Shown here in pieces: positions 1 to 64,000 of a stretch of 64,000 nt of DNA (positions are counted from its first letter, which is position 1; each line of letters starts with the position of its first letter). The notes below the pieces were generated by a model that was given only the letters and a program-made list of their open reading frames with translations, ran no database searches and was not told the origin of the DNA. The stretch lies in IMG/VR virus record IMGVR_UViG_3300042907_001080, positions 62,001 to 126,000 of that record; one strand, given 5' to 3'. A program made the translations under genes and the position numbers.

Positions 1-3
1 ACC

Positions 4-11
4 TATAAATA
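4..11 (+). promoter_or_regulatory. T4-type late promoter TATAAATA
   Basis: Exact T4 gp55 consensus, and a gp55-like gene is in the window. Confidence 0.6.
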
Positions 12-15
12 AACA

Positions 16-252
16 GTGACTTTGACTATCAAAATACTACAAGATGACTGCGCTGTGAGTCCTGTTTTTCTCAAAGCCGTGGAATATCTTATAGAAAAAC
101 AAAATAATACAGATCAGTTGTCTTTAGATCTACAGTCTGTGATTAGACATCACTGGCAAACAGAATTTAAATCATCAATTTCTGAAGATTGGAGTTGCAT
201 TGAGTTTTCAAATAGTTTAGATCTGATGACTTTTTCATTGAAATTCAGTTGA
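16..252 (+). CDS. hypothetical protein (78 aa, GTG start)
   Basis: ORF starts 4 nt after a perfect TATAAATA late-promoter box (4-11). No recognisable motif. Confidence 0.5.
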   Translation: MTLTIKILQDDCAVSPVFLKAVEYLIEKQNNTDQLSLDLQSVIRHHWQTEFKSSISEDWSCIEFSNSLDLMTFSLKFS

Positions 253-589
253 TTTCATCTACCCATACATTGTTGGTAGCAAGATCTATATCATATGTTG
301 CAAGAAATTCCTGAACCCTATTCGAAGCATCTTTTCCAAAAAATGTCAACGAATGGAACTTTGTTTCCGCTAACACAGGATAATAAACCAAATAGAATTC
401 ACAATAAGGATCCCAGGCAGCGTATACACCTATTACACCTGGTTTAAAATAAATTTCTTCCCAAACTGTTATATCTGCAACACAAGGAGTAGCAGTAGTT
501 TGCAAATTGTTAGACGAGATGTTTTGACAATAATTTTTATAAAACTTGTGACTGAATATCTCGTCGCTGGAAATAAAACGGGTGGCCAT
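245..589 (-). CDS. hypothetical protein, paralogue of 4028..4456
   Basis: WEEIYFKPGVIGVYAAWDPYCEFYLV matches WEQICYKTGGIGLYAAYLPYAEFYIV of the other ORF; both also have WVD near the C-terminus. ATAAATA lies 6 nt upstream. Confidence 0.75.
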   Translation of the reverse strand: MATRFISSDEIFSHKFYKNYCQNISSNNLQTTATPCVADITVWEEIYFKPGVIGVYAAWDPYCEFYLVYYPVLAETKFHSLTFFGKDASNRVQEFLATYDIDLATNNVWVDEIN

Positions 590-595
590 AATCAG

Positions 596-629
596 TATTT
601 ATGAAATAATTCCGTTGCTCTCTTAAATA
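596..629. promoter_or_regulatory. divergent late-promoter pair (ATAAATA on minus 596-602; TTAAATA on plus 623-629)
   Basis: TAAATA cores upstream of both divergent genes. Confidence 0.5.
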
Positions 630-656
630 GCATAGCTCGTATAAAAGGACAACAAT

Positions 657-1286
657 ATGACCGTGGTAATAAACAATTTTTTTCCTGGGGAACTACAGCC
701 AAGCACTGTGATAGCAGGTTGTATTGCCATTTATGAAAATGCCTGGCCGAACCCAGAGAACACTATCAAGATGGTGGAAAACGCAGCTTCTAATTCAGAT
801 TCCGGAGTGCATTGGCAACGAGCCGAAACCACTCAGGAAGGACCACATCAAACACACAGAACAAACAAAATGATGGGAGTTACTCATCTAGCAGGAATTA
901 CCAATAATGCTGTATTACAAAATGTTCATAATCAGTTCTATATGTTATTATTAGCAGCATCAATTCCCTATGCTAAAAGATTTAATATCAAGGAAGGTCT
1001 TTGGCACGAACATTATCAAATGTTAAAATACGATCAAGGCGAAGAATACAAAGGACATTATGATGGCGGAACTCCTATAGGAAGAGCAATATCTTGCTTG
1101 TGTTATTTAAATGACAATTTTGAAGGAGGTGAGTTGGAATTTCCTAATTTTCACGTAAAAATTAAACCTGAACCCGGAATGTTAATTTTGTTCCCATCCA
1201 ACTATGCGTATCTACACATTGCACACCCAATAACATCTGGCACAAAATACAGCATGGTAACGTGGATCAAGGATAGAGAAATATAA
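657..1286 (+). CDS. 2OG-Fe(II) oxygenase, prolyl-4-hydroxylase-like
   Basis: HYD...YLNDNFEGGELEF...LILFPS...H.AHPITSGTKY gives the HxD...H triad with a distal Lys, as in P4H-type enzymes. SD AGGA. Confidence 0.9.
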   Translation: MTVVINNFFPGELQPSTVIAGCIAIYENAWPNPENTIKMVENAASNSDSGVHWQRAETTQEGPHQTHRTNKMMGVTHLAGITNNAVLQNVHNQFYMLLLAASIPYAKRFNIKEGLWHEHYQMLKYDQGEEYKGHYDGGTPIGRAISCLCYLNDNFEGGELEFPNFHVKIKPEPGMLILFPSNYAYLHIAHPITSGTKYSMVTWIKDREI

Positions 1287-1287
1287 T

Positions 1288-1956
1288 ATGTATTTTCCTT
1301 CTCTGTGTGTAGATAATTTTTATAACGATCCGAATGTGATCAGAGAGTTTGCGTTATCTTTAGAATTCAAAACAACTTCTAATGTGCCATGGCCTGGCAA
1401 AAGATCACCTTCCCTAGATTCTGTAAATCCTGTATTTTTTAAAAATTTCTGCGATAAGCTATTTTCCCTGACCTTTGATTTTAAAAAAACCAACAGTGTT
1501 AAATGGGCTGTGGAAACCTACTTCCAAATTGCAGAACCAGATCAATACTCATCAATCAATCAAGGATGGATTCATGCAGACTATAAGCCATATGCTGGGG
1601 TGATATATCTCACTCCCGGTATAGATACGGGCTGCGGCACTTCGTTGTTTAGACCAAAAAAACCATTTGATATACCGATCAATCTAGAAGAAAAACAAGA
1701 TATGTTTTTGAACTTTGATAGAACTAAAACTGATTTCTATAATGAAAAGCTACAGGAAAACAACAGTCTATTTGAAGAAACTGTGAATTTTAAAAATATC
1801 TATAATAGAATTGTTGCCTATGACGGATTCCAGTATCATGGTGTAAATAAATTTACAGGGCATGATAACAGGCCCAGACTTACACAGGTATTTTTTATTC
1901 AAGAAGTAAGTTCTGATTATTTTCCTATTCCTGCATCGAGACAAATATTATTATGA
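1288..1956 (+). CDS. putative 2OG-Fe(II) oxygenase (DUF6445-like)
   Basis: VDNFY..P...R, WPGKRS, IHAD, AGVIYLTP, GTSLF, YNR....G..YHG, RLTQVFF: HxD...H...R pattern. Confidence 0.75.
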   Translation: MYFPSLCVDNFYNDPNVIREFALSLEFKTTSNVPWPGKRSPSLDSVNPVFFKNFCDKLFSLTFDFKKTNSVKWAVETYFQIAEPDQYSSINQGWIHADYKPYAGVIYLTPGIDTGCGTSLFRPKKPFDIPINLEEKQDMFLNFDRTKTDFYNEKLQENNSLFEETVNFKNIYNRIVAYDGFQYHGVNKFTGHDNRPRLTQVFFIQEVSSDYFPIPASRQILL

Positions 1957-2756
1957 AATTTCCGTATTTTTTTACTAGACAAGAAGAAGTGGTAGTAGAC
2001 TGCTTTACTCATCTTGCACATGCCTACGACTACGCTAAAATTGACTGGGCTATGAAGTATGCTCCGGATTGGTGGAGACAGTTGCCATCAAAAGTGCCAG
2101 ACTCTGATCCCCCTTTGGTAACCATAAAACATTGTAACGCAATTATAGAATACTATAAAAAAGGCATAGCTATTCCTTCATGGTTTGAAATGAATATGAT
2201 GGTAAATCCCATAGGATCTGAAAAAGAGTGGGAATGGGTGAGTTCTAACGGGGACGTTTCTACTCCTACTAATCATCCAGGTGTGCAATTTCCTGGCTTT
2301 GCTGGCCAGCATGGTCATAATATAAAACTTATTTCTCCCTGGGCAATTAAAACTAAAAAAGACATGAATTTTACTTGGACTGAACCGTTATGGAATATGC
2401 AAGACACCCATGGAGTTATATCAGTATTGCCTGGCTTAGTGAACTACAAATATACCCATGCCACTGAAATTAACCTATTTGTAAAACAGACCAAAGAATT
2501 GCAAACTTGCACCATACTGCCGTTGACTCCACTGGCTATTATGCACCCTATGACTGAAAAGAAGATCAAACTTGTGCATCATTTGGTCACTCAGTCCGAA
2601 TATCAACGAGTATTTGGCATTGATAAATTTGTGATGAAAAGAGATGAATATCGTGATTCTACTCAACTTTATAATAACAAAAAAAGACTGCATGAAAAAA
2701 TAGAACAACAAGCACTTGGTTGTCCTTTTCATCAAGGAGCTTCAAATGGAAAATAA
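1953..2756 (+). CDS. conserved phage hypothetical protein (oxygenase-cluster associated)
   Basis: 267-aa ORF with ATGA overlap. Motifs PDWW, TIKHC, IPSW, KLISPW, LPGLV. Confidence 0.75.
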   Translation: MKFPYFFTRQEEVVVDCFTHLAHAYDYAKIDWAMKYAPDWWRQLPSKVPDSDPPLVTIKHCNAIIEYYKKGIAIPSWFEMNMMVNPIGSEKEWEWVSSNGDVSTPTNHPGVQFPGFAGQHGHNIKLISPWAIKTKKDMNFTWTEPLWNMQDTHGVISVLPGLVNYKYTHATEINLFVKQTKELQTCTILPLTPLAIMHPMTEKKIKLVHHLVTQSEYQRVFGIDKFVMKRDEYRDSTQLYNNKKRLHEKIEQQALGCPFHQGASNGK

Positions 2757-3423
2757 AGACTTTTTTGAAAAAAACAAATACTTAGTATTAAGATCCGCAA
2801 TCTCCACGGAACTAAGAGATTTTGTCACTCAATATGCTCTGTTTGATGAAATGCAAGATTTCACTCCGGAAAAAGCCTTAATGGGCGACGGAGCTCAGTG
2901 TGCTGAAGCTCATTCAAAATACTGTGATCCTGCAATGGAAAGCATGTTGTTGCATCTGCAACCTGTGCTAGAACAAGCAGTGGGTTTTTCTCTGTTTCCA
3001 ACTTATTGCTATTATAGAGTTTATAGAAACGGTGACACACTTACTCCCCATGTAGATAGGCCTAGTTGTGAAATTTCTGCAACTCTGTGTTTCAATTTCA
3101 ATTACGATGCTGACAAAGTTTGGTCAATATATATGGATGGTAATCGAGTGGATCTACTACCCGGTGACCTAGCAATTTATCGAGGATGTGATGTGCCTCA
3201 TTGGCGCGAACCTTTCGACAAAGGTCAAGATGCTTGGCAAGTGCAGGCTTTCTTTCATTATGTAGATGCTCATGGACCAAATGCAGAATGGAAATGGGAC
3301 AAACGTGATTCTTTGGGCATGCTAGGCACCGTCCCTAGTCTAGAACTTCTAAAAGAATATAAAACATCTACTAAACCCGGTGATGCTGTGGCTGAGAAAT
3401 CCTATATCCAATACACCAAATGA
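2746..3423 (+). CDS. 2OG-Fe(II) oxygenase-like protein
   Basis: PTYCYYRVYRNGDTLTPHVDRPSCEISATL...GD..IYRGC.V.HWR...QAFFHYV. Start moved to ATG 2746 because AGGAG lies at 2735-2739. Confidence 0.85.
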   Translation: MENKDFFEKNKYLVLRSAISTELRDFVTQYALFDEMQDFTPEKALMGDGAQCAEAHSKYCDPAMESMLLHLQPVLEQAVGFSLFPTYCYYRVYRNGDTLTPHVDRPSCEISATLCFNFNYDADKVWSIYMDGNRVDLLPGDLAIYRGCDVPHWREPFDKGQDAWQVQAFFHYVDAHGPNAEWKWDKRDSLGMLGTVPSLELLKEYKTSTKPGDAVAEKSYIQYTK

Positions 3424-4019
3424 TAGACGGTTGGTTCCCCACACTGATCTACAATGATACATTAAATTTTCAACATAGACAGTATCTTGTAAACAAGGCC
3501 AAGACCATATATTTTCAGACTCAAGGTCATACTGTTACCAAGTGGGCCTGTGATACCTACAATACTGTGGGATTTTATGATTATAGATCTGATCAAGACA
3601 CTATAGTTATATCCTTGATTGAGCTGCTTCGAAACAAGGTACACGAATTTGGTAAAAACTACGGTATTAATCTTCCCATCGAAACTCTTTACTGCAAAGA
3701 CTTTTGGTTTAATCTTGCAGAACCGGGAGCCTATCAAGAATATCATCAACACACACGATCTCATTTCAGTGTTAGTTACTATCTGTCTGTGTTAGAAAAT
3801 TGTGGAAAAATTCGGTTTAGAAGCATAGAAGCCATGACTGACATGTATACTCTTCCGGTAGAAGGCAATCTTGAAAATTTTGCTAGCAGGAAAACCTGTA
3901 CGTATGAACCAGTAGACGATTTGCTTTTGATATTTAGATCTAATGTTCCACACATGGTGGAAAAAAATTACAGTAAAGAGCTTAGGATTAGCATTAGCGC
4001 AAACTTTGAATATGCCTAG
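3420..4019 (+). CDS. putative 2OG-Fe(II) oxygenase (TIGR02466-like)
   Basis: WFPT.IY, WFN....G.YQEYHQH...FS.SYY, LLIF.S...H.V..N.S...RISISAN: HxH...H...RxS. Confidence 0.85.
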   Translation: MIDGWFPTLIYNDTLNFQHRQYLVNKAKTIYFQTQGHTVTKWACDTYNTVGFYDYRSDQDTIVISLIELLRNKVHEFGKNYGINLPIETLYCKDFWFNLAEPGAYQEYHQHTRSHFSVSYYLSVLENCGKIRFRSIEAMTDMYTLPVEGNLENFASRKTCTYEPVDDLLLIFRSNVPHMVEKNYSKELRISISANFEYA

Positions 4020-4027
4020 TTCCGGAA

Positions 4028-4456
4028 TTAATCAGACAATGTGACATTGCCTTGCTGTTTGGCTCCACCAGGTTGATGCAACCACAGATCTTTATCGTCT
4101 ACCCAGGTTTCTTTTACAGCAACTATCATTCCTACTTCTTTGGCTCTGCGATATGCAGCCTGCATGGAACCTGGGCCGTAAAAACATTCAATATTGCCAG
4201 GTTTTGCCTGTATCCATTTTCCTGTGACAATATAAAATTCAGCATAGGGCAGATATGCAGCATATAACCCTATGCCTCCGGTTTTGTAGCAAATCTGTTC
4301 CCAGATTTCCACATCCTCGATCCTCATTTCTCTATCATATTTCCAATCCACAGTTGGTGGCGCATAAGGAACATCATGATCCATCCAATTCTCATTGAAC
4401 AATTCATCTTCCCAAGGCGCTGTGAATATGTCTCGATTGGTTTTAAAAATTGCCAT
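4028..4456 (-). CDS. hypothetical protein, paralogue of 245..589
   Basis: Shared WE.I....G.IG.YAA..PY.EFY motif; TAATG-coupled to the upstream gene. Confidence 0.8.
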   Translation of the reverse strand: MAIFKTNRDIFTAPWEDELFNENWMDHDVPYAPPTVDWKYDREMRIEDVEIWEQICYKTGGIGLYAAYLPYAEFYIVTGKWIQAKPGNIECFYGPGSMQAAYRRAKEVGMIVAVKETWVDDKDLWLHQPGGAKQQGNVTLSD

Positions 4457-5400
4457 TAGTTAGGATACCTTACTACCACTAGGCCGCTGGCACCGTATCC
4501 CGAACCTGCACCCCAGCCAATGTTTGGAGCCCAGTATGAGCCTGCGCCGCCGCCTGATCCGGAATTAGCTGTATAGGCATGAGTTACTCCCCATCCTCCG
4601 CGAGGATCTTGACTGTATGAATAGTAGCTGTAGCCCCAATTTGGAGTAGATCCGTGACCTCTACCGCCACCGCTGGCTCCATCTCCACCTGGTTCTGAGC
4701 TGTTACCACCACCACCACCACCACCTGCTCGAGCTAATGCAGAGCCAGTGATTGAGCTGCTGGTACCAAGTCCACCTTGATGATTCTGACCGGCTTGACT
4801 GGACCCACCACCGCCACCGCCCGACCAAGTATATGTGTATGGACTACCTGGAAACCCTTGACCCGGTTGGCTCGAACCGGCGCCGTAGCCGTAGGCTGCT
4901 CCGCCACCACTTCCACCGTATTGGCCGGCTGAGCCATGATAATAGCCGCCGTAACCTCCATAGATGCCCTGTATAGGTCCAAGATTACTAGAAGCGCCAT
5001 TTGCACCGCCATTGTAAGGTTGAGGTCCACCACCTGTGCCAACTGTAACTGGCGTCGTGCCTGTTGTCAGGGGTGTGGTGCCTGATAGGTATCCTCCGGC
5101 ACCGCCGCCACCATTGCCGTTGGTGCTGTATCCCTGGCCGCCGCTGCCGCCACCGCCAATAACTAGATACTCCACAGTTATACCAGCGGCGGTATTCACC
5201 AAATTCATTGCTGAATTTTTGTATTGGTCTTTGACTTTGACATTTAGCTGATGATCTCCCACGGTGGTAAACATGTGAATGGTATAGCCGCCAGCAGTGT
5301 ATACTTTATCACCGCCAGTGATTTCATAGATAGATTCCGAAATTGCTTTTTCGGGCTGTTGAATATTTGATTGACTTCTTATTGTGCTGATAAAAGGCAT
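4456..5400 (-). CDS. glycine-rich virion/tail-fibre-associated protein
   Basis: TGG...GGYTIH.FT, VEYLVIGGGGSGG, GGGGAGG, C-terminal G.SG.VVVRYP, typical of phage glycine-rich domains. SD AGGAG. Confidence 0.8.
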   Translation of the reverse strand: MPFISTIRSQSNIQQPEKAISESIYEITGGDKVYTAGGYTIHMFTTVGDHQLNVKVKDQYKNSAMNLVNTAAGITVEYLVIGGGGSGGQGYSTNGNGGGGAGGYLSGTTPLTTGTTPVTVGTGGGPQPYNGGANGASSNLGPIQGIYGGYGGYYHGSAGQYGGSGGGAAYGYGAGSSQPGQGFPGSPYTYTWSGGGGGGSSQAGQNHQGGLGTSSSITGSALARAGGGGGGGNSSEPGGDGASGGGRGHGSTPNWGYSYYSYSQDPRGGWGVTHAYTANSGSGGGAGSYWAPNIGWGAGSGYGASGLVVVRYPN

Positions 5401-5415
5401 ATATTTCTCCTATGC

Positions 5416-6318
5416 TTACGATATAATAAAACTTTGGGCACCAGTTGATGTAAACTGATGAAGTTTATATCCGGCGGGTGTTGTGACTGTACCACCAGTG
5501 GCGCTAACGGAACCAGTGACCAAGGTGTGAACTACCAACCAGGTGTCTGTGCTGCGTTTTCTACAAAATAATTGTTCGTTAGCATTCATAGCCCCAGTAC
5601 CAGTATTTCCTGTGAGTGTGACTCCAGCACCTGCTGTGAGAGCTACACTACCCGTGTTGATTCTAGCTATGCTGATCACTGTGCCTATGGGATACGCCAC
5701 ACTGCTATTGGGAGGTATGGTTATAGTTGCTGAGCTGGTGTTGTTCATGGTAACAACTTTTCCAGCGTCTTCTAATACACAGGTATAACTGCTTGTCTGC
5801 ACATTTTCTACTTGGAGACTTGTAGCCAGTCCTGCTACTCTTAACTCAGTGACACTTAATGTTCCTGTGCTGGGCTGGAAAGTCAATTTTGAAGAACTAC
5901 GTCTCACTGAGGTGATAGTAGTATCTGTAGTAGATGTAGTCAACGTCACAAAGTGAGATGCAGCATCAGAGGTATTATCCGTTAAAGATAATCCGGCAGT
6001 GGCCCAACTTAACACACCTGATCCATTAGTTGATAACAACTGTGTGTTTGTGCCGTCTGTACCGGGCAGTGTCCAGGTTACATTTGATGAGACTGTAGCT
6101 GGGCCTTGAAACGCCACCCAGTTTGAACTATCTGAATCTGCAAATCGAAGATCCCCCTGAGCCTGTAGCTGTGCATCACCAGCTATTTTAAATATGCCAG
6201 TGCCGGCAGGATCTATGGTAATGTCCAGATCGTCAGCAGCAGTTAGGGTGGTGTTATCTATATTAAAACCACCAACTCCTGAGCCGCCTGCTGTTCCTGC
6301 TGTATGTTTTCTACCCAT
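5416..6318 (-). CDS. tail fibre-like structural protein
   Basis: LRF.DSDSSN.V.F..PATV.SN.T.TLP..DG...Q.L.TNGSG.LSW fibre motif; TITIPPNSSVAYPIGT domain; C-terminal ATGGTVTT..GYK.H.FTS.G. Confidence 0.75.
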   Translation of the reverse strand: MGRKHTAGTAGGSGVGGFNIDNTTLTAADDLDITIDPAGTGIFKIAGDAQLQAQGDLRFADSDSSNWVAFQGPATVSSNVTWTLPGTDGTNTQLLSTNGSGVLSWATAGLSLTDNTSDAASHFVTLTTSTTDTTITSVRRSSSKLTFQPSTGTLSVTELRVAGLATSLQVENVQTSSYTCVLEDAGKVVTMNNTSSATITIPPNSSVAYPIGTVISIARINTGSVALTAGAGVTLTGNTGTGAMNANEQLFCRKRSTDTWLVVHTLVTGSVSATGGTVTTPAGYKLHQFTSTGAQSFIIS

Positions 6319-6331
6319 GGTATTCTCCTAG

Positions 6332-6652
6332 TTAGGCCGTTGCAGTTTCAATGCCATAGACCACTGCATTGACACCAGTAGCACTGGAACGAACTACCAG
6401 TAATTTTGCTGCATCCATAACAATACCGGTGCGTTCTAACACACCTTTAGGAGATAGACTCACGTCATATTCCAGCCATTCAGCGTCAGTGGGTGACGCA
6501 GAACTTGCTAGTGCTATTCGTATCAGTGCTGCACTTGCACCACGATTTACCACACTGACTGTTGCCACTGTGAATGTTGTAGCAGGCACTGTATACAGTG
6601 TTGTCAGCGTGACTGCTGATAAATCTGCGGTTCCTAATCTTCCTGTTGCCAT
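6332..6652 (-). CDS. small virion structural protein (paralogue of 20558..20890 and 23900..24301)
   Basis: T.LYTVPA......VSV.N...; C-terminal G.E; beta-rich. SD GGAG and TAAATA (6673-6678) upstream. Confidence 0.75.
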   Translation of the reverse strand: MATGRLGTADLSAVTLTTLYTVPATTFTVATVSVVNRGASAALIRIALASSASPTDAEWLEYDVSLSPKGVLERTGIVMDAAKLLVVRSSATGVNAVVYGIETATA

Positions 6653-6675
6653 AATTTATTTCTCCATGTATATAT

Positions 6676-9600
6676 TTAGTTCAAAAAGTAGTTGAATGCC
6701 AGGGGAACTCCGGTAACTCCGCCTCTGAATTCAAAATTAGCATTTATTTTAATTGGGCCGCCAGTAGTAGTAGTTATAATGTTAGAACTAATAAACACAC
6801 TACCTGCTGTGATAGAGTTCACGTTCAAACTTGCACCACCACCTCCAATTTGGCCCGCAATATAAGCTTTGATTGCTCGCTGTGTGGGCACAATATTATC
6901 CGAATCTGCTGTAAAGAATGGATCTGTTGAAAATTCAGTGATTGTAGCTGAACCGCCGCCTAGTGTTACGTTGCCCAAGTTAAGTTCTTGCAGTCCGCTA
7001 ATGTTAAATGCATCTGCATTCAGTGTAGCAATACCAGTGCTTTGCTCGATAGCAAACAGATCACCAACACGGAAGTTACCGTCTTGGTCTGTGGAGGTAA
7101 AGAACACTCGACCTCCTCCGTTGTCCACAGCTTCGTTGGCAGGAATAGCAGGTTGATTAGGCGCACCGGGATAATTAGTGTCAATGAAACTGCCTGTGCC
7201 TATGTCCAAGAAATCGTGTCCAGTTAATCTAACCTGACTGTATCTAATCCTAGTTTCAACACTAACTCCGTCTGCCGGAGCTTCTGATCTTGTCAGTTGT
7301 GGGCTAATTTGGAAGAATGCTGTGTAAGCACCCTCGTTTTCACCCAAGAATGTGATCACGTTGACCAACTTAAAAGTTCTGTCAGGTAGATGACTGAACA
7401 CCACGTTGGCTCCGGGCACTGGTTGAATGCTGATTCTTCTCAGCGCCACAAACGAACCAGGTTGGAATAGGTTGGAATAACCATCACCTATGTCTACTTC
7501 ACCGCTACCTGTGACATAACCCGATCCTCTGTTAACAAAACTAGGATTAGCTAACACACCGCTGCCGGTTCTCACGGTCACGGGGGATTCAAATGTGTTA
7601 TTAGGATCAGTGAATGTAATTGTTGGCGCCGAGGCATATCCCGATCCAGGCTCTGTGATATTAACCTGGAACAGTTTGTCAGCAGCCACTTTAGCACGAC
7701 CTCTAGCAGTGGCTCCGGTTCTAATATAAGTGGCCACTGTGCCTGTGCTGCCACCTACACCTACAAACAGGCCGTAGCGATTTCTATTACCAAAAGTGAT
7801 TGCTGAGAAACCGCTAGCTGCCGTAGAAGTAGTTCTAGTGGTCCATGTTACTCCGTCTGGCGATGTTGCTGCTGCTGTAGTTGTGCTCACGGCAAGGAAT
7901 ACTCCCTGACCGTATGTAACTTTGGTCCACGATGCTGTAGCTGGTAATGTGCTAGATGACCAAGTTATACCGTCTAAACTATAGGCAGCAACAGTGCCGC
8001 TGGTGCTCGAAATAGCAACAAATCTGTTGTTACCATAGGCGATACTGTTCCAGTTTGACGAACTCGGCAATGTGCCTGCAGTCCATGTTCCTGTAACTGT
8101 GGTTGATGTGGCATGATTGGTAACATTAGTGCCGCTCTTAATTGCAACAAATCTATTTTTACCGTAGGCTATGGCTGTGAATCCAGTCGTGGTCAATGTG
8201 CCTGTCTGATCCCATGTTTCGCCGTCATTGCTGATTCTCACTGTGGTTACATCGCTGCTGACTGCCACAAATTTCTGTGCACCGAAGGCCACATCGACCC
8301 ATACCGCAGAAGTCTGCATGCTGGTTGCTGACCAGGTAATACCGTCACTACTGTATGCTCCGGTAGTATTTGCACTTGTGCCTGCTACTGCTACGAATTT
8401 GCTGACCTTGCCCACTGTGGAATTGTCGTCAAACAGACCGGCGGCCATTGCAGACCAGTTCGCTCCGCTTGGCATCAAGCTAGTTTGTGAAGTCCAATTA
8501 ACGCCATCTTCTGATGTTGCACCAGCGGTAACTCCATTGCGTAGAGCTACATATCTGCCACCTATGCCGTAACCTGAGTGATCAAAATCTAAGATAGCAC
8601 CTGTGGTAGAATTCACTGCGGTAATAGTAATTATTAAATCGTTGGCAGGAGTTGTGCCGCCTAGACTATTACCTAAAATTGTTATGGTTTCTAGTCTGGT
8701 ATATCCTGTGCCTGCGCTCTGTGTTGATGGTGTATATTTCCATCCATTGCGTATCACGGTGAATGTGGCTCCTACTCCTGTGCCTGTATATGTGCCTGTG
8801 ACTGTAGTATACACCGCAGCAGTTTCGCCATATTTCACTGCTGTCCAGGCTCCGCTGGTTGGCAGAGTGGCAGCTGTGCTGGTGTATCCAGGCGCTGAGA
8901 ACGTTACTCTAGGTTCAATGATATATGTCGAAGAAGCATCTGGAGATATAATTGCTGTGCCTGCTACTAAATGATCAAAACCTGCTGTACCGTCGGATTC
9001 TTTGATCAGCCCAGCTACTTTTGTACCTGAATTATATGTGGTGATAATACCAAACTGACCAACACCTGCGCCACCTGTGAGCACTATCTTCATGCCTATG
9101 TAAGCAGAACTAGATTCGCCGTCTGTGGCAGCTATGGTTACAGAAGTCAATGTTCCACCTTGGGCAGTGTTGGAGTTTGTGATATAACCAAATCCGCCAA
9201 GATTTCCCTCAGCCTCAGGAGCATTAGTGCTGTCGTCAATTAGGTCTAACATTCGAACTTCAAACACAGCGTCATCACGGAATTCATCTGCTTCGACTAT
9301 AGCTCCGGAGCCGCCGCCGGTGAGTGTATAAGTGACTTCTGTATAGTCAATACCTGCATTTGTGAATTCTAATTGCACCAATGCTGATCCGTCAGTGATA
9401 ACACGATCGATCTCTGCGTCAAATTGCAGTCTATTATCAACTATGGCTGTGCCGGCAGTTTCAGAGTTGTCAACCCCTTCTGCTACAGAACCAAAATCTC
9501 CGTATGAATTGTTGCCGTTTGTTCCGCGGATACGTCCGCCATTTTCAGCCAAATATCCAATGTGAGCATAGTAAGTAAACACTGAAACAAGTTCAGCACG

Positions 9601-12600
9601 ACCGTTGTTAGTAATCCAAGCACCGATACCATCTGATATTACCTGGGTGAAGTCGTTGCTAACTATAGAATCATTACCACCGTTGTGCAGTGAGCCATCA
9701 ATCTTTTGACCTACAGCCGCTGTGCCCAATGTGGTCAACCCCTGCACATATGGTGAACGTGTTATAATCCATGTACGATAATCCTCTGGCCCCCATCCTG
9801 GATCCAACGAAGCATATGCTCCTGCACTTACTCTAGAAGTACCGAATTCATTTTCTGCTAACAGATCACCAGTAAGTCCTTCGAGTGTTTGATCTCTTAG
9901 ACCTGTGGCATCCCTGAGATAATACATGTCTTCTTCTAAACTGCCTGTTACACTATTTGCATAGTATCTAGCTGCGTATCTAGATTTGTAGTTGCCTGGA
10001 TATTTCAAATCATATTTTAGCGCATCGATATAAGTGCCAACATCTCGCAGGCACGATGCACTATTGTAATACAATGCTACTGTCATAGATCCGGTGGCAT
10101 TTGATGCAATATTAAATGCTGTGTTTGAATCTCTAGTTGTAGCAATTTTAAAAGTTGTTGAACTTACAACGTTTTGTATATAGTAGGTAGTGTCTGTGCT
10201 AATTCCGCCAAATGCAGTTCCTGTAAATCTTACTGCTGTATTACGTTTCATCCAGGAAGTGCTAGTGCAGGTAAACACATCTGTGGCTGCTGTGGCATTA
10301 GTTACTGTAGTTGTATATGTTGAATCGATGTAAGCATCAATCTCTGCAACTATATAATCTCTATTTCTCTCTAATTGCAGCACAGCATAGTCAATCATTC
10401 TGTTGCCTGTGGCACAACGACTGCCTTCATTAGTGGCACCGTAAAGGATATCATCTACTAAGGTCATTAGTGTTTCAATACGAGCCTGTGCAGTTGCGTT
10501 ACCGCCCACATTGGCCAGTGCTTCTGTTTTGGCATTAGTTAATGCGTCTCTAGTAATGGTTTTTTGATTACCTACAAATACCTCTGCTGCTGAAGCTCTT
10601 AGATATGAGTATGCTGCTTCTCTAGATTTGAAGTTGCTGTTGAACATAAAGTCAAACATCACAGCTTCTAGAATCAATCGAGTATCTCTAATACACTTGG
10701 TTTGTAGATATCGAATCTTAGGAGTAACACCATCAGTTTTGTATGCACTTGGGAATATCGCAGTAAAGGAAGTACCACCTGACGATAGGCAAGATACAGT
10801 AATACTTGTTATGTTAACAATGTCGCCTGCTGCTAATCCGTGTGTTGCAGTAGTCACTACCGCATATCCTGTAGAGTTATTATAGACAAAGTTACTAACT
10901 GCTAACTCTGTTCCATTGGATTTCGTTACTATTCCACCACTGACATAGGTGTGTGCGAGAGTATGCTTACCAACGTAGATTCTAAAATCTGTCGAGGTCA
11001 ACGAAGTTTCGTCTACTACAAAGTCAGTGTGCCATGCTACTGCATTTAGATCATCTACAACATTTTGGACAATGGTTTCTTGTGCAGCGTCTAATGTCAC
11101 CGCAGCAGCAATCAAAGCAGTTGTTGATGTCACGGCATTGGTAGCAGTAGGATAGTCTATAACTTCTACAGGTATGCTAATACCAGCACCGTTGGTAAAT
11201 GTAGTTAACACTGCGCCGCCATATGTAGCTGCCAGTTGGAATGTGTTAGTGTTTACTGTGCCTACTACCCAATATTTGACACCGTTGGTTAACCCGTTGC
11301 CAGTTTCTCTTGGAACAACTGCATCTCCTACACTTAATCCATGACTGTTGCTGGTAAGTGTGTCTGTACCAGATATTGTAGTAACTGTGATCTGTGGTGT
11401 TGTGGCTTCTGTGCTATCACCTTGTATGATGTTAGTGATGATGTCTACCAATGCACCTACTGTAGCGTTAGCTGCTGCTCCACCCGTTAAATTAGTGCTG
11501 TCGGTCCATTGAGTAGCAGTGTTGCCTGTGGATTTTGTTACTGTGGTATTGGCAATGATCTGTTGCACAATAGTTTTTAGTCTACCGTAGGCAGCTGCCG
11601 TTGCGGCGATTTCTGTGCTGTCAATTTGCAGTGCCGAGCTGTTATCTCCGTCAAAGTAGGCTGTGCCGGCTACTAGTGTAGCCCAGGTTCCGCCATAGGT
11701 CAAATCATAGCTCATAGCATCAACAATAAATGCTACATCACGCTTGCATTTGGTTCTACTAAATTTTAATGTGCTATAATTTTCATTTAAGAACGCTGTG
11801 ATTTCGTCTTTGATAAATTCTTTGTTTTCAATCAGCAGCGTTCTTGCATCACCAAATCCTGATAAGAATGAACTATTATATCCTGTAGGATCTGCGGAAC
11901 TCACCATGAATGTGGAACTGATCTTGAAATCAATTTGATGCTGCATGACTCTGACCAATTGTGCTGCATCTGCTGCTTCTTCGGTGCTGGCATATGGAAA
12001 TGACGCACTTTGAATTGCAGTGTTACCTGAGCTTTCTGTAACGTTGGCTCCTCGAACAATTTGGTCAACCACTGTTTGCAGTCTAGTCAATGCTCCTATG
12101 CTGTAGCCTGCATCGGATCTGTTGGTCAGGCTACCTGCAGGACCTGCGTTGGTTGAGCGTAATTCGTCACCTTGTATACAGGTCTGTTCTGGCACAATAA
12201 TAGGTAATGTTTCTCTATACTGTCCGGTAGCCACTTGGATCAAATTACTAGGACTACGTCTTGCCGGCACACTAGCTATGGCGGCTGCTATCTGAGGTGC
12301 TGTAACCGCTGCTGCTCTAGCTGTGATAGCATTTGTGATCAGTGTAACACTTGCTGTCACATTAGCCAATGCTCCAGATTCTGCTGTGAGATCGCTGTTG
12401 AAATATTGAGCTACTGTGGCAGTAGAGTTGTCGCCGTTCAGTGTCTGATAATTTATTGTTGGAGCTGTCTGTGCTAAAACATTTCCAACAACTGTGAGCA
12501 TGTAGTTGTAGGCAGCAACGGATTCGTCTGATTCAATTGCTAAGCCTGGATATGCTTCTGTTTCGCCTTCGCTGAGTCCGCCGATTAGAGAATTAGCAAC

Positions 12601-14520
12601 TCCGCGTGATTTAATATTACCACCATGGCATAGATCATAGGTTACCGCATCTAGTGTAAATCCTACATCTCGTTCGCATTTGAAATCATCGTAGACAAAT
12701 CCGGAAGTAAATGGTGCAATGTTGTTAGTAATTTGATTCTGAATAAATTCTGTGACTTCGCGTTGAATGAACACACGATTTAATTCCAACAAATATCGTG
12801 CATCGGGATTGCGAGGACCACGTTCTACCTGTTCGCAAGCATAGCGAATAGTTTTCCAAGGTTTGTCCCAGGTTCTACCGTGTATTGGTGATGGTAGATC
12901 AGTGCCTGTAGTTGCTACAAAATAGGTGTGATCTATTTCGCCTAGAGTGACCCATGCTGGATCGATGCCTGTGGAGGTTAATACCTGGCCTTCACGGCCG
13001 ATTGGTAGTCTCTGAGGCCCGTTACCGCCATAAAAGACTAGATCGCCGCGCACTGATAACACACTGGTTTCTGTGCCGACGTTTAGAATATTCCAATATG
13101 TTCCTGTGTTGTCTTGATCAGGTCTGCTGTTAGCTTGTCCACCACCTGCTGCACCTACAGTAGAACCGTCATCACCTTCTGATCTATGTGCCAATACGCA
13201 GATAAAGGCGTTAGCACCAAATCTTACGGCATCACCTAACACATATTCTCTGTCATCTGACCACTCTCCCTGCCAGCTGATACCAGCGTTGAGTCTTGAC
13301 CAGTATGTAGCATTAGGTGGTTCTGCTGATACAGTGGCAGACATTGTGCCTGCAGCATCTGCAGTGATGTCGAAGGTTGTGCCACCTGGTGTTGTACTCA
13401 CTGTGATATTGCCTGCTGCTACAGTTTTTACATAGTATCTAGCTGTGGTAAACACATTACCAAATGTTGTTCCAGTAAATCTTACTGCCATGCCTACTGC
13501 CATACCTACTGTCGAAGCTATAGTAAATGTATCTGTAGCCGCTGTGACTGCTGTAACAGTGTAAGTGTTTGAAGGAGAATCCTGTAAGGCCAAATAGGTA
13601 TAGCCACCCATACTAACTACTTCACCAATTTTATAAGAAGTGCCGGCTGCCCACACAGATTGAAATTTAAATCCTTCTGTATAGAGGTCCCATCTTGATG
13701 ACTGTGTTGGTGGTGTTTCAGAAGCAACTGCGGCAGTATGAATCGTTTTTGCTATGTATTGATTACCGCCATATCTAACAATGTCGCCGTGCTGATACAG
13801 AGTTGCATTGTTCCATGTATCTTCATACTCTGTGCCTTCTACAAATTGACTCCAACGCCCTGCTGTAGAATCTGTTAAAAATGCAGCGTCTGCGGTATGC
13901 TGTGTGACACAGATCCACAGGCCGGCACCATATTTTACCACATCATTGACTTTGTATCTGGTTACAGAAGCTACCCAATCACCTTTATATTCTATGCCAG
14001 GATTAAATGAATCCCATTTAGCCTGGTCTTGTTCTAATCCGGATGCAGCGGTAGCTGCAGAAGTATGGTGAAGATTACACACATAGGTATAACCTCCATA
14101 CTGCACTAGATCATTTACTTTGTAGCGAGTGGATACTGTCCAATCGTTTTTCCAATCTAATCCTTCTGCATACAAAGTCCACTTGGATTGATCATTTTCT
14201 AAGCCTGACGCTGTGGTAGCTGCTGAAGTGTGACTGTCATTACAAATATAAAGCAACCCGCCGTATTTGACCACGTCGTTGAGTTTGTAGAAAGTGCTAA
14301 CATTCCAGTCCCCGGTCCAGCTTTGACCGTCGCTCATCTGATTCCATTTGGTTGGACTGTATTCTAAATCTGTGTTGAAATCTGAAGCAGAAGTATGTCC
14401 CACTGCACAGATATAGGTGCGAGCACCATACCTTACCACATCATCAATATAATAAGTGGTAGATGGGGTCCATGTGTTTTTCCAAACAAATCTAATTCTA
14501 CCTAGTTTAAATTCTGCCAT
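6676..14520 (-). CDS. giant tail-fibre/virion structural protein (2614 aa)
   Basis: N-terminal W..T.Y...D.V.YGG..Y.C...HTS repeats (CBM5/12-like), CxRD helical repeats, S.DG..W propeller-like repeats, C-terminal RLTGHDFLDIGTG / GGRVFFTSTDQ.GNFR. SD GGAG and TAAATA at 14539-14544. Confidence 0.85.
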   Translation of the reverse strand: MAEFKLGRIRFVWKNTWTPSTTYYIDDVVRYGARTYICAVGHTSASDFNTDLEYSPTKWNQMSDGQSWTGDWNVSTFYKLNDVVKYGGLLYICNDSHTSAATTASGLENDQSKWTLYAEGLDWKNDWTVSTRYKVNDLVQYGGYTYVCNLHHTSAATAASGLEQDQAKWDSFNPGIEYKGDWVASVTRYKVNDVVKYGAGLWICVTQHTADAAFLTDSTAGRWSQFVEGTEYEDTWNNATLYQHGDIVRYGGNQYIAKTIHTAAVASETPPTQSSRWDLYTEGFKFQSVWAAGTSYKIGEVVSMGGYTYLALQDSPSNTYTVTAVTAATDTFTIASTVGMAVGMAVRFTGTTFGNVFTTARYYVKTVAAGNITVSTTPGGTTFDITADAAGTMSATVSAEPPNATYWSRLNAGISWQGEWSDDREYVLGDAVRFGANAFICVLAHRSEGDDGSTVGAAGGGQANSRPDQDNTGTYWNILNVGTETSVLSVRGDLVFYGGNGPQRLPIGREGQVLTSTGIDPAWVTLGEIDHTYFVATTGTDLPSPIHGRTWDKPWKTIRYACEQVERGPRNPDARYLLELNRVFIQREVTEFIQNQITNNIAPFTSGFVYDDFKCERDVGFTLDAVTYDLCHGGNIKSRGVANSLIGGLSEGETEAYPGLAIESDESVAAYNYMLTVVGNVLAQTAPTINYQTLNGDNSTATVAQYFNSDLTAESGALANVTASVTLITNAITARAAAVTAPQIAAAIASVPARRSPSNLIQVATGQYRETLPIIVPEQTCIQGDELRSTNAGPAGSLTNRSDAGYSIGALTRLQTVVDQIVRGANVTESSGNTAIQSASFPYASTEEAADAAQLVRVMQHQIDFKISSTFMVSSADPTGYNSSFLSGFGDARTLLIENKEFIKDEITAFLNENYSTLKFSRTKCKRDVAFIVDAMSYDLTYGGTWATLVAGTAYFDGDNSSALQIDSTEIAATAAAYGRLKTIVQQIIANTTVTKSTGNTATQWTDSTNLTGGAAANATVGALVDIITNIIQGDSTEATTPQITVTTISGTDTLTSNSHGLSVGDAVVPRETGNGLTNGVKYWVVGTVNTNTFQLAATYGGAVLTTFTNGAGISIPVEVIDYPTATNAVTSTTALIAAAVTLDAAQETIVQNVVDDLNAVAWHTDFVVDETSLTSTDFRIYVGKHTLAHTYVSGGIVTKSNGTELAVSNFVYNNSTGYAVVTTATHGLAAGDIVNITSITVSCLSSGGTSFTAIFPSAYKTDGVTPKIRYLQTKCIRDTRLILEAVMFDFMFNSNFKSREAAYSYLRASAAEVFVGNQKTITRDALTNAKTEALANVGGNATAQARIETLMTLVDDILYGATNEGSRCATGNRMIDYAVLQLERNRDYIVAEIDAYIDSTYTTTVTNATAATDVFTCTSTSWMKRNTAVRFTGTAFGGISTDTTYYIQNVVSSTTFKIATTRDSNTAFNIASNATGSMTVALYYNSASCLRDVGTYIDALKYDLKYPGNYKSRYAARYYANSVTGSLEEDMYYLRDATGLRDQTLEGLTGDLLAENEFGTSRVSAGAYASLDPGWGPEDYRTWIITRSPYVQGLTTLGTAAVGQKIDGSLHNGGNDSIVSNDFTQVISDGIGAWITNNGRAELVSVFTYYAHIGYLAENGGRIRGTNGNNSYGDFGSVAEGVDNSETAGTAIVDNRLQFDAEIDRVITDGSALVQLEFTNAGIDYTEVTYTLTGGGSGAIVEADEFRDDAVFEVRMLDLIDDSTNAPEAEGNLGGFGYITNSNTAQGGTLTSVTIAATDGESSSAYIGMKIVLTGGAGVGQFGIITTYNSGTKVAGLIKESDGTAGFDHLVAGTAIISPDASSTYIIEPRVTFSAPGYTSTAATLPTSGAWTAVKYGETAAVYTTVTGTYTGTGVGATFTVIRNGWKYTPSTQSAGTGYTRLETITILGNSLGGTTPANDLIITITAVNSTTGAILDFDHSGYGIGGRYVALRNGVTAGATSEDGVNWTSQTSLMPSGANWSAMAAGLFDDNSTVGKVSKFVAVAGTSANTTGAYSSDGITWSATSMQTSAVWVDVAFGAQKFVAVSSDVTTVRISNDGETWDQTGTLTTTGFTAIAYGKNRFVAIKSGTNVTNHATSTTVTGTWTAGTLPSSSNWNSIAYGNNRFVAISSTSGTVAAYSLDGITWSSSTLPATASWTKVTYGQGVFLAVSTTTAAATSPDGVTWTTRTTSTAASGFSAITFGNRNRYGLFVGVGGSTGTVATYIRTGATARGRAKVAADKLFQVNITEPGSGYASAPTITFTDPNNTFESPVTVRTGSGVLANPSFVNRGSGYVTGSGEVDIGDGYSNLFQPGSFVALRRISIQPVPGANVVFSHLPDRTFKLVNVITFLGENEGAYTAFFQISPQLTRSEAPADGVSVETRIRYSQVRLTGHDFLDIGTGSFIDTNYPGAPNQPAIPANEAVDNGGGRVFFTSTDQDGNFRVGDLFAIEQSTGIATLNADAFNISGLQELNLGNVTLGGGSATITEFSTDPFFTADSDNIVPTQRAIKAYIAGQIGGGGASLNVNSITAGSVFISSNIITTTTGGPIKINANFEFRGGVTGVPLAFNYFLN

Positions 14521-14553
14521 TTTCTACTCCGTATTCTATATTTAGTTTGTTCA

Positions 14554-17500
14554 TTACTTGAACGATCTGTAAAACATTGTCTGGGCCAACATGCTGCCAC
14601 TTATTCCTGAATTTGCCATGTTAAATTCCGCTAATACCGGCACAATAACACGTAGTCCTGCAGTGTTATTGATTCTATCAGGTCCTACTAACACAGTTCC
14701 TGCTATAAAACTGCCTACTGCAATTTCCGACCCCCCTACGCTGAGTCTATTTGCTAGATAAGCAGCTATGGCTCTTTGGGTTGGGACAATGTTATTAGAA
14801 TCTGCTATGAACAACGGATCAGTAGAAAATTCTCTAACTACTGCGCCAGTTCCACCAATTCTAATTCCACCGAGTCGCAGTTCAGTGAGTCCAGAAAGAT
14901 CAAAGAAATCAGAACTAATTGTCACAGTTCCTGTGGATTGTTCAACTGCAAACAACTCGCCTGCTCTAAAGTTACCACTTTGATCTGTTGAGGTATAAAA
15001 CACTCTACCTCGATCTTCTTCTACTATTTCATTAAAAGGCTGTGGTTCATAAAATCCACTGTATAATTCTGGATAATTAGTTTCTTCAAAATTGCCTGTG
15101 CCTATGTCTAAGAAATCATGACCTGTAATTCTGCACTGGCTGAATCGTGTTCTAATAGTTATTTCTGTGAGATGTTGTAAATTATCACGAGCTTTAATTT
15201 CTGGTGTTACACGTATTCTTGCTGCCAGCCCTCTGTCTGTGAGACCTAGTTCTTCGATGGTCACAAGAGTGTATGATCCGCTGAGTCCTGAAATTACTAA
15301 ATTTGCTCCAGGTCCTGGATATGCATCTAAATCGTTGATAACAATAAATTTTCCAGTGGGAATCACATCTGCAAATCCGTCACCAGATACGGTTACTCTA
15401 GTAGATAGTGTTCTATATCCTAGTCCCCGATTCAGCCAACTTGGCTGTGCTAATACTCCGTCTCCAGTGCGGCATTCAATTTTTGCATCTCTATTGTTGT
15501 TGGGATCGACAAATGTGCAGGTAGGCCCTTCGGTATATCCGGATCCTGGATCCCATAATTTCACACCGCTTATTACTCCACTAGCGATTGTCACACGCCC
15601 TAATGCTCTTGCACCAGTTTGTATCTTGTTAAATTTATTTGAATTATCAATAGCGATCCATGTAGGTGTATTGTTTCCTACTGTGGAGTCTCTAAGATCT
15701 ACGTACGGAGTGCCAAATGCCACTGACTGCCATGACTGTATACTAGCTAGTGTTCTTGAGGTCCATACAACACCGTCAAAACTGGTTGCTGCAAAATTAG
15801 TGAGACCCGACGTTGGATCATTACCGACTGTTCTAAATCCGGTGTCTCCCACTGCAAAGAACACACCTTGTGCATATCTAATTTTTTTCCAGTTGTGTGC
15901 GGTGCTGCCATCTTGTGACGGCATAACAGCAGGCAACCAATCATTGCCATCGAAGCTGTAGGCAACATCGCCTGTGCTGGAAATTGCAACAAATCTACCG
16001 TTGCCGTAGGCAATGCTGACCCAATCTTTGGCGCTGGAGTCTGCGACCACATCCATGATATGGCCTGTCCATGACCATGTGTTTAATGTGCTGTTATATG
16101 TGCCTACTGCCACGATGTTTCCACTGTTGGCTAATGCCACATATCTCTGCTTGCCATAGGCCGCGTCCACCCATTCGTTTAGTGTAGAATCGCCGAATGA
16201 GGGTAACACCAGTGAACTCCAGGTAGTGCCATTGAGACTGTAGGCTGCTGAGTTAGAGTCTGTGGCCACAGCAATAAATAAACCGCCACCGTAGATACAG
16301 GAATTCCATTGGCGAGATGCTGGCATGCTTCTTGTGATCCAATTTATGCCATCTGTAGAACTTGCTGCTACTGCGCTGCCTTTTCGAATTGCTACAAATA
16401 AATGATTACCTAATGTTGGATAAGTTACTCTGCCTGCTGCTAGACATTTCCAATCACCTACAGTAGGCATATTGAATGTAGTCCAGTTGGTGCCATCTGA
16501 ACTATACATAGCAGCACTACCGGCAGTAGATACCACCACAAATCTACCGCTGGCTGCTAGATTGTCTTCTCCTGTGCCGTAGGTCTTTTGTTGTGCGGAC
16601 AGTATAGAATTTGTGCTGTCATCACTAACATCAGTAACTAAAATTAATAAATCGTTGATCGGTGTAGCTCCACCTATAAGGTTACCGTCTATGGTTAGTA
16701 GCTGTCCAGCCTCATATCCTGCACCTGCATTGTTGATAGTCAGTGTGTAATTTCTACCTTGTTTCACTATGTCAAACGTAGCTAACGCAGCAACAATATC
16801 TATAGTAGTGCCAGTGCCTGATTCATTAACCGCTATGTTTGTATAAGTTTCAGTAGTGTCACCAAACACAATTTCTGACCATGTTGTAGTAGCAGGAGTT
16901 GTAATTTCTTGGGCTGAGTACACCGGAGCAGAAAATATTACTCTAGGTTCTATTCTATATGTGGTGTTGGTCAACAACGGAACTGTGACTGGTTTTCCAG
17001 GCACCACATGATCCCAGCCCGGTTGATCATCGGATTCTCTAGCCACACTCATCACTTTAGTGACGTTATCATATGCAGTAATATACCCATACTGTCCTGT
17101 GCCTGCACCGCTGGTAAGAATTATCCGCATGCCAAGATATTCTGCGATAGAGTTGGCATCATTGGTGGCTATGGTAATTGTTGTTGCATCGCCACCTTGT
17201 GCATTGTTCTGTACTACTACATAACCACTGCCGCCAATTTCTTGTGCTATTTGAGTGGTGCCGGCATTGACATCAAGTCGTCGTGCTTCAAACACAGCAT
17301 CATCTCTGAACTCTTCAAAAACCACACTGGCATTGACGCCAGCACCAGCAAACGTTGCAGTAGCCGAGGTATAATCCTGACCCATATTTGCCCATTCTAA
17401 AATCTGTATTTCGTCAACAAAATCTCCAGCAAAAGCTGCTGCCACAATGGCCTGTTGAGCTCTGGTATAGTTCCTTGCTATGACTGGTGTTTCTGAGGCA

Positions 17501-20169
17501 TCGATGCCGTCTGCGATGGCGCCATACGTACCATAAGAACAGTTGCCGTTTGTGGCTCGTATAACACCACCGTCTTCGGCAAAATATCCAATATGACAAT
17601 AATATGTGAACACCGAAACCAATTCTGCTCGACCGTTATTACGCACCCAAGCTCCGATTCCGTCACTTAAGACCTGTGTGAAGTCGTTGCTAACAATAGA
17701 TCTATTGCCTCCGTTGTGCAGAGCACCGTCGATCTTTTGTCCAACACAGCCTGTGCCTATGGTAGTAACACCTTGAATATAAGGAGATCGAGTAGTGATC
17801 CAGGTACTATTATCGTTTGGTCCCCATCCTGGATCCAGCGACACATAGGCACCTCCCAGCGGTATCTGATATAGATCAAAGGCCACAGGCGGATTCAGGG
17901 TTGATTCTAATCCCTTCAAAGTGCAGTTGCGTATTCCGGTAGCATTTCTCACATAGAACATGTCTTCGGTATTTGTGCATCCTAGTATTTGATTTCTATA
18001 ATATCTTGCTGTTAACAAAGATTTGTAATTGCCTGTATATATGATATCATATTTCCAAGCATCTACATATCCACGAATACTGTGTCGCAGCATATCCGCA
18101 TCAAAATCATATGTAGGATATGTGGCCTGCATGTAGGCCACAGCTTCTGCAATGATAAAATTCTTGTTGGCTTCTAACACCAACACAGTATTGGTGTATG
18201 CTGTAGAAGTCTGTGCAGTATTAGTGCCTACTACTGCAGGATTTGAACCAGAACTGTTTACATAAAAATTGATGTAGGAAATTATATCTGTGATTTTGTT
18301 TTGTATTGCCACAGCAGCAGCACTGCTGGTAGTGATAGGCTGAATAACTGTGTTTAGTATCTCATTTAGCGGATTCTCAGGGTCAAATATTGGTGGGTTA
18401 AATGATACTTGAATCGATTCTGTCAAAATCACTTGATTCAAAGAATTACCCACAGATTTCGCTGGACTGATTGGAGTTCCTGCTATAATCGCTTGTATTA
18501 TTCCGGAAATTCTATTTAACACAGCTATATGTCGTGTGCGATCTGTAGCCGATAGCACTGGGCTCGATGGCTTTATTGTTGTGCTACGAAGTTCAGCACC
18601 TAGTATCACTGTTTTAGGTGGCACAATAATCGGAGTTAATTCCGTGTATTCACCTACAGCAACCTTGATGGTGGTATGTCCATTGTAGCCATCATTAACC
18701 TGTTCACAGGCAAATCTAATAGTTTTCCAAGGCAAGAATTGACTGGTGCCTCTTTCTGGATTGGTGTAATCATCGACACCTGTAGGATCCACGTATCTTA
18801 CTCTAGCTAGATCTCCCCAGTATGCGTAGTCAATACTGCTTTCTTGATTTGCTATAACAACTTGATTTTCTAATCCAACCGGAACACTAGTGAGACCAAA
18901 CGTGCTGCCGTCACCTACGATTGATCTTGAAAGGTCAAAGGTTAATAAATCCCCACGCTGCGACATTCCTATTTCTGAACCTGCCTGAAGCACGAGATCC
19001 CAATAATTTATACCCTCGCCGTTATCTCCCGGAAAATTAGCATTGGCAGCAATGTGTTCAACTGTGGCCTTATAGGTATTGCCTTTAAATACCACAAGTT
19101 CATTAAGACTATACGATGCACCTACAATCCAACTACCTCTAAATGTTTGAGCCACATTAACCAGTTCCCAATTACTGGAATCTAAATAATCCAAAGAACT
19201 GCCATCATTTACTGTATCAGCTATCGCTGTGTATAGATTTCCTCCACGACGAACTACATCTCCAACTTTATAATCTGTATCTGCACTCCATGTGCCCATA
19301 AAATCAGTGGCTTTTGATAGTACCTTCCAATTTACAGTGTCTTCGGTGATACTAGAACTGTTGGTATGATTGGTAACGGAGATATATAGATATCCTCCAT
19401 ATCTTACTATGTCGCCAATGGCGTAATAAACTGCATTGCTCCAGTTTTGATAAAAATTAAATCCAGAAAATTCTGTAACAAAATTTTCATTGGTGATATT
19501 AGATCCTGCAACATGTCCTGTAACACAACGTAAAATACTACCACCATATTTTACAAGGTCGTTGCGTCTGTATCTAGTAGTAGCAGTCCATGTTCCTTTA
19601 TATTCTATACCTTCGTAGTATATTTGCCATAATTCCCCGGCACTGTCGTCTTCGGTATCATTGTTTCCTATTTCTAAACCCAAATTTGTAGTAGATGAAG
19701 TGTGACCTATAATACATCTGTAAACAATACCGTTGTATCTAACAATGTCTCCAATACCGTATCTAGTAGCTGGCGTCCATGCTGATCTCCAATTGTCTGT
19801 TGATAGATATACAGCCCAATTTATTAAACTAGTGTCGAATATTGCTACAGACGTGTGGCTGGTAATACAAATATAGATAACACCACCATACAGTGCTAGA
19901 TCACCTGGATTGTATAGAGTTGTAGGATTCCAATTTCCGCGCCATGCATATCCGTCGGTCATCTTAATCCAGGCCGGAGTCGGTTGAGTGTCTCCAGGAT
20001 TACTATAGTAATTTTGGTCACCCGCAAAAGTGGATGCTGTGTGTTGTCTTTGGCATATCCAAGTGCTGCCTCCATACCTCACCACATCATCTTTAAAATA
20101 CGTAGTTGAATCAGCTGCCCATTCATTCTTCCACGTATATCTAATTCTACTGATCTTAAATTCTGCCAT
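14554..20169 (-). CDS. giant tail-fibre/virion structural protein (1871 aa), paralogue of 6676..14520
   Basis: Same N-terminus (MAEFK..RIR..WKN.W), same SLDPGWGP...WI.TRSPY.QG and SIVSNDFTQV.SDGIGAW blocks, same C-terminal domain. Confidence 0.85.
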   Translation of the reverse strand: MAEFKISRIRYTWKNEWAADSTTYFKDDVVRYGGSTWICQRQHTASTFAGDQNYYSNPGDTQPTPAWIKMTDGYAWRGNWNPTTLYNPGDLALYGGVIYICITSHTSVAIFDTSLINWAVYLSTDNWRSAWTPATRYGIGDIVRYNGIVYRCIIGHTSSTTNLGLEIGNNDTEDDSAGELWQIYYEGIEYKGTWTATTRYRRNDLVKYGGSILRCVTGHVAGSNITNENFVTEFSGFNFYQNWSNAVYYAIGDIVRYGGYLYISVTNHTNSSSITEDTVNWKVLSKATDFMGTWSADTDYKVGDVVRRGGNLYTAIADTVNDGSSLDYLDSSNWELVNVAQTFRGSWIVGASYSLNELVVFKGNTYKATVEHIAANANFPGDNGEGINYWDLVLQAGSEIGMSQRGDLLTFDLSRSIVGDGSTFGLTSVPVGLENQVVIANQESSIDYAYWGDLARVRYVDPTGVDDYTNPERGTSQFLPWKTIRFACEQVNDGYNGHTTIKVAVGEYTELTPIIVPPKTVILGAELRSTTIKPSSPVLSATDRTRHIAVLNRISGIIQAIIAGTPISPAKSVGNSLNQVILTESIQVSFNPPIFDPENPLNEILNTVIQPITTSSAAAVAIQNKITDIISYINFYVNSSGSNPAVVGTNTAQTSTAYTNTVLVLEANKNFIIAEAVAYMQATYPTYDFDADMLRHSIRGYVDAWKYDIIYTGNYKSLLTARYYRNQILGCTNTEDMFYVRNATGIRNCTLKGLESTLNPPVAFDLYQIPLGGAYVSLDPGWGPNDNSTWITTRSPYIQGVTTIGTGCVGQKIDGALHNGGNRSIVSNDFTQVLSDGIGAWVRNNGRAELVSVFTYYCHIGYFAEDGGVIRATNGNCSYGTYGAIADGIDASETPVIARNYTRAQQAIVAAAFAGDFVDEIQILEWANMGQDYTSATATFAGAGVNASVVFEEFRDDAVFEARRLDVNAGTTQIAQEIGGSGYVVVQNNAQGGDATTITIATNDANSIAEYLGMRIILTSGAGTGQYGYITAYDNVTKVMSVARESDDQPGWDHVVPGKPVTVPLLTNTTYRIEPRVIFSAPVYSAQEITTPATTTWSEIVFGDTTETYTNIAVNESGTGTTIDIVAALATFDIVKQGRNYTLTINNAGAGYEAGQLLTIDGNLIGGATPINDLLILVTDVSDDSTNSILSAQQKTYGTGEDNLAASGRFVVVSTAGSAAMYSSDGTNWTTFNMPTVGDWKCLAAGRVTYPTLGNHLFVAIRKGSAVAASSTDGINWITRSMPASRQWNSCIYGGGLFIAVATDSNSAAYSLNGTTWSSLVLPSFGDSTLNEWVDAAYGKQRYVALANSGNIVAVGTYNSTLNTWSWTGHIMDVVADSSAKDWVSIAYGNGRFVAISSTGDVAYSFDGNDWLPAVMPSQDGSTAHNWKKIRYAQGVFFAVGDTGFRTVGNDPTSGLTNFAATSFDGVVWTSRTLASIQSWQSVAFGTPYVDLRDSTVGNNTPTWIAIDNSNKFNKIQTGARALGRVTIASGVISGVKLWDPGSGYTEGPTCTFVDPNNNRDAKIECRTGDGVLAQPSWLNRGLGYRTLSTRVTVSGDGFADVIPTGKFIVINDLDAYPGPGANLVISGLSGSYTLVTIEELGLTDRGLAARIRVTPEIKARDNLQHLTEITIRTRFSQCRITGHDFLDIGTGNFEETNYPELYSGFYEPQPFNEIVEEDRGRVFYTSTDQSGNFRAGELFAVEQSTGTVTISSDFFDLSGLTELRLGGIRIGGTGAVVREFSTDPLFIADSNNIVPTQRAIAAYLANRLSVGGSEIAVGSFIAGTVLVGPDRINNTAGLRVIVPVLAEFNMANSGISGSMLAQTMFYRSFK

Positions 20170-20182
20170 GATTTATTCCACT

Positions 20183-20548
20183 TTAACTTGAATGACCTGT
20201 GGGATAGGTGTATCCCTGATTTATTCTCTGGGTTAATCTTCCCTGATTATCTACATAATACAACATGTTTCTGTTGTCCCAACGATATTGTGTCCAGACT
20301 AAATTGTCATATTCTACTTCGTGATCTTGCGTGATACCATCAAAATAATCTACGCCTGGTTCAAAATCTTCAAAATTTTCTTCAGGAGCGCCTGGTAAAT
20401 TTAATTCAATGCTGTCTTTGTCTTTGAGTTGATCACTTCTATACAAAAATAATTCTCCGTCGCTGTTTCTACGCAGAGCATACCAATAGCGAGGACTATC
20501 TCCTAGTGCTTCATCTGGACTTTGACCTAAATAATAATTACTTGGCAT
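20183..20548 (-). CDS. hypothetical virion-associated protein (121 aa)
   Basis: In the structural operon with SD AGGA. YALRR..DG.L and QYRWD....YYVD.QG.L motifs. Confidence 0.75.
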   Translation of the reverse strand: MPSNYYLGQSPDEALGDSPRYWYALRRNSDGELFLYRSDQLKDKDSIELNLPGAPEENFEDFEPGVDYFDGITQDHEVEYDNLVWTQYRWDNRNMLYYVDNQGRLTQRINQGYTYPTGHSS

Positions 20549-20557
20549 GATTTTTCC

Positions 20558-20890
20558 TTAAGATATTTCTACATAACTAACAACAACATCAATGCTGTCT
20601 TCGGTATCGCTGACTATTCGTATACCTGCGGTTTCTGGTAATATCAGTTTTTCACCTTGTGTGATAATCTTAGCTGTGCTGTTAGGAGAAATTGATAATC
20701 CTCGTATATAGTGTGCTTGAGTAGAATTTTCATCTATAATATACACGTCAACTACGGCGGTGTCATAGTCTGTGATATTGGCCAAATTCAATCCAATCAC
20801 CGTAGCTCTTACTCCCAGTGGTATCTGTATTACATCAACAGGAGTAGTTCCTATATTAGTGTTAACCGCATGTCTAAATAAGGTTGGCAT
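20558..20890 (-). CDS. small virion structural protein (106/110/133-aa family)
   Basis: TVIGLNLAN, I.PNST...I..GEKLIL, S.DVVVSYVEIS. Confidence 0.8.
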   Translation of the reverse strand: MPTLFRHAVNTNIGTTPVDVIQIPLGVRATVIGLNLANITDYDTAVVDVYIIDENSTQAHYIRGLSISPNSTAKIITQGEKLILPETAGIRIVSDTEDSIDVVVSYVEIS

Positions 20891-20893
20891 ATT

Positions 20894-21946
20894 TTATCCT
20901 AGTGTGAGTGCTATCTGCACTGCAATGTCGTTGGCCTGGGTAATACTCACAGCTCCCGATGCTCCAGCCGGTGATGCCCAAGTTAACCCGTCCCATATTT
21001 CTAATGCTTTAGAATTGGTATTAAATCTAGTCATTCCTAAAACTGCATAAGCTGTAGGACGTTGTCCGTCATCTCCTCTAGGAGGAACAAACCCATTAGT
21101 ACCTTGTATTTTAAAATAGCCTGTGCCAGACTGTGCTATTTGTGTGATTGCATTTGTAGACACATTTGTAATAACGTTGTCAACAATTCTAAAATTACCT
21201 AATCTAACACCGCCTGCACCGTTGCCATCAATGTATAGATCTTGTCCAGTAGTTGTGGTAATCTCATTGTCACGGAACATCAAGTTTCCAACATCCAATG
21301 CTGGAACGTTTATAGTATTGGTATAAAAATCATTGACATAGATAGCTCTCCAACGGAATGTGGGAGATCCTAGATCATAAAGATTATCAGTTTCTGGCAC
21401 AAGGTCGCTGCGAATGCTGGCATTGATTACAATATTATCTGTAAGAGCATCACCAATAGTTATATTTCCGCCAATGACTATATTACCGGTAGCACTTACA
21501 TTTCCTGTAACTGCTAGATTTCCTGTGATATTGGTGTTGGCTATGACATTAACTGTGCCGGTTCCATTAGGGTCTATTTCTATAGAACTGTTGCTGACAG
21601 TGGTTGATATAACATTGCCTTGCAGTTGTAAATCGTCTATCTGCAGTCTTGAGTGGTAAACAGTGGCTTCACCTGCTGCCGCTGCAAAATTTATAGTGTT
21701 GGAATCACTAGTTATGGTATTACCAGTAAAGTGTAAGTTTCCAATATTTAATTGATTGTCTACTGTGACGTTTGTAGAACGGGTGTGTCCGTTGACATCG
21801 AGGTCAACCGTTGGGGTCGCTGTGCGTATCCCGATTCGAGAGTTCACAACATCTAGATAGAGTAAGTCCGTCTCGAATGCCAGATTTTCTCCTGCACGAA
21901 GAAGATTTGACTTCAAGAGCTGACCGGAAATGCGACCGATAGCCAT
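20894..21946 (-). CDS. fibre-like virion structural protein (350 aa)
   Basis: MAIGRISGQLLKSNLLR.G.NLAFET.LLY.DV; beta-repeat shaft; P.G...QRP...GMTRFNT...LE.WDG..W. Confidence 0.8.
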   Translation of the reverse strand: MAIGRISGQLLKSNLLRAGENLAFETDLLYLDVVNSRIGIRTATPTVDLDVNGHTRSTNVTVDNQLNIGNLHFTGNTITSDSNTINFAAAAGEATVYHSRLQIDDLQLQGNVISTTVSNSSIEIDPNGTGTVNVIANTNITGNLAVTGNVSATGNIVIGGNITIGDALTDNIVINASIRSDLVPETDNLYDLGSPTFRWRAIYVNDFYTNTINVPALDVGNLMFRDNEITTTTGQDLYIDGNGAGGVRLGNFRIVDNVITNVSTNAITQIAQSGTGYFKIQGTNGFVPPRGDDGQRPTAYAVLGMTRFNTNSKALEIWDGLTWASPAGASGAVSITQANDIAVQIALTLG

Positions 21947-22065
21947 TAGCTCTCCAATTTACCCGGTGTTACACCGTTAACCAGATTTTCAGCTCACGCT
22001 CTTTGCCGGTTTACCGCAGTCGGATCCTGCAAAAATGGTCGTTTTTGCAATTAAAAGTATTTATC
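21947..22065 (-). promoter_or_regulatory. late promoter (GATAAATA 22058-22065) plus structured ~105-nt 5' leader
   Basis: Hairpins TGCAAAAA/TTTTTGCA, AACCGG/CTGGTT capped by AGC-GTGA-GCT, and CGGTG/CACCG just before SD GGAG. Confidence 0.5.
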
Positions 22066-22077
22066 GATTTTTGAAAA

Positions 22078-23175
22078 TTACCCTAACATCAGGTTATAAA
22101 TATGGCTGAGGTCTTCCATAATCTCAACACTAACTTCGACACCGCCACCTGTGCCGATTGCCCACACAGTGCCGTCGTAACATTCTAAATATCCTTCTTC
22201 AGTGTTCCACCGTGTTTCACCAACTTCTGGGCTGCCTCTTCTCTGGGAATTATCTCCTGAGGGTATGACAAATGCATTGGTATCCATGAATCTCAAATAT
22301 CCAATGCCTGCTGTGCTGGCAAAAATCAATGGTGTATTTAAGAGGTTGGTTATGTCATTGTTCTGCCACTGTGTGGCCTCTATGCGAGTAATGCCTGTGT
22401 CTGGCAATAATACTACATCGTCGTTGCTCTGCGTGGCCGATATTTTATTAATTACTCCGTTAAGGATAAGTTGATCACTAACTGTTACTGATTGCGACCG
22501 TAGTCCGCTGCCGGGCCATGCTCCGTTGGTTATATTTGTCCAGTCCGGTGCATGTATTTGACTCCAACGCCTTGCACTGCTGTCACCTGCGTCTGCACCC
22601 ATAGCATAGGTCAAATCATCTCCAGGTATGATGCTTTGAGTAAAATCTGTGTTTATAGTAATCGTATCTAAAGTTTGGTCACCAAATGTCAAGGTTCCTT
22701 GACCTGATAAATTTCCGCTGATATTGATGTTTCCACTTACTGCAAGATTACCAGCGATGTCAGTGTTGGCTCTTAACTCTACTGTTCCTGATCCGTTGGG
22801 ATCTAGAACTATGTCGCTGTTAGACAAGCTAGATATAAGATTGCCATCTAATACAAGATTGTTTGTGATCAATCGATCATGAAATATTTCGCCGTCACCG
22901 TTGATATACACATCAATACCACCTACACTGGTGGTAAAATTATCAGGTGAATTTATTCTTAAATTGCCTGGAGCTATCTGTGTGACTACAGTGAGATCGT
23001 TGGTTGTAAAATTGCTGTTTACATCTAACGTATATACTGGCGTTGAATCTCTAACGCCAATACGTTGATTGTTGACATCTATATATAGTAGATTAGTTTC
23101 AAACGCAAGGTCAACGCCTGCACGTAACAGGTTGTCTGTTAATACCTGTCCACCTATGCGCCCCAATTGACTCAT
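22078..23175 (-). CDS. fibre-like virion structural protein (365 aa), paralogue of 20894..21946
   Basis: GRI.GQ.L..NLLRAG..LAFET.LLY.DV N-terminus; IPSG..SQR...GETRWNT...LECYDG..W. Confidence 0.8.
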   Translation of the reverse strand: MSQLGRIGGQVLTDNLLRAGVDLAFETNLLYIDVNNQRIGVRDSTPVYTLDVNSNFTTNDLTVVTQIAPGNLRINSPDNFTTSVGGIDVYINGDGEIFHDRLITNNLVLDGNLISSLSNSDIVLDPNGSGTVELRANTDIAGNLAVSGNINISGNLSGQGTLTFGDQTLDTITINTDFTQSIIPGDDLTYAMGADAGDSSARRWSQIHAPDWTNITNGAWPGSGLRSQSVTVSDQLILNGVINKISATQSNDDVVLLPDTGITRIEATQWQNNDITNLLNTPLIFASTAGIGYLRFMDTNAFVIPSGDNSQRRGSPEVGETRWNTEEGYLECYDGTVWAIGTGGGVEVSVEIMEDLSHIYNLMLG

Positions 23176-23177
23176 GG

Positions 23178-23903
23178 TTAGTTGGCGTATCCGTAGTATA
23201 CAGTTACGTAAACTGGATTACCGCCTCCTCCCGATGCTGGTACTGCTGATGTAAATGTGAGATAGTATCCAGCGATACGTACCTTACCTGATCCTGTAGG
23301 AGTCCCGCCACTTTTTGTAAACACTGTGCCTACTGTGTTTGCACCTGCACCGAATGATGTAAATGTTGTAGTTCCTACCGAAGTAATTATATAACTTGTG
23401 CCGTTGTTTCCGCTACTCAATGATGTGGCATTAATTTCTGCGCCTGTTCCTGTGCTTGTGGGATTTTGAACCACTGTAAAATTGGTGGTAGAAATCTGCA
23501 TGACGTTTTCTACTAATACCAACACATTATCTGCACTGGCAGCATACGATGGTGCATAGGTGCTGTTCAACGGTCCAAAAATAGTAGAAACACCGTCTCC
23601 TGGGCCTAGTGTTTGTTTGGTAATAGCAGCAGCAAATGGACTTGCTACTGTGACCCAGGCGCCGCCTACATAAGCTTCTAGTGCTGGAATTGTTGTGTTA
23701 TACCGAATAGTGCCGTTGGCATCTGTAGGTTGCCGAACACTGGTCAACTGTGGTCGTTGTGCAGTTGTGCCTTTGGGCAACATCATACCACCGTTGGCGT
23801 TGATCACTACTCTATTGCCAGGACCGTTGCCAGCAGGATAATAAATCAACGCACGATCGTTGATGCTAAACTGAGAAATATTTTTAGTCTTTAAGAATTT
23901 CAT
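23178..23903 (-). CDS. virion structural protein (241 aa)
   Basis: Start reassigned to MKFLKTK at 23903 (ATGA overlap with the upstream stop). LPKGTTAQRP...GTIRYNT...LEAY.GG.W; LV.VENV.Q motif. Confidence 0.75.
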   Translation of the reverse strand: MKFLKTKNISQFSINDRALIYYPAGNGPGNRVVINANGGMMLPKGTTAQRPQLTSVRQPTDANGTIRYNTTIPALEAYVGGAWVTVASPFAAAITKQTLGPGDGVSTIFGPLNSTYAPSYAASADNVLVLVENVMQISTTNFTVVQNPTSTGTGAEINATSLSSGNNGTSYIITSVGTTTFTSFGAGANTVGTVFTKSGGTPTGSGKVRIAGYYLTFTSAVPASGGGGNPVYVTVYYGYAN

Positions 23904-24301
23904 ACAGCTAATACGCTCACAGTTACACTTAGTCCTGCGGCTTGTGAAGTGCCAACCCATATTTGGTCGCCGCTGGCCAACACTATGCGTTCTTCAGAAA
24001 AGAACACAGTTTCACCGGCAGGTATTACAAGATTGCTGACCACAAGATTACCAGCTGCATAACTTAGTCCGCTTCGAACTATATAGATATTTACTGTAAC
24101 ACTGTTAGTAGTTTCGTCTGCAGGATCGGGTGCTAGTGTGTTGCACAATGCTATGGTGGTCACGGCATTTTCTCTACCCGTCACTCCACCTCCAATAGGC
24201 CCGCCTGTGGTTGAGCTGGTAAACACTTTAACTGGAATAGTGACATTGGTAGAATCTACCAGTGATAGTGTGCCTTCGGGATTTTCATAGTTTCTTATCA
24301 T
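23900..24301 (-). CDS. small virion structural protein (133 aa)
   Basis: AVTTIALCN, L.IPAGET.FF..ERIVL.SGDQI; same family as the 106- and 110-aa proteins. Confidence 0.75.
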   Translation of the reverse strand: MIRNYENPEGTLSLVDSTNVTIPVKVFTSSTTGGPIGGGVTGRENAVTTIALCNTLAPDPADETTNSVTVNIYIVRSGLSYAAGNLVVSNLVIPAGETVFFSEERIVLASGDQIWVGTSQAAGLSVTVSVLAV

Positions 24302-24310
24302 ATGTGTCTC

Positions 24311-25363
24311 TTAAAATAGCATGCTGAATACCAGTGCTTTGTTTTTACTTATCAACTCACCATTTTGTTTTGCAGTTTCTGCGCTGTCGTTGACAAAATA
24401 TACTCCTGTGGTGCCTGTGCCAGGCACAGCTGCATATAGCAATACATTATTTGATACATATCCGGGCACTGTGCCAATTTTTTCAAACTGCATGGCATAG
24501 TTGGTTTGAAGTTTACCGGTGCCTTGAGTTCTTACATAAATGTTTTCGTTGGTTATGCTGGCACGACTTGTAATTTCATTGCGATCCGGCCCGCCACCAA
24601 TTTCTAGATCGCCTACTTCAAATCTATTTGTATAGAACTGTCCGACTAGAGCATTGTCTACTATTATCGAAACTGCACTTTCACCAAAAGTATTATAACT
24701 AGTGGTTGCTGTAAAATATGCCAACGATCCAGCTGTGCCAGCGAGATTAGGAGTAATATCTTTGTCTGCAATAACCACTCTGGTGTCTTGGCTTTGTGGT
24801 GCTACAATTTGAAATGTGGGATTATTTTGAATTGCATCATCAACAAATTTCTTGTTTGGAATATCATCATCTTCTGTGACTTGATCTTCATAATTAATAG
24901 TACCCAACACTTTTACTACTCCGGTGCCGGTTCCTATCAGTGTGAGGTCACCTGAATCGGTGGTGCTGTTTGTTAGTATCTGTTTGAGGCGAAGACTACT
25001 GGCATCAAAATTAAACGGCCCTGGAGCAGAACCATGCGCGATTAACCACGAGTCAGTGCTTTCGTCGTAGAGCAAGCTGGCGTTGTTCTGCGGAGTTACT
25101 GCAGAAGTATTGCCACGATCGATTTCAACACCAGAATATATCAGGGTAACACCTGGTCCTACTTCACCAGTGTTTAGCGATATAATGTTATCTTCAATGG
25201 TTAAGTTAGTAGTACTGATATTAAAGGTATCACCTTCGACCACGAGATTACCAGTGACTCGTACTGACCCACCACTCACAGCAGGTCCAGTGTCAAGTGT
25301 TATCTTGGCACCGTCGCCTGCTCGAATGTTGTAGTCGCCGTTGACTCTTAGAAACTGTCCCAT
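24311..25363 (-). CDS. virion structural/fibre protein (350 aa)
   Basis: VTGNL.VEG......TTNL.IEDNII.LN.GE.G.G, G.EIDRG, DIPNKKFVD, C-terminal ELISKNKALVFSMLF. Confidence 0.8.
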   Translation of the reverse strand: MGQFLRVNGDYNIRAGDGAKITLDTGPAVSGGSVRVTGNLVVEGDTFNISTTNLTIEDNIISLNTGEVGPGVTLIYSGVEIDRGNTSAVTPQNNASLLYDESTDSWLIAHGSAPGPFNFDASSLRLKQILTNSTTDSGDLTLIGTGTGVVKVLGTINYEDQVTEDDDIPNKKFVDDAIQNNPTFQIVAPQSQDTRVVIADKDITPNLAGTAGSLAYFTATTSYNTFGESAVSIIVDNALVGQFYTNRFEVGDLEIGGGPDRNEITSRASITNENIYVRTQGTGKLQTNYAMQFEKIGTVPGYVSNNVLLYAAVPGTGTTGVYFVNDSAETAKQNGELISKNKALVFSMLF

Positions 25364-25376
25364 TTACGGTCCTAAA

Positions 25377-25784
25377 TTACGGTGCTGTTAGAGAAAGTAT
25401 GCTAGTTGTAGAGTCGTTAACTATAGACCATTTGTATCTTGTGCCGTTAAAATCTACAGCTATTTTGTTGGTTAACTTGGCTATTCTTATACCCTGTCCG
25501 TTAAATTCACCCATAATGCTCATTTCATTTGCATCTAAAGCACCGTCTGCTTTATCTACTAGTTGGCAAACTCCTACATTACCTTGGCTGTTTCCTGATT
25601 CAGTGTCACCTACTAGTTTGTTTGTACCAGTTTTTTTGTCGTTGACTATAAATCTTTTTGGTGAGCGTTGACGAACGATATAACCTACTGCAGATTCTGC
25701 ATTTGATCCTACTTGACAGTTTACCGTGATGTTAGTACCATCATCTAATAAACCAAAAAATTTCTTGTTTAGTGGGCGTCCCAT
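25377..25784 (-). CDS. conserved hypothetical protein (MGRPLNKKFFG; probable virion protein)
   Basis: Strong SD AAGGAG, its own late promoter, GYIVRQRS..RF.V motif. Confidence 0.8.
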   Translation of the reverse strand: MGRPLNKKFFGLLDDGTNITVNCQVGSNAESAVGYIVRQRSPKRFIVNDKKTGTNKLVGDTESGNSQGNVGVCQLVDKADGALDANEMSIMGEFNGQGIRIAKLTNKIAVDFNGTRYKWSIVNDSTTSILSLTAP

Positions 25785-25858
25785 TTGTTTCTCCTTGTGT
25801 TTGACGTTCTAGGTCTACGCGGCGGGTACCGCATAATTCTTCTAGATACTTTATTTAT
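25785..25858 (-). promoter_or_regulatory. late promoter (ATAAATA 25852-25858) plus hairpin leader
   Basis: Leader stem TCTAG...TATGCGG-TACCCG-CCGCGTA...CTAGA upstream of the SD. Confidence 0.55.
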
Positions 25859-26124
25859 CCGCGACTTAGCAGACTCATCAGTTCCATTTTTTCTACAGTG
25901 TTTAATATTGTATTGATGGCATTGATTTCTTGTTGTGCTTTTTCTAAATATCCGCGATTTTTAGTTTGTCTATACAAGACCATTATTTTACTGTGCGCAG
26001 TAATGTGTTGGTTTATTATTTTTTCAATGCGTTGAACATCATGCGTAAACATTGGAAAGCGATTTCTCCATGCCGTAAACTGCTCACGTAGTTGTTTGAA
26101 GTCTTGTTCCGATTCCACTTTCAT
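25855..26124 (-). CDS. hypothetical helical protein (~89 aa)
   Basis: The annotated start overlaps the gp23 terminator. ATG 26124 is 5 nt after TAAATA (26130-26135). Confidence 0.6.
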   Translation of the reverse strand: MKVESEQDFKQLREQFTAWRNRFPMFTHDVQRIEKIINQHITAHSKIMVLYRQTKNRGYLEKAQQEINAINTILNTVEKMELMSLLSRG

Positions 26125-26142
26125 CATGATATTTAAGTCAAA

Positions 26143-26168
26143 CAAAAAGGCTCCGAAGAGCCTTTTTG
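26143..26168 (-). terminator. Rho-independent terminator after the major capsid gene
   Basis: Minus strand CAAAAAGGCTC-TTCG-GAGCCTTTTTG: C(UUCG)G tetraloop hairpin plus U-tract, the typical T4-like form. Confidence 0.9.
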
Positions 26169-26192
26169 AAGTTGCGTTATACGTGTTACAGA

Positions 26193-27359
26193 TTAAGCAA
26201 AACGTAGGTTAGCGGATGTTACAGCAACAGTCGCCAAGTAATCAGCTGCGTTACCTAGAGAAGAAGCTGTGTTTGTCAACTCAACATAACCATAACGTGT
26301 CATGAAGGACACGACTGGTTCAAAAGTTGCTGGGTCAAGAACAACACCACTGCTCATCAATGGAATGTATGGGCAATAGAATGCTGCTGCGTCAGATTCG
26401 CTAGAACCTTTGTAACCAACTAGAACGTTGTCGTTCTCTGCATATGTGTTAACATACACTTTCATTGCACTGTTCAATGTACCAACGAACTTGGTGTTTG
26501 TTGGAGCTTCAAATGTGCCTTCTGTTGTGCGAGCAAAAGCAGAAGTAGTAGCACTTTGCAACAATGTTAATGTTGTTGGTGATACAACTGCCCAGTTACC
26601 AGCACCACGACGTGTACGCTGAGCGATCAAGTTAGCAGCACGGTTGATCTGAACTGCCAATGCGGCATGCTCGTCACCAACGAATGTTGCTGTTCCAGAT
26701 ACAGCAGCTTGGTCATATGTTAATACTGTTGAAGACAATGTAGCTAGGCTACGTAGAACTTCTTGATCGATCTCAGCTGTGATCTCTTGTGCAAGAGCAG
26801 CCATGATCTCAGCTTCGATGTCAATGCCTTGTTGGGCTTGTGCATCTTGAGCTGCTTCGAATGTCCAGCGAGCTGACAACTTACGTGTCTTAGCTTCAAC
26901 TGTTTGCTTCAAGATTTGAATGCTTAGTTTGTTACCTGCTACGCCTTCTAGTGCAGCTGTTGAAGCAGCCTTACCAGTAGTAGCACCAGCATAACCTTCA
27001 GCAATCTTGAATGGGCTTAGAGCCTCTTCACCAGCTGTAACGTTTCCACCAGTGCCGCTAAATGTATCGCTGTAGCGAACACGTAGAGTATGGATCTGAC
27101 CAACTGGACCTGTCATTGGCTGTACGCCAACTAATTCATTAGCAATGACCGTAGGCATTACACGTCTGATCACAGGAAGGATCACACGATTTAGTGTTGC
27201 AACGTTACCGGCGGATGTTGCTCCAGCGGTGGCACTCTCTGCCAAATACTTGCGGGTATTTTCTAGAGTTGTTGCCATTACTGAACGCTTGTTACCTTGA
27301 AGACCTTCTAAAAGGGCGTCTTTGGTTTCCGACCAGCGTGACTCGAGTAATTGTGACAT
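26193..27359 (-). CDS. gp23: major capsid protein (T4 gp23-like)
   Basis: RRVMP..IA..LVGVQPMTGP.G.I, VEAKTRKL.A.WT.E.AQD, LA.EI..EID.E, RRGAGN, FYCPYIPL, F.P.....TRYG. Confidence 0.97.
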   Translation of the reverse strand: MSQLLESRWSETKDALLEGLQGNKRSVMATTLENTRKYLAESATAGATSAGNVATLNRVILPVIRRVMPTVIANELVGVQPMTGPVGQIHTLRVRYSDTFSGTGGNVTAGEEALSPFKIAEGYAGATTGKAASTAALEGVAGNKLSIQILKQTVEAKTRKLSARWTFEAAQDAQAQQGIDIEAEIMAALAQEITAEIDQEVLRSLATLSSTVLTYDQAAVSGTATFVGDEHAALAVQINRAANLIAQRTRRGAGNWAVVSPTTLTLLQSATTSAFARTTEGTFEAPTNTKFVGTLNSAMKVYVNTYAENDNVLVGYKGSSESDAAAFYCPYIPLMSSGVVLDPATFEPVVSFMTRYGYVELTNTASSLGNAADYLATVAVTSANLRFA

Positions 27360-27370
27360 TATAGTTCTCC

Positions 27371-28465
27371 TTAAACTTTTAGTCCCGCAAGCCTGCGGAT
27401 GTCAAATATCTCAGCGGTTTTTTCTTCTTTACCGCTGGATTGAGGTGCCTGTTTATCGCCTGTAATTTCTTTGCCTTCTGATAGTACTTTCTTCGCCGGT
27501 GCTCCACCATTCATTACTGCTGGTAGGTATTTGTCGAAAGCTGTACGTAGCTTTTCTGTTTGTGTTGATTCAAGCAGACTTTTCATGACTTCACGTTTGT
27601 CACCAGCCAAAGGATTCAGCAATTCGCTCATAACTTCCTTGCGTTGATTACTTTCTTTGATGACATGTAGTTCACGTTCTTTCTGTGCTACTTGTTGCTG
27701 TGCTTCTGCAACCATTTTTGCTGCTTGTTCCAATTCAGATTCTCTTGTCATCATAACTTTGAGAAGTTTTGCTGTTTCAGATTTCTCATTTAGATGACTT
27801 GCAGCATATTCGCTGGCAAATGATTCAAAAATTCTGCGACCAAAGTCATTTCTTCTAGCTGATTCAATGTCTTCCTTGAGCTGAGTCATTTCAGAACGTA
27901 GACCGTTCTGCACTGTTTCTGCTACTTTTACGGAAGCTGCTGTGATAAATTCTTTCTTGAGATTGTCAAACTTGGCTCTGCTTTCGCGTACTAATTTTAC
28001 TTTAGTTTCGGCCAAATCTTTCTTATCTGTGTGGAATTCTGCGATTTCTTTCGCCAGGGCATCCACGATAAAAGATTCTAATTTTGCAACATTGTTTGCA
28101 ACTGTCTTGCGATCTTCGTGTAGTTCTGCCAATTCTTTGTTAAGATTATTAAAGATAAATGATTCCATTGCTTTGGAATCGTCTTTCATTTTCTTAGTAT
28201 ACTTGGCGCGGGCTTCGATAAGTCCTTGGCGATCTTCTGCCAATTCACCTAACTCTGCCTGCAAGCGATCTGTTAGCATAGCTTCTACAGCTTCTACCAT
28301 TGCGCCTTTGTCATGCTCATACTTCTGAGCAAATTCTTCACGTAGTTCAGCGGTTACTTGATCACGGCTTTCTTGAATTCTGCTTTCCCAAGCTGATTCA
28401 ATTTCCGATTTGATTTCTTCGGAAATCACATTGTTTTCAAACAATTGTTTTACGATGTCTAGCAT
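27371..28465 (-). CDS. gp22: prohead core/scaffolding protein (gp22-like)
   Basis: Coiled-coil, E/K-rich, GRRIFESFASEY; lies between the protease and MCP genes. Confidence 0.85.
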   Translation of the reverse strand: MLDIVKQLFENNVISEEIKSEIESAWESRIQESRDQVTAELREEFAQKYEHDKGAMVEAVEAMLTDRLQAELGELAEDRQGLIEARAKYTKKMKDDSKAMESFIFNNLNKELAELHEDRKTVANNVAKLESFIVDALAKEIAEFHTDKKDLAETKVKLVRESRAKFDNLKKEFITAASVKVAETVQNGLRSEMTQLKEDIESARRNDFGRRIFESFASEYAASHLNEKSETAKLLKVMMTRESELEQAAKMVAEAQQQVAQKERELHVIKESNQRKEVMSELLNPLAGDKREVMKSLLESTQTEKLRTAFDKYLPAVMNGGAPAKKVLSEGKEITGDKQAPQSSGKEEKTAEIFDIRRLAGLKV

Positions 28466-28480
28466 GTGATTCTCCTACTG

Positions 28481-29113
28481 TTATTTGAGTCCAGAGATTA
28501 TTCTCTTGAGACTTTCTGCTAAGTATTTTTGAGCCTTGGGGTCGCCTTGAACTTCTTGTGCTATTTGATATGCCTTGTAACCGCCTGTGTTATTGATTAA
28601 ATGTTCGTATACTGGTGTGGGATAAGCTCCCGGGGCGCTAGGCTGTGCTACCACATCTACTGTGATTATTTCAAAACCCTGCACTTTGCCACTACTGTCT
28701 ACTTCGCCGGATCCTCTGGAACTAACACCCAGTTTGACTCCCGCCTCTAGCATGGACTGAATTAACTGTCCCATAGGAGTTGGAAGTATTTTTAGTTTTC
28801 CGTAGCCGTTAGGACCATCCATCCACATCTTGGTAATCATATGACTAACACGATCTAGATTAATTTTTAAATCCTGAGGATGATCAACTTCTCCAAGAAC
28901 GGAGTAGCCACCAGCGATCTGTTCATTGAGCGTTTTGACAGCCCTGCCAATTTCTTCAGAAGAGTAAACACGCTGATTTGCATTACGGATGTCTCCTTGA
29001 ATGCAAATGCCGTTTAGATGCAGCGACTTTTTACCGTCGCTGCCTTCGTCGCGCTCCAAGACAATCTTAGCCTGGTCAAAACTCAAATGTTCTGATAGAG
29101 TAGTTTTCACCAT
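28481..29113 (-). CDS. gp21: prohead protease (gp21-like)
   Basis: GI.IQGD.RN.N.RVY, LGE.DHP, INLDRVSH.I, PTPMG, GVSSRGSG, D.VA.PSAP.AY. Confidence 0.95.
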   Translation of the reverse strand: MVKTTLSEHLSFDQAKIVLERDEGSDGKKSLHLNGICIQGDIRNANQRVYSSEEIGRAVKTLNEQIAGGYSVLGEVDHPQDLKINLDRVSHMITKMWMDGPNGYGKLKILPTPMGQLIQSMLEAGVKLGVSSRGSGEVDSSGKVQGFEIITVDVVAQPSAPGAYPTPVYEHLINNTGGYKAYQIAQEVQGDPKAQKYLAESLKRIISGLK

Positions 29114-29122
29114 TAAGTCCTA

Positions 29123-29956
29123 TTATCTACGACCACGGAAAAGGCTTTGCTTGTTGTCTGGTGATTCTTTTGCACCAGCTTTTTCAGCACCATGTCCAGG
29201 TTCTTTCTTAGAGAACGCATTACCTGCTTTGCCGCCTGGGACATTGATGTTGCCAGCATTATCTTCGGTTGGCTTGCCTTTTAGCAATCCTGAACCTTTT
29301 AATTCACCTGTTTCTGAACCAGGAGCACCATTCTTGCCGCTTAGAATGTTGGCAGTTGTACCGCCCATGTCATTCTTGCCAGCTACAATAGACTTGTTGT
29401 TTACGCCGTCGTCACCCATTTTAGCTGGTGCAACTTTCTCGACGTATTCACGAACAGTTGCTAGGTCCATGCTGTCTTTCATTTTTTCGTCGCCCATGTC
29501 GCCCATGTCATCATCGCCCATGTCGCCCATGTCATCTCCGCCTTTGAGTTCATCAAATTTGGCTTGTAGTTCGTCTACAATGCTATCTAGGTCTTGGAAT
29601 AGTTCTTCTTCAGACTTTTCACCTTCTTCGTCATCCATTTCTGCATCGATGTCGCCTTCTAGCTCGTCAGTTGGATCACCGCCCATTGCGGGCATTTCGT
29701 CATCGCCTTCAATAGCAATGTCTTCAAATTCTTCGTCGACTTTGTCTTCTTCTGCATCGTCGTCTTTTGCAGCTTCGTCTACTTCTTCATCTTCTTCGTC
29801 TTTTTCTTCTTCTTCAGCAATTTCGCTGTCAATTAAAGATTCATAGATTTCACGAGATTTTGTTACCACATATTCGTGGAACAGTTCTTCTGCTTTAACT
29901 TGATCATCATTGACCAAATGCTCAAGCATCTGTTGTAGTAATTTATTGTCGGCCAT
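29123..29956 (-). CDS. acidic prohead core/internal protein (gp67/68 position)
   Basis: Very D/E-rich. Start at ATG 29956 after GAGGAG; TAAATA at 29989-29994; sits between portal and protease. Confidence 0.7.
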   Translation of the reverse strand: MADNKLLQQMLEHLVNDDQVKAEELFHEYVVTKSREIYESLIDSEIAEEEEKDEEDEEVDEAAKDDDAEEDKVDEEFEDIAIEGDDEMPAMGGDPTDELEGDIDAEMDDEEGEKSEEELFQDLDSIVDELQAKFDELKGGDDMGDMGDDDMGDMGDEKMKDSMDLATVREYVEKVAPAKMGDDGVNNKSIVAGKNDMGGTTANILSGKNGAPGSETGELKGSGLLKGKPTEDNAGNINVPGGKAGNAFSKKEPGHGAEKAGAKESPDNKQSLFRGRR

Positions 29957-30016
29957 GGTATTCTCCTCAAATGGTATGGGCTGTTGTTTATTTAACACGA
30001 AGATTACAAACCGGTG

Positions 30017-30673
30017 TTAAATGGTAGTTTTTTGATTGATTTGATCTGAATATATAGTATCAGGAAAACTTCTACTAAATTCATCGTAGGTGATATGACT
30101 GAGATTGGTCAGAGCAGGTCCTAGTCTGTCCGGTATAAATGCTCCAGGTTCTATGACTCTAAAAAAATGTGTGTGACGGAATTCTTTGATTACTTTTTCA
30201 GTTTGACTCAGCCAATTGCCATGATAAGTTGCTGCATCTGTTGATTTTTTATAGTTGAATGTGTCTGCGTAAATGTTGTTGAATTTACCGTTCAGCCCTT
30301 GATAGTCAAATCCAAAAATGTAGATGCTTTTATGTTCTTGGGTGGCTGCAAACCATAGTGCTGTGGGTCCTGAACTCCAGCCTTTGTGCGGACTGAAAAA
30401 ATTTACACCATGTTTGGTTTGTATGCCTTTATTGGGATTAGTCCAAACTTGATGTTTTTTGTTATAGCCAGACTCGATGATTTCGTTGACCATTTTCACA
30501 TCTACAGCTATTAAATAGTGAGGTTCAAACTCACGATACTGTGCATTACAGCCGTAGGTCACACCTTTGTTTATTAGAGATCGCAGGTTCAAGCACTGTC
30601 GACTGGTGCCGTTGCCTATAACAAACGCGGGGTTATTGTGCAGATGCTGCTTCTTCGCCAACTGGAGTTCCAT
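30017..30673 (-). CDS. Rossmann-like protein of the DUF115/Maf/MptE-like (sialyltransferase-like) superfamily
   Basis: AFVIGNG.SR, YGCNA, YLIAVD, SSGPTAL..A, IYIFGFD. Confidence 0.6.
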   Translation of the reverse strand: MELQLAKKQHLHNNPAFVIGNGTSRQCLNLRSLINKGVTYGCNAQYREFEPHYLIAVDVKMVNEIIESGYNKKHQVWTNPNKGIQTKHGVNFFSPHKGWSSGPTALWFAATQEHKSIYIFGFDYQGLNGKFNNIYADTFNYKKSTDAATYHGNWLSQTEKVIKEFRHTHFFRVIEPGAFIPDRLGPALTNLSHITYDEFSRSFPDTIYSDQINQKTTI

Positions 30674-30884
30674 ACATTTGTCTTATAAAGTCCAGTTCAG
30701 ATTGTGATTCTAATTGATGTGCTTCGCTTTGAAGCCTCAGTTGATTGATTTGTCGCAGCGTAAGACGTATCTTTCTGGTGTCTTTTTTGTCAATGATGCT
30801 GCGATCTCTGCTGGATTCATATCTACGATCTTGAGCAAAGTCGTTGTTTTTTTCGTTGAAATAAAAGAATTCGTTAAGAAGCAT
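30633..30884 (-). CDS. conserved small head-module protein (83 aa)
   Basis: Start MLLNEF 4 nt after ATAAATA; DTRK.RLTL.QIN.LR...E and QMYG motifs; directly after the portal gene. Confidence 0.7.
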   Translation of the reverse strand: MLLNEFFYFNEKNNDFAQDRRYESSRDRSIIDKKDTRKIRLTLRQINQLRLQSEAHQLESQSELDFIRQMYGTPVGEEAASAQ

Positions 30885-30894
30885 AATGTATTTA

Positions 30895-32601
30895 TTACTG
30901 AACTGGTGCTTCTGGTGCTGCTTCTGCCCCGGCATCTGCGCCTGGCTCTGCGGCAGCTGCCATATCTAAAGGTGCTTCTGCTTCTTGAGTTCCAACATCT
31001 GCAGCCATGCCTCCTGGTGTTACACCTATGCCTCTCAACTGACTCTGTGCATCGGCAGGTGCTTTGATATTAGAACCGTTTTCCTCACGCCACAGTTTTT
31101 CATTTTCTTTGATCTCATCTTCAGTCATGCCTAAGAATCGTTTCATGGCAAAACGCTTGCTGAGATGCGGAATCTGTACCACCTGTGAAAATGTAGCTGC
31201 TCTAGCTGTGTCTAATTCACTTTGACGATAAGCAGCAAAATTCTGCGGCTGATTGAATTTAAGTTCAAACAGTCCACTATCAATGTTTACACCTTGATCA
31301 TTAAGCCACAGCTTGAATTCAAGATCAAATGTTTCTACTATAATACTCTGTAGACGTTTGCAGTATTCGTTAAATCTCAATTCTTGTATGTAAGCTGTGC
31401 CTACTTTGCCGTCTGATACAGTGTTGGCTTGCTCGTCGATAGCTGTGGGCAAATAGCTAGCAGGGATGCGAAGAGCCCTAAACAGTTTGTTAGTAAAATA
31501 ACGTAAATCTGTAATTTCGCCAAGATTTGTACCTCCAGGCAATGTTTCTACTTTTGATCCACGACCTTCGGCGGTCTGTGGGAAGAAGTAGTCTTCGTTT
31601 ACACTTAGTGGATTATAACTAGCGTCTATGACATTTGCTCCGCCACCCGTTGATGAAGGAATACGTCGTTGTTGAATTTCATTTTTAACACGTTCAACAA
31701 AGCTCATAGCCATGTGTGCCGGCATATTTCCAACGTCTACATAGAAAATTCGTCTTTCTGGAGCACGTTGTATACGATAGATAATAATAGCATCTTCAAG
31801 CAATTCTTTCTGCTTGTAGACTTTGAACACTGATTCTAATAGACTATTACCAAAAGGATAGTTATTATCTAGTCCTTCTGACAATGAAATATGAATAACA
31901 TGTTTGGCATCCACTGTTATTTCATTGGTCTGATTACTGAATCTTGTGCCTACTGAACGTGCTGCATCACCTGCAAAGCCGCGGGCAAAACCACCACCTG
32001 TCTGATATGAACTAGTACCACTTGGAGCTGTGTTTGTGGTATTTTGTGGTGTGGTAGCTATGAATTCTTTGAAGTTGAAGTTGATATCACGGATCACATA
32101 CTGCTCGGGAATCTTGCCTTCTGATTCGTTAACAATTATCTTAGTGACTTTAGAAGCATCCACAAACAACCATTTTTTGGTTTCTGGATCACGAATAAAA
32201 AAGCAGTCTCCGTATTTGAATGCGTTGCGTAGTATGCGGAAGATTCTGGTTTCAAAGCTGTTCTGTTTGCACCACTTCTGTAGGCTGTCTTTGAGTATCT
32301 TGACTTCAGTGGCAGTGGGCTCACCACGGAAAAATGTATGAAACGGTGTGGCGTTTTCTTTGTCTTTTTGTGTACAGAATTCTGTGAGTATGTCCAAAGC
32401 AGCATTGACTTCCGAGTCCATGTCCATGGTATCATACTGCATGTATCGTTCTACACGATTGGGACTACCTGCGTAAACATCTGGTAGATAGCTGGAATAA
32501 TTAGCACGAGCAGGACCTGGACGGCCGCGACCACTGATTGGACTCATAGAGCCGCTGGTGTTATCTATGTTAACAGGGGTAAAGTATTTTTTCCAGCTCA
32601 T
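30895..32601 (-). CDS. gp20: portal vertex protein (gp20-like)
   Basis: LEDAIIIYRI.RAPERRIFYVDVGNMP..A..F, EDYFFP...EGRG.KVETLPGG.NLGEI.D..YF..KL.RAL.IP. Confidence 0.96.
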   Translation of the reverse strand: MSWKKYFTPVNIDNTSGSMSPISGRGRPGPARANYSSYLPDVYAGSPNRVERYMQYDTMDMDSEVNAALDILTEFCTQKDKENATPFHTFFRGEPTATEVKILKDSLQKWCKQNSFETRIFRILRNAFKYGDCFFIRDPETKKWLFVDASKVTKIIVNESEGKIPEQYVIRDINFNFKEFIATTPQNTTNTAPSGTSSYQTGGGFARGFAGDAARSVGTRFSNQTNEITVDAKHVIHISLSEGLDNNYPFGNSLLESVFKVYKQKELLEDAIIIYRIQRAPERRIFYVDVGNMPAHMAMSFVERVKNEIQQRRIPSSTGGGANVIDASYNPLSVNEDYFFPQTAEGRGSKVETLPGGTNLGEITDLRYFTNKLFRALRIPASYLPTAIDEQANTVSDGKVGTAYIQELRFNEYCKRLQSIIVETFDLEFKLWLNDQGVNIDSGLFELKFNQPQNFAAYRQSELDTARAATFSQVVQIPHLSKRFAMKRFLGMTEDEIKENEKLWREENGSNIKAPADAQSQLRGIGVTPGGMAADVGTQEAEAPLDMAAAAEPGADAGAEAAPEAPVQ

Positions 32602-35564
32602 GCTTTGTATAGATTCTTGTTAAGGCCTTTTGTAGCCATTACATTTTCATAAGTGTTTGTAGTGGTCTGCGCCTGCAGTTTTATTAATTGTGCCATCTTA
32701 GTATTTAACTCCGCGAGCAGTGTAGAAGGTGATTCTTGAGATTTTTTATCTTGTTCTTGTTTTTCTTTAGCTGCCGCTTCTTCTTTAGCTTTGGCTTCTG
32801 CATCTGTTTTGGCTTTGGCATCTGCTTCTTGTTTTTTCTTTTCGGCATCTGCTTCAAGAGCTTTTTTGCCTGCGTCAGTTTGTGTGGTAGGTTGAGGTTT
32901 AGCTGATGCTGGGACCGCTGGTTTATCTGTAGGAGCTGTGGTAGGTTGAGGTTTAGCTGGTGCTGGGACTGCCGCTTTTTCCTTAGCTTCTGCATCGGCT
33001 TTTTCGTTGCCAGACTTTTCAAAATCTTTAATTATTTGTTGTTTTTCTGCTTCTTTTTGAGCCTTTTCTGCTTTAGTAAGTGCTTCTAATTTCTTTTCGG
33101 CTGCTTCAACTTTTTCAATAGCTGCTTTCTTTTCAGCTGTGGTTTTGGCTTCTGTTAGTTCTTTGTTAGCAGCATCTTTTTCTTTGCCAATTTCCTGTTT
33201 TTTAATTCCAATTTCTACAGCGCCGCCTTGCTTACCGCTGAACTGTTTCAACAGTTCTTCTGGTCCTGCACTGTAGTCTAATAATTTTTCTTGAGCCTTT
33301 ACCGCAGCTTCTTTGGCTTCTGCTTCTTTTTTTGCTCCGGTTGTGAGTCTATCATGGGTAAGTTTCTTTTCTTTAAATTGAGCTTCGTCTTTTTTCAAAC
33401 CGGTTATCTGTGCTTTAGTCAGTTCGTCATTGTTGGTTTTACGCAATGCTCTTTCTTCAGCTCGATCTTTTTTACGCTGATCGGATTGTTCTTTACGTTC
33501 GGCATATTCTTTTTCACTGATACCTGCTAGGCCTTTAGTTAATTTTCCTATAGCAAATAAAATTTGATCCATTAAATCATCAAAGAATGATCCCACATCT
33601 TGAATAATATCCATAAATTTTGCCAAGCCATTAATCACGTCCTTGACAACCGTCCACATACCACCAAGTATAGCTACCACTGCTTTGATAATTGGAGTGA
33701 ACATAAAATCGAACACTTTAATTAGCACTCCTACAGCCGTACCTAGCACTTGGAACGCTTCTCCTACAAATGCACCTACTTTAATTAATATCTCACCGAA
33801 CCCTCCTGTGCTTTCTGAAACTCCAAATATGTTGCTCATTAATTCTTTCAAAGGTTGAATGATCTGCATCACGCCATTATACAATCCGTCAAAGGCCAAT
33901 ATAGCTCCCCTAACTAAACCGCCTAGAACCGGAAACACAGCATTCATAATACCGTCAATGAATTCGACTGTACCGCCTAACCCCGAAGCACCAAATTTTT
34001 CACTGAGGTAATCTATCACAGGAGCCAACAATAGACTCATGCCTTCCCATATCTTCATGGCCACCGACACTACAAGGTTAAAAGCAGGTACCAAATATTT
34101 TTCTGCGAGATTAGCCACTGTGCCAAACGCACTGATTAGGTAGTCTAATATGCCACTGTTAGCCAACAGCATCTTGAATTTGTTACCTACTTCTGCGATT
34201 GCAGCCTGGAACTGCTGCATCTTTTGATTCATCTTGTCTGTTTCAGCAGCTGCTTTTTTCTGTTCTTCTGTGGCTTCTAGTAGAGAATCTTTGTTTAGAG
34301 ACTGAGTAGCAGCTAAAGAATTTGTCAATCCTGCTAGCTCAGAATTGGCTGCTGCTGCAGATTTGATATTTTGAAGATTTTTTCCACCTTCAGACTTCAT
34401 CATGTTGTTAAGAGCGTTGCGTTCTTCCAAGGTCACTGCCTCGCCACGCTGCATCTTTTGATTCATTCTCTGCAGCATAGCTGCGCTTTGAGGCATCATT
34501 GCCATGAGCTTTTGATTTTCTTCTGTGGTTGCTGTGCCAGTGGCCATGATGTCTTTGGCAAAATTTTTCAGTCCAGTATCTTGCAATCCATCAGTTACCG
34601 ACATGAAACTGTTTCTTACACCTTCACCTAACCCTTGCATAGATGCTTGAAACTGTGCATCTTTAGCCATCGCTTCTCTTGATTTTTCTATATCGGCTCT
34701 TGATTGTCCAGTGACTTTTGCTAATAGATCCATCTCTTTAAGATAACTTTTTGCACCTTGTGCCAATTCTGCATTGGACTTCTTACCTTGCAGACCTTGA
34801 GCCTTCATCAATGCACCGTAACTAGCTAATCCTTGATTGATATCTTGTGTGCTGAATCCCAACGCATATAATTCACTGCTGGTACTACGTAGTTGTTTTG
34901 ACACTCGAGCAAAATTACTTGCACCACCTTCTGTAGTGGTTCCAAAAGCAGTCATAGCATTACTGTTCTTCTGAATCATAGATCCAAACTCTGCCATAGA
35001 CATACCTGCTTGAGAAGCAGCTGTGGCAAAATTACTAATACTGCCTCCAAATGTAGCACCGGTCTGTGACACAGCTACAAACGATTTAGTTACGTCATCA
35101 GCTGCACCTGCTACTGCACTAAACAGCTTGCCGAATATCGGAATACTGCTGAACATTTGTGCTGCACCAGTAGCACTTCCGTCCAATCTTGACAATGATT
35201 CTACTGCTCCTGTCACAGTATCACTAAATTTTACATAGGCGCCAGCTGTCTGTATAGCAGTATCTTTAAGTTTGCCTATGCCAACCACAGCCATACCGGC
35301 CATGAATCCTACACCTTTAAAAGATTTACTGACCGCAGCAGAAGCAAGTCCTAACGCACCGCCACCTCCTGCTCCGCCGCCACCTGCTCCGCCGCCACCT
35401 GCTCTACTACCTGCTGCGCCACCACCTGCTGCGCCACCACCTGCTGCGCCACCACGGCCACCACCGCTACTCATTACAGCAAGTATGGCCTTGAGCGTGG
35501 CTTCGGAAGCTGCATTTTGAGCTTCAACTTGGCCAATTCCTGGGATGTCGATCATTACTGCCAT
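32598..35564 (-). CDS. tape-measure-like / baseplate hub protein (988 aa)
   Basis: Long Ala/Gly-rich helical protein with a hydrophobic amphipathic mid-section, a K/E/A-rich coiled coil and a PA-rich linker; divergent from the gp26-like gene. Confidence 0.65.
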   Translation of the reverse strand: MAVMIDIPGIGQVEAQNAASEATLKAILAVMSSGGGRGGAAGGGAAGGGAAGSRAGGGGAGGGGAGGGGALGLASAAVSKSFKGVGFMAGMAVVGIGKLKDTAIQTAGAYVKFSDTVTGAVESLSRLDGSATGAAQMFSSIPIFGKLFSAVAGAADDVTKSFVAVSQTGATFGGSISNFATAASQAGMSMAEFGSMIQKNSNAMTAFGTTTEGGASNFARVSKQLRSTSSELYALGFSTQDINQGLASYGALMKAQGLQGKKSNAELAQGAKSYLKEMDLLAKVTGQSRADIEKSREAMAKDAQFQASMQGLGEGVRNSFMSVTDGLQDTGLKNFAKDIMATGTATTEENQKLMAMMPQSAAMLQRMNQKMQRGEAVTLEERNALNNMMKSEGGKNLQNIKSAAAANSELAGLTNSLAATQSLNKDSLLEATEEQKKAAAETDKMNQKMQQFQAAIAEVGNKFKMLLANSGILDYLISAFGTVANLAEKYLVPAFNLVVSVAMKIWEGMSLLLAPVIDYLSEKFGASGLGGTVEFIDGIMNAVFPVLGGLVRGAILAFDGLYNGVMQIIQPLKELMSNIFGVSESTGGFGEILIKVGAFVGEAFQVLGTAVGVLIKVFDFMFTPIIKAVVAILGGMWTVVKDVINGLAKFMDIIQDVGSFFDDLMDQILFAIGKLTKGLAGISEKEYAERKEQSDQRKKDRAEERALRKTNNDELTKAQITGLKKDEAQFKEKKLTHDRLTTGAKKEAEAKEAAVKAQEKLLDYSAGPEELLKQFSGKQGGAVEIGIKKQEIGKEKDAANKELTEAKTTAEKKAAIEKVEAAEKKLEALTKAEKAQKEAEKQQIIKDFEKSGNEKADAEAKEKAAVPAPAKPQPTTAPTDKPAVPASAKPQPTTQTDAGKKALEADAEKKKQEADAKAKTDAEAKAKEEAAAKEKQEQDKKSQESPSTLLAELNTKMAQLIKLQAQTTTNTYENVMATKGLNKNLYKA
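32883..32969. repeat. 33-bp direct repeat, 54-bp period (PA(P/S)AKPQPTT x2)
   Basis: TGTGGTAGGTTGAGGTTTAGCTG(A/G)TGCTGGGAC at 32883 and 32937. Confidence 0.85.
35368..35455. repeat. 15-bp in-frame tandem repeats encoding a Gly/Ala linker
   Basis: CCTGCTCCGCCGCCA x2 and CCTGCTGCGCCACCA x3. Confidence 0.8.
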
Positions 35565-35592
35565 GGCTTATTTTTTCCTGGATAAATGCGCA

Positions 35593-35621
35593 TATAAATA
35601 CACTTGCGTATTATATATTTA
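35593..35621. promoter_or_regulatory. crossed divergent late promoters
   Basis: TATAAATA on plus (35593-35600) and TAAATA on minus (35616-35621) between the TMP-like and gp26-like genes. Confidence 0.6.
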
Positions 35622-35632
35622 CCGGAGATAAA

Positions 35633-36496
35633 ATGGACCAAATTCCTAATTACAGTCAGCCAAAAAAGAACCCGCTGGCCAGCTTTTATAGACAGCCAAA
35701 GATCTATGTCAAACTACCAAGCAAGGGCGAGTTCTATCCACCTGGCAGTTTGGATGTCAGTGCCAACGGAGAATATCCTGTTTATGCAATGACTGCCAAA
35801 GATGAACTACTGTTTAAAACTCCGGATGCCTTGTTAAGCGGACAAAGCACTGTGGAATTGATCAAGAGCTGTATTCCAGCGATAACCAATCCCTGGGCTA
35901 TGCCAAACATAGATCTAGACTTTGCTCTGATAGCCATACGCATTGCTACCTACGGAGACAAGATGGAAGTGGGGTGTAACTGTCCTCATTGTGAAGCTGA
36001 AAACAGCTACGACATCGATCTCACTGCTTGGTTTGGTGTGTTCAACAATTTCCAATACGAAAAAGACATACCAATAGATCAACTAACAGTGCATGTGCGT
36101 CCGTATACCTACAAAGAAGTCACAAAAACTGCAATCCAAACCATGGAGCAGCAGAGAATATTCCAGATCATCAATGATGACACCCTCACAGACGAAGTCA
36201 AACTAGAAAGATTTGGCGCTAGTTTTATCAAGCTCACAGAACTCACAGTGGATATCATTGCAGACTGTATCACTGCCATAGATGCACCAGAAGGCACTGT
36301 TACTGATCAAGCTATGATCAAAGAGTTTATTGCAAACTGTGCCAAAGATGTATTTGAAAAAATACAGAACCATGTGATACAGATGAAAGACAACATTCAG
36401 TTTGAAGCACAAAACGTTACCTGTGGAGAATGTAATAAGTCATTTAGCTTGCCTATTACAATGGATCAGGCAAATTTTTTCGCCGTAAAATCTTAA
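35633..36496 (+). CDS. gp26: baseplate hub assembly protein (gp26-like)
   Basis: NPL..F.RQPKIY..LPS.G.FY, MTAKDEL, D.D..LIAIR.ATYG, two CxxC motifs (CPHC, CGEC), C-terminal NFF. Confidence 0.75.
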   Translation: MDQIPNYSQPKKNPLASFYRQPKIYVKLPSKGEFYPPGSLDVSANGEYPVYAMTAKDELLFKTPDALLSGQSTVELIKSCIPAITNPWAMPNIDLDFALIAIRIATYGDKMEVGCNCPHCEAENSYDIDLTAWFGVFNNFQYEKDIPIDQLTVHVRPYTYKEVTKTAIQTMEQQRIFQIINDDTLTDEVKLERFGASFIKLTELTVDIIADCITAIDAPEGTVTDQAMIKEFIANCAKDVFEKIQNHVIQMKDNIQFEAQNVTCGECNKSFSLPITMDQANFFAVKS

Positions 36497-36555
36497 CGTT
36501 ATCCTTGCCGGAGATTTTACGGGAATCTGATCGCTTAGATAAAGAAGGCAAGGAT
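36472..36555 (+). promoter_or_regulatory. programmed -1 ribosomal frameshift signal (slippery site plus pseudoknot)
   Basis: In-frame A_AAT_TTT and T_TTT_TTC; stem 1 36483-93/36512-22 (11 bp), stem 2 36501-09/36547-55 (9 bp), stem 3 36525-30/36535-40; the -1 frame is open into the next ORF. Confidence 0.75.
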
Positions 36556-36708
36556 CTCAAAAAAGAATGCATGAAACTGTGTTGGTACATGCGTGGACTC
36601 AGTTTTGCTGAAGTTATGCACATGAGCTGGGACGAGCGAGAAATAATTGCAGAGATTGTTAAAGAAAATCTCGAAACTACAAGAAAAACAGGACTACCTT
36701 TCTTTTAG
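36505..36708 (+). CDS. gp51-like small baseplate assembly segment, probably the C-terminal extension of a frameshift fusion
   Basis: LCWYMRG.S..E...MS..ERE.I...KEN.E.T.K.GLPFF; TTG start with no SD; in the -1 frame relative to the upstream gene. Confidence 0.7.
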   Translation: MPEILRESDRLDKEGKDLKKECMKLCWYMRGLSFAEVMHMSWDEREIIAEIVKENLETTRKTGLPFF

Positions 36709-37130
36709 AGCGTGTTTCTATAAGACTTTAGAGCAAACAAGTCTTGACTATCAAGAGGTCTGCCTCGCAGCACTTTGTCAACGGTAGCACCTAATTCTTT
36801 ATCACTGATATCTCCACGGTAAGTTCTTAATTTTTGTAGACTTGCTGTGTCCAACGACTTGCCGGACATGGCTTGATCAATCAGGGTCTTAAGTTCTGTA
36901 GTGTCAGCGGGAGCTGCATTGGATTTGGTTTTAGATTTTTCAGTGCCGGATGGTTCAAACCATCTAGACGGAGTTAATAGCTTGTCCATCTTGTCTGCAC
37001 CTTTGTCATACTGTAGTTTAGCGTTGGTGCCATCAAGCCATTTACTAGGACTTAACACTTTGTCCATCTTAGACTTGCCTTTTTCGTAGGCCACTGGTCC
37101 AACTTCAACCACAATGTCACGTATTTTCAT
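36705..37130 (-). CDS. hypothetical protein (MKIRDIVVE; probable internal head protein)
   Basis: N-terminal M-K-I-x-D/E motif; internal duplication YEKGKSKMDKVLSPSKW / YDKGADKMDKLLTPSRW. Confidence 0.7.
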   Translation of the reverse strand: MKIRDIVVEVGPVAYEKGKSKMDKVLSPSKWLDGTNAKLQYDKGADKMDKLLTPSRWFEPSGTEKSKTKSNAAPADTTELKTLIDQAMSGKSLDTASLQKLRTYRGDISDKELGATVDKVLRGRPLDSQDLFALKSYRNTL

Positions 37131-38098
37131 TTTCTAAATACGCTGATCGTGCCTTGTGATAATCCGGTTTCAAACATTTTTTGCTTGTGCATTTCCACTC
37201 GTTGAGCCAAAGCTTCTGACAGTGTATTTCCATGATTAATCTTGCTGGCATTTTGTTGAGATAATTGATTAGCCATATTAGCCATCACTTTGTTGCCGGT
37301 GGAACTAGCAGCAGCTGCCGCTTGACGTTTTTCACGTTTACGTATAGCATTTGGTGTTTGACTTACTTGACCCGCTACTCTGCCGCCTCTTTTCTTGGTT
37401 TGAGGTTGATTGGGATTATCTGCAGCCGCGGTGTTTGTGGCACTAACTGGTGCATTGGCCATGGTGTTAGCTGGTGCTGCTGCGGCTCCCGCATCTGCCG
37501 CTGCTGCCGTTGTTGGTTCAGCAGCTGGTGCTGCTGCGGCTCCCGCTGCTGGGGGAGTTGTCGCTGCCGGTGCTGCTCCTACAGCTGGTTTAGGATCAGG
37601 TGTTGCCATCGATTTCTGCAACAACTGTAAAATTCTCTGCTTGCCTTTCTTATCTAACTTGTCTACGTTGGCTTTTACTTGTGCGTAGACTGTTTGTCCT
37701 GCTTTGGCAGTAGTCTGTTTGTCTACTGCTGCGGTTGTTTTAGCTAACGCAGCGCCAGCTGCTCCTGTTTGTGCCACAGCAGGTGCTGTACCTGTAGGAC
37801 CTTGCGCATTGATATCTTTTGCTGAAGGAGTTCCGCCACTTGGTGCTGTTGGCGCTCCACCTGCATCATACCCAGGCTGTCCTTTATTAGGATCAGGATC
37901 ATCGCCTACAAATGCTTTGCCAGCTTGATATCCTTTCTTCATAGCACGACCAGCACCTGCTACCCCACCTGCTACAGCTCCTACAGTGTTAGCTACACCA
38001 CGGGCAGCATTACCTACAACTGAACCGATCTTATTTAAAATAGGTCCTTCTTCAAGATGTTGGGTTTCTGATTCGGTTAATAGTTCATTAATTCTCAT
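37127..38098 (-). CDS. Ala/Pro-rich hypothetical protein (MRINELLTE; probable internal head protein)
   Basis: LTE/LEE protease-type motifs at the N-terminus; low complexity; late promoter ATAAATA at 38127-38133. Confidence 0.7.
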   Translation of the reverse strand: MRINELLTESETQHLEEGPILNKIGSVVGNAARGVANTVGAVAGGVAGAGRAMKKGYQAGKAFVGDDPDPNKGQPGYDAGGAPTAPSGGTPSAKDINAQGPTGTAPAVAQTGAAGAALAKTTAAVDKQTTAKAGQTVYAQVKANVDKLDKKGKQRILQLLQKSMATPDPKPAVGAAPAATTPPAAGAAAAPAAEPTTAAAADAGAAAAPANTMANAPVSATNTAAADNPNQPQTKKRGGRVAGQVSQTPNAIRKREKRQAAAAASSTGNKVMANMANQLSQQNASKINHGNTLSEALAQRVEMHKQKMFETGLSQGTISVFRK

Positions 38099-38129
38099 AT
38101 CAAGGCATTCCTAAAAGGTATAACTTTAT

Positions 38130-38590
38130 TTATTAAAAACGAGCTTGCGCTCGTTTGCGTTTTCGCTTGTCGCTCAACGCGATTGTCTTCTTTTTAATAA
38201 TTATTGACATTGTAATTGCGAAGCAATTCAAGTATTATGCAGATTGTTCAGTCACACTTTGCCCAGGCCGGGCAAAGATAAGAGCATTATGCGAGTTGCA
38301 CAGTACACTCTAGCGTTACAGCATTACAGAGGCGGTCATCCGGTACCTCGAGCTGCGTCTTTATATGACGGCGGCTTACAAACATACGCTAACATGTTTG
38401 CAAACGTGGGGCTTATTTCCCCTCTTTTTGCCTTGTTTTTCTTTTCAAATAACCAAATCGCAGGTCTTGGTAGCGATCGTCATCCTTTCGGGTAGTGGTT
38501 AAGCACCTTTGCGGCAAGGTTTTCCATCCCTGTGTACACGTAGACCAGGTTTAGAGCGCACGAAATTGAGCCTGCGCTAGCCAAAAAACC
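38130..38590 (-). ncRNA. uncharacterised large structured ncRNA and/or replication-origin element
   Basis: ~490-nt intergenic gap in a dense genome; more than 10 stems, several with G-U pairs only on the minus strand; long-range closing helix 38552-61/38303-12. Confidence 0.55.
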
Positions 38591-38593
38591 GCT

Positions 38594-39028
38594 TTATTTT
38601 GCCTGAGATTGTTCTAGTAGACGCTGTCTAAGTATGTTTGATCCGCCAACTCTGACATTTATAATACCATTATAATAGTCATCAGTTTCTAAAACTCTGC
38701 GTTCAAACTGCTCTCTTGCTTCTAAATATGATAGTTCTGCCTTGGACTTGCAAAGGTAAAGTATTTCTCTTGTGAAATTTTCCGGACCTAATGTTTGGAC
38801 GTCTGCGTTTAACCTATCAGATGAACCATAGTATTCGCGCCAATCGCTTTCTACTACACTTCTTCTTTTGAGTTTTTTGCCTTTGAGTGGGGGTTTGGTA
38901 CGTTTGAATTGTGCTAATTTCTTGCCTATGTACTTCTGTCCGGTGGTTTTATTCGTGATTATATAAACAAAGCCAATATAGCCTTCTGGTATTTCGTCTA
39001 TTATTTGATTTTGAAACGTCCATTGCAC
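38594..39028 (-). CDS. GIY-YIG endonuclease (T4 Endo II/DenA- or Seg-like, catalytic domain only)
   Basis: GFVYIITNKTTGQKYIGKK, SDW..YYGSS, F.REIL, E...QF...VL....YYNG.I. Confidence 0.85.
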   Translation of the reverse strand: MQWTFQNQIIDEIPEGYIGFVYIITNKTTGQKYIGKKLAQFKRTKPPLKGKKLKRRSVVESDWREYYGSSDRLNADVQTLGPENFTREILYLCKSKAELSYLEAREQFERRVLETDDYYNGIINVRVGGSNILRQRLLEQSQAK

Positions 39029-39039
39029 TCTTTAATTAG

Positions 39040-39258
39040 TTAAAGCTTCTTGCCTCTCATGCCTTTTCTGGATTCTCGCTGTGCCTTTCGTTTATCTTGT
39101 ATTTCTACTCTTATGATTGATGCCTGTGTGCGTATTTCTGATAGCCATGATCTTGCTTTGATACCTGCTTCGTTGGATTTTTTGTGATGAAATCGATCCT
39201 GCCATTTAAAGTATTCTTGAAAGGCATGGATCATACGATCGTGTGCGTCCGAACTCAT
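39040..39258 (-). CDS. small basic protein, possibly Hc1/histone-H1-like
   Basis: K.N.AG.KAR..L.E......R.EI and a K/R-rich tail. Confidence 0.5.
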   Translation of the reverse strand: MSSDAHDRMIHAFQEYFKWQDRFHHKKSNEAGIKARSWLSEIRTQASIIRVEIQDKRKAQRESRKGMRGKKL

Positions 39259-41033
39259 GCCATAATCTCTATGTCATTGCTATAACTAGTGAATCCATTT
39301 TCTTTGATCACTTTCAGCACGTGATTAACACGACTGGTCAAATCATCTCTATGTGAAATCAAGAACACATTCTTGTCACGCTCACGAGTCATGCGTTTCA
39401 ACACAGCAATACTGGATTCAACACCACTAGCATCCATGCCCGAATCTACAAGTTCGTCGATAAACAACAAATTAATACTGGTGTATAGGTTTTCCCACAC
39501 ATCACGGAACGCCCACGACAAAGATAAGATCAATCTGTTACGTTCTCCACGGCTTAGATTGTCAAAATCTAGATCTTGTCCTAGCTGTGTGATAACCACA
39601 GTTAAATCATTCTGAAACTCCACAGTGTGAGGCAATCCGATCTTGTCCAAATAATATGTCAAACGTTGATTCAAGAACGCAAGATTCTGATCTATTATTC
39701 GTTTGCGAACAAAACTATCTTTGTTGGTCAATAACTTGTGCAAGAACTCTTGATGATCTTTAACACGCACTAGTTCGTTGAGTCCGTTCCAATCTATTTC
39801 CTGCACAGCTGTTTCTTTGAGTTCAACAATCTGATCGTCATAGGGATTTTCTTCTGCAGTCTTGATAGTAATGTCACGCTCTAGGCTGTCTAGGGTATTT
39901 TTATGGTTCAATGCTGCTTCTAAACTATCGTAGGTCACTGAAGGACACGCACCTAGTTCGCCCAGCAGCGATATTGCTTCAGTGATCACACTGAGCTCTT
40001 CGAGATGTTCGTTGATAGCGCCACGGCTTTCTTCAATCTGTGCAGACTTAGCAGACATAATTTCATTATGTTTGGCGTCGTGTAGCTCTTGGCCGCAGGT
40101 ATGACATTTGTGTTCTGTTAGACTGACTAATTCTCGTTCTAGTTTGTCTAGAATACGCTGTTCTTTTTCCAAAGCTGAAGTTTGTTTAGCACTCAGTGAT
40201 GCTAGACTCTCGTGTTCCTTTTTATTTGTATTCCAATCTGCTAATGCTCGCTGATTGACGATTTCTTGATCAATGTCAATGTCGCTGAGCCGATCAATGC
40301 TTTTGAGTAAATTAGTCAGAGCAGTTTCTTTTTGTTCTTCCCACATGCGTTGTTTGCGTATCAACGACTCTATGCTTTGTTGTATTCTTTCGTTGCTGGC
40401 TTTGACAGTTTCTATTCTTGTGTTTTCTGTTGCAATGCTGTCTTTGCTGATTCTAATTGCATCTTTAAGTGCTTCTGCCTTTTCTGACAGTATGGTAATT
40501 CCCAACAACTGTTCAATAATAGCACGTTGATCTGCAGCTTTCATGCTCAAAAAAGGTTCTGTGTAGGTGTTTAATGCAATGAGATGTTTGAACATCTCAT
40601 GTTTCATGCCAAACACTTCTTCAATGGCCTTTTGTGTTTCTCTGCTGTCGCCTTGACTTTCGTCAAGATCGCTGAGCTCTTGTTCTTGATCATTTATACT
40701 GAATCTCAGTAAATTAGGCTTGCGACCTCGCTCGATATGATACTTGACTCCATCTTTTTCAAAAGTCACTGTACACAGCATTCCTTTGCTGTTGATCTTG
40801 TTGATAAGATTATCACGTTTGATATTAGTCAGCGCCTGTCCGTAGATGGCATAACTTAATCCGTTGATAATAGTAGTCTTGCCTGTGCCATTTCTAGCAC
40901 CGCTGTCGTCACCGCCTAGGTCCATATTTTCACCTAGCACCAAGGTAAGCTGACCTTTGTCAAAATCAATGGCCTGGGTCTGATTACCCACGCTCATGAA
41001 GTTGCGCACTGTGAGATTGTTGATTTTAATCAT
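39255..41033 (-). CDS. gp46: recombination endonuclease ATPase subunit (gp46; SbcC/Rad50-like)
   Basis: NFMSVGN, Walker A NGTGKT, CHTC zinc hook, LSRGE signature, LFIDE Walker B, ISH. Confidence 0.95.
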   Translation of the reverse strand: MIKINNLTVRNFMSVGNQTQAIDFDKGQLTLVLGENMDLGGDDSGARNGTGKTTIINGLSYAIYGQALTNIKRDNLINKINSKGMLCTVTFEKDGVKYHIERGRKPNLLRFSINDQEQELSDLDESQGDSRETQKAIEEVFGMKHEMFKHLIALNTYTEPFLSMKAADQRAIIEQLLGITILSEKAEALKDAIRISKDSIATENTRIETVKASNERIQQSIESLIRKQRMWEEQKETALTNLLKSIDRLSDIDIDQEIVNQRALADWNTNKKEHESLASLSAKQTSALEKEQRILDKLERELVSLTEHKCHTCGQELHDAKHNEIMSAKSAQIEESRGAINEHLEELSVITEAISLLGELGACPSVTYDSLEAALNHKNTLDSLERDITIKTAEENPYDDQIVELKETAVQEIDWNGLNELVRVKDHQEFLHKLLTNKDSFVRKRIIDQNLAFLNQRLTYYLDKIGLPHTVEFQNDLTVVITQLGQDLDFDNLSRGERNRLILSLSWAFRDVWENLYTSINLLFIDELVDSGMDASGVESSIAVLKRMTRERDKNVFLISHRDDLTSRVNHVLKVIKENGFTSYSNDIEIMA

Positions 41034-42040
41034 AGTTCGTTATAGATATCCAACAGTAATTTTTTGTCATAGGTATCACTGTCTATGTTATTGATTTGAT
41101 TCATTACAATAGTGTCCACAGATTCAAATGTGATGTCTATGGGATTAACAGCACTTTCTACTTCTACTTTTTCTGGAATTAGCATTAACTCACGCAGTTT
41201 ATACTGCGGCATGAATTGTTCTTTGATAAAGTTTGCTTCTTCGAATGTGATAGGCAAGTCAATGGTCACACGACAATGCATCTTTTCACGCAGCAGCTCA
41301 TCAGGCCTATCGATGATCTGACTCAGCTTGTAGGTTCTGTATATGGGCTGATCGGGCCAAGAATGATATTCGGGTTTGCCACCCCAATCCATGATCATCA
41401 TACCACGATCGTCATCACCTGCGTCTGCATAGTTGTGCGGGAAAGCATTGCCTATATAAACCACATTGCCTTTTTGTTGCCGCTTGTGAAAGTGTCCAGT
41501 AAACACTAATTCTTGATTCTGAAAGTGTCCAGTCTGCAACTGACCGTGATCAGGCATCTGCACCATGGCATTCATATAAAAGTGCGGCAGCTCAAGATGT
41601 CCAAAAATGTATCTGCTTTTCAGTTGTTTTACAGTGGTCCATTCATCACCTATCAGCCAAGGCATGATAGTGACATCCCCTTCTGTGTATAACTCACGTA
41701 TGGGCACAATGTTAGGAAACAATCTCATAAACTCTACAGAGTTGATTTCACGCTTGTCTTTGTAGAATAAATCGTGATTGCCTAGAATGAAATAGACTTT
41801 TTCAAAACTCTGACTGAGTTTTTCCAAGTTGCTCACAGTATAATTCATAGTGCTAACATCAGTGGTACTGCGATTATGATGCCAGTCACCTAGAAATATA
41901 GCTGTTTCGCAGCCTTGTGCTCGAGCTGTGTCACAAAACCAAGACACAAAATCTTCGCAGTCTTGATTATGTGTACGACTTCCGGATTTTAATCCAAAGT
42001 GTATGTCAGTGAAGCATGCAACTTTCTTAAAGAGATTCAT
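41030..42040 (-). CDS. gp47: recombination endonuclease nuclease subunit (gp47; SbcD/Mre11-like)
   Basis: TDIHFG, FLGD, GNHD, GHLE, GHFH metallophosphoesterase motifs. Confidence 0.95.
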   Translation of the reverse strand: MNLFKKVACFTDIHFGLKSGSRTHNQDCEDFVSWFCDTARAQGCETAIFLGDWHHNRSTTDVSTMNYTVSNLEKLSQSFEKVYFILGNHDLFYKDKREINSVEFMRLFPNIVPIRELYTEGDVTIMPWLIGDEWTTVKQLKSRYIFGHLELPHFYMNAMVQMPDHGQLQTGHFQNQELVFTGHFHKRQQKGNVVYIGNAFPHNYADAGDDDRGMMIMDWGGKPEYHSWPDQPIYRTYKLSQIIDRPDELLREKMHCRVTIDLPITFEEANFIKEQFMPQYKLRELMLIPEKVEVESAVNPIDITFESVDTIVMNQINNIDSDTYDKKLLLDIYNEL

Positions 42041-42046
42041 AGATTA

Positions 42047-42075
42047 ATTATAACAGAATATAAATGTAAGGTCAA
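42047..42075 (-). promoter_or_regulatory. sigma70-type promoter for gp47-gp46
   Basis: TTGACC-17 nt-TATAAT with an extended TG; -10 ends 6 nt before the ATG. Confidence 0.7.
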
Positions 42076-42077
42076 AC

Positions 42078-42920
42078 TCAATCTAAACTATCTGTGACAG
42101 TGACTGGTCCGGGAGCGTTCTTACCACCATTGGAGCTGTTTTGACGTGTCCATGAAGGATTCATACCATTCATTTCGAGAATGTCGTCTCGAATGTTTTG
42201 ATTGCGCTTCTCCAGGTTGATAATTCTAACGAATGAATTAGTGACAGCAGCAGTATAGTAAGCAAAAGGATTATCAGATTTACTTTCATCGAATTGGAGT
42301 CCTATTTGAGTTAGTTGAAGAATAGCTTGACCTTTCATTTCGTCATTGTATGTGTAGCCTCTGACGTTGCCTCTGGTGGCATATCTCTCACAGAGCTTGA
42401 TAAACATGCGAGCTAGGTCGTTGGTCATTTGTCCGTGATCTTTTGAAAACTCTCCATGATCAAGATCTCCTTTCCAATGACTTTTGCCCACACAGATCAA
42501 GTTATCGTTGTCATCATATTTCCAATGCTGGAAAGGCGGAAAGTTTACTTTGTCATGACTGTCAGCAGTGTTTTTAAGAGTTTTCTTACGGCCCGGCGCT
42601 AACGGTATGTGTGTAAAGGTCATCACACGAAAAACTAGATCTTGTTTCTGCACTTTGCGATAATCAACTTCAAACTCTTTAGCTGGCATTTTTTTACCAG
42701 CTGCGTATACAGCTGCTTCGTGTGCAGCCTTGGCCATTTTAGATGCTCTATTTCTTTTGGCTTCTGCGATAGTGCGTATGTTCAGTTTGTCTAATGTTGT
42801 GACAATTAAATCGTATTCTTCGTATGCAGGGTCTGTGAAACTACAGTAGGTATTCTTGCTTAGGTGTATTTCTCTTAGTAAATCTTTGTTGGTTAGATAC
42901 TTAATTTTAGGCACAATCAT
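42078..42920 (-). CDS. gp55: late-transcription sigma factor (gp55-like)
   Basis: YLTNKDLL, RGYTY.DEM...A, FD..KS.NPFAY.T....NSF.R.I..EK; next to gp47/gp46 as in T4-like phages. Confidence 0.85.
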   Translation of the reverse strand: MIVPKIKYLTNKDLLREIHLSKNTYCSFTDPAYEEYDLIVTTLDKLNIRTIAEAKRNRASKMAKAAHEAAVYAAGKKMPAKEFEVDYRKVQKQDLVFRVMTFTHIPLAPGRKKTLKNTADSHDKVNFPPFQHWKYDDNDNLICVGKSHWKGDLDHGEFSKDHGQMTNDLARMFIKLCERYATRGNVRGYTYNDEMKGQAILQLTQIGLQFDESKSDNPFAYYTAAVTNSFVRIINLEKRNQNIRDDILEMNGMNPSWTRQNSSNGGKNAPGPVTVTDSLD

Positions 42921-42969
42921 TAGTTAGAATTCTCCGTTATATGTTATATAATAGCACATTTTTATCATA

Positions 42970-42976
42970 ATAAATA
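42970..42976 (+). promoter_or_regulatory. late promoter ATAAATA for the baseplate operon
   Basis: TAAATA core about 30 nt upstream of ATG 43005. Confidence 0.55.
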
Positions 42977-43004
42977 GTCTATATGACAAGGAAATCTGCT
43001 CAAA

Positions 43005-44270
43005 ATGGCTCGTAAGACTTATCCCAACACGCCGGAAGAAGAAGCCGCTAGCATAAATGCGAAGAGCGGCAAGCCTGATAGCATCACCGCTGCACAAGTG
43101 TCCAACAATCGCGCACTTAATGAAAAATTAACAGCGGCATTTGGATTCGGCGGCGATAAAGCACCATCTTCGGGACCCGGCAGTAATCCTGTGGCTCCGT
43201 TTTCACAACTGGTAGCAGGTATTTCGGAAAACATCAGCCAAGCCACTAACGAAGGGCAAGCTGCCCTGCCAGACGCTACTTCTGTCATGGACAAACTCAA
43301 ACTTGACGACAAGGTTTCTGATCTATCTGGCGGATTTAAATCAGGATTAAACCAGTTAGCAGGAGGTGCAAAAAACTTCGGAGCCAGTGCTATGGGTGGT
43401 AACAATACCATACAAAGTGCTGTGGGAGGTGCAGTTGATAAGCTAAGAACAGTTGCAGGTTCGACGAGTAACATAGCAGCAGATATCTCCGGAACAATTA
43501 ACAAACTCACTGGTGGCAATCTTGCAGGCGGATTAATGAAAGCTGCCGGCGAAATCAGTGGAGCAGCAGGCATGCTCAACAATATACTTAGTCTCAAGCG
43601 AGGCATCAACATACCCAAAGGGGCAGAAGTGTTTGCACCACAAGGGCAGGCTATACAGTTGAAAGCAGGATCCAAGGATGATTGGCGAGTGCGTATAAAT
43701 TGTGAATGGAATACTTTTAATAGTCCGTTATTCGGAGTTCTCAAACAAACTGGCGGTGTGGTATGGCCATACATGCCTAACATCACTGTCAGCACCAAGG
43801 CAGAATACAATACTATACCTATAACTCATGCCAACTATTCTCAATACAGTTACAAAAACAGTGTGGTTGATGATATATCAATCAGCGGTGAGTTCAGTTG
43901 TGAAACTGCCACAGACGGCGCCTACTGGATAGCAGCAACTACATTTTTTAAGACAGCTACCAAGATGTTTTTTGGGCAAGGTGATCTTGCAGGTAATCCT
44001 CCTATTATTTGTAATCTCACAGGTTACGGTAGTCATGTGTTTGACAAGGTTCCTGTGATTATAAAATCATTCTCAGTGGATTTCAAAGACGATGTAAACT
44101 ACATCAAATGTGATCCTTTTCAGAACGGCAAATACACTTGGGTGCCTGTGTTGAGCACAATAACAGTGCAAGTAGCGCCTGTATACAGCAGACAAGGACT
44201 GAGAAAATTTAGCTTACAAGACTATGCTAGAGGCAAAATGTCCGGTGAAGGCCAAGTAGGATATATCTAA
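43005..44270 (+). CDS. baseplate/tail-tube initiator-like protein (gp48/gp54-like C-terminal domain)
   Basis: DWRVR, GVVWPY.P.I, THANY...Y.NS.V..ISI.G.F, GNPP.I..L.GYG..VF..VPV.I.SF; low-complexity N-terminal half. Confidence 0.6.
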   Translation: MARKTYPNTPEEEAASINAKSGKPDSITAAQVSNNRALNEKLTAAFGFGGDKAPSSGPGSNPVAPFSQLVAGISENISQATNEGQAALPDATSVMDKLKLDDKVSDLSGGFKSGLNQLAGGAKNFGASAMGGNNTIQSAVGGAVDKLRTVAGSTSNIAADISGTINKLTGGNLAGGLMKAAGEISGAAGMLNNILSLKRGINIPKGAEVFAPQGQAIQLKAGSKDDWRVRINCEWNTFNSPLFGVLKQTGGVVWPYMPNITVSTKAEYNTIPITHANYSQYSYKNSVVDDISISGEFSCETATDGAYWIAATTFFKTATKMFFGQGDLAGNPPIICNLTGYGSHVFDKVPVIIKSFSVDFKDDVNYIKCDPFQNGKYTWVPVLSTITVQVAPVYSRQGLRKFSLQDYARGKMSGEGQVGYI

Positions 44271-44569
44271 TGGCAAAATACTCTAAAACCAGTCCCTGGT
44301 CTGATACTAGGCAGAATAATTTTTATCTCGATCTCTTAGAGATTAGACCAGTGCCAGCCGAAGCAGATGATTTTCGATATGTGATTGAAAACCAATACAG
44401 GCATCGACCCGACCTTTTGGCCTATGACGTATATGGCAATGCCAAACTATGGTGGGTGTTTGTACAAAGAAACATGAGCGTTATCAAAGACCCTATATAC
44501 GATTTTGAGCCAGGAACTGTGATATACTTGCCAAAAAAAACAAACCTTGCAAAGTTTCTAGGAGTATAA
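44270..44569 (+). CDS. baseplate wedge protein (gp53/LysM-like)
   Basis: Y..RPDLLAYD.YG...LWWVF..RN......P..DF..G..I.LP. Confidence 0.8.
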   Translation: MAKYSKTSPWSDTRQNNFYLDLLEIRPVPAEADDFRYVIENQYRHRPDLLAYDVYGNAKLWWVFVQRNMSVIKDPIYDFEPGTVIYLPKKTNLAKFLGV

Positions 44570-46978
44570 ATGGTCGCTAGATTTTTAGCCAACGCTATAG
44601 AACAGTTTAAACCAGACGGCACCCGGGCTATTGCAGAATTTACCAACAGCAATCTTGCCATAGGCAATGCTGTGAGAACGACCCTTGAAGTTCCAGCACG
44701 AGCCTCTGACATGCTGGAAAATGGTAAATCTAATCAGGAAACAAAAACAAACACCACAGCTGCATCGGCTAAGAAAAATCTACCTGCATTAGTTCGTAAT
44801 CCCATGGAAGTGTTTGCCAGTAATAATGTGTTGTGGACATTGGCATGTTTGACTCCGCAGCAGTTTAACGATCCTAAAACTTATAGAGATAATCCGTCAG
44901 CATTGAAAAATTTAGTGTTTTCATCTGCAGGACGATTCGACGCAGACAGAGTGGCGACATTTTTTGGCAGTCCGGAATACTACATCAACAACTTTGTAAT
45001 GCAGACAGTGATAGGAGCCAATGAAGCCACAGGCAACAGCAATGCTGTTAAATTTTCATTTGATATAATTGAACCGCATTCTATGGGACTGTTGTTACAA
45101 AGCATGCAGAATGCCGCAGTAAAAGCAGGATATCTTAGTTACCTAGACAACGCACCATTTGTATTGCGGATGGATATTCAGGGATTTAATGAACTAGGAC
45201 AAAATTTGTCTCAGATAAAACCCAAGTATTTTGTAATGAAACTGTCGTCTACTAAGTTTACAGTCAATGAAGGCGGTAGTGTATATAAAGTAGAAGCAAT
45301 TCCATATAATCATCAAGGATTTTCTGATGCTATCAACACCACTTATAGTGATGTAAAAATATTTGCCAGCGGCAAAGGTCATGTATTTGATTTGTTGTCG
45401 GGCAGCGAGGGCAGTCTTGTAGCATATCTCAACAAGAATGAAGACAAATTAAAGGCCGAAGGAAAGATCACCGAAAAAGATGAATATGTCATCCAGTTTC
45501 CTATACTGTCCAGTGACTGGCAAAGTTCAGCAGGCAATCAATCAGAAGTTAAAAAGGCAACGGTAAATCCATCCGAAGGAGCCTCTACTAAATCAGCAGT
45601 GCAAAGCTCTATGATTAAAACAGATCCTCAGCTACTGGATCAGAACAACATAGCCTCTGCAAGTTTGGGATTTGATCAAAGTTCTGGCGGTCGTGCAGTT
45701 TTCAAGCGAGCTGGTGATCAATACGATGAAAAAACAGGTGTGTTAAAAAGAGAAGGCATGACCATAGATCCAAAAACTCGAGCCTTTCAATTTGGACAGA
45801 GTCAGTCATTGACAGCAATTATTAATCAAGTGATCCTCAGTTCGGAATATGCCACCGAAGCCTTAGAACCTAAATTTCTAACACCGCAGGGATTTATCAA
45901 GTGGTTTAAACTAGATGTGCAAATAGAGCTGTTGAAATTTGATGTTATCACAGGCGATTATGCAAAAAAGATCACTTACAGGGTAGTGCCATATCTAGTG
46001 CATCAAAGCATATTTGCCAACGCCACATCCGCACCGGTGGGTTATGCGGAACTAATGAAAGATGTAGTCAAAGAATACCAATACATCTACACCGGACAAA
46101 ATGTAGATATTCTTAGTTTCAGTATTGACATCAATAATTTATTCTATGCAGGAGCAAATCCTAAACCAGAAGCTGATGCCGCTAAAACTTCCACACAAGA
46201 TCAAAACGCAGCTGAAACAAAGAATTCTTCTACTAAAACAGGTAAAGGACAAGCTGCGGAAGTGCAGTCTGCACAAACCGGTAGAGCTAGACCAAAACGT
46301 GATCCTAGACTATTGAAAGGATTCAAAGGCGGTTCTGAATACAAAACTGTTGAACAAAACGTTGCAGAGAATTTTCAAGAAGCGTTTATCAGTGGCAGCA
46401 GTGCTGACATGGTCACGGTAAATCTTGAAATACTTGGTGATCCTTATTGGTTGATAGATTCGGGAATGAGTAACTATTTTGTAGGAGCCGCTTCGCCCAC
46501 AGCACAGATAACAGACGATGGCACTATGAACTATGAAAGCGGCAACGTCTATATCTATATGACATTCAGAACTCCAGCTGATGTGAACACATTAACTGGT
46601 CTATACGATTTTTCAATAGCAGGAAAGGAAAGCCCTTTTGGCGGTATATATAGAGTTGTCAGCTGCGAAAATCAATTCAATGATGGAAATTGGAAACAGA
46701 AATTGAAATGTATTAGAATGCCAGGCCCACAAGGACCGGAAGTCAACGAAACTATTACCGGAGACAAAGCATCAGTGGTAGACAAAGCAGATGTGCCAGC
46801 GGTAGAAATAGGCGACAAAGAACCGCCAAAAACATCATTGGTTGACAGCAGTGCTTCTAGCTCTACAGTTGGAGCTGACACTGCATCCTCTAGCACAGGC
46901 GCTCAACCAACCACTACATCTAATCAACCCCAACGAAGAGTGGGCTTTAGATATTATCGAGATCTAGGACAAAATTAA
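44570..46978 (+). CDS. baseplate hub protein (gp27/late-control-D-like)
   Basis: F.I.EP...GL, K.Y.YIYTG.N.DIL, L.ILGDPYW, GIY.V....N.F..G...Q.L...R; sits just before gp5. Confidence 0.6.
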   Translation: MVARFLANAIEQFKPDGTRAIAEFTNSNLAIGNAVRTTLEVPARASDMLENGKSNQETKTNTTAASAKKNLPALVRNPMEVFASNNVLWTLACLTPQQFNDPKTYRDNPSALKNLVFSSAGRFDADRVATFFGSPEYYINNFVMQTVIGANEATGNSNAVKFSFDIIEPHSMGLLLQSMQNAAVKAGYLSYLDNAPFVLRMDIQGFNELGQNLSQIKPKYFVMKLSSTKFTVNEGGSVYKVEAIPYNHQGFSDAINTTYSDVKIFASGKGHVFDLLSGSEGSLVAYLNKNEDKLKAEGKITEKDEYVIQFPILSSDWQSSAGNQSEVKKATVNPSEGASTKSAVQSSMIKTDPQLLDQNNIASASLGFDQSSGGRAVFKRAGDQYDEKTGVLKREGMTIDPKTRAFQFGQSQSLTAIINQVILSSEYATEALEPKFLTPQGFIKWFKLDVQIELLKFDVITGDYAKKITYRVVPYLVHQSIFANATSAPVGYAELMKDVVKEYQYIYTGQNVDILSFSIDINNLFYAGANPKPEADAAKTSTQDQNAAETKNSSTKTGKGQAAEVQSAQTGRARPKRDPRLLKGFKGGSEYKTVEQNVAENFQEAFISGSSADMVTVNLEILGDPYWLIDSGMSNYFVGAASPTAQITDDGTMNYESGNVYIYMTFRTPADVNTLTGLYDFSIAGKESPFGGIYRVVSCENQFNDGNWKQKLKCIRMPGPQGPEVNETITGDKASVVDKADVPAVEIGDKEPPKTSLVDSSASSSTVGADTASSSTGAQPTTTSNQPQRRVGFRYYRDLGQN

Positions 46979-48573
46979 TGGCAGAATTATCAAGACCGTC
47001 AGTTGATGATGAAGGCAGAAGCGGTGGGTTAACCACGGGCATATACATCGCCCGAGTTATCAGTCATCTTGACCCTTCCTTCATGGGATCTATCGAAGTT
47101 ACCTTATTGAAAGATCAGTCAAACGCATCAGGTGACGACAGTCAAACTTTTATTGTGAAATACGCATCGCCGTTTTTCGGTTATACTCCATTTGAATTCA
47201 TGGGAAACAACGATGGATCAAAGTCAACCATTGACGGGTTCAGCGACACACAGAAATCATACGGCATGTGGTTTGTACCGCCGGATGTTGGTGTTAATGT
47301 GTTGGTATTGTTTGTCAATGGCGATCCTGCAGCAGGTTATTGGTTTGCCTGCGTACCTGGCATCAACATCAATCACATGGTACCAGCCATAGCTAGCAGC
47401 ACTGTAAACAGTTTAGATGCTGAAGATAAAAAAAGATATGGTAATACTACCTTGCCCTTGCCTGTGGCTGAAATCAACAAACGCATCAATGGCGACACGC
47501 AGGAAATTGATCCAGAAAAATATCCCAGAGTAGTCCATCCTATAGCAGATAGATTTCTCGAACAAGGTTTGTTAGAAGATGATGTCAGGGGATTCAATAC
47601 AAGTTCACCGAGGCGAGAAGCTCCTAGCATGGTGTTTGGTATATCTACTCCAGGTCCGCTTGATCGCAGAACCAGTGCTAAAAAACAACAAATAGGCAAA
47701 TCAGACAGTCAGGCCACTGTGCCAGTGAGTAGATTAGGTGGCACACAGTTGGTCATGGATGACGGCAATGATAGATTTCACAGAGAAAAATCTGCTGCAG
47801 AAGGTCCAGTGAAATACATCGATCTTTTAGATCCTACTAATCAGAAAAAAGGTGATACAGGATCTGCAACGATCCCTGCTAGTGAATATTTTAGAGTAAG
47901 AACAAGAACTGGGCATCAGATCCTGATGCACAACTCAGAAGATCTAATCTATATTGCTAATGCTCGTGGCACAGCATGGATAGAACTTACCAGCAACGGT
48001 AAGATCGATGTCTATGCACAAGACAGCATCAGTGTGCATACACAGCAAGATCTCAACATACGTGCTGCTCGAGATATAAATCTAGAAGCAGGTAGAAATA
48101 TCAATATGAGAACTGAATCGGGTAAGTGGCACGTAGAAATTGCCACAGACATGGAATTTTTAATCAACAATGATTCTAAACTCACAGTGGGTGCTAACCT
48201 AGATATATTAGTCGGAGCCAAGACTAAAATATCCACCAACAACGATCTAGATATTGCATCCGGAGCAGAAACTAAAATTAGCTCCACTTCAGATATCAAT
48301 TTAGGTAGTGGCGCAGAAGTCAAAGTCAACGGTACTAAAATATTTTTTAACGGTCCTACAAACGCAGAAACTGCCGAGGCTGCTGACTTTGTAAGACCCT
48401 ATGATCTCAGAGACAATTTAGCCACTAGCACTACAGCAGGTTGGGACAAGCGTTACCAAGCTGGCATTGTAAAAAGCTTCATGAAACGCATACCCATGCA
48501 TGAGCCTTGGGCCTTGCATGAACATAGAGCACCGCAATTATTAACTCCAGATAAAACTGACAGGGACACCTAA
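46978..48573 (+). CDS. gp5: baseplate central spike (gp5/VgrG-like), no lysozyme domain seen
   Basis: OB-fold DP..MG...V, SYGMWFVPPDVG..VLV.F; RTRTGHQILM; beta-helix repeats; His-rich tip PMHEPWALHEH. Confidence 0.75.
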   Translation: MAELSRPSVDDEGRSGGLTTGIYIARVISHLDPSFMGSIEVTLLKDQSNASGDDSQTFIVKYASPFFGYTPFEFMGNNDGSKSTIDGFSDTQKSYGMWFVPPDVGVNVLVLFVNGDPAAGYWFACVPGININHMVPAIASSTVNSLDAEDKKRYGNTTLPLPVAEINKRINGDTQEIDPEKYPRVVHPIADRFLEQGLLEDDVRGFNTSSPRREAPSMVFGISTPGPLDRRTSAKKQQIGKSDSQATVPVSRLGGTQLVMDDGNDRFHREKSAAEGPVKYIDLLDPTNQKKGDTGSATIPASEYFRVRTRTGHQILMHNSEDLIYIANARGTAWIELTSNGKIDVYAQDSISVHTQQDLNIRAARDINLEAGRNINMRTESGKWHVEIATDMEFLINNDSKLTVGANLDILVGAKTKISTNNDLDIASGAETKISSTSDINLGSGAEVKVNGTKIFFNGPTNAETAEAADFVRPYDLRDNLATSTTAGWDKRYQAGIVKSFMKRIPMHEPWALHEHRAPQLLTPDKTDRDT

Positions 48574-48576
48574 AAC

Positions 48577-49014
48577 ATGGCCACAAGACTATACAACCAA
48601 CAAACAGCAGCGCAGCGTTCTGCTACGGTAACGCAGAATCAAGGTCAGTTCACCTATAAAGGATTCAGCTCTACTGAAGCTAATAAGAACTTTAAGCTAT
48701 ACGATATCAATCTTGTCAAGCAGGATTTGATCAATCATTTTTATATTCGCAAAGGCGAAAAACTGGAAAATCCGGAATTCGGCACAGTGATCTGGGACAT
48801 GCTGTTTGAACCATTTACTCCTGATGTCAAAGAAATCATAGCCAAGGACGTAGAAGCCATCATCAACTATGATCCGAGATTTGCAGTCACTGAAATCAAC
48901 ATAGACAGCACAGATCAAGGCATGCGTATTCAAGCAGATTTGGTGTATATTCCGTTTAACATCAATGAACGTATGACCTTGAACTTTGACAAAAACAACA
49001 GTGTGATTAACTAA
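48577..49014 (+). CDS. gp25: baseplate wedge subunit (gp25-like)
   Basis: YKGFS, D..LVKQDL.NHF.IRKGE...NP.FGT.IW..LFEP, YDPR. Confidence 0.9.
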   Translation: MATRLYNQQTAAQRSATVTQNQGQFTYKGFSSTEANKNFKLYDINLVKQDLINHFYIRKGEKLENPEFGTVIWDMLFEPFTPDVKEIIAKDVEAIINYDPRFAVTEINIDSTDQGMRIQADLVYIPFNINERMTLNFDKNNSVIN

Positions 49015-49043
49015 GCAGTTTATTTTTAAGGGTAAATATTGGT

Positions 49044-52000
49044 ATGACTACAACTAGCAGACAAAACAATCTCATACTGAATCAAGATTGGACCAGGATA
49101 TATCAGACCTTTAAAAACGCGGATTTCCGCAGCTACGACTTTGAAAATCTGCGCAGGGTTATTATCACATACCTACGTGAAAACTACCCAGAAGATTTCA
49201 ACGACTATATAGAATCATCAGAATACATGGCATTGATAGATGCCGTAGCGTTCTTGGGCCAGAGCCTAGCATTCCGCATAGATCTTGCCAGCCGTGAAAA
49301 CTTTATTGAACTAGCGGAGACCAAAGAAAGTGTGCTGCGTATTGCTCGCATGCTCAGTTACAATGCCAAACGCACAGCAGCCGCCAGCGGACTTTTAAAA
49401 TTTGTTTCAGTATCTACCACTGATACTATCGTCGACAGTAATGGCAAGAATCTTGCCCAACAGTTGATAACCTGGAACGACCCTACCAATACCAACTGGT
49501 TAGAACAATTTCTCACTGTGTTGAACAGTGCTATGGCCGACAACACAGAATTTGGTCGCAGCCAAGGTTCTGCTACCATCCAAGGAATTCCCACAGAGCA
49601 ATATAGATTCCGAACTGTGGGCACAGATGTACCTTTGTTCTCGTTTACCAAGACTGTGGCCAGTAGAAGTGTAAATTTTGAAATAGTCAGCACATCTTTC
49701 AAGAACAGTGAAAATATCTATGAAGAGCCTCCAGTTCCGGGTAACCAATTGGGATTTATATATAAAAATGATGGATCTGGACCAGGCAGTGCTAACACAG
49801 GATTTTTTATACAGTTCAAGCAAGGTAGTTTGGAACTAGCAGATTTTTCTATAGATGTACCAACTACCAACGAAAAAATTGCAGTAGACGCAGGTAATAT
49901 CAATAATGACGATGTGTGGTTATTTTCTCTTAATTCGCAAGGTGCCCAACTGGAAGAATGGACCAAAGTATCATCGTTAGTAGGTAATAATATTGCATAT
50001 AACAGTGTAACACAAGACATACGCAACATATATGCTATCAACACCAAAGAAAATGACAACATAGATCTCGTATTCGCAGACGGCGTTTACGGAAATCTAC
50101 CGCAAGGAGCATTTAGGGTATTTTATAGAACCAGCAATGGTCTATCCTATACCATATATCCCAACGAATTAAGAGGTATTAACATTTCTGTATTATACAG
50201 AAACAAAAATAATGTTGAGCATACACTTACTATAGGGTTGGCTTTACAGAGCACTGTAGCAAACTCAGCAGCATCGGAAGACATAGACACCATCCGAGCA
50301 AATGCGCCAGCAGTGTATTACACTCAGAATAGAATGATCACTGCAGAAGATTATAATCTTGCTCCGTTGTTAGGATCGCAAAACATTGTAAAAATAAAAT
50401 CAGTCAACAGAACCAGCAGCGGCATCAGCAGAAATTTTGACATCATTGATGCCACGGGAAAATACAGCAGTATAAACGTATTTGGTGATGACGGATATCT
50501 TTATAAACAAGAAGACGAATCGGTATTGTCATTTAAATTTACCAGTAGAATAGACATCATTAACTTTCTTAGACGCAGCATAGAACCAGTTTTTACTGAC
50601 GCAGAAATTTACAATTTTTATTTTACCAAGTTTGATAAAATACTTTTCACAGATACCAACACAGTGTGGCAGTCTATTTCCACAGCAACCAGCACAGGCT
50701 ATTTTAAAAATGTGGTAGATAACTCACAATTGTTGGTAGGTGCATATTCAACAAGTAACTTAAAATATGTGTTGACTAACGCAGCTGTGAAATTTACAGC
50801 CCCCGCAGGCAGTAGATTTAAAAAAGGAAAAATTGTTCCAGCTGATGCCAATGACGCAGATCAAACAGACTATATCTGGGCGAAAATTATCAAAGTTTCC
50901 GGCGACGGCCGCTATGTCAAAGGTCTCGGTCCTATATTATTGAATATTGTAGTGCCAACAGGTGCAATTGCTACACGAATACTGCCAAGATTTGTCAATG
51001 ATTTACCTACGGCATTAGAAACAGAAATAGTTAATCAAGTTTTTGAAAATCAAAATTTTGGTTTGCGTTATGAATCTTCTGAATCGCAGTGGAAATTAGT
51101 GACCAGTAACAATTTGAATCTTATAGATGATTTTATTCTTGGCAAGGCCGGAGATACCACAAACACAAATATAGATAGTTCTTGGATTGTGGCATTTGTC
51201 AAACAACCCGATAGTTACACAGTGAGAATTAGAAAGCTTGGTTATATTTTTGGTAGTGTCAATCAGAATAGATTTTACTTTGACTCAAATGAAAAACGTT
51301 ACAATGATCAATTAGGGGTAGTAGTAAAAGATCAAATCAAGGTTCTAGGAGTCAATACTGGCAAAGATTTTGTCACACAGCTGATTCAAGATTTTCCTTT
51401 TGAAATCAGCGATACAATAAAGTTCAGTGACGGCTATGAAAGCACTAGTGAAATCAAACTAAGTTTTAGAGACTCCGACGATGACGGCGTTATAGATAAT
51501 CCTGAAGCATTTGAAAATATAGTAGGTGTTGATACGGATTTAAATTTTTTATTTTTCCAAGCTACTAACGATATCTACGGTAACAGAATCAGCACACTAA
51601 TTGATAACTCTACAGATTTCATATTAATCAGAGACAAACAAGACAATATAGATTTTACAGATGTGTTATCATATCCTGATCAACAATTGATTTATTTTTA
51701 TGACATTGGTGAAAATGTGATTAAACGAGTAAATCGAACAACTAATATCCTAGATATCGCTAGTGAATATTCTGCAGTTGTGGGTAGGAGAAATCTCAAG
51801 TTTCAATATATACATAACGCCAGCGTTGATAGAAGAATAGATCCTTCCTCTAGCAACATTATTGATATCTATCTGTTAATTAGAAGTTATGATGAAAGTT
51901 ACAGAATATATCTTGCAGGCGGCACTGATATAGAACCAGTAGCACCGACCAGCGAGATTCTAAGAACCACATTTGGATCTGCGTTATCTTCGATAAAAAG

Positions 52001-52475
52001 CATCAGTGATGATATAATATATCATCCTGTAAAATATAAAGTGCTGTTCGGGGCCAAGGCTGATCCTGCATTTCAGGCCGTGTTCAAGATTGTAAAAAAT
52101 CAAAATCTGTCTATCAACGACAACGATCTCAAGGTAAGAATCATTTCAGCTATCAATAATTTCTTTGATATCAACAATTGGGATTTTGGAGACAGATTCT
52201 ATATGGGCGAACTTACCACGTATATTTTAAATACTGTAGCTCCGGACCTAGCAAATATTGTGATCATTCCAAGACAAACAAGTCAGGCATTTGGCAGTCT
52301 TTTTGAAATACAAAGCAATCCTGATGAAATTTTAATTAGCGCAGCCACAGTTGATGACATAGAAATTGTATCTGCGATTACGGCTGCTGAAATAGGTATA
52401 AGAACAAACACAAGTGTGCAATCTGAAAATGAACAAGTTACAACATACCAGACTAGTAGCGGAGGATACGTTTAA
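49044..52475 (+). CDS. gp6: baseplate wedge protein (gp6-like, extended)
   Basis: DF.SYDFE.LR, F.D..ESSE...L.D, ENF...A....SV...A..L.Y, F.DG..G..P, IRANAP..YYTQNR..T.EDY. Confidence 0.88.
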   Translation: MTTTSRQNNLILNQDWTRIYQTFKNADFRSYDFENLRRVIITYLRENYPEDFNDYIESSEYMALIDAVAFLGQSLAFRIDLASRENFIELAETKESVLRIARMLSYNAKRTAAASGLLKFVSVSTTDTIVDSNGKNLAQQLITWNDPTNTNWLEQFLTVLNSAMADNTEFGRSQGSATIQGIPTEQYRFRTVGTDVPLFSFTKTVASRSVNFEIVSTSFKNSENIYEEPPVPGNQLGFIYKNDGSGPGSANTGFFIQFKQGSLELADFSIDVPTTNEKIAVDAGNINNDDVWLFSLNSQGAQLEEWTKVSSLVGNNIAYNSVTQDIRNIYAINTKENDNIDLVFADGVYGNLPQGAFRVFYRTSNGLSYTIYPNELRGINISVLYRNKNNVEHTLTIGLALQSTVANSAASEDIDTIRANAPAVYYTQNRMITAEDYNLAPLLGSQNIVKIKSVNRTSSGISRNFDIIDATGKYSSINVFGDDGYLYKQEDESVLSFKFTSRIDIINFLRRSIEPVFTDAEIYNFYFTKFDKILFTDTNTVWQSISTATSTGYFKNVVDNSQLLVGAYSTSNLKYVLTNAAVKFTAPAGSRFKKGKIVPADANDADQTDYIWAKIIKVSGDGRYVKGLGPILLNIVVPTGAIATRILPRFVNDLPTALETEIVNQVFENQNFGLRYESSESQWKLVTSNNLNLIDDFILGKAGDTTNTNIDSSWIVAFVKQPDSYTVRIRKLGYIFGSVNQNRFYFDSNEKRYNDQLGVVVKDQIKVLGVNTGKDFVTQLIQDFPFEISDTIKFSDGYESTSEIKLSFRDSDDDGVIDNPEAFENIVGVDTDLNFLFFQATNDIYGNRISTLIDNSTDFILIRDKQDNIDFTDVLSYPDQQLIYFYDIGENVIKRVNRTTNILDIASEYSAVVGRRNLKFQYIHNASVDRRIDPSSSNIIDIYLLIRSYDESYRIYLAGGTDIEPVAPTSEILRTTFGSALSSIKSISDDIIYHPVKYKVLFGAKADPAFQAVFKIVKNQNLSINDNDLKVRIISAINNFFDINNWDFGDRFYMGELTTYILNTVAPDLANIVIIPRQTSQAFGSLFEIQSNPDEILISAATVDDIEIVSAITAAEIGIRTNTSVQSENEQVTTYQTSSGGYV

Positions 52476-55400
52476 TGGCTGATAATACATTTCCTAAAAG
52501 CGAGTTGCCTATACGCAGATCAGTCGAATTACTACCTACAATTTTTCAAACTCCTGCTAATGATAAATTTTTATCTGCAGTAGTTGATCCGCTGATTCAA
52601 CCCGGTGTGTTAGATAAAGTAGTAGGTTATGTGGGTCGTAGATATGACAAAACCTATAACGGCAATGACGTATATGTTGATACAGATGCTACTTTGAGAA
52701 GCAGCTATCAGCTCGAACCTGGAGTCATATTTAAAAATCATGATAAAATAGAAAATTTCTATGACTACATAGATGTCAAAAATCAACTGAAATTTTTTGG
52801 AAATTCCATTGAACGAGATGACAAGCTGACCGATCAAACTCACTACACATGGAACCCTCCCATAGATTGGGACAAATTCATAAACTATCGTGAATACTAT
52901 TGGGAACCATTAGGTCCACGCAGCATTAATATTACTGGTCAATCTGCGGACATAGTCAGCACATATAAAGTTGTGCTAGGAACAACAAGAAATTCATTTG
53001 TCTTTAGTCCTGACAGCTACACGAATAATCCCACTCTAACTTTATTCCGCGGCCAAACATATAAATTTAAAATTAATGCTCCTGACGAAGGCTTTAACTT
53101 ACGCACCAATTTTGATTCCGGCTCACTACTGTTTCGACCCAACCAACCGTATCGTGCAGGAAGTTTTGCTGTGTATGATTCAAAATTATGGAGAGCAATT
53201 CGTGATGTGTCTGTTTTAGATGCCAGTTCTATTGCCATTGATAGTCAAGATTGGCAGTTTGTTGAATCAGCTAACCAAGGCGCAGCACTTGCCTATGACA
53301 AGGGTGTTACAAACAACGGAATTGAAAACGGAACATTGACTTTTACTGTGCCGTATGATGCACCCGATGTCCTTTATTATCAAAGCAACATCACTCCCGA
53401 TGCATTTGGTAGATTCGTCATCTCCGACATAGAAGAAAATACAGCGATTAATGTAGAGCTAGAGATACTTGGAAAAACCACATATACCAGCGGCAATGCT
53501 GTGGAGTTTTCAAACGGAATGATTGTGGAATTCGATGGCAAAGTCACTCCCTCAAAATATGCCAAAGACCTGTGGTTGGTAGAAGGAGTAGGCACGGCTA
53601 TTACCTTAACACGATTCACCGATCTAGTTGTGCCGGAGTTAAGCGCAAACGTTCCTGAAATATTATTCGACAACGAAGGCTTTGATACTCAGCCGTTTGA
53701 CGATGCCACTGAATATGCTGCATTTAAAGATTATATCACTATCGCTAGAAACAGCCTAGACAACAATCCGTGGAGCCGATATAATCGTTGGTTTCATCGG
53801 TCAGTATTGGAAAAAGCCTACAAACTACGAGGGCAAGATTTTCCAGCCACAGAAACTTCTAGAGCCAAACGGCCTATAATCGAATTTCTGCCTAATCTAC
53901 AACTGATTAATCATGGAACCACGGCAAAAATGTCTGTGGATTACATTGATACAAATACTGCCGATGTATTTTCAACCATCGAAGGATCGACGGGCTACAG
54001 TGTAGATGGTGAATTTTTATTCAACGGTGCAAGAATTTTAGTGATAGCAGACACTGATAGATTAGCAAACAACAAAATCTACACAGTGCAATTTATCACT
54101 CATACTAATTCAAAACAGATACATTTGCAGGAAACTGAAGATACAGAATCAATACTTGGACAAGGGGTAGTTGTCACCAGAGGCAACAAAAACAAAGGAT
54201 TGATGTATCACTTTAACGGATCAAACTGGGTAGCTAGTCAGCGAAAAACCACAGTTAATCAACCACCATTGTTTGATGTTTTTGACAGCGATGGAATAAG
54301 TTTCGGTGATACCACAACGTATTCCGACACAGAGTTTTTAGGTTCGCATCTCCTTAGCTATAAGCCCGGCAATGGTAGAATCGACAGCGAGTTAGGTTTT
54401 AGACTTAGTTATCTCAATATAGACAATATTGGAGACATTGAATTTAATTGGAATTGGGAAACACAAACGTTTCGATACAGTGTCGATAGAAAGCCTGTGA
54501 CACAAAAAATCTCTACTGGTTTTTATAAACTGGGATCTGATGTGTTTGCCAACGGGTGGCAGAAATTAAACAATACATATATCCAACCAATAATTGATAA
54601 TCTTATAGTAGACACTGCTACTGATACATTGACATTTAACACAGTGAAATGGGATAATCTCACAGTCGATCCCGATATAAATTTTTATCTCAACGGAAAC
54701 AGATATCTAGGTAATTGGACTCGAAGTCGAAATGTATTTGTATTTGATAAAACATTTGCTGCCAAAGATGCCGTGGTAATCAAGATCATTGCTGACATAG
54801 AACCTGATCAAGGATATTATGAAATGCCAATAGGCATTGAAAAGAATCCCCTTAACACTGCAATTCAATCATTTACACTCGGGCAGGCCACTAATCATAT
54901 TGCCAGTGCGATAGAATGGGACAACGAGTTTATTGGTATTTTACCAGGAGTCAGCAATCTAAGAGATCTTCAAGATTACAGATATCATGCGTCAAGATTT
55001 TTAAAACACAGCGGTAATACGCCGTTGGCAGTAATGGCATTATGTGACAAAACCCATAACATAGTCAAAGCCATACAATATGCTGAAAAAGAATATACAA
55101 TTTTTAAAAATAATTTTTTACAACGGTCTGTAGAAATCGATTACAATGATACAGTAAATGATTTTGTAGATGACATCATCAATAGTCTTACATCTGTAAA
55201 AACTGCACAAGATGCATTTGCTGATTCAGATATGATCGGAGCAGGCGCATTTACTGCGTTGACCACAGTGGTAGAAGACACAGGGATACGCACGTTTTCC
55301 TTGTCACAACCATTTGATCTTACAAAGCCTAGTAGCAGAGCAGTGTATGTATACAAAAATGACACACAGTTATTACATGGTGTTGACTATGTGTTTGACG

Positions 55401-58400
55401 TGACATTTAGCTTTGTGAAATTATTAGTAACACTAGAGTTATTAGATATCATAGAAATCAGAGAATATCTCAGTACATCTACTAATCATATCCCACCTAC
55501 CCCGACCTCTATGGGACTGTATAAAAAATACACTCCTTCCAAATTTCTCGATGACACATATCAAGAGCCTAGATATGTCATACAAGGTCACGACGGCAGT
55601 ATAACAGCAGCTTACGGAGATTACAGAGATGACCTACTATTGGAATTAGAATTACGTATCTACAACAATATCAAGCAGGAATATGATTCTGCAGTGTTCG
55701 ATATAGATCAAATATTAGCCGGTTATTATGGAGTTGGTGAATACACCAAAACTCAGCTAGACAGTGTGATAGTCCAAGATTTTTTGAAATGGATACAAAA
55801 TACCAATATCAATTATACTGTAAATGAATATTTTGACAGTGAAAACTCATTCACTTATACCTATTCAAACATGTCTGACCCCACCAAGACCAAAAACATA
55901 CCTGGTTGGTGGAGAGGAGTGTATCAACATTTCTATGACACAGACAGACCACATCGCTGTCCTTGGGAAATGTTGGGATTCAGTCAACAACCGGACTGGT
56001 GGGAAGCCGAATACGGGGCCGCTCCTTATACCAGCAATAACTTGATATTGTGGGAAGATCTCGAAGCCGGCATTATTCGCCAAGGCGTTCGAGCAGGTCG
56101 TTATGATAGATACAAACGACCCGGGTTATCGTCGCACGTCCCTGTAGACGGTGACGGCAAGTTGCTGAGTCCGTTGGATTCGAATCTTGCAAAAGATTTT
56201 TCGTTGATTAATAATCGCGGACCTTTCGTACTAGGAGATGTCAGTCCAGTTGAACATGCCTGGCGATCTAGTTCAGAATGGCCCTATGCAGTAATCACAG
56301 CCATGTGTGTGATGAAACCATTCGAATATATTCCTGACAATTTTGATAGATCAAAATTCACCAAAAATAAACTAGATCAATATATAAATTCAGACACAGG
56401 ATTGTTTGTAACTATCTCAGATGTTGCAAGGCATGTGTCTGAAGCTAATAATATAGGCCTAGTGAGATATCTCACTAGTTACATAAAATCACAAGGCTTG
56501 CCTGTAGATAGTCTACAGAAAAAAATAGAAAAATTAGATGTGGCCCTAAGTTTTAGAATGAGTGGATTCGTAGATCAGCAACAACAGAAGTATCTACTAG
56601 ACTCTAAAAATCCTTCTGCTAAATCTAAAAGTATTTTCATACCTCCTGAAAACTATGATATTATATTCAATGTCAGCAGTCCAGTAACTACGGTTAGTTA
56701 CAGTGGAGTTCGATTAGAAAAAACTGGAGGCGGCTGGATAGTAGCAGGTTATGATGACATACATCCCTATTTCAATTATCATCAGCCACAAGCCAGCAGC
56801 AAAGATCCAGTGATTTCAGTAGGCGGTTTAAGTGAACCGTTCACAGACTGGGTTGAAGAAAAAAACTACAATAACGGTGTATTAGTAAGATATCAAAGCA
56901 ATTTTTATCGTGCATTGAAGACACATCGCAGTACCGACGAGTTTGATCGCAATCAATGGCAGAAATTAAGAGACGTTCCTAAATTAGGCGCGGTAGAAGC
57001 ACTGAGAAGACGAGTTTTTAATACCATCACAGTGCGACAGATGAGCTATGGCACATTGCTAACCAGTATACAACAAGTGGTGGATCTGTTGTTAGGTTAT
57101 GACAGTTATCTTAAAACACAGGGTATTGTATTCAATAACTATGATCCTCAGAATGCTACTAGCCAGGATTGGTTAAGTGCTGCCAAAGAATTTATGTTTT
57201 GGACCAAACACAATTGGGAACCTGGCGCAATTATAGCTCTAAGCCCCTCAGCGCAAAAATTAGAAATTAATGTGCCTGTAGGAACACCGGATAATCTCTT
57301 AGACGGATTCTATGACTACCAGATACTTAAAGGCGATGGCACAGTATTGGCTCCTAGATTTATTAATGTTAATAGAAGTTTTCAGAATTTTAAATTAGAA
57401 ACAACAAATACCACTGACGGTATATATTACGCACGGTTACATTATGTTATCAAAGAGCATGTAACTGTATTTGATGATCGTACCGTATTTAATGATATCA
57501 TCTATGACAAGACCACAGGATACCGGCAAGGACGCATAAAAATGCAGGCTTTCCGTACAGTAGATTGGGACGGAGATTACACCAGTCCAGGATTTTTATT
57601 CGACAATGTCGATATACAAGTTTGGCAACCGTTCAAAGATTACAAATTAGGAGACATTGTATCTTACAAATCATATAGTTGGACTAGTTTAGTTAATCAA
57701 TTAGGTTCGGAAAACTTTAACGATGCGACGTGGACTAAATTAGATTCCACTCCTGTTAAACAACTGGTTTCTAATTTTGATTACAAAATAAATCAGTTCA
57801 GTGACTACTTTGAAACTACATCACAAGGTATAAATCAAAGTCAACGAGAACTTGCTAGACACGCTATAGGATATCAACAGCGAGATTATCTACAAAATCT
57901 AGCAGAAGATTCTGTGAGCCAATTTCAACTATATCAAGGATTTATCAGAGAAAAAGGTACAGCAAACAGCATAACCAAGATATTTGATAAGTTAAGTAGA
58001 TCTTCGGCAGGCAGTGTTACTCTCAATGAAGAATGGGCATTTAGACTAGGACAAGTTGGCGGCACGGACCAGTTTACAGAAGTTGAAATACAGTTGGAAA
58101 AAGCTAAATTTAAACTGAATCCTCAGCTGCACATTTCTAATCTCTCAGTGAATTCCCAAGTTGTAGATTCATTCTATCGTATCACTGCCACCGATTTCAC
58201 TATTGCTCCTGTGCCCTACACAGCGGATTTTTTACCTACTACGACACAGACTGAGCCGTTGTTCACAGCTGGTTACGTAAGTGCCGGTCAGTATCAACAT
58301 ACTATTCGAACCTTGGATGATTTAACTACCTTAGCCATCGATACAGTTAACGAAAATGATCACATCTGGGTGACGTTTTATCAAGATTCGTGGCAAGTTC

Positions 58401-61400
58401 TACGAGTAAATGAATCTTCGCTGCTTTATGTAGTGGCAGTAGCCAGACCAGACGATACCATAGTGATACTAACACTAAATCGTCCACACGTTATATCAGT
58501 TGATGACTACATAGGTATTCGTGAAATTGCAAATCTGCAAGGATTTTTCAAGATCAGTGCAGTAACAAACACAACCATAACAATCACAGTAAACGCAGAT
58601 ATAGATGATCCTGAGATAGACACAAGTACCACAGCTAATCTGCAGTTACTAACCGTTGCTAGATTTTTTGATTATTCTAATATTGATCAACAGGCCGCAG
58701 CACTGTTAAAAAACAAATCTTTGGTCTTTGTTGATAATAATAAAAATGATCAATGGGAAGTTATTGAAAAGAATAAAACTTATTCTGCAAAAAATATAGA
58801 CAGTATTGGGATATCTAATCCATTAGGCTTAGGCACTAAGGTCATATATGACAATGCTAATAAACATACTATTGTTGCTATTCCTCAGTCAGGTTTTGTA
58901 AATGTATATGTGGAAACTGATACAGGCCTTTCGTTAAAACAAATCATAGCACCGCCAGTTGGTTTCTTTGAAACAGCGTTAGGATCGTTTGGCGACAAGA
59001 TAGCAGTTAGTCCGGACGGCAAATATCTTGTAATAGGTGCTCCTACAGCCAGCGGAGTGACCAGTAGATTTCGAGGTGCTTGGGCAGTAGATGTGTTTTA
59101 TGCACAGGATGATATTGTCGTATATGGCGGTAGATTGTATCGAGCTCTGAACGCTAACACAGCAGTCGTTGACGGTAGTTCGGAAATAGCTGTAAATTCA
59201 GATGACTGGATCCCCCATACCACAGTCATTCCTGCACAGACATCAGCAAGCGATTTTGGATACTATCAGCAGGGCATGGTTGCTATCTATGAATTTGTCG
59301 GCGGCAGGTATGTCAATGTCTCAGCATTTGTGTCTCCTAGACCCGCTGACAATGAAAAATTTGGTTCTGAAATTGCCATTGGCGTAAACGGATCTGAATA
59401 CTATTTGGCAGTATCTGCTGTAGGATCTTACAACAACACAGGCAGGGTATATCTCATCAAAGGCACAGGAACAGAGTGGATACATATGGAAAATCCTTTG
59501 TATAAAGGCATATACAATCTATCCGATTCCTACAAGCAAGGTGACATAGTATGGCAAGCAGCACAAGATCCTATCTTAGAAACAGCACGTGGCAATTTAT
59601 GGCAGAGTCTAGACGGATCAACATCAGATGGAAGCACTATCACTCTTGATTCACAGAATTGGCTGAAAGTTAGCGACATATCAACACACTGCTCTCTACC
59701 AACAAATATCTCTGTGGAAGATGATGGTTCCACACAGGAGTTTACAACCACTGGACTGTTAACTAACACTCAGAAAGCAGAACTAGTCAAGCAAGGAGAT
59801 CAGTTTGGTTTTTCTATGGCCATGAGTGGCGATGGAAATATTTTAGTTATAGGTGCTCCAAACAGCGATGGACAATATTTTGCAAACTATCGAGGACTAT
59901 GGAGACCAGACGTTGAATATGTTGAAGGAGAGACTGTAAGATTTCAAGGATCACCTGGCACAGCATATCAATATTATCAATTAGGTAACACATTTGACAG
60001 TACAGACAGCACGTATCGTAGCTATAATGAAGATCCATCTGCTAGTGTTAATTGGCATCAGGTAGGAGACAGCACTACTACACCTAGCGGTAAGATTTTT
60101 GTATATAAAAAAACTGCATACGATTCCTATGAATTTGTTCAAATGATCAATGCTGGCACACTGTCGTCGTTCACCGACATAGATTCTGGGTTGGTGATTA
60201 GTACTGGGGATCAGTTTGGATTTGCCATGGATTTAGATGCCAATGGAAATACACTAGTAGTTTCTAGTCCTAGGTCAGATGTAAACTATCAAGATCAAGG
60301 TGCAGTATATGTGTTAGAATTAGATCAATCAACAACTGAATTCCGAGTAAAACAGCGTCTGCAAAGTTATGAAATCTATGCTGATGAATATTTTGGTTTT
60401 GCCGTATCAGTGAGTCCAGACAGTTCTAAAATAGCAGTCGGTGCTAGAAATACAAAAACACCTTTCTCTATCAATTTTGATCTACTAGAAGGCACAACAT
60501 TTGATAATGCAAGAACAAGATTTTATATTGATCAAGGATTTACTGGTGGTGTCTATGTGTTTGACAACAAAGATCAAATATTCTTTCTTACAGAAAAACT
60601 AGACAGCGATCTACAGACAGACGAATCATTTGGACACAGCATAGACTGTATAGGTTCAAAAATACTAGTAGGATCACCTTATTATAAAAACACATCTACC
60701 AAAGCATATCAAGGCATAGCACGTCTGTTCACAGCTAGTGCAGATGCAAGTTGGACTGTGCTTACAAGCCAACGACCATTGGTAGATTTAAGAAAAATTA
60801 AAAAAATTGAACTTTATGACAATGTAAACAATGTAAAAATACAAGACATAGATTTCGTCGATGCAGCTAGAGGAAAAATTCTTAATATAGCTGAGCAAGA
60901 AATAAAATACAAAACTCCATATGATCCTGCAGTGTATTCAATAGGAACTGCTGAAGTAGTAGTAGATTCCACAATAAACTGGTTAGAAAAAAATGTAGGA
61001 AAATTATGGTGGAATACTAGCACTGCAAAATTTCAATATGCAGAACAAAAAGATTCTGCTTACAAAACAGGAAATTGGAATCAACAGGCAGTGGGTTCGA
61101 GCATAGATGTGTATGAGTGGGTCGAAACTGTGTTATTGCCTAACGAATGGGCAGCATTGGCAGACACTAATGCAGGACTAGCTCAAGGAGTTAGCGGACA
61201 ACCATTATATCCCAACAATGATGTTTACAGTGTGAAATTTTTCTTTAGCCCAACCACTGGACTTGTCTCAGAAACATTATATTATTATTGGGTACGTAGC
61301 AAAGCTGTGACACCATCTAATATGCCAGATCGAACAAAATCAGCTGCTGATGTGGCCGGATTAATTGCAAATCCAGCAGGATCAAATCTAGCTTTTGTTG

Positions 61401-64000
61401 CATTGATAGAATCTAACAAATTCCTCACATATAATTTTAAAACAATCATGCAGTCTGATACAGCGTTGTTGAATCTACAAATTAGCAACAGCTTAGAATC
61501 TCAAAGACCAATTCACAACGAATATCAACTACTTACAGAAGGCGTGGCTGATAATTTACCATCTTTAAAATTAGAAAACAAATGGATTGACAGTCTTATT
61601 GGTTCAGATATAGCAGGAAATAAAATTCCTGATATCGATCTTCCAGCTAAACAAAAATATGGTATACAATATAGACCTCGACAGACTATGTTTGTTGATA
61701 GGTTGCTGGCATTGCAAATCGTTATAGAATATATCAATGATATATTATTAAATGAAACTTTTGCAGAAACCATAGAATATACTAATTTAAATAAAGTTGA
61801 TACAGCTCCTAGTGATAAGTTGAATCTTTATGACATTGCAGTAGACACTGAAATAGAGTTACAGACAGTAGGAACAACTAATACCAAACGTGCTGTATTG
61901 CGTGGTAATTTGATCAACGGTGAATTAGACACAATAGATATAATAGATCCGGGATACGGATATAAGCCTAAAGAATTATTTGATCAAGAACAGCCCGGAA
62001 TCTATATTGGCCCTCCGGTGATTATTACCGGAGATGGTTTGAATGCCACAGCAGTGTGTCACATTGACGGTCAAGGCAGAGTAATAGCTGTGGTGGTCAC
62101 CAATCGCGGTAAAAATTACGGTGTCATCAAAGTTGATGTTAGATATTTTTCTGTTTTAGTAAACAATGATGCAACTTTAAATAATTTCTGGAGTATATAT
62201 TCTTGGGACGATCTACGTAAGACGTATTTCCGTAGTAGGTCACAGGCTTACGACACCACCAAGTATTGGAATAAAGTGGATTGGTTTAGATCCGGATATA
62301 ATGATACTCAACGTGTTGTTAAAGAGTATTCTAACATTTATGAAGTTGTAGATAGCCTTGTGACGATTGGTGACATAATCAAAGTCAAAGAATATGCTGC
62401 CGGCGGCTGGGCGAAATTCCAAAAAACTCAAGAAATAGGTCAAACGTTTTTAGACAAGTATCTATTGGTCGGTAGACAAAACGGTACAATACAATTTGAT
62501 TCTATACTATATAACACCAGTGCAGTTGGAGTAGGATTCGATAATACACAGGCGTTTGATACCACAACCTATGACATTGAAAATTCACAAGAACTTAGAA
62601 ATATTTTTGCAGCAGTAAAAGAAAATATTTTTGTAGGTGATTACGCAGTAGAATGGAACAAATTATTTTTTGCTTCAATAAGACATGTATTCAGCGAACA
62701 ACAGTATGTAGATTGGGTGTTTAAAACCAGTTTCCTAAATGCCACGCATAACATTGGCACATTAGCAAGCCCACCGAATTACAAAAATGATAATTTATCA
62801 AGTTATCAAGATTACATCAACGAAGTTAAACCATTTAGAACCACAGTTAGAGAGTATATCAGCCGTTATGATCAACCAGAATCATACGCATCGGCAGCGA
62901 TCGATTTTGATTTGCCACCGTCGTATTCAATCTTTGACGGTCGTGCCAATCCTGTTAATGCATCATCACTAGAAATATCACAGTATCCATGGAAATGGTG
63001 GGCAGATAATAAAGGCTATGCAGTCACCGCTATAGAGGTATATCAGCAGGGCACAGAATATTTAACTCCGCCTAGAGTTTTGATAGAAGGAGACGGCACC
63101 GGCGCTACTGCTAGAGCATTTATCTCGAATGGTAAAGTGGCAGGCATACAAATGTTAACTCAAGGTTCAGGATATATCAAAGCTCCGACAGTGACATTGG
63201 TAGGAGGAAATTCATCTACTGCTGTACAGGCCAAAGCCACTGCAATCATAGGAAATTCTCAAGTTCGTATGTTTGATGTTGCTTTGAAATTTGATAGACT
63301 TTCAGCTAACGGCATCTATGAAAATTTTTCGCAGACACAGACATTTATTGCCGGTGGCAGCAGTGCTGTATTCTTTTTAAATTATGCACCGACTAATGAT
63401 AAAACTCGAATCAAGGTAACTAGAAAAATATTTGCCACGCAAAAAACACAAGTTGTGTTAGCTAGTGACTATCAGGTATCTCTGTATTATCAAGCCACCG
63501 GTGGTTATAATTTGCTTCGTGGAAAACTGATATTTAATACTGCTCCGACTATAAATGATGAAATTATAGTGACTTATGACAAGAACATTTTGTTATTGGA
63601 TGCTGTAAATAGAATAGAAAAGTCCTATAACCCAAAAACAGGAATGGCAGGCAAAGAAATAAATCAACTCATGACTGGTATTGATTTTGGCGGAGTGAGA
63701 ATACAAGGCACGACATTTGATGTCACCGGTGGTTGGGATGCCTTGCCTTGGTTCACCGACAGTTGGGATTCAGTAGAGATCAGCTCAGATTATTATCACG
63801 TAGCGGACGGAAGCACCGGATCAGTGACGTTACCATATATACCAGCAGCTGGACAGCAAATCAACATATATATCAAACGTAAAAACACAAACATCACTGT
63901 GCGTATAGATGATGAAAATTACTCATCGGCACAAGATTCAAGCACAGGTGTTAATCCTGCAGCAGAAATGCCAACGTTTGTAGGTGATGGCGTAAATGCT
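52475..64000 (+). CDS. giant baseplate/virion protein (gp7-position), at least 3842 aa, 3'-partial
   Basis: TAATG overlap with the gp6 stop and SD GGAGG; begins MADNTFPKSELPIRRSVELLPTIFQT; same frame still open at the window end (...AEMPTFVGDGVNA); FG-GAP-like and W-rich repeats. Confidence 0.85.
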   Translation, partial: MADNTFPKSELPIRRSVELLPTIFQTPANDKFLSAVVDPLIQPGVLDKVVGYVGRRYDKTYNGNDVYVDTDATLRSSYQLEPGVIFKNHDKIENFYDYIDVKNQLKFFGNSIERDDKLTDQTHYTWNPPIDWDKFINYREYYWEPLGPRSINITGQSADIVSTYKVVLGTTRNSFVFSPDSYTNNPTLTLFRGQTYKFKINAPDEGFNLRTNFDSGSLLFRPNQPYRAGSFAVYDSKLWRAIRDVSVLDASSIAIDSQDWQFVESANQGAALAYDKGVTNNGIENGTLTFTVPYDAPDVLYYQSNITPDAFGRFVISDIEENTAINVELEILGKTTYTSGNAVEFSNGMIVEFDGKVTPSKYAKDLWLVEGVGTAITLTRFTDLVVPELSANVPEILFDNEGFDTQPFDDATEYAAFKDYITIARNSLDNNPWSRYNRWFHRSVLEKAYKLRGQDFPATETSRAKRPIIEFLPNLQLINHGTTAKMSVDYIDTNTADVFSTIEGSTGYSVDGEFLFNGARILVIADTDRLANNKIYTVQFITHTNSKQIHLQETEDTESILGQGVVVTRGNKNKGLMYHFNGSNWVASQRKTTVNQPPLFDVFDSDGISFGDTTTYSDTEFLGSHLLSYKPGNGRIDSELGFRLSYLNIDNIGDIEFNWNWETQTFRYSVDRKPVTQKISTGFYKLGSDVFANGWQKLNNTYIQPIIDNLIVDTATDTLTFNTVKWDNLTVDPDINFYLNGNRYLGNWTRSRNVFVFDKTFAAKDAVVIKIIADIEPDQGYYEMPIGIEKNPLNTAIQSFTLGQATNHIASAIEWDNEFIGILPGVSNLRDLQDYRYHASRFLKHSGNTPLAVMALCDKTHNIVKAIQYAEKEYTIFKNNFLQRSVEIDYNDTVNDFVDDIINSLTSVKTAQDAFADSDMIGAGAFTALTTVVEDTGIRTFSLSQPFDLTKPSSRAVYVYKNDTQLLHGVDYVFDVTFSFVKLLVTLELLDIIEIREYLSTSTNHIPPTPTSMGLYKKYTPSKFLDDTYQEPRYVIQGHDGSITAAYGDYRDDLLLELELRIYNNIKQEYDSAVFDIDQILAGYYGVGEYTKTQLDSVIVQDFLKWIQNTNINYTVNEYFDSENSFTYTYSNMSDPTKTKNIPGWWRGVYQHFYDTDRPHRCPWEMLGFSQQPDWWEAEYGAAPYTSNNLILWEDLEAGIIRQGVRAGRYDRYKRPGLSSHVPVDGDGKLLSPLDSNLAKDFSLINNRGPFVLGDVSPVEHAWRSSSEWPYAVITAMCVMKPFEYIPDNFDRSKFTKNKLDQYINSDTGLFVTISDVARHVSEANNIGLVRYLTSYIKSQGLPVDSLQKKIEKLDVALSFRMSGFVDQQQQKYLLDSKNPSAKSKSIFIPPENYDIIFNVSSPVTTVSYSGVRLEKTGGGWIVAGYDDIHPYFNYHQPQASSKDPVISVGGLSEPFTDWVEEKNYNNGVLVRYQSNFYRALKTHRSTDEFDRNQWQKLRDVPKLGAVEALRRRVFNTITVRQMSYGTLLTSIQQVVDLLLGYDSYLKTQGIVFNNYDPQNATSQDWLSAAKEFMFWTKHNWEPGAIIALSPSAQKLEINVPVGTPDNLLDGFYDYQILKGDGTVLAPRFINVNRSFQNFKLETTNTTDGIYYARLHYVIKEHVTVFDDRTVFNDIIYDKTTGYRQGRIKMQAFRTVDWDGDYTSPGFLFDNVDIQVWQPFKDYKLGDIVSYKSYSWTSLVNQLGSENFNDATWTKLDSTPVKQLVSNFDYKINQFSDYFETTSQGINQSQRELARHAIGYQQRDYLQNLAEDSVSQFQLYQGFIREKGTANSITKIFDKLSRSSAGSVTLNEEWAFRLGQVGGTDQFTEVEIQLEKAKFKLNPQLHISNLSVNSQVVDSFYRITATDFTIAPVPYTADFLPTTTQTEPLFTAGYVSAGQYQHTIRTLDDLTTLAIDTVNENDHIWVTFYQDSWQVLRVNESSLLYVVAVARPDDTIVILTLNRPHVISVDDYIGIREIANLQGFFKISAVTNTTITITVNADIDDPEIDTSTTANLQLLTVARFFDYSNIDQQAAALLKNKSLVFVDNNKNDQWEVIEKNKTYSAKNIDSIGISNPLGLGTKVIYDNANKHTIVAIPQSGFVNVYVETDTGLSLKQIIAPPVGFFETALGSFGDKIAVSPDGKYLVIGAPTASGVTSRFRGAWAVDVFYAQDDIVVYGGRLYRALNANTAVVDGSSEIAVNSDDWIPHTTVIPAQTSASDFGYYQQGMVAIYEFVGGRYVNVSAFVSPRPADNEKFGSEIAIGVNGSEYYLAVSAVGSYNNTGRVYLIKGTGTEWIHMENPLYKGIYNLSDSYKQGDIVWQAAQDPILETARGNLWQSLDGSTSDGSTITLDSQNWLKVSDISTHCSLPTNISVEDDGSTQEFTTTGLLTNTQKAELVKQGDQFGFSMAMSGDGNILVIGAPNSDGQYFANYRGLWRPDVEYVEGETVRFQGSPGTAYQYYQLGNTFDSTDSTYRSYNEDPSASVNWHQVGDSTTTPSGKIFVYKKTAYDSYEFVQMINAGTLSSFTDIDSGLVISTGDQFGFAMDLDANGNTLVVSSPRSDVNYQDQGAVYVLELDQSTTEFRVKQRLQSYEIYADEYFGFAVSVSPDSSKIAVGARNTKTPFSINFDLLEGTTFDNARTRFYIDQGFTGGVYVFDNKDQIFFLTEKLDSDLQTDESFGHSIDCIGSKILVGSPYYKNTSTKAYQGIARLFTASADASWTVLTSQRPLVDLRKIKKIELYDNVNNVKIQDIDFVDAARGKILNIAEQEIKYKTPYDPAVYSIGTAEVVVDSTINWLEKNVGKLWWNTSTAKFQYAEQKDSAYKTGNWNQQAVGSSIDVYEWVETVLLPNEWAALADTNAGLAQGVSGQPLYPNNDVYSVKFFFSPTTGLVSETLYYYWVRSKAVTPSNMPDRTKSAADVAGLIANPAGSNLAFVALIESNKFLTYNFKTIMQSDTALLNLQISNSLESQRPIHNEYQLLTEGVADNLPSLKLENKWIDSLIGSDIAGNKIPDIDLPAKQKYGIQYRPRQTMFVDRLLALQIVIEYINDILLNETFAETIEYTNLNKVDTAPSDKLNLYDIAVDTEIELQTVGTTNTKRAVLRGNLINGELDTIDIIDPGYGYKPKELFDQEQPGIYIGPPVIITGDGLNATAVCHIDGQGRVIAVVVTNRGKNYGVIKVDVRYFSVLVNNDATLNNFWSIYSWDDLRKTYFRSRSQAYDTTKYWNKVDWFRSGYNDTQRVVKEYSNIYEVVDSLVTIGDIIKVKEYAAGGWAKFQKTQEIGQTFLDKYLLVGRQNGTIQFDSILYNTSAVGVGFDNTQAFDTTTYDIENSQELRNIFAAVKENIFVGDYAVEWNKLFFASIRHVFSEQQYVDWVFKTSFLNATHNIGTLASPPNYKNDNLSSYQDYINEVKPFRTTVREYISRYDQPESYASAAIDFDLPPSYSIFDGRANPVNASSLEISQYPWKWWADNKGYAVTAIEVYQQGTEYLTPPRVLIEGDGTGATARAFISNGKVAGIQMLTQGSGYIKAPTVTLVGGNSSTAVQAKATAIIGNSQVRMFDVALKFDRLSANGIYENFSQTQTFIAGGSSAVFFLNYAPTNDKTRIKVTRKIFATQKTQVVLASDYQVSLYYQATGGYNLLRGKLIFNTAPTINDEIIVTYDKNILLLDAVNRIEKSYNPKTGMAGKEINQLMTGIDFGGVRIQGTTFDVTGGWDALPWFTDSWDSVEISSDYYHVADGSTGSVTLPYIPAAGQQINIYIKRKNTNITVRIDDENYSSAQDSSTGVNPAAEMPTFVGDGVNA

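Follow-up and report, generated by a model that had tools for sequence, protein, structure and literature searches.

Phycobiliprotein-like modules with a conserved Cys-x-Arg-Asp motif in a giant tail-fibre protein of an uncultured lake jumbo phage

A giant fibre ORF with four Cys-x-Arg-Asp motifs

The window analysed here, a 64,000-nucleotide stretch (positions 62,001 to 126,000) of the IMG/VR record IMGVR_UViG_3300042907_001080, contains at positions 6676-14520 (minus strand) an ORF of 2614 aa (P0001) with the characteristics of a virion fibre or tailspike protein, followed at 14554-20169 (minus strand) by a paralogous fibre ORF of 1871 aa (P0002). The domain order of P0001 consists of N-terminal CBM5/12-like repeats (seven Pfam CBM_5_12 matches), a beta-helix cap, the modules described below, a beta-helix body, BNR-type repeats and a C-terminal domain. 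P0001 is similar to the PHROG tail-fibre families 9851, 5342, 4527 and 17885, P0002 matches the same PHROG and Pfam families, and the neighbouring genes encode the portal, protease, major head protein, and baseplate hub and wedge, indicating a position within the virion structural gene block. A megablast search of the region against phage records returned no match.

The original prediction had pointed to four C-x-R-D helical repeats in this protein, and this observation is confirmed by the present analysis. The four segments lie at aa 614-634, 924-944, 1275-1295 and 1489-1509, corresponding to window positions 12619-12681 (a start placed 3 nt away in the original prediction), 11689-11751, 10636-10698 and 9994-10056, and they contain the only C.RD motifs among the 15 Cys residues of the protein. 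The number expected from composition is 0.032 per protein (Poisson P(>=4)=4e-8), while 5000 shuffled sequences gave at most 2 motifs. Furthermore, in 121 homologues of 63-100% identity the Cys is retained in 115/119, 120/121, 120/121 and 121/121 sequences, respectively, and Arg and Asp in at least 116. The helix that had been proposed to precede each motif is present for all four copies, although it is adjacent to the C.RD helix only in repeats 1 and 2, whereas in repeats 3 and 4 the two helices are separated by inserted beta domains of about 95 and 80 aa.

A family HMM, together with AlphaFold2 (AF2) secondary structure, was used to delimit the modules, which are helical and approximately 150 aa in length. 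Repeat 1 (aa 573-747, window 12280-12804, minus strand) is a complete module (HMM positions 12-168, E=1e-32), with CERD at aa 615-618 (12667-12678). It is followed, after a beta-helix rung segment, by an additional C-terminal half-module without a C.RD motif at aa 805-866 (11923-12108, minus strand; HMM positions 93-156, E=7e-7). Repeat 2 (aa 880-1058, 11347-11883, minus strand) is also complete (HMM positions 1-179, E=1e-60), with CKRD at aa 925-928 (11737-11748). Repeat 3 (aa 1133-1365, 10426-11124, minus strand; HMM positions 37-142, E=1e-20) is a complete module split by a beta domain (aa 1161-1256, 10753-11040) inserted between helix B (1134-1158) and the C.RD helix, with further helices spanning 1273-1365 and CIRD at aa 1276-1279 (10684-10695). 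On the other hand, repeat 4 (aa 1371-1524, 9949-10410, minus strand) is only a half-module, matching HMM positions 10-44 and 38-81, and is composed of helix B, an inserted beta domain (aa 1403-1483, 10072-10314) resembling the Uba1 FCCH domain at Z 8.8, the C.RD helix with CLRD at aa 1490-1493 (10042-10053), and one further helix (AF2 helices at 1371-1401, 1487-1506 and 1511-1524). Repeat 4 runs directly into the beta-helix, although the model of aa 1100-1700 had a pLDDT below 50 beyond aa 1510 and does not show how the two are joined. The paralogue carries, as had been predicted, a single half-module lacking the Cys (aa 651-727, 17989-18219, minus strand; HMM positions 3-79, E=5e-18), which also lacks the Arg and Asp and occupies the same place before the beta-helix as repeat 4.

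Predicted fold and relationship to phycobiliproteins

A profile of 148 diverse copies, with repeat 2 as the modelled module, gave an AF2 model with six helices, a pLDDT of 89.7 and a pTM of 0.84. All 50 top Foldseek hits in the PDB are phycobiliproteins, and VIA superposition yielded Z scores of 15-16.7, with the best at Z 16.7 and rmsd 2.4-2.7 Å over 138-142 residues, covering residues 25-177 of the subunits. In an exhaustive search of 48,161 representative PDB chains the top 8 are phycobiliproteins or ApcE (Z 15.3-12.4), followed by sensor globins and photocobilins (Z about 11), RsbR (Z 9-10) and, lastly, haemoglobins (Z 6-8). Repeat 3 superposes across its insertion at Z 14 (rmsd 2.2-2.5 Å over 122-125 residues, against phycobiliprotein beta residues 34-172). 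That the predicted fold might prove not to be globin-like had been named in advance as grounds for abandoning the idea, and this was not what was found. The module corresponds to a globin-type core (helices A, B, E, F', F, G and H), while nothing equivalent to residues 1-24, i.e., the N-terminal X/Y hairpin that forms the alpha-beta protomer, is present.

Sequence comparisons point in the same direction. A search of PDB sequences with the module profile found almost only phycocyanin alpha chains (31 of 34 hits, best E=8e-4), and the alignment, which spans phycocyanin alpha residues 38-104, places C.RD on Cys84/Arg86/Asp87 and the preceding helix on helix B, with a Gly-Gly after the motif also being shared. 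Neither P0001 nor P0002 matches Pfam Phycobilisome (PF00502) at E<=1, and a search of the whole genome gave no hit at E<=10, yet this model exceeds its gathering score of 22.2 bits in relatives, namely P0126 (50.1 bits), P0127 (30.4 bits) and the S-RSM4 short tail fibre SRSM4_214 (57 bits). P0131 scores 20.6 bits, S-PM2 p091 gives no hit, and six of 148 single modules hit PF00502 on their own. Other searches were set aside: a single-sequence phmmer search of aa 540-1560 against the PDB found nothing relevant, a protein-atlas feature search with repeat 2 gave no usable hit, an ESM-Atlas fold search retrieved only a protoglobin cluster at TM 0.54, and AlphaFold DB clusters gave only weak globin-type hits (E>=0.04).

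It could be argued that the resemblance is convergent or due to chance, reflecting a generic helical bundle that happens to contain C.RD, since individual E-values are modest (best Foldseek E of 4e-3 and best PDB profile E of 8e-4) and helical models can reach Z of about 13-14 by chance with the superposition method used. This view appears very improbable, because independent lines agree: the motif, the helix-B match and the fold are in the same register, PF00502 is matched in three relatives, and the ranking of phycobiliproteins is followed by an orderly series of other globin families. The proposed interpretation of these repeats as phycobiliprotein-like globin domains inside a virion fibre protein is therefore supported, with the caveats that its chromophore part has not been assayed, that the bilin genes expected under it are absent from this genome (see below) and that repeat 4 is only a half-domain. 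It had also been assumed that the finding was an isolated oddity, whereas it represents a very large repeat family.

Several known systems are comparable. Phycobiliprotein subunits such as C-phycocyanin alpha and phycoerythrin beta share the core and the motif, at about 14-20% identity, but the module lacks their alpha-beta dimer interface, has additional near-invariant Asp60 and Tyr76, and occurs as 1-31 tandem copies within virion proteins of 2,000-6,000 aa rather than as subunits of 160-180 aa. The PB domain of the core-membrane linker ApcE is likewise embedded in a large multidomain protein and has an insertion between helices B and E, as in repeats 3 and 4; it is the top match of repeat 3 (ApcE chains at Z 13.5-14.5) and scores Z 13.9 for repeat 2. 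ApcE attaches bilin autocatalytically, but has a single PB domain followed by linker repeats, is intracellular in the phycobilisome core, and has its Cys at a different position. The bilin biosynthesis-associated globins BBAG-1 and BBAG-3 are phycobiliprotein paralogues outside light harvesting which carry CXRD, the bilin-binding motif that they share with phycobiliproteins, and bind bilin without lyases (Rockwell et al. 2023, PMC10151467). BBAGs are single-domain cellular proteins defined by clustering with heme oxygenase (HO) and pre-PcyA genes, no such genes accompany the modules here, and the modules were not placed phylogenetically against them.

Distribution and conservation of the module

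The module is one of the commonest building blocks of giant fibre proteins in aquatic phages, with about 1,470 copies in 150 representative proteins. It is strung 15-31 times in giant proteins of related aquatic phages and occurs 3-9 times per genome in marine cyanomyoviruses. Among 50,697 cultured phage records only cyanophages have it (198/198 and 66/66 records with the module), while bacterial genomes were not surveyed. The cyanomyovirus carriers include giant proteins annotated as tail fiber, short tail fiber or gp7 (S-PM2 p091, S-RSM4 SRSM4_214, S-CAM1, S-CAM4, S-RIM32 and P-HM2 gp7), with 2-7 motif-bearing modules in each protein examined, mostly with KCxRDIGY. In six cultured cyanophage proteins 27 of 30 modules have the triad, typically as KC[KR]RD[IL]GY. 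Their identity to the window protein is only about 25-35%, and these are T4-like cyanophages of 180-200 kb, whereas the window phage is a jumbo phage of about 350 kb. No paper describing the module was found, and in the papers that could be searched these cyanophage proteins are not described as phycobiliprotein-like.

Of 1470 modules at about 25-30% identity, 93% have the Cys, 94% the Arg and 98% the Asp, and 90% have the full triad. Asp60 (99%) and Tyr76 (98%), which are not phycobiliprotein features, are more conserved than the Cys. Of the 102 modules that lack Cys, most have a small residue (Thr, Ala or Ser) in its place and 63 keep Arg-Asp. Modules without the triad coexist in the window genome, i.e., the P0002 copy and 2 of 3 modules in a third protein of 2485 aa, which shows that the fold can work without the triad.

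The search for heme oxygenase, bilin reductase and CpcT-type genes elsewhere in the genome, which had been put forward as a means of examining the chromophore hypothesis, gave a negative result: no HO, ferredoxin-dependent bilin reductase (FDBR), CpeT/CpcT or CpeS/CpcS was found in the 281,658-bp record, which is estimated to be 80% complete. The cyanophage markers psbA/psbD, hli and nblA are also absent, so that the attempt to identify the window phage as a cyanophage was not successful. Its DNA comes from lake-water metagenomes and its capsid protein is closest to those of jumbo phages of Proteobacteria; the host, which has not been identified, may thus have little or no bilin. Among 39 module-bearing IMG/VR contigs of at least 45 kb, only one carries HO plus a bilin reductase, about 118 kb from the module gene, and none carries a lyase. 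Bilin and lyase genes and cyanophage markers are lacking in 38 of these 39 related jumbo contigs.

Possible roles of the modules

The four motifs are best explained as marking true phycobiliprotein-family globin domains that have been recruited as serial modules of a fibre/tailspike protein, between the N-terminal CBM5/12-like repeats and the beta-helix body, with extra beta domains in the B-E loop of two of them and half-modules capping the beta-helix. As the same module is strung 15-31 times in giant proteins of related aquatic phages and 3-9 times per genome in marine cyanomyoviruses, its basic job in this view is to build an elongated, bead-like fibre segment. As the Cys-x-Arg-Asp triad of helix E is kept under strong selection, with Cys preferred specifically over any small residue, the reading favoured here, albeit tentatively, is that the modules are not inert and that each would carry a linear tetrapyrrole, thioether-linked to the Cys, held by the Arg and Asp, and picked up in the host cytoplasm during assembly without a phage lyase, as in ApcE and the BBAGs, making the fibre a chromoprotein. 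The motif, the repeat family, the predicted fold, the profile-level homology, the conservation and the structural-gene context are shown by the analyses presented above, whereas display on the virion, ligand binding, autocatalysis and any light-related function are inferences. Bound chromophore was not measured and the pocket of the model was not inspected. Moreover, most phycobiliprotein sites need lyases, and P-SSM2, which is reported to encode bilin reductases (PMC2984593), has no module.

An almost equally plausible alternative is that a phycobiliprotein/globin domain was captured once and is now only a stable, repeatable brick of the fibre, in which Cys, Arg, Asp, Asp60 and Tyr76 form a buried polar and packing network or an inter-module contact without any chromophore. 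The prominence of Asp60 and Tyr76, the small residues that replace the Cys, the occurrence of triad-less modules and half-modules in the same proteins, the absence of bilin and lyase genes and of cyanophage markers from this genome and from 38 of 39 related jumbo contigs, and the confident AF2 folding of the module without a ligand are consistent with this possibility. However, a position that only requires a small residue should drift among Ala, Ser, Gly and Thr, whereas Cys is held at 93% across divergent repeats, in a putatively extracellular protein and without a partner Cys in the module. In addition, the three conserved residues are exactly those that contact bilin in every characterised family of this fold. 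A disulfide role was set aside because each module has a single conserved Cys with no partner.

It is also conceivable, although unlikely, that the pocket is functional with a different chemistry, in which the Cys, with Asp49 and other polar residues, would bind a metal ion or another cofactor such as heme or a flavin, or act in redox or covalent cross-linking that stabilises the assembled fibre. A lone, highly conserved Cys accompanied by conserved polar residues (Asn20, Tyr41, Asp49, Asp55, Asp60, Asn66, Tyr76, Thr95 and Gln125) would fit this view, as would the heme sensor globins and B12/bilin photocobilins being the nearest non-phycobiliprotein structural neighbours, and phage fibres often use axial metal sites (T4 gp37 and gp12). 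Nevertheless, no heme-ligating His is conserved in the profile, and no precedent was found for CXRD in this fold doing anything other than binding bilin. Prediction of a homotrimer of the module returned a score of 0.00 without an answer, which speaks neither for nor against trimerisation. Finally, the protein may not be exposed on the virion, being instead internal, involved in assembly or embedded in the baseplate, in which case any light- or host-facing role would be moot. In some cyanophages the modules lie in proteins annotated as gp7 baseplate wedge (P-HM2), and no proteomic or imaging data exist for the window phage, but this seems very unlikely given the tail-fibre family matches, the carbohydrate-binding-type N-terminal repeats, the beta-helix and BNR repeats typical of fibres and tailspikes, and the adjacent paralogue.

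Phycobiliproteins are regarded as light-harvesting proteins of cyanobacteria, red algae and cryptophytes, and non-photosynthetic relatives, the BBAGs, were found only recently (PMC10151467). The finding of this fold with its pigment-binding triad intact as a repeat of phage fibres, including those of well-studied cyanophages such as S-PM2, S-RSM4 and P-HM2, implies that, if the modules bind bilin, virions would be chromoproteins, providing a concrete molecular candidate for light-dependent phage adsorption and a possible sink for phage-encoded bilin genes, both of which are open questions that become testable with simple assays. If they do not, this is still a clear case of a host light-harvesting or globin fold being captured and massively amplified as a viral structural repeat, and it would provide a lyase-independent, tandem-repeat scaffold of interest for protein engineering.

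A more far-reaching possibility, which is considered unlikely but is not excluded, is that the modules are bilin-bearing photoreceptor or antenna units on the virion. Cyanomyovirus fibres would carry covalently bound phycoerythrobilin or phycocyanobilin, and light-driven changes in the modules would gate attachment. The window phage would then be either an unrecognised cyanophage or a phage that uses host biliverdin. Such a mechanism would explain the long-known but unexplained light-dependent adsorption of S-PM2 and P-HM1/P-HM2, reportedly independent of host photosynthesis (Jia et al. 2010, as relayed by citing papers), and would give a purpose to the phage-encoded ho1, pebS, pcyA and cpeT genes (for the phage CpeT, Gasper et al. 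2017, likewise as cited), whose benefit has been called unclear. Consistent with this, S-PM2 and P-HM2, which are reported not to adsorb in the dark, have 9 and 5 modules, respectively, whereas P-SSM2 and P-SSP7, which reportedly do, have none. In addition, cpeT lies 0.3-1.8 kb upstream of the module-bearing giant fibre gene in four cyanophage genera.

The C.RD motifs and the repeat family they mark

The window contains a 2614-aa ORF (6676-14520, minus strand; designated P0001) and, next to it, a 1871-aa paralogue (14554-20169, minus strand; P0002). The original prediction had placed four phycobiliprotein-like CxRD repeats in the larger protein, and this observation was confirmed, as all four of the sequence stretches on which it rested are present, at aa 614-634, 924-944, 1275-1295 and 1489-1509, corresponding to window positions 12619-12681, 11689-11751, 10636-10698 and 9994-10056. 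These stretches contain the only four C.RD motifs among the 15 Cys residues of the protein, whereas its composition predicts 0.032 such motifs per protein (Poisson P(>=4)=4e-8) and 5000 shuffles never gave more than 2. Furthermore, in 121 homologues of 63-100% identity the Cys, Arg and Asp are almost invariant at all four sites. The statement that the paralogue carries a single degenerate copy without Cys was likewise found to be correct.

A search of 1.84 billion representative proteins with aa 540-1560 of P0001 returned 1002 hits, many of which are giant proteins with up to 36 matched stretches. These proteins carry C.RD at a period of about 140-160 aa, with 31 motifs in the protein designated P0123 (5984 aa), 29 in P0124, 28 in P0125, 18 in P0126 and 22 in P0127. 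An HMM iterated on these proteins is 180 positions long and finds 1668 module hits in 150 proteins. In P0001 this HMM identifies full modules at aa 573-747 and 880-1058, a C-terminal half-module at aa 805-866, a module at aa 1267-1369 whose first helices lie upstream of an insertion, and a split half-module at aa 1376-1410 plus 1482-1525, while in P0002 it identifies a half-module at aa 651-727. Conservation across about 1470 modules is 93% for Cys46, 94% for Arg48, 98% for Asp49, 99% for Asp60, 98% for Tyr76, 86% for Thr95, 82% for Tyr41, 81% for Asn66 and 77% for Asn20, and the full C-x-R-D is present in 90% of modules. Where Cys is missing it is mostly replaced by Thr, Ala or Ser, and 63 of those 102 modules keep Arg-Asp.

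Sequence and predicted-fold relationship to phycobiliproteins

At the level of the individual proteins, Pfam finds only CBM_5_12 repeats in P0001 and P0002, with no hit to PF00502 at E<=1. On the other hand, the family-level evidence is different. A 43-column profile of the motif region returned phycocyanin alpha chains at the Cys84 site as 24 of its 26 PDB hits, although only at E>=0.33, while the full 148-module profile returned 34 PDB sequences at E<=1, of which 31 are phycobiliproteins (best E=8e-4). The latter alignment covers phycocyanin alpha residues 38-104, such that the helix preceding the motif aligns with helix B and C-x-R-D aligns with Cys84-x-Arg86-Asp87. In addition, PF00502 exceeds its gathering score (22.2 bits) in P0126 (50.1 bits, best stretch on profile positions 72-152), in P0127 (30.4 bits, profile positions 33-138) and in the 4482-aa 'short tail fiber protein' of the cultured cyanophage S-RSM4 (SRSM4_214; 57 bits), and six of 148 single modules match PF00502 on their own. 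No description of phycobiliprotein-like domains in phage fibres was found in a search of about 8.4 million papers and preprints that addressed phages, cyanophage tail fibres and virions, S-RSM4 included, although automatic database annotation probably already flags some of these proteins, given that the S-RSM4 protein passes the PF00502 threshold. The similarity is thus latent in databases but apparently not discussed, and what is new is a virion-borne, tandem-repeat branch of the already known phycobiliprotein/globin family.

AlphaFold2 modelling on the 148-module alignment, with repeat 2 as the target, gave a pLDDT of 89.7 and a pTM of 0.84, with six helices and with the motif at the start of the third long helix. 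A predicted fold that is not globin-like had been specified in advance as grounds for rejecting the proposed relationship, but all 50 best Foldseek PDB hits of this model are phycobiliproteins (E from 4e-3, TM 0.5-0.58). VIA-align gives Z up to 16.7 and an rmsd of 2.4-2.7 Å over 138-142 residues, model residues 1-154 matching subunit residues of about 25-177, which is the globin core without the X/Y hairpin. A Foldseek-independent search of 48,161 representative chains ranks phycobiliproteins and ApcE first to eighth (Z 15.3-12.4), followed by globin-coupled sensors and photocobilins (Z about 10-12), RsbR-type non-heme globins (Z 9-10.5) and haemoglobins (Z 6-8), an order that matches the published family relationships of bilin-binding globins (PMC10151467). 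A second model, of aa 1100-1700 (pLDDT 62.6; reliable for aa 1130-1509), shows that repeat 3 is a complete domain with a beta domain of about 95 aa between helix B and the motif helix. This repeat superposes on phycobiliproteins at Z 14 and an rmsd of 2.2-2.5 Å, its top hit being ApcE, which has its own loop insertion at that site. Repeat 4 has helix B, an inserted beta domain, the motif helix and one more helix, after which the chain enters the beta-helix, which was not modelled. The beta domain inserted in repeat 4 (aa 1403-1483; window 10072-10314, minus strand) superposes on the FCCH domain of ubiquitin-activating enzyme E1 (Z 8.6-8.8, about 74 residues), and similar small beta domains occur elsewhere in the protein, for example at aa about 340-400.

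Architecture, genomic context and distribution of the modules

Direct reading of the sequence shows a DUF1565-like beta-helix cap just before repeat 1 (DUF1565 is seen in relatives) and a beta-helix rung between repeat 1 and the half-module, while the main beta-helix follows repeat 4. The modules are therefore inserted at the N-terminal end of a tailspike-like beta-helix, preceded by seven CBM5/12-like repeats and followed by BNR-type repeats. Both fibre paralogues start with seven such CBM_5_12-type (chitin/carbohydrate-binding-like) repeats of the pattern W..Y..GD.V.Y.G..Y.C...H (window 13111-14520 and about 18760-20169, minus strand), and each of the first four or five repeats contains one Cys. 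Repeated S-x-D-G-x-x-W (BNR/Asp-box) motifs at window about 7900-8650 (minus strand; P0001 aa about 1960-2200) suggest a beta-propeller in the distal half of the fibre, and Pfam BNR (PF02012) is recorded for some homologues. PHROG hits are to tail-fibre families, and neighbouring genes encode the portal, prohead protease, major head protein, baseplate hub, baseplate wedge and a further giant virion protein. The latter (PHROG 10938; window 52475-64000, plus strand, running off the window; 4605 aa in the genome, at 114475-128292 of the viral record, G000:C1) lies immediately after the baseplate wedge gene and has neither a C.RD motif nor a module. SbcC- and SbcD-like nuclease genes (window 39255-42040, minus strand) lie between the head-gene and baseplate-gene blocks. 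The G+C content rises from 0.369 in window 1-4000 to 0.471 in window 4001-8000, that is, between the short plus-strand ORFs at the window start and the distal part of the fibre gene, and the fibre genes are the most G+C-rich part of the window.

The window is part of a 281,658-bp IMG/VR record estimated to be 80% complete, which is present in 23 lake-water metagenome runs from 2020-2025. Its major head protein is 67-72% identical to those of jumbo phages of Sinorhizobium, Vibrio, Pseudomonas (PA5oct) and enterobacteria, and a cluster of 27 tRNA genes within about 6 kb outside the window (G000:C1, 265947-272161), plus one tRNA-Glu at 160.5 kb (28 in all), is typical of jumbo phages. A third module-bearing protein of 2485 aa is encoded outside the window (G000:C1, 208835-216292, minus strand); of its three modules only one has the motif (CSRD), while the other two have lost Cys, Arg and Asp but keep the later conserved Asp. 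A search of the genome for heme oxygenase, bilin reductase and lyase genes, which had been put forward beforehand as a check on the bilin hypothesis, was negative, as no heme oxygenase, bilin reductase, CpeT or CpeS was found, nor were psbA/psbD, hli or nblA.

A degenerate DNA pattern for the motif hit more than 120 IMG/VR contigs. Of the 39 such contigs of at least 45 kb, most are rated 12-35% complete, which implies genomes of about 350 kb, and none of the 39 has psbA, nblA, CpeT or CpeS. One complete 190-kb contig without psbA (G034, the contig of locus L082; 64271-65453 and 182943-183869) carries adjacent heme oxygenase and ferredoxin-dependent bilin reductase genes together with a protein (979-aa open frame) with two modules, and it is the only one of the 39 that combines the two features. 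In contrast, among 50,697 cultured phage records every tblastn match is a cyanophage, 66/66 with the window region and 198/198 with eight modules of P0125. The module links the window phage to cyanophages, but nothing else does, and its host is therefore unknown. S-PM2 p091 has five C.RD modules, and in six cyanophage proteins 27 of 30 modules have the triad, usually as KC[KR]RD[IL]GY.

Possible roles of the conserved triad

The interpretation of the repeats as phycobiliprotein-like domains is well supported, and homology to phycobiliproteins is held with high confidence, whereas the suggestion that they may bind a tetrapyrrole covalently is an inference and can be favoured only tentatively. 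As tandem units of about 150 aa in proteins of 2,000-6,000 aa, the modules must first of all build an extended fibre segment, and the open question is why the bilin-binding triad is kept. CXRD is the chromophore-binding motif of phycobiliproteins and of BBAG-1/-3, and those BBAGs bind bilins without lyases (PMC10151467), while a lone Cys held at 93% in highly divergent extracellular repeats argues for chemistry rather than packing. Covalent bilin binding, acquired in the host cell, is therefore the preferred reading, although at less than even confidence. An apo structural module is only slightly less likely, being supported by the even higher conservation of the non-phycobiliprotein residues Asp60 and Tyr76, by the triad-less modules in the same genome and by the absence of bilin genes in the jumbo phages. 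Other uses of the Cys, such as binding of a metal or other cofactor or cross-linking, are considered unlikely alternatives.

Possible leads, which are inference only, come from the cyanophages. Light-dependent adsorption of S-PM2, P-HM1 and P-HM2 has been documented and does not depend on host photosynthesis. Profile searches of whole records find 9 modules in S-PM2 and 5 in P-HM2, three weak ones in P-SSM4, and none in P-SSM2 or P-SSP7, both of which adsorb in the dark, although this comparison rests on four phages with a known phenotype and phylogeny is a confounder. P-SSM2 is reported to encode bilin reductases yet has no module, which argues against a strict link. The bilin-lyase gene cpeT lies 0.3-1.8 kb upstream of the giant module-bearing 'short tail fiber' gene, on the same strand, in S-CAM4 (locus L002, 4457-4981), S-RSM4 (L003, 4430-4954), S-RIM32 (L004, 3551-4084) and S-CAM1 (L005, 6704-7240). 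Gene order is generally conserved in these phages, and T-type lyases are described as serving the Cys153 site rather than Cys84, so that this adjacency is only a lead. Between cpeT and the fibre gene lie only tRNA genes and at most one small ORF, encoding an HNH endonuclease or a 2OG-Fe(II) oxygenase.

Follow-up and report, generated by a model that had tools for sequence, protein, structure and literature searches.

A T4 gp26/gp51-family gene of a jumbo phage carries a conserved slippery heptamer and appears to encode a short and a long product by -1 frameshifting

The DNA analysed (the window) is a 64,000-nucleotide stretch, positions 62,001 to 126,000, of the IMG/VR virus record IMGVR_UViG_3300042907_001080, which comes from a freshwater (lake-water) jumbo myovirus. 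The 281,658-bp record contains only one gene of the Pfam family PF12322 (T4_baseplate, the T4 gp26/gp51 family). The gene and the features in and around it are as follows.

32598..35564 (-), a divergently transcribed 988-aa protein rich in Gly, Ala and coiled-coil sequence, the putative tape measure protein
35624..35627 (+), a GGAG Shine-Dalgarno-like sequence 5 nt before the ATG of the gp26/gp51-family gene
35633..36496 (+), the zero-frame ORF of 287 aa (PF12322), the short product
36472..36478 (+), an overlapping heptamer, A_AAT_TTT, that is not conserved
36475..36481 (+), the conserved slippery heptamer T_TTT_TTC, in the zero frame (Phe282-Phe283)
36481..36708 (+), the -1 frame extension of 75 codons plus TAG, the C-terminal domain of the predicted 358-aa long product (283 + 75)
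36483..36493 (+), the 5' arm of stem 1 (conserved core 36485-93)
36494..36496 (+), the zero-frame stop TAA, 4 codons after the heptamer
36501..36509 (+), the 5' arm of stem 2, lying in the loop of stem 1, pairing of which makes an H-type pseudoknot
36512..36522 (+), the 3' arm of stem 1 (conserved core 36512-20)
36525..36540 (+), the stem 3 mini-hairpin, not supported as a conserved element
36547..36555 (+), the 3' arm of stem 2

The PF12322 match scored 69.3 bits against a cut-off of 24.5 and covered residues 47-283, and the protein also matched phrog_150 (baseplate hub). The ORF ends GCA AAT TTT TTC GCC GTA AAA TCT TAA, and the -1 frame reads RRKILTLSLPEILRESD... from 36481 and remains open to the TAG at 36706-08. 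The preliminary description had noted two overlapping in-frame heptamers and a downstream ORF (36505-36708) having only a TTG start, together with three RNA stems, and all of these features are present. No GGAG-like sequence precedes the TTG. Slippage on either heptamer would give the same peptide, ...DQANFF-RRKIL..., the predicted junction peptide being SFSLPITMDQANFFR. In the cultured jumbo phage PA5oct the corresponding shifted and unshifted peptides would be SFVVPVDFNPVSFFQR and SFVVPVDFNPVSFFR, respectively.

To test whether the site is conserved we compared homologous loci. T_TTT_TTC was found in phase in 80 of 80 metagenomic relatives (45-100% protein identity), and of 9 cultured jumbo phages of different genera, including PA5oct, RaK2 and Atu_ph07, 8 have T_TTT_TTC and one has T_TTT_TTT. 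A homologous -1 extension of 70-79 aa was present in each of these loci (80 of 80 and 9 of 9), and the -1 frame was open for 75-76 codons in all 76 untruncated metagenomic relatives. The zero-frame stop lies 1-11 codons after the heptamer in relatives. The codon preceding the heptamer Phe-Phe pair always ends in T although it encodes N, S, D, T, H, R or A. This codon is AAT in 61 of the 80 relatives and AGT, GAT or ACT in the others, and is AGT, CAT, CGT or GCT in the isolates. Hence, A_AAT_TTT is incidental to an Asn codon and only T_TTT_TTC is conserved. In the 80 loci the second Phe is always TTC, although elsewhere in these genes Phe is TTT 78% of the time, TTC makes up only 22% of Phe codons and TTT-TTC pairs are rare.

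The extension behaves as a coding sequence that begins at the heptamer. Third codon positions are the most variable from the first codon after the heptamer onward, whereas no start codon is conserved, the best candidate being present in only 21 of 67 sequences. Gene callers begin the ORF at about a dozen different positions. Pfam and PHROGs gave nothing for the extension, and a profile of the extension searched against PDB sequences gave only coiled-coil noise. However, a profile of the extension found about 20 natural proteins of 319-351 aa having PF12322 at the N-terminus and the extension at the very C-terminus, with a junction (...F-R-N-K-I-L...) that matches the predicted ...FF-RRKIL.... 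In one fused homologue the extension was modelled as a confident helical domain. In all four fusion contigs examined, a short PF12322 paralogue sits immediately upstream, and two of these keep a relic in-frame T_TTT_TTC or T_TTT_TTA.

We next examined the RNA structures downstream of the heptamer. Stem 1 is 11 perfect pairs and its hairpin folds at -14.8 kcal/mol (z -4.1, with 0 of 200 shuffles as good). Covariation was seen at four pairs (for example AU 29 / GC 25 and GC 46 / AU 12), with a covariation score of 0.232 against 0.162 for shuffles and 0 of 500 shuffles as high. Arms from the same sequence also paired better than arms taken from different sequences (-8.8 against -5.2 kcal/mol). 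Stem 2 is 9 perfect pairs and, taken as a long-range hairpin, folds at -17.6 kcal/mol (z -2.6, 4 of 200 shuffles). Among 13 close relatives 5 of its 9 pairs show changes on both sides, and in a register-free test same-sequence pairing gave -11.8 against -8.7 kcal/mol for cross-sequence pairing, being better in 53 of 67 sequences. This signal was confined to relatives at 50% identity or more, and with a fixed register only 50% of pairs were kept across all 67 sequences, so the pseudoknot is supported only within the window's clade. Loop lengths of 7, 2 and 24 nt are sterically plausible by our reading. The third stem of the preliminary description (36525-30 with 36535-40, 6 pairs including one G-U) gave only -3.1 kcal/mol, with 59-62% of cells paired in relatives and most broken, and is not supported. 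The spacer from the heptamer to stem 1 is only 1 nt in the window, and 3 nt to the conserved stem core, which is shorter than the usual 5-9 nt. Moreover, the downstream structure is not universal: RaK2 showed no significant fold (z -0.35), Atu_ph07 has a different, very stable structure and RNAalifold found no consensus over all 67 aligned segments, for which reason pair counts and a register-free duplex test were used instead. The whole 79-nt region folded without pseudoknots gave only z -1.4, and Rfam had no family for 36300-36800.

The downstream ORF, which the preliminary description called gp51-like, is not a gp51 homologue as a whole. The upstream ORF belongs to the same Pfam family as both gp26 and gp51, although BLASTP of the N-domain against the T4 proteins gave only noise and pairwise identity is negligible. 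T4 has two PF12322 genes, whereas PA5oct, Atu_ph07, RaK2 and this genome have one. T4 gp26 stops just after the equivalent Phe-Phe, and in gp51 the Pfam domain ends at F200 and is followed by a tail that aligns, although only weakly, with the extension. The match is limited to the roughly 30-50-aa C-terminal tail of gp51: hhalign aligned the extension to the last 35 residues of gp51 (P 3e-4, probability 39%) and hmmsearch hit 89 of 91 gp51 homologues with scores of about 12 bits and a best P of about 1e-5, against 7e-3 for reversed decoys. BLASTP of the extension against gp51 found nothing, and PF28602, which gp51 homologues carry, is not recorded on the small ORFs. The two T4 genes are separate and divergently transcribed, both lie next to the operon holding the tape measure gene 29, and there is no slippery site, the gene 26 Phe-Phe being TTC TTT. 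T4 gene 26 also has an internal-start product, 26'. Both T4 proteins are listed as hub assembly chaperones and gp51 is absent from particles (PMC3004832).

We also asked whether the predicted fold is that of a tail assembly chaperone. When the model of the first 125 residues (pLDDT 86.6) was compared with 48,161 PDB chains, the three best matches were the three known tail assembly chaperone structures (HK97 gp13, YqbN and Rbstp2171; PMC9603447): 2ob9 at Z 6.1, 3klu at Z 5.9 and 3fgx at Z 4.9, with the next match at Z 3.4. These matches covered 85-92 residues of chains 96-119 residues long, and the same three were the only N-terminal matches of the full-length fused model. The predicted resemblance, which concerns the N-terminal roughly 110 residues, is modest, as rmsd is 5-8 A and Foldseek against the PDB gave no significant match for either model. 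A comparison with the AlphaFold Swiss-Prot library was uninformative, with no T4 gp26 or gp51 among the matches. No chaperone family appeared among the Pfam or PHROG hits, and the lambda-type chaperone family PF06894, the only chaperone family searched genome-wide, was absent from the genome.

The gene is divergent from the putative tape measure gene rather than lying between the tube and tape measure genes on the same strand, and the same divergent arrangement is seen in RaK2, PA5oct and L116. The tape measure assignment is itself weak, as it rests on the size and position of the 988-aa protein and a weak phrog_5448 hit (E 9e-4). The protein in the same position in RaK2 is annotated as tape-measure-like, and that in PA5oct is a virion protein by MS, whereas the PF12322 gene carries no MS note in the PA5oct record. 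No pairwise similarity of the 988-aa protein to either the PA5oct protein or T4 gp29 was detected.

The best explanation, in which we have good although not complete confidence, is that the single gp26/gp51-family gene is decoded in two ways. Most ribosomes would stop at TAA 36494 to give the 287-aa protein, whereas a fraction would slip back one base while two tRNA-Phe sit on U_UUU_UUC and continue in the -1 frame to 36708, to give a 358-aa protein having the same first 283 residues plus a 75-residue helical domain. The comparative evidence for a programmed -1 frameshift is strong, although neither the trans-frame protein nor the product ratio, which the preliminary description took to be fixed, has been measured. 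Slippage is probably promoted by stem 1 and, in this clade, pairing of its loop with 36547-55 would give an H-type pseudoknot. We infer that the pair is the tail or hub assembly chaperone of this phage group, with the shared N-terminal domain holding the tape measure or hub proteins and the extra domain of the long form supplying a second contact, as in lambda G/GT. T4 and some other lineages would instead make the two forms from two paralogous genes, gp26 being the short form and gp51 the long form.

Of the alternatives, the one that remains possible, if less likely, is that the frameshift is real but the products are hub components or assembly factors with some other role, and the fold match is a chance resemblance between small alpha/beta domains. 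The Z scores are below the level that the aligner's own notes call safe, no sequence match to PF06894 exists in the genome, the gene order is not the canonical tube, chaperone, tape measure arrangement and some genetic studies place gp26 in the T4 hub (PMC3004832). On the other hand, the three top structural matches are all tail assembly chaperones with a clear gap to the next hit, the expression logic is that of G/GT, the gene is adjacent to the putative tape measure gene and gp51 is absent from T4 particles.

The remaining alternatives seem very unlikely. Independent translation of the 67-aa ORF from TTG 36505, or from another internal start, would agree with the public annotations of Phosso, XaC1, XacN1, Serratia BF, Escherichia A4, Kaldavass and Atu_ph07, which call a small separate ORF there. 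However, the TTG is found in only 21 of 67 relatives and lacks a Shine-Dalgarno sequence, amino-acid conservation and codon periodicity begin upstream of every candidate start, PA5oct has no Met in the whole extension, the heptamer is fixed at synonymous sites and in-frame fusions exist. RNA polymerase stuttering on the T6 run is conceivable for a homopolymer, as transcriptional slippage seems to operate in some bacterial and phage genes, but six bases is short for efficient slippage, and the conserved features are the reading phase of the run and the C that follows it, which matter to tRNAs and not to the polymerase. A covarying hairpin also lies just downstream, and metatranscriptome contigs bridge the run without an indel, although contigs hide minor variants and may derive from DNA. 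A broken gene or assembly error is the most remote possibility. Homopolymers are error-prone and in-frame long versions exist in other phages, but the identical arrangement is found in 80 independent metagenome assemblies and 9 cultured, viable phages, the extension is under purifying selection and the in-frame versions belong to a lineage that has a second, short paralogue.

The slip in lambda G/GT and in the conserved tail-assembly-chaperone frameshift of long-tailed phages (Levin et al. 1993; Xu, Hendrix and Duda 2004) likewise appears to occur on an X_XXY_YYZ heptamer a few codons before the stop of a tail morphogenesis gene next to the tape measure gene, giving two products with a common N-terminal part. 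The present protein differs in belonging to PF12322, with an added domain of about 170 aa carrying two CxxC pairs, in its divergent orientation and in the downstream hairpin or pseudoknot, which lambda seems not to need. Phage P2, also contractile-tailed, probably uses a nearly identical U-rich heptamer (T_TTT_TTG) to extend its E protein by a small domain (Christie et al. 2002), but E appears to be of a different family and, at about 90 aa, smaller, and to lie between the tube and tape measure genes. E. coli dnaX would be a further -1 slip helped by a downstream stem-loop that makes two proteins with a shared N-terminus, but on A_AAA_AAG, with the shifted product the shorter one and with an upstream Shine-Dalgarno-like stimulator. 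No such stimulator is conserved here.

We found no description of this frameshift in the literature searched, and the PA5oct omics paper does not mention one. A broader hypothesis, which we regard as only somewhat more likely than not, is that the PF12322 proteins, T4 gp26 and gp51 included, are the long-missing tail assembly chaperones of T4-like and jumbo myoviruses. The ancestral state would be one gene read in two frames, and T4 and some other lineages would have replaced the frameshift by duplicating the gene into a short copy and a long copy. This would extend the conserved chaperone frameshift to the one large group of long-tailed phages thought to lack it, and would offer a role for gp26 and gp51, whose function in hub and tail assembly has been unclear for decades (PMC3004832). 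Frameshift, tandem paralogues and dispersed paralogues would then be three interchangeable encodings of the same pair of proteins, with relic slippery sites marking the transition. Hundreds of jumbo-phage genomes, including those of PA5oct, RaK2 and Atu_ph07, list the extension as an orphan 'hypothetical protein' or omit it, which one join feature would correct, and the loci provide a large natural series of U_UUU_UUC sites with varied downstream structures.

A blastn search of the locus against phage records found no match. The sequence TATAAATA lies upstream of the gene but is not enriched in the window, so we make no late-promoter claim, and no terminator-like site was found.

The gp26/gp51-type ORF of the window has its own GGAG five bases before the ATG and ends in GCA AAT TTT TTC GCC GTA AAA TCT TAA. 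It belongs to Pfam PF12322, T4_baseplate (69.3 bits against a cut-off of 24.5), and to phrog_150, baseplate hub. The features of the locus are as follows.

35633-36496, + strand: ORF of 287 aa, PF12322 family
36472-78: zero-frame heptamer A_AAT_TTT
36475-81: overlapping zero-frame heptamer T_TTT_TTC
36481 to the TAG at 36706-08: -1 frame, open for 75 codons (RRKILTLSLPEIL...GLPFF)
36505-36708: the ORF that a gene caller would list, which begins at TTG with no ribosome-binding sequence
36483-93 with 36512-22: stem 1
36501-09, in the stem 1 loop, with 36547-55: stem 2

A slip on either heptamer gives the same 358-aa product, with the junction ...DQANFF-RRKIL.... All three complementary segments listed in the preliminary description are present. 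A further in-frame slippery heptamer, A_AAA_AAG (the dnaX type), lies at 35662-35668, codons 10-12 of the same gene, but the -1 frame closes after about 7 codons and this N-terminal stretch is variable in relatives, so it is probably incidental. The T4 late-promoter consensus TATAAATA sits at 35593-35600, 33 nt upstream of the ATG, but occurs only 3 times in the 64-kb window (about 4 expected by chance) and hence is not enriched. The window lies in a 281,658-bp viral record estimated to be about 80% complete, the closest relatives of which are lake-water metagenome contigs and cultured jumbo myoviruses.

To test if the recoding site is conserved, we scanned IMG/VR twice and obtained 28 and 80 related loci spanning 45-100% protein identity (a further 500 or so exist). 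In 80 of 80 loci the two Phe codons are TTT TTC, the preceding codon ends in T (AAT 61, AGT 9, GAT 9, ACT 1), the zero frame stops 1-6 codons later and the +1 frame is short. In every locus not cut by a contig end, the -1 frame is open for 75-76 codons. Nine cultured jumbo phages of different genera (PA5oct, Atu_ph07, RaK2, Phosso, XaC1, XacN1, Serratia BF, Escherichia A4 and Kaldavass) show the same arrangement at only 25-35% identity to the window protein, with preceding codons of AGT, CAT, CGT or GCT and homologous extensions of 70-79 aa. Eight of these have T_TTT_TTC. Xanthomonas phage XacN1 (positions 1492-1498 of its locus, L119) has T_TTT_TTT and a more divergent 79-aa extension, and is the only exception to the C at position 7. 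Elsewhere in these genes Phe is TTT 78% of the time, NNT is used 59-70% of the time, and other Phe-Phe pairs are mostly TTC TTT or TTT TTT. The heptamer is therefore selected as nucleotides, not only as Phe-Phe, whereas A_AAT_TTT is incidental.

The second ORF is not an independent gene. In the -1 frame the third codon position is the most variable from the first codon after the heptamer onward, with entropies at positions 1, 2 and 3 of 1.0, 0.82 and 1.45 before the TTG that the preliminary description gave as the only start of this ORF. No ATG, GTG or TTG is conserved, and the TTG position holds a start-like codon in only 21 of 67 sequences. When 1.84 billion representative proteins were searched with a profile of the extension, the small called ORFs began at about a dozen different profile positions, and these small ORFs carry no Pfam domain and no name in 504 clusters. 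Public records annotate the stretch as a separate hypothetical ORF or leave it blank, and none annotates it as a join.

The same profile search found about 20 proteins of 319-351 aa in which the extension is the C-terminal 75 residues of a PF12322 protein. Their junction, ...D-x4-F-R-N-K-I-L-T..., is what the -1 slip predicts for the window (...DQANFF-RRKILT...). All four encoding contigs examined have a second, short PF12322 gene of 276-330 aa immediately upstream, although one of these four falls just under the Pfam cut-off. In one of the contigs, L116, the order is T4-type portal, then an 829-aa tape-measure-like gene and then, on the opposite strand, the short gene followed by the long gene. 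In the contig of NCBI assembly GCA_015689235.1 the T4-type portal gene two genes upstream of the tandem PF12322 genes (just past the 829-aa tape-measure-like gene) carries an intein (PF14890 within PF07230). The long genes have no slippery sequence at the junction. Two of the short genes (L113 1680-1704 and L114 2765-2789, in the lineage with tandem short and long paralogues) keep an in-frame T_TTT_TTC or T_TTT_TTA just before their stop with the -1 frame closed at once, and these look like relics of an ancestral frameshift site.

T4 has two PF12322 genes, 26 and 51, whereas PA5oct, Atu_ph07, RaK2 and this genome each have one. T4 gp26 (208 aa) ends ...KEFFELL, the same Phe-Phe, encoded as the non-slippery TTC TTT. 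In gp51 (249 aa) the Pfam domain ends at F200 and is followed by a 49-residue tail, which aligns with the extension around the motif M-x-P-x-E-R (hhalign P 3e-4, probability 39%). An hmmsearch hit 89 of 91 gp51 homologues, all at their C-terminal end, with a best per-sequence P of 1e-5, whereas reversed decoys reached 7e-3. This is suggestive, not conclusive. The simplest reading is one ancestral arrangement with three encodings: a frameshift, tandem genes and dispersed genes.

We next examined the RNA structure downstream of the heptamer. In the window, stem 1 folds at -14.8 kcal/mol (z -4.1). Across 67 distinct sequences its 9-bp core stays paired with many compensatory changes: pair 29/58 is AU 29, GC 25; pair 30/57 is GC 46, AU 12; and pair 27/60 is UA 27, CG 9, AU 7. 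The covariation score is 0.232 against 0.162 for shuffles, with 0 of 500 shuffles as high, and slid controls reach at most 0.158. Arms from the same sequence pair better than arms from sequences more than 25% divergent, -8.8 against -5.2 kcal/mol, in 59 of 67 sequences. Stem 2 shows changes on both sides at 5 of 9 pairs among 13 close relatives, and in a register-free test same-sequence pairing gave -11.8 against -8.7 kcal/mol for cross-sequence pairing, better in 53 of 67 sequences. However, the register drifts, only 50% of cells pair in a fixed register, and the signal vanishes in relatives below about 50% identity. Stem 3 is not conserved. The conserved parts are therefore the heptamer and, in this clade, a hairpin that may form a two-stem pseudoknot, and the three-stem pseudoknot of the preliminary description is not supported. 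The spacer of 1-3 nt is unusually short, and Rfam has no matching family. Among distant phages, Agrobacterium phage Atu_ph07 has a much stronger nested structure (-31.8 kcal/mol, z -5.9; 3323-3400 of its locus, L002), which starts 3 nt after the heptamer and is unrelated in sequence to the stems of the window. PA5oct has a hairpin 6 nt downstream (z -1.4), and RaK2 has nothing significant. Different lineages seem to have evolved different stimulators.

We also predicted the fold. A fused natural homologue (P0121) modelled with 36 aligned sequences gave pLDDT 93.9 and pTM 0.87, and in this model the extension appears as a confident helical domain. Its relatives among predicted viral structures are all phage proteins annotated as baseplate hub assembly proteins, whereas Foldseek finds no solved relative. 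By use of a search independent of Foldseek, we found that the only solved chains matching the N-terminal 90 residues are HK97 gp13 (2ob9), YqbN (3klu) and Rbstp2171 (3fgx), all three of which are described as tail assembly chaperones (PMC9603447). We then modelled the first 125 residues of the window protein itself (pLDDT 86.6). Only 24 of 48,161 chains reached Z of 2 or more, and the top three were again 2ob9 (Z 6.1, 88 of 104 residues), 3klu (Z 5.9) and 3fgx (Z 4.9). The scores are modest and the rmsd is high, but the three hits stand clear of the rest and cover whole chains. The next hit, at Z 3.4, is 5ir0_B, which is ORF19 of a Vibrio cholerae PICI-like element, a phage satellite protein of unknown function that may also be chaperone-like.

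Taken together with the two-product logic, the position next to the putative tape measure gene, the T4 literature listing gp26 and gp51 as hub assembly chaperones with gp51 absent from particles (PMC3004832), and the PA5oct record, which marks the neighbouring protein but not this one as found by virion MS, the fold matches make the G/GT analogy of the preliminary description the best current reading, although we consider it only somewhat more likely than not. The frameshift itself we consider very likely. Independent initiation, transcriptional slippage and a broken gene are each contradicted by several lines of evidence. RNA-library contigs from lake-water metatranscriptomes cross the T6 run without an indel although, being contigs, they cannot exclude minor variants. 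The main alternative concerns function, not recoding.

The mechanism class, a -1 slip in a tail chaperone gene, is well known. What appears new is its occurrence in this family, its universality in the RaK2, PA5oct and Atu_ph07-type jumbo phages and the link to the T4 26/51 pair. Full-text searches found no paper linking gp26, gp51 or PF12322 to a frameshift or to tail assembly chaperones, although most subscription journals were not covered and prior description cannot be excluded.

The neighbouring putative tape measure protein (988 aa) starts with a long run of GGGAAGGG repeats (35400-35520, - strand) and has no detectable pairwise similarity to the proteins in the same position in PA5oct or T4. 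On the other side of the gene lie the following ORFs.

36705-37130 and 37127-38098, both - strand: two convergent ORFs of 141 and 323 aa with Ala/Pro/Gly-rich low-complexity stretches and no family assignment, the 141-aa ORF overlapping the stop of the frameshift extension by 4 nt
38594-39028, - strand: ORF of 144 aa with a GIY-YIG-like N-terminus (GFVYIITNKTTGQKYIGKK)
39255-41033, - strand: 592-aa SbcC/gp46-like recombination nuclease subunit, beside the 144-aa ORF; the position of gp46 matches RaK2 and Atu_ph07

What the first reader, a model, noticed from the sequence alone, without database searches (positions are those of the whole stretch)
38303..38590. Large unannotated structured RNA immediately downstream of a minimal GIY-YIG nuclease
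Seen on the minus strand, starting right after the nuclease stop. A 10-bp long-range helix GTGCGCTCTA (38561-52) / TAGAGTGTAC (38312-03) with two G-U pairs closes a ~260-nt domain. Inside it are CCTG/CAGG; ACCTT/AAGGT; TAACCA/TGGTTA enclosing CC-GAAA-GG and ATCGC/GCGAT; GGGG/CCCC; a 12-bp TTGCAAACATGT/GTATGTTTGTAA stem with three G-U pairs; CGTC/GACG; and CAGC..GAGG..CGG-ATGA-CCG-CCTC..GCTG. An alternative hairpin AGCGCA/TGCGCT competes with the closing helix. The wobbles work only on the minus strand, which points to an RNA co-transcribed with gp47-gp46-basic protein-nuclease. I do not recognise RNase P, tmRNA, tRNA or group I/II core motifs. Inference: a new ncRNA class. It could be a partner RNA for the 144-aa nuclease, which lacks an obvious separate DNA-binding domain, or an R-loop primer RNA for replication.
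Basis: partly seen in the sequence, partly recalled or inferred. Interest (0 to 1): 0.85.

Follow-up and report, generated by a model that had tools for sequence, protein, structure and literature searches.

The report
Large phage RNA, partly known family
The stretch is a real, about 458-base folded non-coding RNA of a T4-like freshwater phage; its first third is the already catalogued Polynucleobacter-1 RNA (Rfam RF01718), the rest is an undescribed extension, its function is unknown, and it is probably not a dedicated partner of the neighbouring nuclease.

Summary
The RNA is real, but it is not a new class. Window 38447-38582(-) matches Rfam RF01718 (Polynucleobacter-1 RNA) at 101 bits against a cut-off of 37.

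It runs from 38592, one base after the GIY-YIG stop codon, to an intrinsic terminator ending near 38135. A T4-type late promoter motif for the next gene follows at 38133-38127.

They reject his 10-bp closing helix and his CGUC/GACG and CGG/CCG stems.

In phages the RNA nearly always abuts a small nuclease gene: GIY-YIG in 88 of 95 loci and a PD-(D/E)XK nuclease in 3 more. However, full-length copies also sit in Polynucleobacter chromosomal islands with no such nuclease, and GIY-YIG homologues elsewhere (Melnitz, P-SSM2, nrdB-linked copies) lack the RNA.

My best reading is an autonomous, trans-acting structured RNA read through from the upstream early gene. The nuclease genes occupy a variable slot next to it. 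Function is unknown.

The parts
38135..38592 (-). Whole non-coding RNA, about 458 nt: 5' leader, RF01718 domain, A-rich linker, mid domain, 3' domain, terminator
   Evidence: Conserved end to end in more than 150 viral contigs. MFE z -2.56 for the full length. Metatranscriptome contigs cover it and start at 38134.
38594..39028 (-). 144-aa stand-alone GIY-YIG nuclease gene (Pfam SegE_GIY-YIG, PHROG 447, often mislabelled 'NAD synthetase'); stop codon TAA at 38594-38596
   Evidence: Pfam E 9e-37. phrog_447 E 2e-40. GFVY, YIG, E and N positions are at least 97% conserved in 92 homologues.
38588..38592 (-). PK0 5' strand GCGGU. It pairs with GCCGC at 38511-38515, in the loop of hairpin P3.
   Evidence: 287 of 290 cells paired. 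The first pair shows GC34/AU19/UA3. Slid controls reach at most 38%. Bacterial copies use CUACUG/CAGUAG instead, 90 of 90 paired.
38447..38582 (-). Polynucleobacter-1 RNA domain (Rfam RF01718), helices P1-P5, with the conserved stretch CACAGGGAUGGAAA at 38520-38533
   Evidence: 101.1 bits against gathering score 37, model positions 1-141 of 141. Helix covariation.
38298..38436 (-). Mid domain, not in Rfam: hairpin GGGG/CCCC, long hairpin 38376-38403, GCCGCC, and a three-helix core around the invariant GGUACCGG...ACCGCC
   Evidence: Own covariance model R1 scores 147 bits here and 48-155 bits in the 58 matching homologue loci. 97.1% of cells paired against 78.7% in shuffles (0 of 500), 21 of 29 pairs compensatory. 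Weak resemblance to cow-rumen-2 RNA only.
38386..38391 (-). Hairpin-loop strand UAGCGU of pseudoknot PK1. Its partner is ACGCUA at 38311-38316.
   Evidence: 338 of 348 cells paired, 3 of 6 pairs compensatory, slid controls at most 74% (first seen). The bacterial equivalent is GCCACU/AGUGGU.
38335..38369 (-). Long-range helix GUCAU(38369-65)/AUGAC(38339-35), which encloses CAGC(38355-52) and GAGG(38349-46). Their partners GCUG(38322-19) and CCUC(38332-29) lie beyond it.
   Evidence: 272 of 287 cells paired, 3 of 5 compensatory. CAGC/GCUG 3 of 4 compensatory. GAGG/CCUC 219 of 232 paired.
38135..38303 (-). 3' domain: two internally duplicated modules (..GUGU(G)AC..CU(C)GCAUAAU..), hairpin CUUUGCCC/GGGCAAAG at 38257-38277, UUCG-loop hairpin at 38215-38227, and an A/U-rich spacer of variable length at 38181-38214
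   Evidence: Alignments. This is the most widely shared part. It is also present behind GIY-YIG genes whose RNA has a different 5' domain.
38157..38180 (-). Helix GCGU/ACGC enclosing the near-invariant UGAGCGACAAGCGAAA (UGA/GAAA internal loop plus mini-hairpin)
   Evidence: 4 of 4 outer pairs compensatory. The same element occurs with GUGA/UCAC in bacterial copies.
38135..38156 (-). Intrinsic terminator: stem AAACGAGC/GCUCGUUU with a run of U
   Evidence: 5 of 8 stem pairs compensatory. Metatranscriptome contigs begin at 38134 in two runs. The simple scan did not flag it; my guess is that the maximal stem takes up part of the U run.
38127..38133 (-). AUAAAUA, a T4-type late-promoter-like motif, 28 nt before the ATG at 38098
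   Evidence: Near-invariant after the terminator in homologues. Genome-wide, 29 of 47 copies lie 5-60 nt upstream of ATG ORFs, against 3-24% for composition-matched heptamers.
37127..38098 (-). Downstream 323-aa Ala/Gly/Pro-rich protein gene, probably late. Not part of the RNA.
   Evidence: ORF. No Pfam or PHROG hit. Its position relative to the RNA varies from +437 to about +2800 in relatives.
39040..39258 (-). 72-aa very basic protein gene between gp46 and the nuclease, present only in closer relatives
   Evidence: No family hit.

Best explanation
Window 38592 to about 38135 (minus strand) is one gene for a large non-coding RNA of about 458 nt with several domains and pseudoknots.

Domain layout:
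- Its 5' domain is a textbook member of the Rfam family Polynucleobacter-1 RNA (RF01718).
- The mid and 3' domains are an undescribed part of the same RNA. They are shared by many aquatic T4-like phages and by chromosomal islands of Polynucleobacter.

Shown:
- Family membership.
- Extent of the RNA.
- Helices supported by covariation, and three long-range pairings.
- A terminator, followed by a late-promoter-like motif.

Inferred:
- In the phage the RNA has no promoter of its own. It is made by read-through from the upstream early/middle unit (gp47-gp46-basic protein-nuclease), because its first helix strand abuts or overlaps the upstream stop codon.
- It ends at its own intrinsic terminator and is not a leader of the next, late gene.
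- It works in trans as a folded RNA: a protein scaffold, a decoy, or possibly a ribozyme.
- Its target is supplied by the host cell or by phage infection in general, because no neighbouring protein-coding gene is common to the phage and island copies; the RNA and, as far as binning suggests, a Polynucleobacter host are.
- The small nuclease genes next to it (GIY-YIG in most loci, PD-(D/E)XK in some) occupy a variable slot between gp46 and this conserved RNA gene. This is what free-standing homing-type or early host-DNA nucleases do. They do not form an obligatory complex with the RNA.

The biochemical function is unknown.
For: Membership: 101 bits against a cut-off of 37.

Extent: end-to-end conservation in 57 non-redundant homologues.

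Structure:
- Mid domain: 97% of cells paired against 79% shuffled, 21 of 29 pairs compensatory.
- The three long-range pairings are 95-99% paired, with slid controls at most 74%.
- Terminator and the GCGU/ACGC helix are compensatory.

Not a leader of the next gene: the terminator is followed by ATAAATA, a motif enriched upstream of ORFs genome-wide.

Co-transcription:
- The upstream stop codon lies -15 to +10 nt from the first paired base in 57 of 57 homologues.
- In L348 the RNA again starts at the stop codon of the PD-(D/E)XK gene that sits there in place of GIY-YIG; behind other upstream genes (L373, L405) the recognisable part starts further on.
- Contigs from four freshwater metatranscriptomes cover the RNA plus the nuclease gene, and in two of them (X4, X5) a single contig bridges the two. 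The next gene has about zero depth.

Autonomy:
- 17 of 141 Polynucleobacter genomes carry the RNA.
- In 15 chromosomal loci it is full length, has its own upstream motif and its own terminator.
- In six copies from five complete chromosomes (the upstream flank readable in five), a DUF6641 gene runs divergently upstream, and recombinase genes lie downstream. There is no GIY-YIG there or anywhere in those five genomes.

Nuclease without the RNA: Melnitz, P-SSM2, and copies linked to nrdB.

Variable slot: of 95 RNA loci, 71 have GIY-YIG abutting, 17 have it further upstream, and 7 have none. Three of those 7 have PF24608 PD-(D/E)XK in its place.
Against: - No direct evidence of a discrete stable transcript or of its ends. 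The metatranscriptome data are unstranded contigs. One contig runs on past the terminator. Depth may partly reflect sequence conservation among strains.
- The tie between small nuclease genes and the RNA in phages is very strong (91 of 95 loci). It persists across RNA variants with different 5' domains and in rearranged orientations. Something more than a shared slot could explain this.
- The island copies could still meet the phage nuclease in trans during infection.
- No host target has been identified.
Confidence: 0.5

Rival explanations
1. Nuclease-associated RNA: the RNA is a cofactor, scaffold, targeting RNA or inhibitor (antitoxin-like) of the small nuclease encoded just upstream.
For: - 88 of 95 phage loci found through the RNA have GIY-YIG upstream on the same strand. 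Three more have an unrelated PD-(D/E)XK nuclease in the same place.
- The RNA starts at the nuclease stop codon.
- The association holds for RNA variants that lack the RF01718 domain and for rearranged loci.
- The nuclease has no separate DNA-binding domain.
Against: - Full-length RNA occurs in Polynucleobacter chromosomes that have no such nuclease.
- GIY-YIG homologues of 46-72% identity occur without the RNA in Melnitz, P-SSM2 and nrdB-linked loci.
- Four phage loci have no recognised nuclease gene upstream: a phosphorylase-family gene, an amidoligase gene, and two without a family hit.
- Two unrelated nuclease folds would have to use the same RNA.
- There is no short hypervariable guide-like segment. 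The only variable stretch is an A/U-rich spacer of variable length. There is no complementarity of 14 nt or more elsewhere in the phage genome.
- T4 EndoII shows that a GIY-YIG protein annotated at 144 aa can stand alone (that it works without a partner RNA is established knowledge).
Confidence: 0.13
2. Homing relationship: the nucleases are free-standing homing-type endonucleases that insert beside, and perhaps cut within, the highly conserved RNA gene or gp46. The RNA gene would be the landmark or target, not a partner. This is compatible with the best explanation of the RNA itself.
For: - The same nuclease family sits at two different conserved loci, downstream of gp46 and downstream of nrdB.
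- Presence/absence and non-homologous replacement at one slot.
- Variable orientation.
- Variable flanks around a constant RNA.
Against: - GIY-YIG is nearly fixed (88 of 95 loci) and diverges in step with the RNA (43-100% identity). That looks more like a resident gene than a sporadic selfish one.
- There is no DNA-binding domain.
- The family is close to universal in cyanomyophage records.
- No cleavage data exist.
Confidence: 0.2
3. Cis-acting 3' UTR element that controls stability, termination or translation of the upstream nuclease mRNA.
For: - The first helix strand overlaps or abuts the stop codon, so a terminating ribosome and PK0 would exclude each other.
- The element always abuts an upstream ORF in phages.
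Against: - Bacterial copies have no upstream ORF on the same strand and carry their own promoter-like motif.
- About 460 nt with three long-range pairings and many invariant unpaired bases is far more than an mRNA end-protection element needs.
- The upstream gene is interchangeable.
Confidence: 0.07
4. Replication-origin transcript or R-loop primer RNA.
For: - It lies at the end of a replication/recombination gene block.
- It is shared by a phage and by an island that encodes a clamp-loader-like ATPase.
Against: - Conservation is of RNA pairing (compensatory changes, G-U pairs), not of DNA sequence features.
- It ends at a terminator.
- No origin-like repeats were noticed when reading the sequence and alignments, but no repeat search was run.
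- Nothing tests this directly.
Confidence: 0.05
5. 5' leader or riboswitch of the downstream gene. The family was tentatively scored 'cis-reg: y' in 2010.
For: Table in PMC2864571.
Against: - A covarying terminator and then a late-promoter motif separate it from the next ATG.
- The downstream gene differs between relatives and sits 0.4-2.8 kb away.
- The 2010 supplement itself says the RNAs lie downstream of a gene family.
Confidence: 0.03

Closest known systems
Polynucleobacter-1 RNA motif (Rfam RF01718; Weinberg et al. 2010, PMC2864571)
   Same: The 5' domain 38447-38582 is a full-length, high-scoring member. It shares the freshwater/Polynucleobacter range and the position downstream of the GOS11034/PSSM2_218 gene family, which I show to be this GIY-YIG family.
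   Different: - The Rfam model covers only about 30% of the RNA.
- A 5' pseudoknot strand, the mid domain and the 3' domain are not described.
- The family was not found in purified phages in 2010. Here it sits in a 282-kb T4-like phage record and in well over a hundred viral contigs.
- Some relatives keep the mid and 3' domains but lack the RF01718 domain.
cow-rumen-2 RNA (Rfam RF02947)
   Same: The same order of motifs as the mid domain: a hairpin with a UUAGC loop, then GCCGCC, then GGAUGACC inside a closing helix, then GUAA-GC. Sub-threshold hits fall at the same place in 15 of 32 homologues.
   Different: Scores are 9-23 bits against a cut-off of 66, so this is not a member. Its function is also unknown, so the resemblance gives no functional lead.
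Large structured RNAs of phages and mobile elements with unknown function (GOLLD, ROOL) - from my own knowledge
   Same: Several hundred nucleotides, many conserved helices and pseudoknots, carried by phages and by chromosomal mobile elements, no known function.
   Different: No Rfam match to any of them. Smaller than they are. Tightly placed behind a nuclease gene.
Nuclease-linked RNAs: HEARO/omega RNA of IscB and TnpB - from my own knowledge and the titles found
   Same: A conserved structured RNA directly beside a small nuclease gene in a mobile genetic context. HEARO came from the same 2010 survey.
   Different: - The nuclease is GIY-YIG or PD-(D/E)XK, not RuvC/HNH.
- There is no guide-like variable end.
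- The RNA and the nuclease each occur without the other.
- The literature search found no RNA-guided GIY-YIG enzyme.
T4 endonuclease II (denA)
   Same: An annotated stand-alone 144-aa GIY-YIG nuclease of a T4-type phage. In T4 it lies directly after nrdB, as the Melnitz-type homologues of the window's nuclease do.
   Different: No detectable pairwise sequence similarity, and a different Pfam model. Orthology is not shown.

Membership tests
Rfam RF01718 Polynucleobacter-1 RNA | Covariance-model score at or above the curated gathering score (37 bits), over the whole model | tested here: met
   101.1 bits, model positions 1-141 of 141, E 1e-20.
Rfam RF01718 Polynucleobacter-1 RNA | The model's helices are kept by compensatory changes in homologues | tested here: met
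   P1 5 of 6, P4 4 of 6 and P5 4 of 5 pairs compensatory; P2 92% paired.
Rfam RF01718 Polynucleobacter-1 RNA | Context and range given by its authors: downstream of GOS11034/PSSM2_218-like genes; freshwater samples and Polynucleobacter | tested here: met
   PSSM2_218 is 46% identical to the window's nuclease, E 6e-25. Freshwater metatranscriptomes hold the sequence. 17 of 141 Polynucleobacter genomes carry the family.
Rfam RF02947 cow-rumen-2 RNA | Score at or above the gathering score of 66 bits | tested here: not met
   22.3 bits in the window. 9-23 bits in 15 of 32 homologues.
Guide-RNA nuclease systems (omega RNA / CRISPR-like) | RNA and nuclease are always found together | tested here: not met
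   RNA without the nuclease. Nuclease without the RNA.
Guide-RNA nuclease systems (omega RNA / CRISPR-like) | A short hypervariable guide segment beside a conserved scaffold, with matching targets | tested here: inconclusive
   The only unstructured variable stretch (38181-38214) is A/U-rich and variable in length. There are no matches of 14 nt or more elsewhere in the phage genome. Host targets were not searched.
Group I / group II introns and known self-cleaving ribozymes | Match to the Rfam models of these classes | tested here: not met
   No such hit at E up to 1 in 37900-39300. There are no interrupted flanking exons, and the flanks vary.
Rho-independent terminator | Stable hairpin followed by a run of U at the 3' end of the conserved region | tested here: met
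   Stem at 38156-38137 with U at 38139-38135. 5 of 8 pairs compensatory. The simple scan did not list it. Function is not shown.
T4-type late promoter | (T)ATAAATA-like motif a short distance upstream of late genes, enriched in that position | tested here: met
   Motif at 38133-38127, 28 nt before the ATG. 62% of genome copies lie 5-60 nt upstream of ORFs, against 3-24% for controls. Activity is not testable here.
Free-standing homing endonuclease (Seg/Mob type) | Sporadic presence at intergenic sites between conserved genes, and the same family at different loci | tested here: inconclusive
   Two loci (gp46 side, nrdB side), replacement by PD-(D/E)XK, and inversions. But it is present in 88 of 95 loci.
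Free-standing homing endonuclease (Seg/Mob type) | Catalytic domain plus a separate DNA-binding domain, and cleavage of alleles that lack the nuclease gene | tested here: not met
   The 123-position catalytic-domain model spans residues 3-123 of the 144-aa protein, leaving only about 20 further residues. Cleavage is not testable with these tools.
Cis-regulatory leader / riboswitch | Lies in the 5' UTR of the regulated gene with no independent promoter between them | tested here: not met
   A terminator and a late-promoter motif intervene. The downstream gene is variable.

The most novel reading that the evidence does not exclude
The RNA is the common element of a nuclease-RNA system and of a phage-island conflict.

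In this reading, aquatic T4-like phages make a large RNA that works with interchangeable small nucleases (GIY-YIG or PD-(D/E)XK). Polynucleobacter islands carry their own copy behind a phage-late-type promoter motif. On infection the island copy would fire and mimic, titrate or redirect the phage's RNA-nuclease machinery.

This would be a new kind of RNA-dependent nuclease system and an RNA-mimicry defence or satellite strategy.
Probability: 0.1. Interest if true: 0.9.

Novelty: new member of a known kind. Interest (0 to 1): 0.55.

Why it matters
- Large, intricately folded RNAs of unknown function are rare and have repeatedly led to new biochemistry. HEARO, from the same 2010 survey, became the omega RNA of IscB (my own knowledge).
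- A catalogued 141-nt 'motif' turns out to be the 5' third of a modular, pseudoknotted RNA of about 460 nt.
- That RNA is widespread in aquatic T4-like phages and is almost always placed behind a small nuclease gene.
- It is also shared with chromosomal islands of the likely host.
- This gives a defined construct, defined boundaries and two natural contexts for experiments. It also suggests the Rfam model should be extended.
A real, still unexplained RNA remains.

Tried and rejected
- blastn (sensitive mode) of the 501-nt region against 50,697 phage records found no match.
- My phage mid-domain covariance model R1 did not detect the bacterial copies, even with filters off. Their homology over the mid and 3' parts rests on three things: nhmmer hits, including separate 3' hits; their own alignment, which shows the same order of elements; and the equivalent pseudoknots.
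- DUF6641 against the nuclease: no similarity.
- Island proteins against the phage genome and the viral loci: only a weak match between clamp-loader-like proteins.
- PADLOC found no defence system in the island or for the nuclease beyond 'homing endonuclease'.
- No tRNA genes were found in the five island stretches searched (14-20 kb each).
- T4 DenA against the window's nuclease: no BLASTP similarity.
- The PDB sequence search with the nuclease found nothing.
- No second copy of the RNA and no complementary target in the phage genome.
- Literature: no RNA-guided GIY-YIG enzyme, and nothing further on Polynucleobacter-1 or cow-rumen-2.
- One search used a mistyped pattern (four N instead of three). 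Its 15 loci are irrelevant.
- I considered CsrA-type GGA sites (ACAGGGAUG, ACAGGAC), but they are too few and not all conserved in the bacterial copies. I did not pursue this.
- I did not predict the nuclease structure, because the Pfam match was sufficient.
Full report
**What is at the coordinates.** The minus strand between the stop codon of a 144-aa ORF (38594-39028) and the next ATG (38098) is a 495-nt gap with no convincing ORF. The ORF is a stand-alone GIY-YIG nuclease: Pfam SegE_GIY-YIG at E 9e-37 and PHROG 447, whose label 'NAD synthetase' looks like a misnomer given the GIY-YIG match. The window is part of a 281,658-bp IMG/VR virus record. It has T4-type gp46/gp47 and baseplate genes and 28 tRNA genes.

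**Known family.** An Rfam scan gives one hit above threshold in the whole window: RF01718, Polynucleobacter-1 RNA, at 38447-38582(-). It scores 101.1 bits against a gathering score of 37 and covers the full model. The family was published in 2010. The supplement of that paper says most members lie downstream of genes of family GOS11034, 'with possible homology to PSSM2_218' of cyanophage P-SSM2, and that none had been found in a sequenced purified phage (PMC2864571). PSSM2_218 is annotated 'NAD synthetase' and has 145 aa. It is 46% identical to the window's nuclease (E 6e-25). The RNA-nuclease adjacency had therefore been seen before, although the gene had not been recognised as GIY-YIG.

**The RNA is three times larger than the Rfam model.**
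- A 14-mer from the conserved core fetched viral contigs, and the nuclease protein fetched more.
- The whole intergenic region aligns from the stop codon to about 38135, at 52-100% identity.
- With nhmmer I collected 95 full-length copies and reduced them to 57 with less than 93% identity to each other. Alignment A1 is the window plus these 57.
- Downstream of the Rfam domain lie an A-rich linker, a mid domain (38436-38298) and a 3' domain (38303-38135).
- The RNA ends in a covarying hairpin with a run of U, then a near-invariant ATAAATA.
- That heptamer behaves as a promoter element in this genome. It is under-represented, and 29 of its 47 copies lie 5-60 nt upstream of ATG ORFs, against 3-24% for composition-matched controls.
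- The RNA is thus bounded by a terminator and is separated from the next gene by that gene's own T4-type late promoter.

**Structure.**
- They also reveal three long-range pairings he did not see:
  - PK0: GCGGU (38592-88) with GCCGC (38515-11). 287 of 290 cells are paired, and the first pair shows GC34/AU19/UA3.
  - PK1: the loop UAGCGU (38391-86) of the long hairpin with ACGCUA (38316-11). 338 of 348 cells are paired, and 3 of 6 pairs are compensatory.
  - GUCAU (38369-65) with AUGAC (38339-35). 272 of 287 cells are paired, and 3 of 5 pairs are compensatory.
  - With the 3' partner slid by one or two columns, pairing is at most 74%.
- I built a covariance model of the mid domain (R1) and used it to align 59 sequences. 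97.1% of cells pair against 78.7% in shuffles (0 of 500). 21 of 29 pairs have double-sided changes. The covariation score is 0.554 against 0.04-0.09 for slid controls. This alignment was fitted to the model, which inflates such numbers somewhat.
It is 65% paired, and half of its positions are unpaired or absent in most homologues. One strand belongs to P1 (5 of 6 pairs compensatory) and the other overlaps PK1.
- Folding energy alone would not have revealed the RNA: z is -0.66 for his 288 nt and -2.56 for the full 464 nt.
- The mid domain resembles cow-rumen-2 RNA in the order of its motifs but never reaches that family's threshold.

**Transcription.**
- In 57 of 57 homologues with an upstream ORF, the stop codon ends between 15 nt inside and 10 nt before the first base of PK0. 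That leaves no room for a dedicated promoter.
- There is no ATAAATA motif on this strand between 38133 and the genes upstream.
- Four freshwater metatranscriptomes contain contigs over 38134-39240. Single contigs bridge the ORF and the RNA (38326-39028 and 38418-38815). The next gene has almost no depth, and contigs begin at 38134 in two runs.
- These contigs are unstranded, and one runs on past the terminator. This is support, not proof.

**Is it the nuclease's partner? In phages the association is strong.**
- In the first sample chosen through the RNA, every locus with enough upstream DNA had GIY-YIG on the same strand upstream: directly upstream in all but L082, where two genes are inserted.
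- In a second, independent sample chosen through a mid-domain pattern, 95 loci had at least 1 kb upstream. GIY-YIG abuts the RNA in 71. It lies behind a divergent 5' region of about 200 nt in 9, and behind 0.8-1.2 kb of inserted DNA in 8. It is absent in 7.
- In three of those seven a PD-(D/E)XK nuclease (PF24608) occupies its place, and in L348 the RNA again starts right at its stop codon. Two others have a phosphorylase-family gene and an amidoligase gene; in the remaining two the upstream ORFs had no family hit.
- A second clade of the nuclease, 69-91% identical to the L122 protein, carries a non-coding element of 380-660 nt in at least 41 of 80 loci. This element ends in the same UGAGCG..GCGAAA helix and terminator but has other 5' domains and no RF01718 domain.
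- The mid and 3' domains, not the Rfam motif, are therefore the constant part in phages.

**Evidence against an obligatory pair.**
- RF01718 occurs in 17 of 141 Polynucleobacter genomes, often on complete chromosomes.
- Those copies are full length, from a PK0 equivalent (CUACUG/CAGUAG, 90 of 90 cells paired) to the same 3' helix and terminator.
- They have no GIY-YIG upstream, and none anywhere in the five genomes tested.
- Their conserved neighbours are a divergently oriented DUF6641 gene, a 188-aa tyrosine recombinase, two unknown genes, a clamp-loader-like ATPase and a 424-aa integrase. This looks like an integrative island.
- No island protein other than the clamp-loader-like ATPase (about 27% identical to a phage protein) has a homologue in the phage genome; apart from one unrelated match, none has one in the viral loci.
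- Conversely, phage Melnitz has a 64%-identical nuclease after nrdB, only 148 nt before the next ORF, and no RF01718 anywhere in its genome.
- P-SSM2's homologue abuts the next ORF.
- Six nrdB-linked copies in the second clade show no sign of the RNA.
- T4's own denA is annotated as a 144-aa GIY-YIG protein after nrdB, although it has no detectable sequence similarity to the window's protein. A short GIY-YIG protein does not by itself call for an RNA partner.

**Best reading.** This is an autonomous ncRNA gene at the 3' end of the gp47-gp46 early unit. It is expressed by read-through and ended by its own terminator. It acts in trans as a folded RNA on a target that both a lytic phage and a chromosomal island meet in the same host. 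The slot between gp46 and the RNA is variable and is usually filled by a small nuclease gene, either a homing-type insertion or an early host-DNA nuclease. I put about 0.5 on this package, about 0.13 on a true nuclease-RNA complex, and less on cis-regulation, an origin transcript or a leader. The biochemical role is unknown.

**Verdict.** It is a new, phage-borne member of a known family, and the analysis extends what that family is.

Noticed in passing
L226:6138-12904 (Polynucleobacter chromosome G040:C1, about 2.130 Mb); also L227-L230: The RNA sits in a conserved chromosomal module: DUF6641 gene (opposite strand), the RNA, variable small ORFs, a 188-aa tyrosine recombinase, two unknown genes, a clamp-loader-like AAA+ ATPase, and a 424-aa integrase. 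It looks like an integrative island or a phage satellite. Two of the genomes searched carry two copies on the main chromosome.
   Followed up: partly
L208-L225, about 30-90 nt upstream of the bacterial RNA copies (alignment): A conserved CUAAAUAA motif (UAUAAAUAA in two copies) precedes the island RNAs. It resembles the phage's ATAAATA late-promoter motif more than a sigma-70 -10/-35 pair. The island RNA might therefore be switched on by phage infection.
   Followed up: no
L348:3963-4484, L380:335-853(-), L339:1198-1719(-): In phage loci that lack GIY-YIG, a 172-173-aa PD-(D/E)XK endonuclease (Pfam PF24608) takes its place between gp46 and the RNA. This is a non-homologous swap of one small nuclease for another.
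   Followed up: partly
L122:4427-5000; L142:3403-4190; L186; many of L235-L314: RNA variants share the 3' domain and the terminal UGAGCG..GCGAAA helix but have unrelated 5' regions, for example GGUUAGCGGGCCAGUUU...ACCGCUG. The family is modular and much wider than RF01718. In L123 the element lies upstream of the nuclease gene on the opposite strand.
   Followed up: partly
window 38594-39028 and 795 phage records: This GIY-YIG family (PHROG 447) is annotated 'NAD synthetase' in many cyanophage and rhizobiophage records, including P-SSM2 PSSM2_218. This looks like a propagated mis-annotation.
   Followed up: partly
window 38231-38309: The 3' domain contains an internal duplication. AGUGUAC-UGUGCAACUCGCAUAAUGCU and (A)GUGUGAC-UGAACAAUCUGCAUAAUACU each follow a helix. 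Bacterial copies have GCGAAA where the phage has GCAUAAU.
   Followed up: no
window 35594(+), 42970(+), 602(-), 38133(-): ATAAATA motifs lie 6-32 nt upstream of ORF starts, for example the T4_baseplate-family gene at 35633. They are probably late promoters of this phage.
   Followed up: partly
genome C1:265947-272250, outside the window: A cluster of 27 tRNA genes on one strand, plus one tRNA-Glu at 160.5 kb. No tmRNA was found.
   Followed up: no
window 39040-39258(-): A 72-aa strongly basic protein lies between gp46 and the nuclease. It is present in the closer relatives and in many second-clade loci and has no family match. It could bind nucleic acid.
   Followed up: no
L121, L124, L212 (contigs binned into Polynucleobacter MAGs): Phage-like contigs with gp46 (seen in L121 and L212), the nuclease and the RNA are binned with Polynucleobacter genomes. 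Together with the chromosomal RNA copies, this suggests Polynucleobacter as the host of this phage group.
   Followed up: partly
L082:4678-6488(-): In one relative a radical-SAM/B12-binding protein gene and a 151-aa unknown gene are inserted between the nuclease gene and the RNA.
   Followed up: partly
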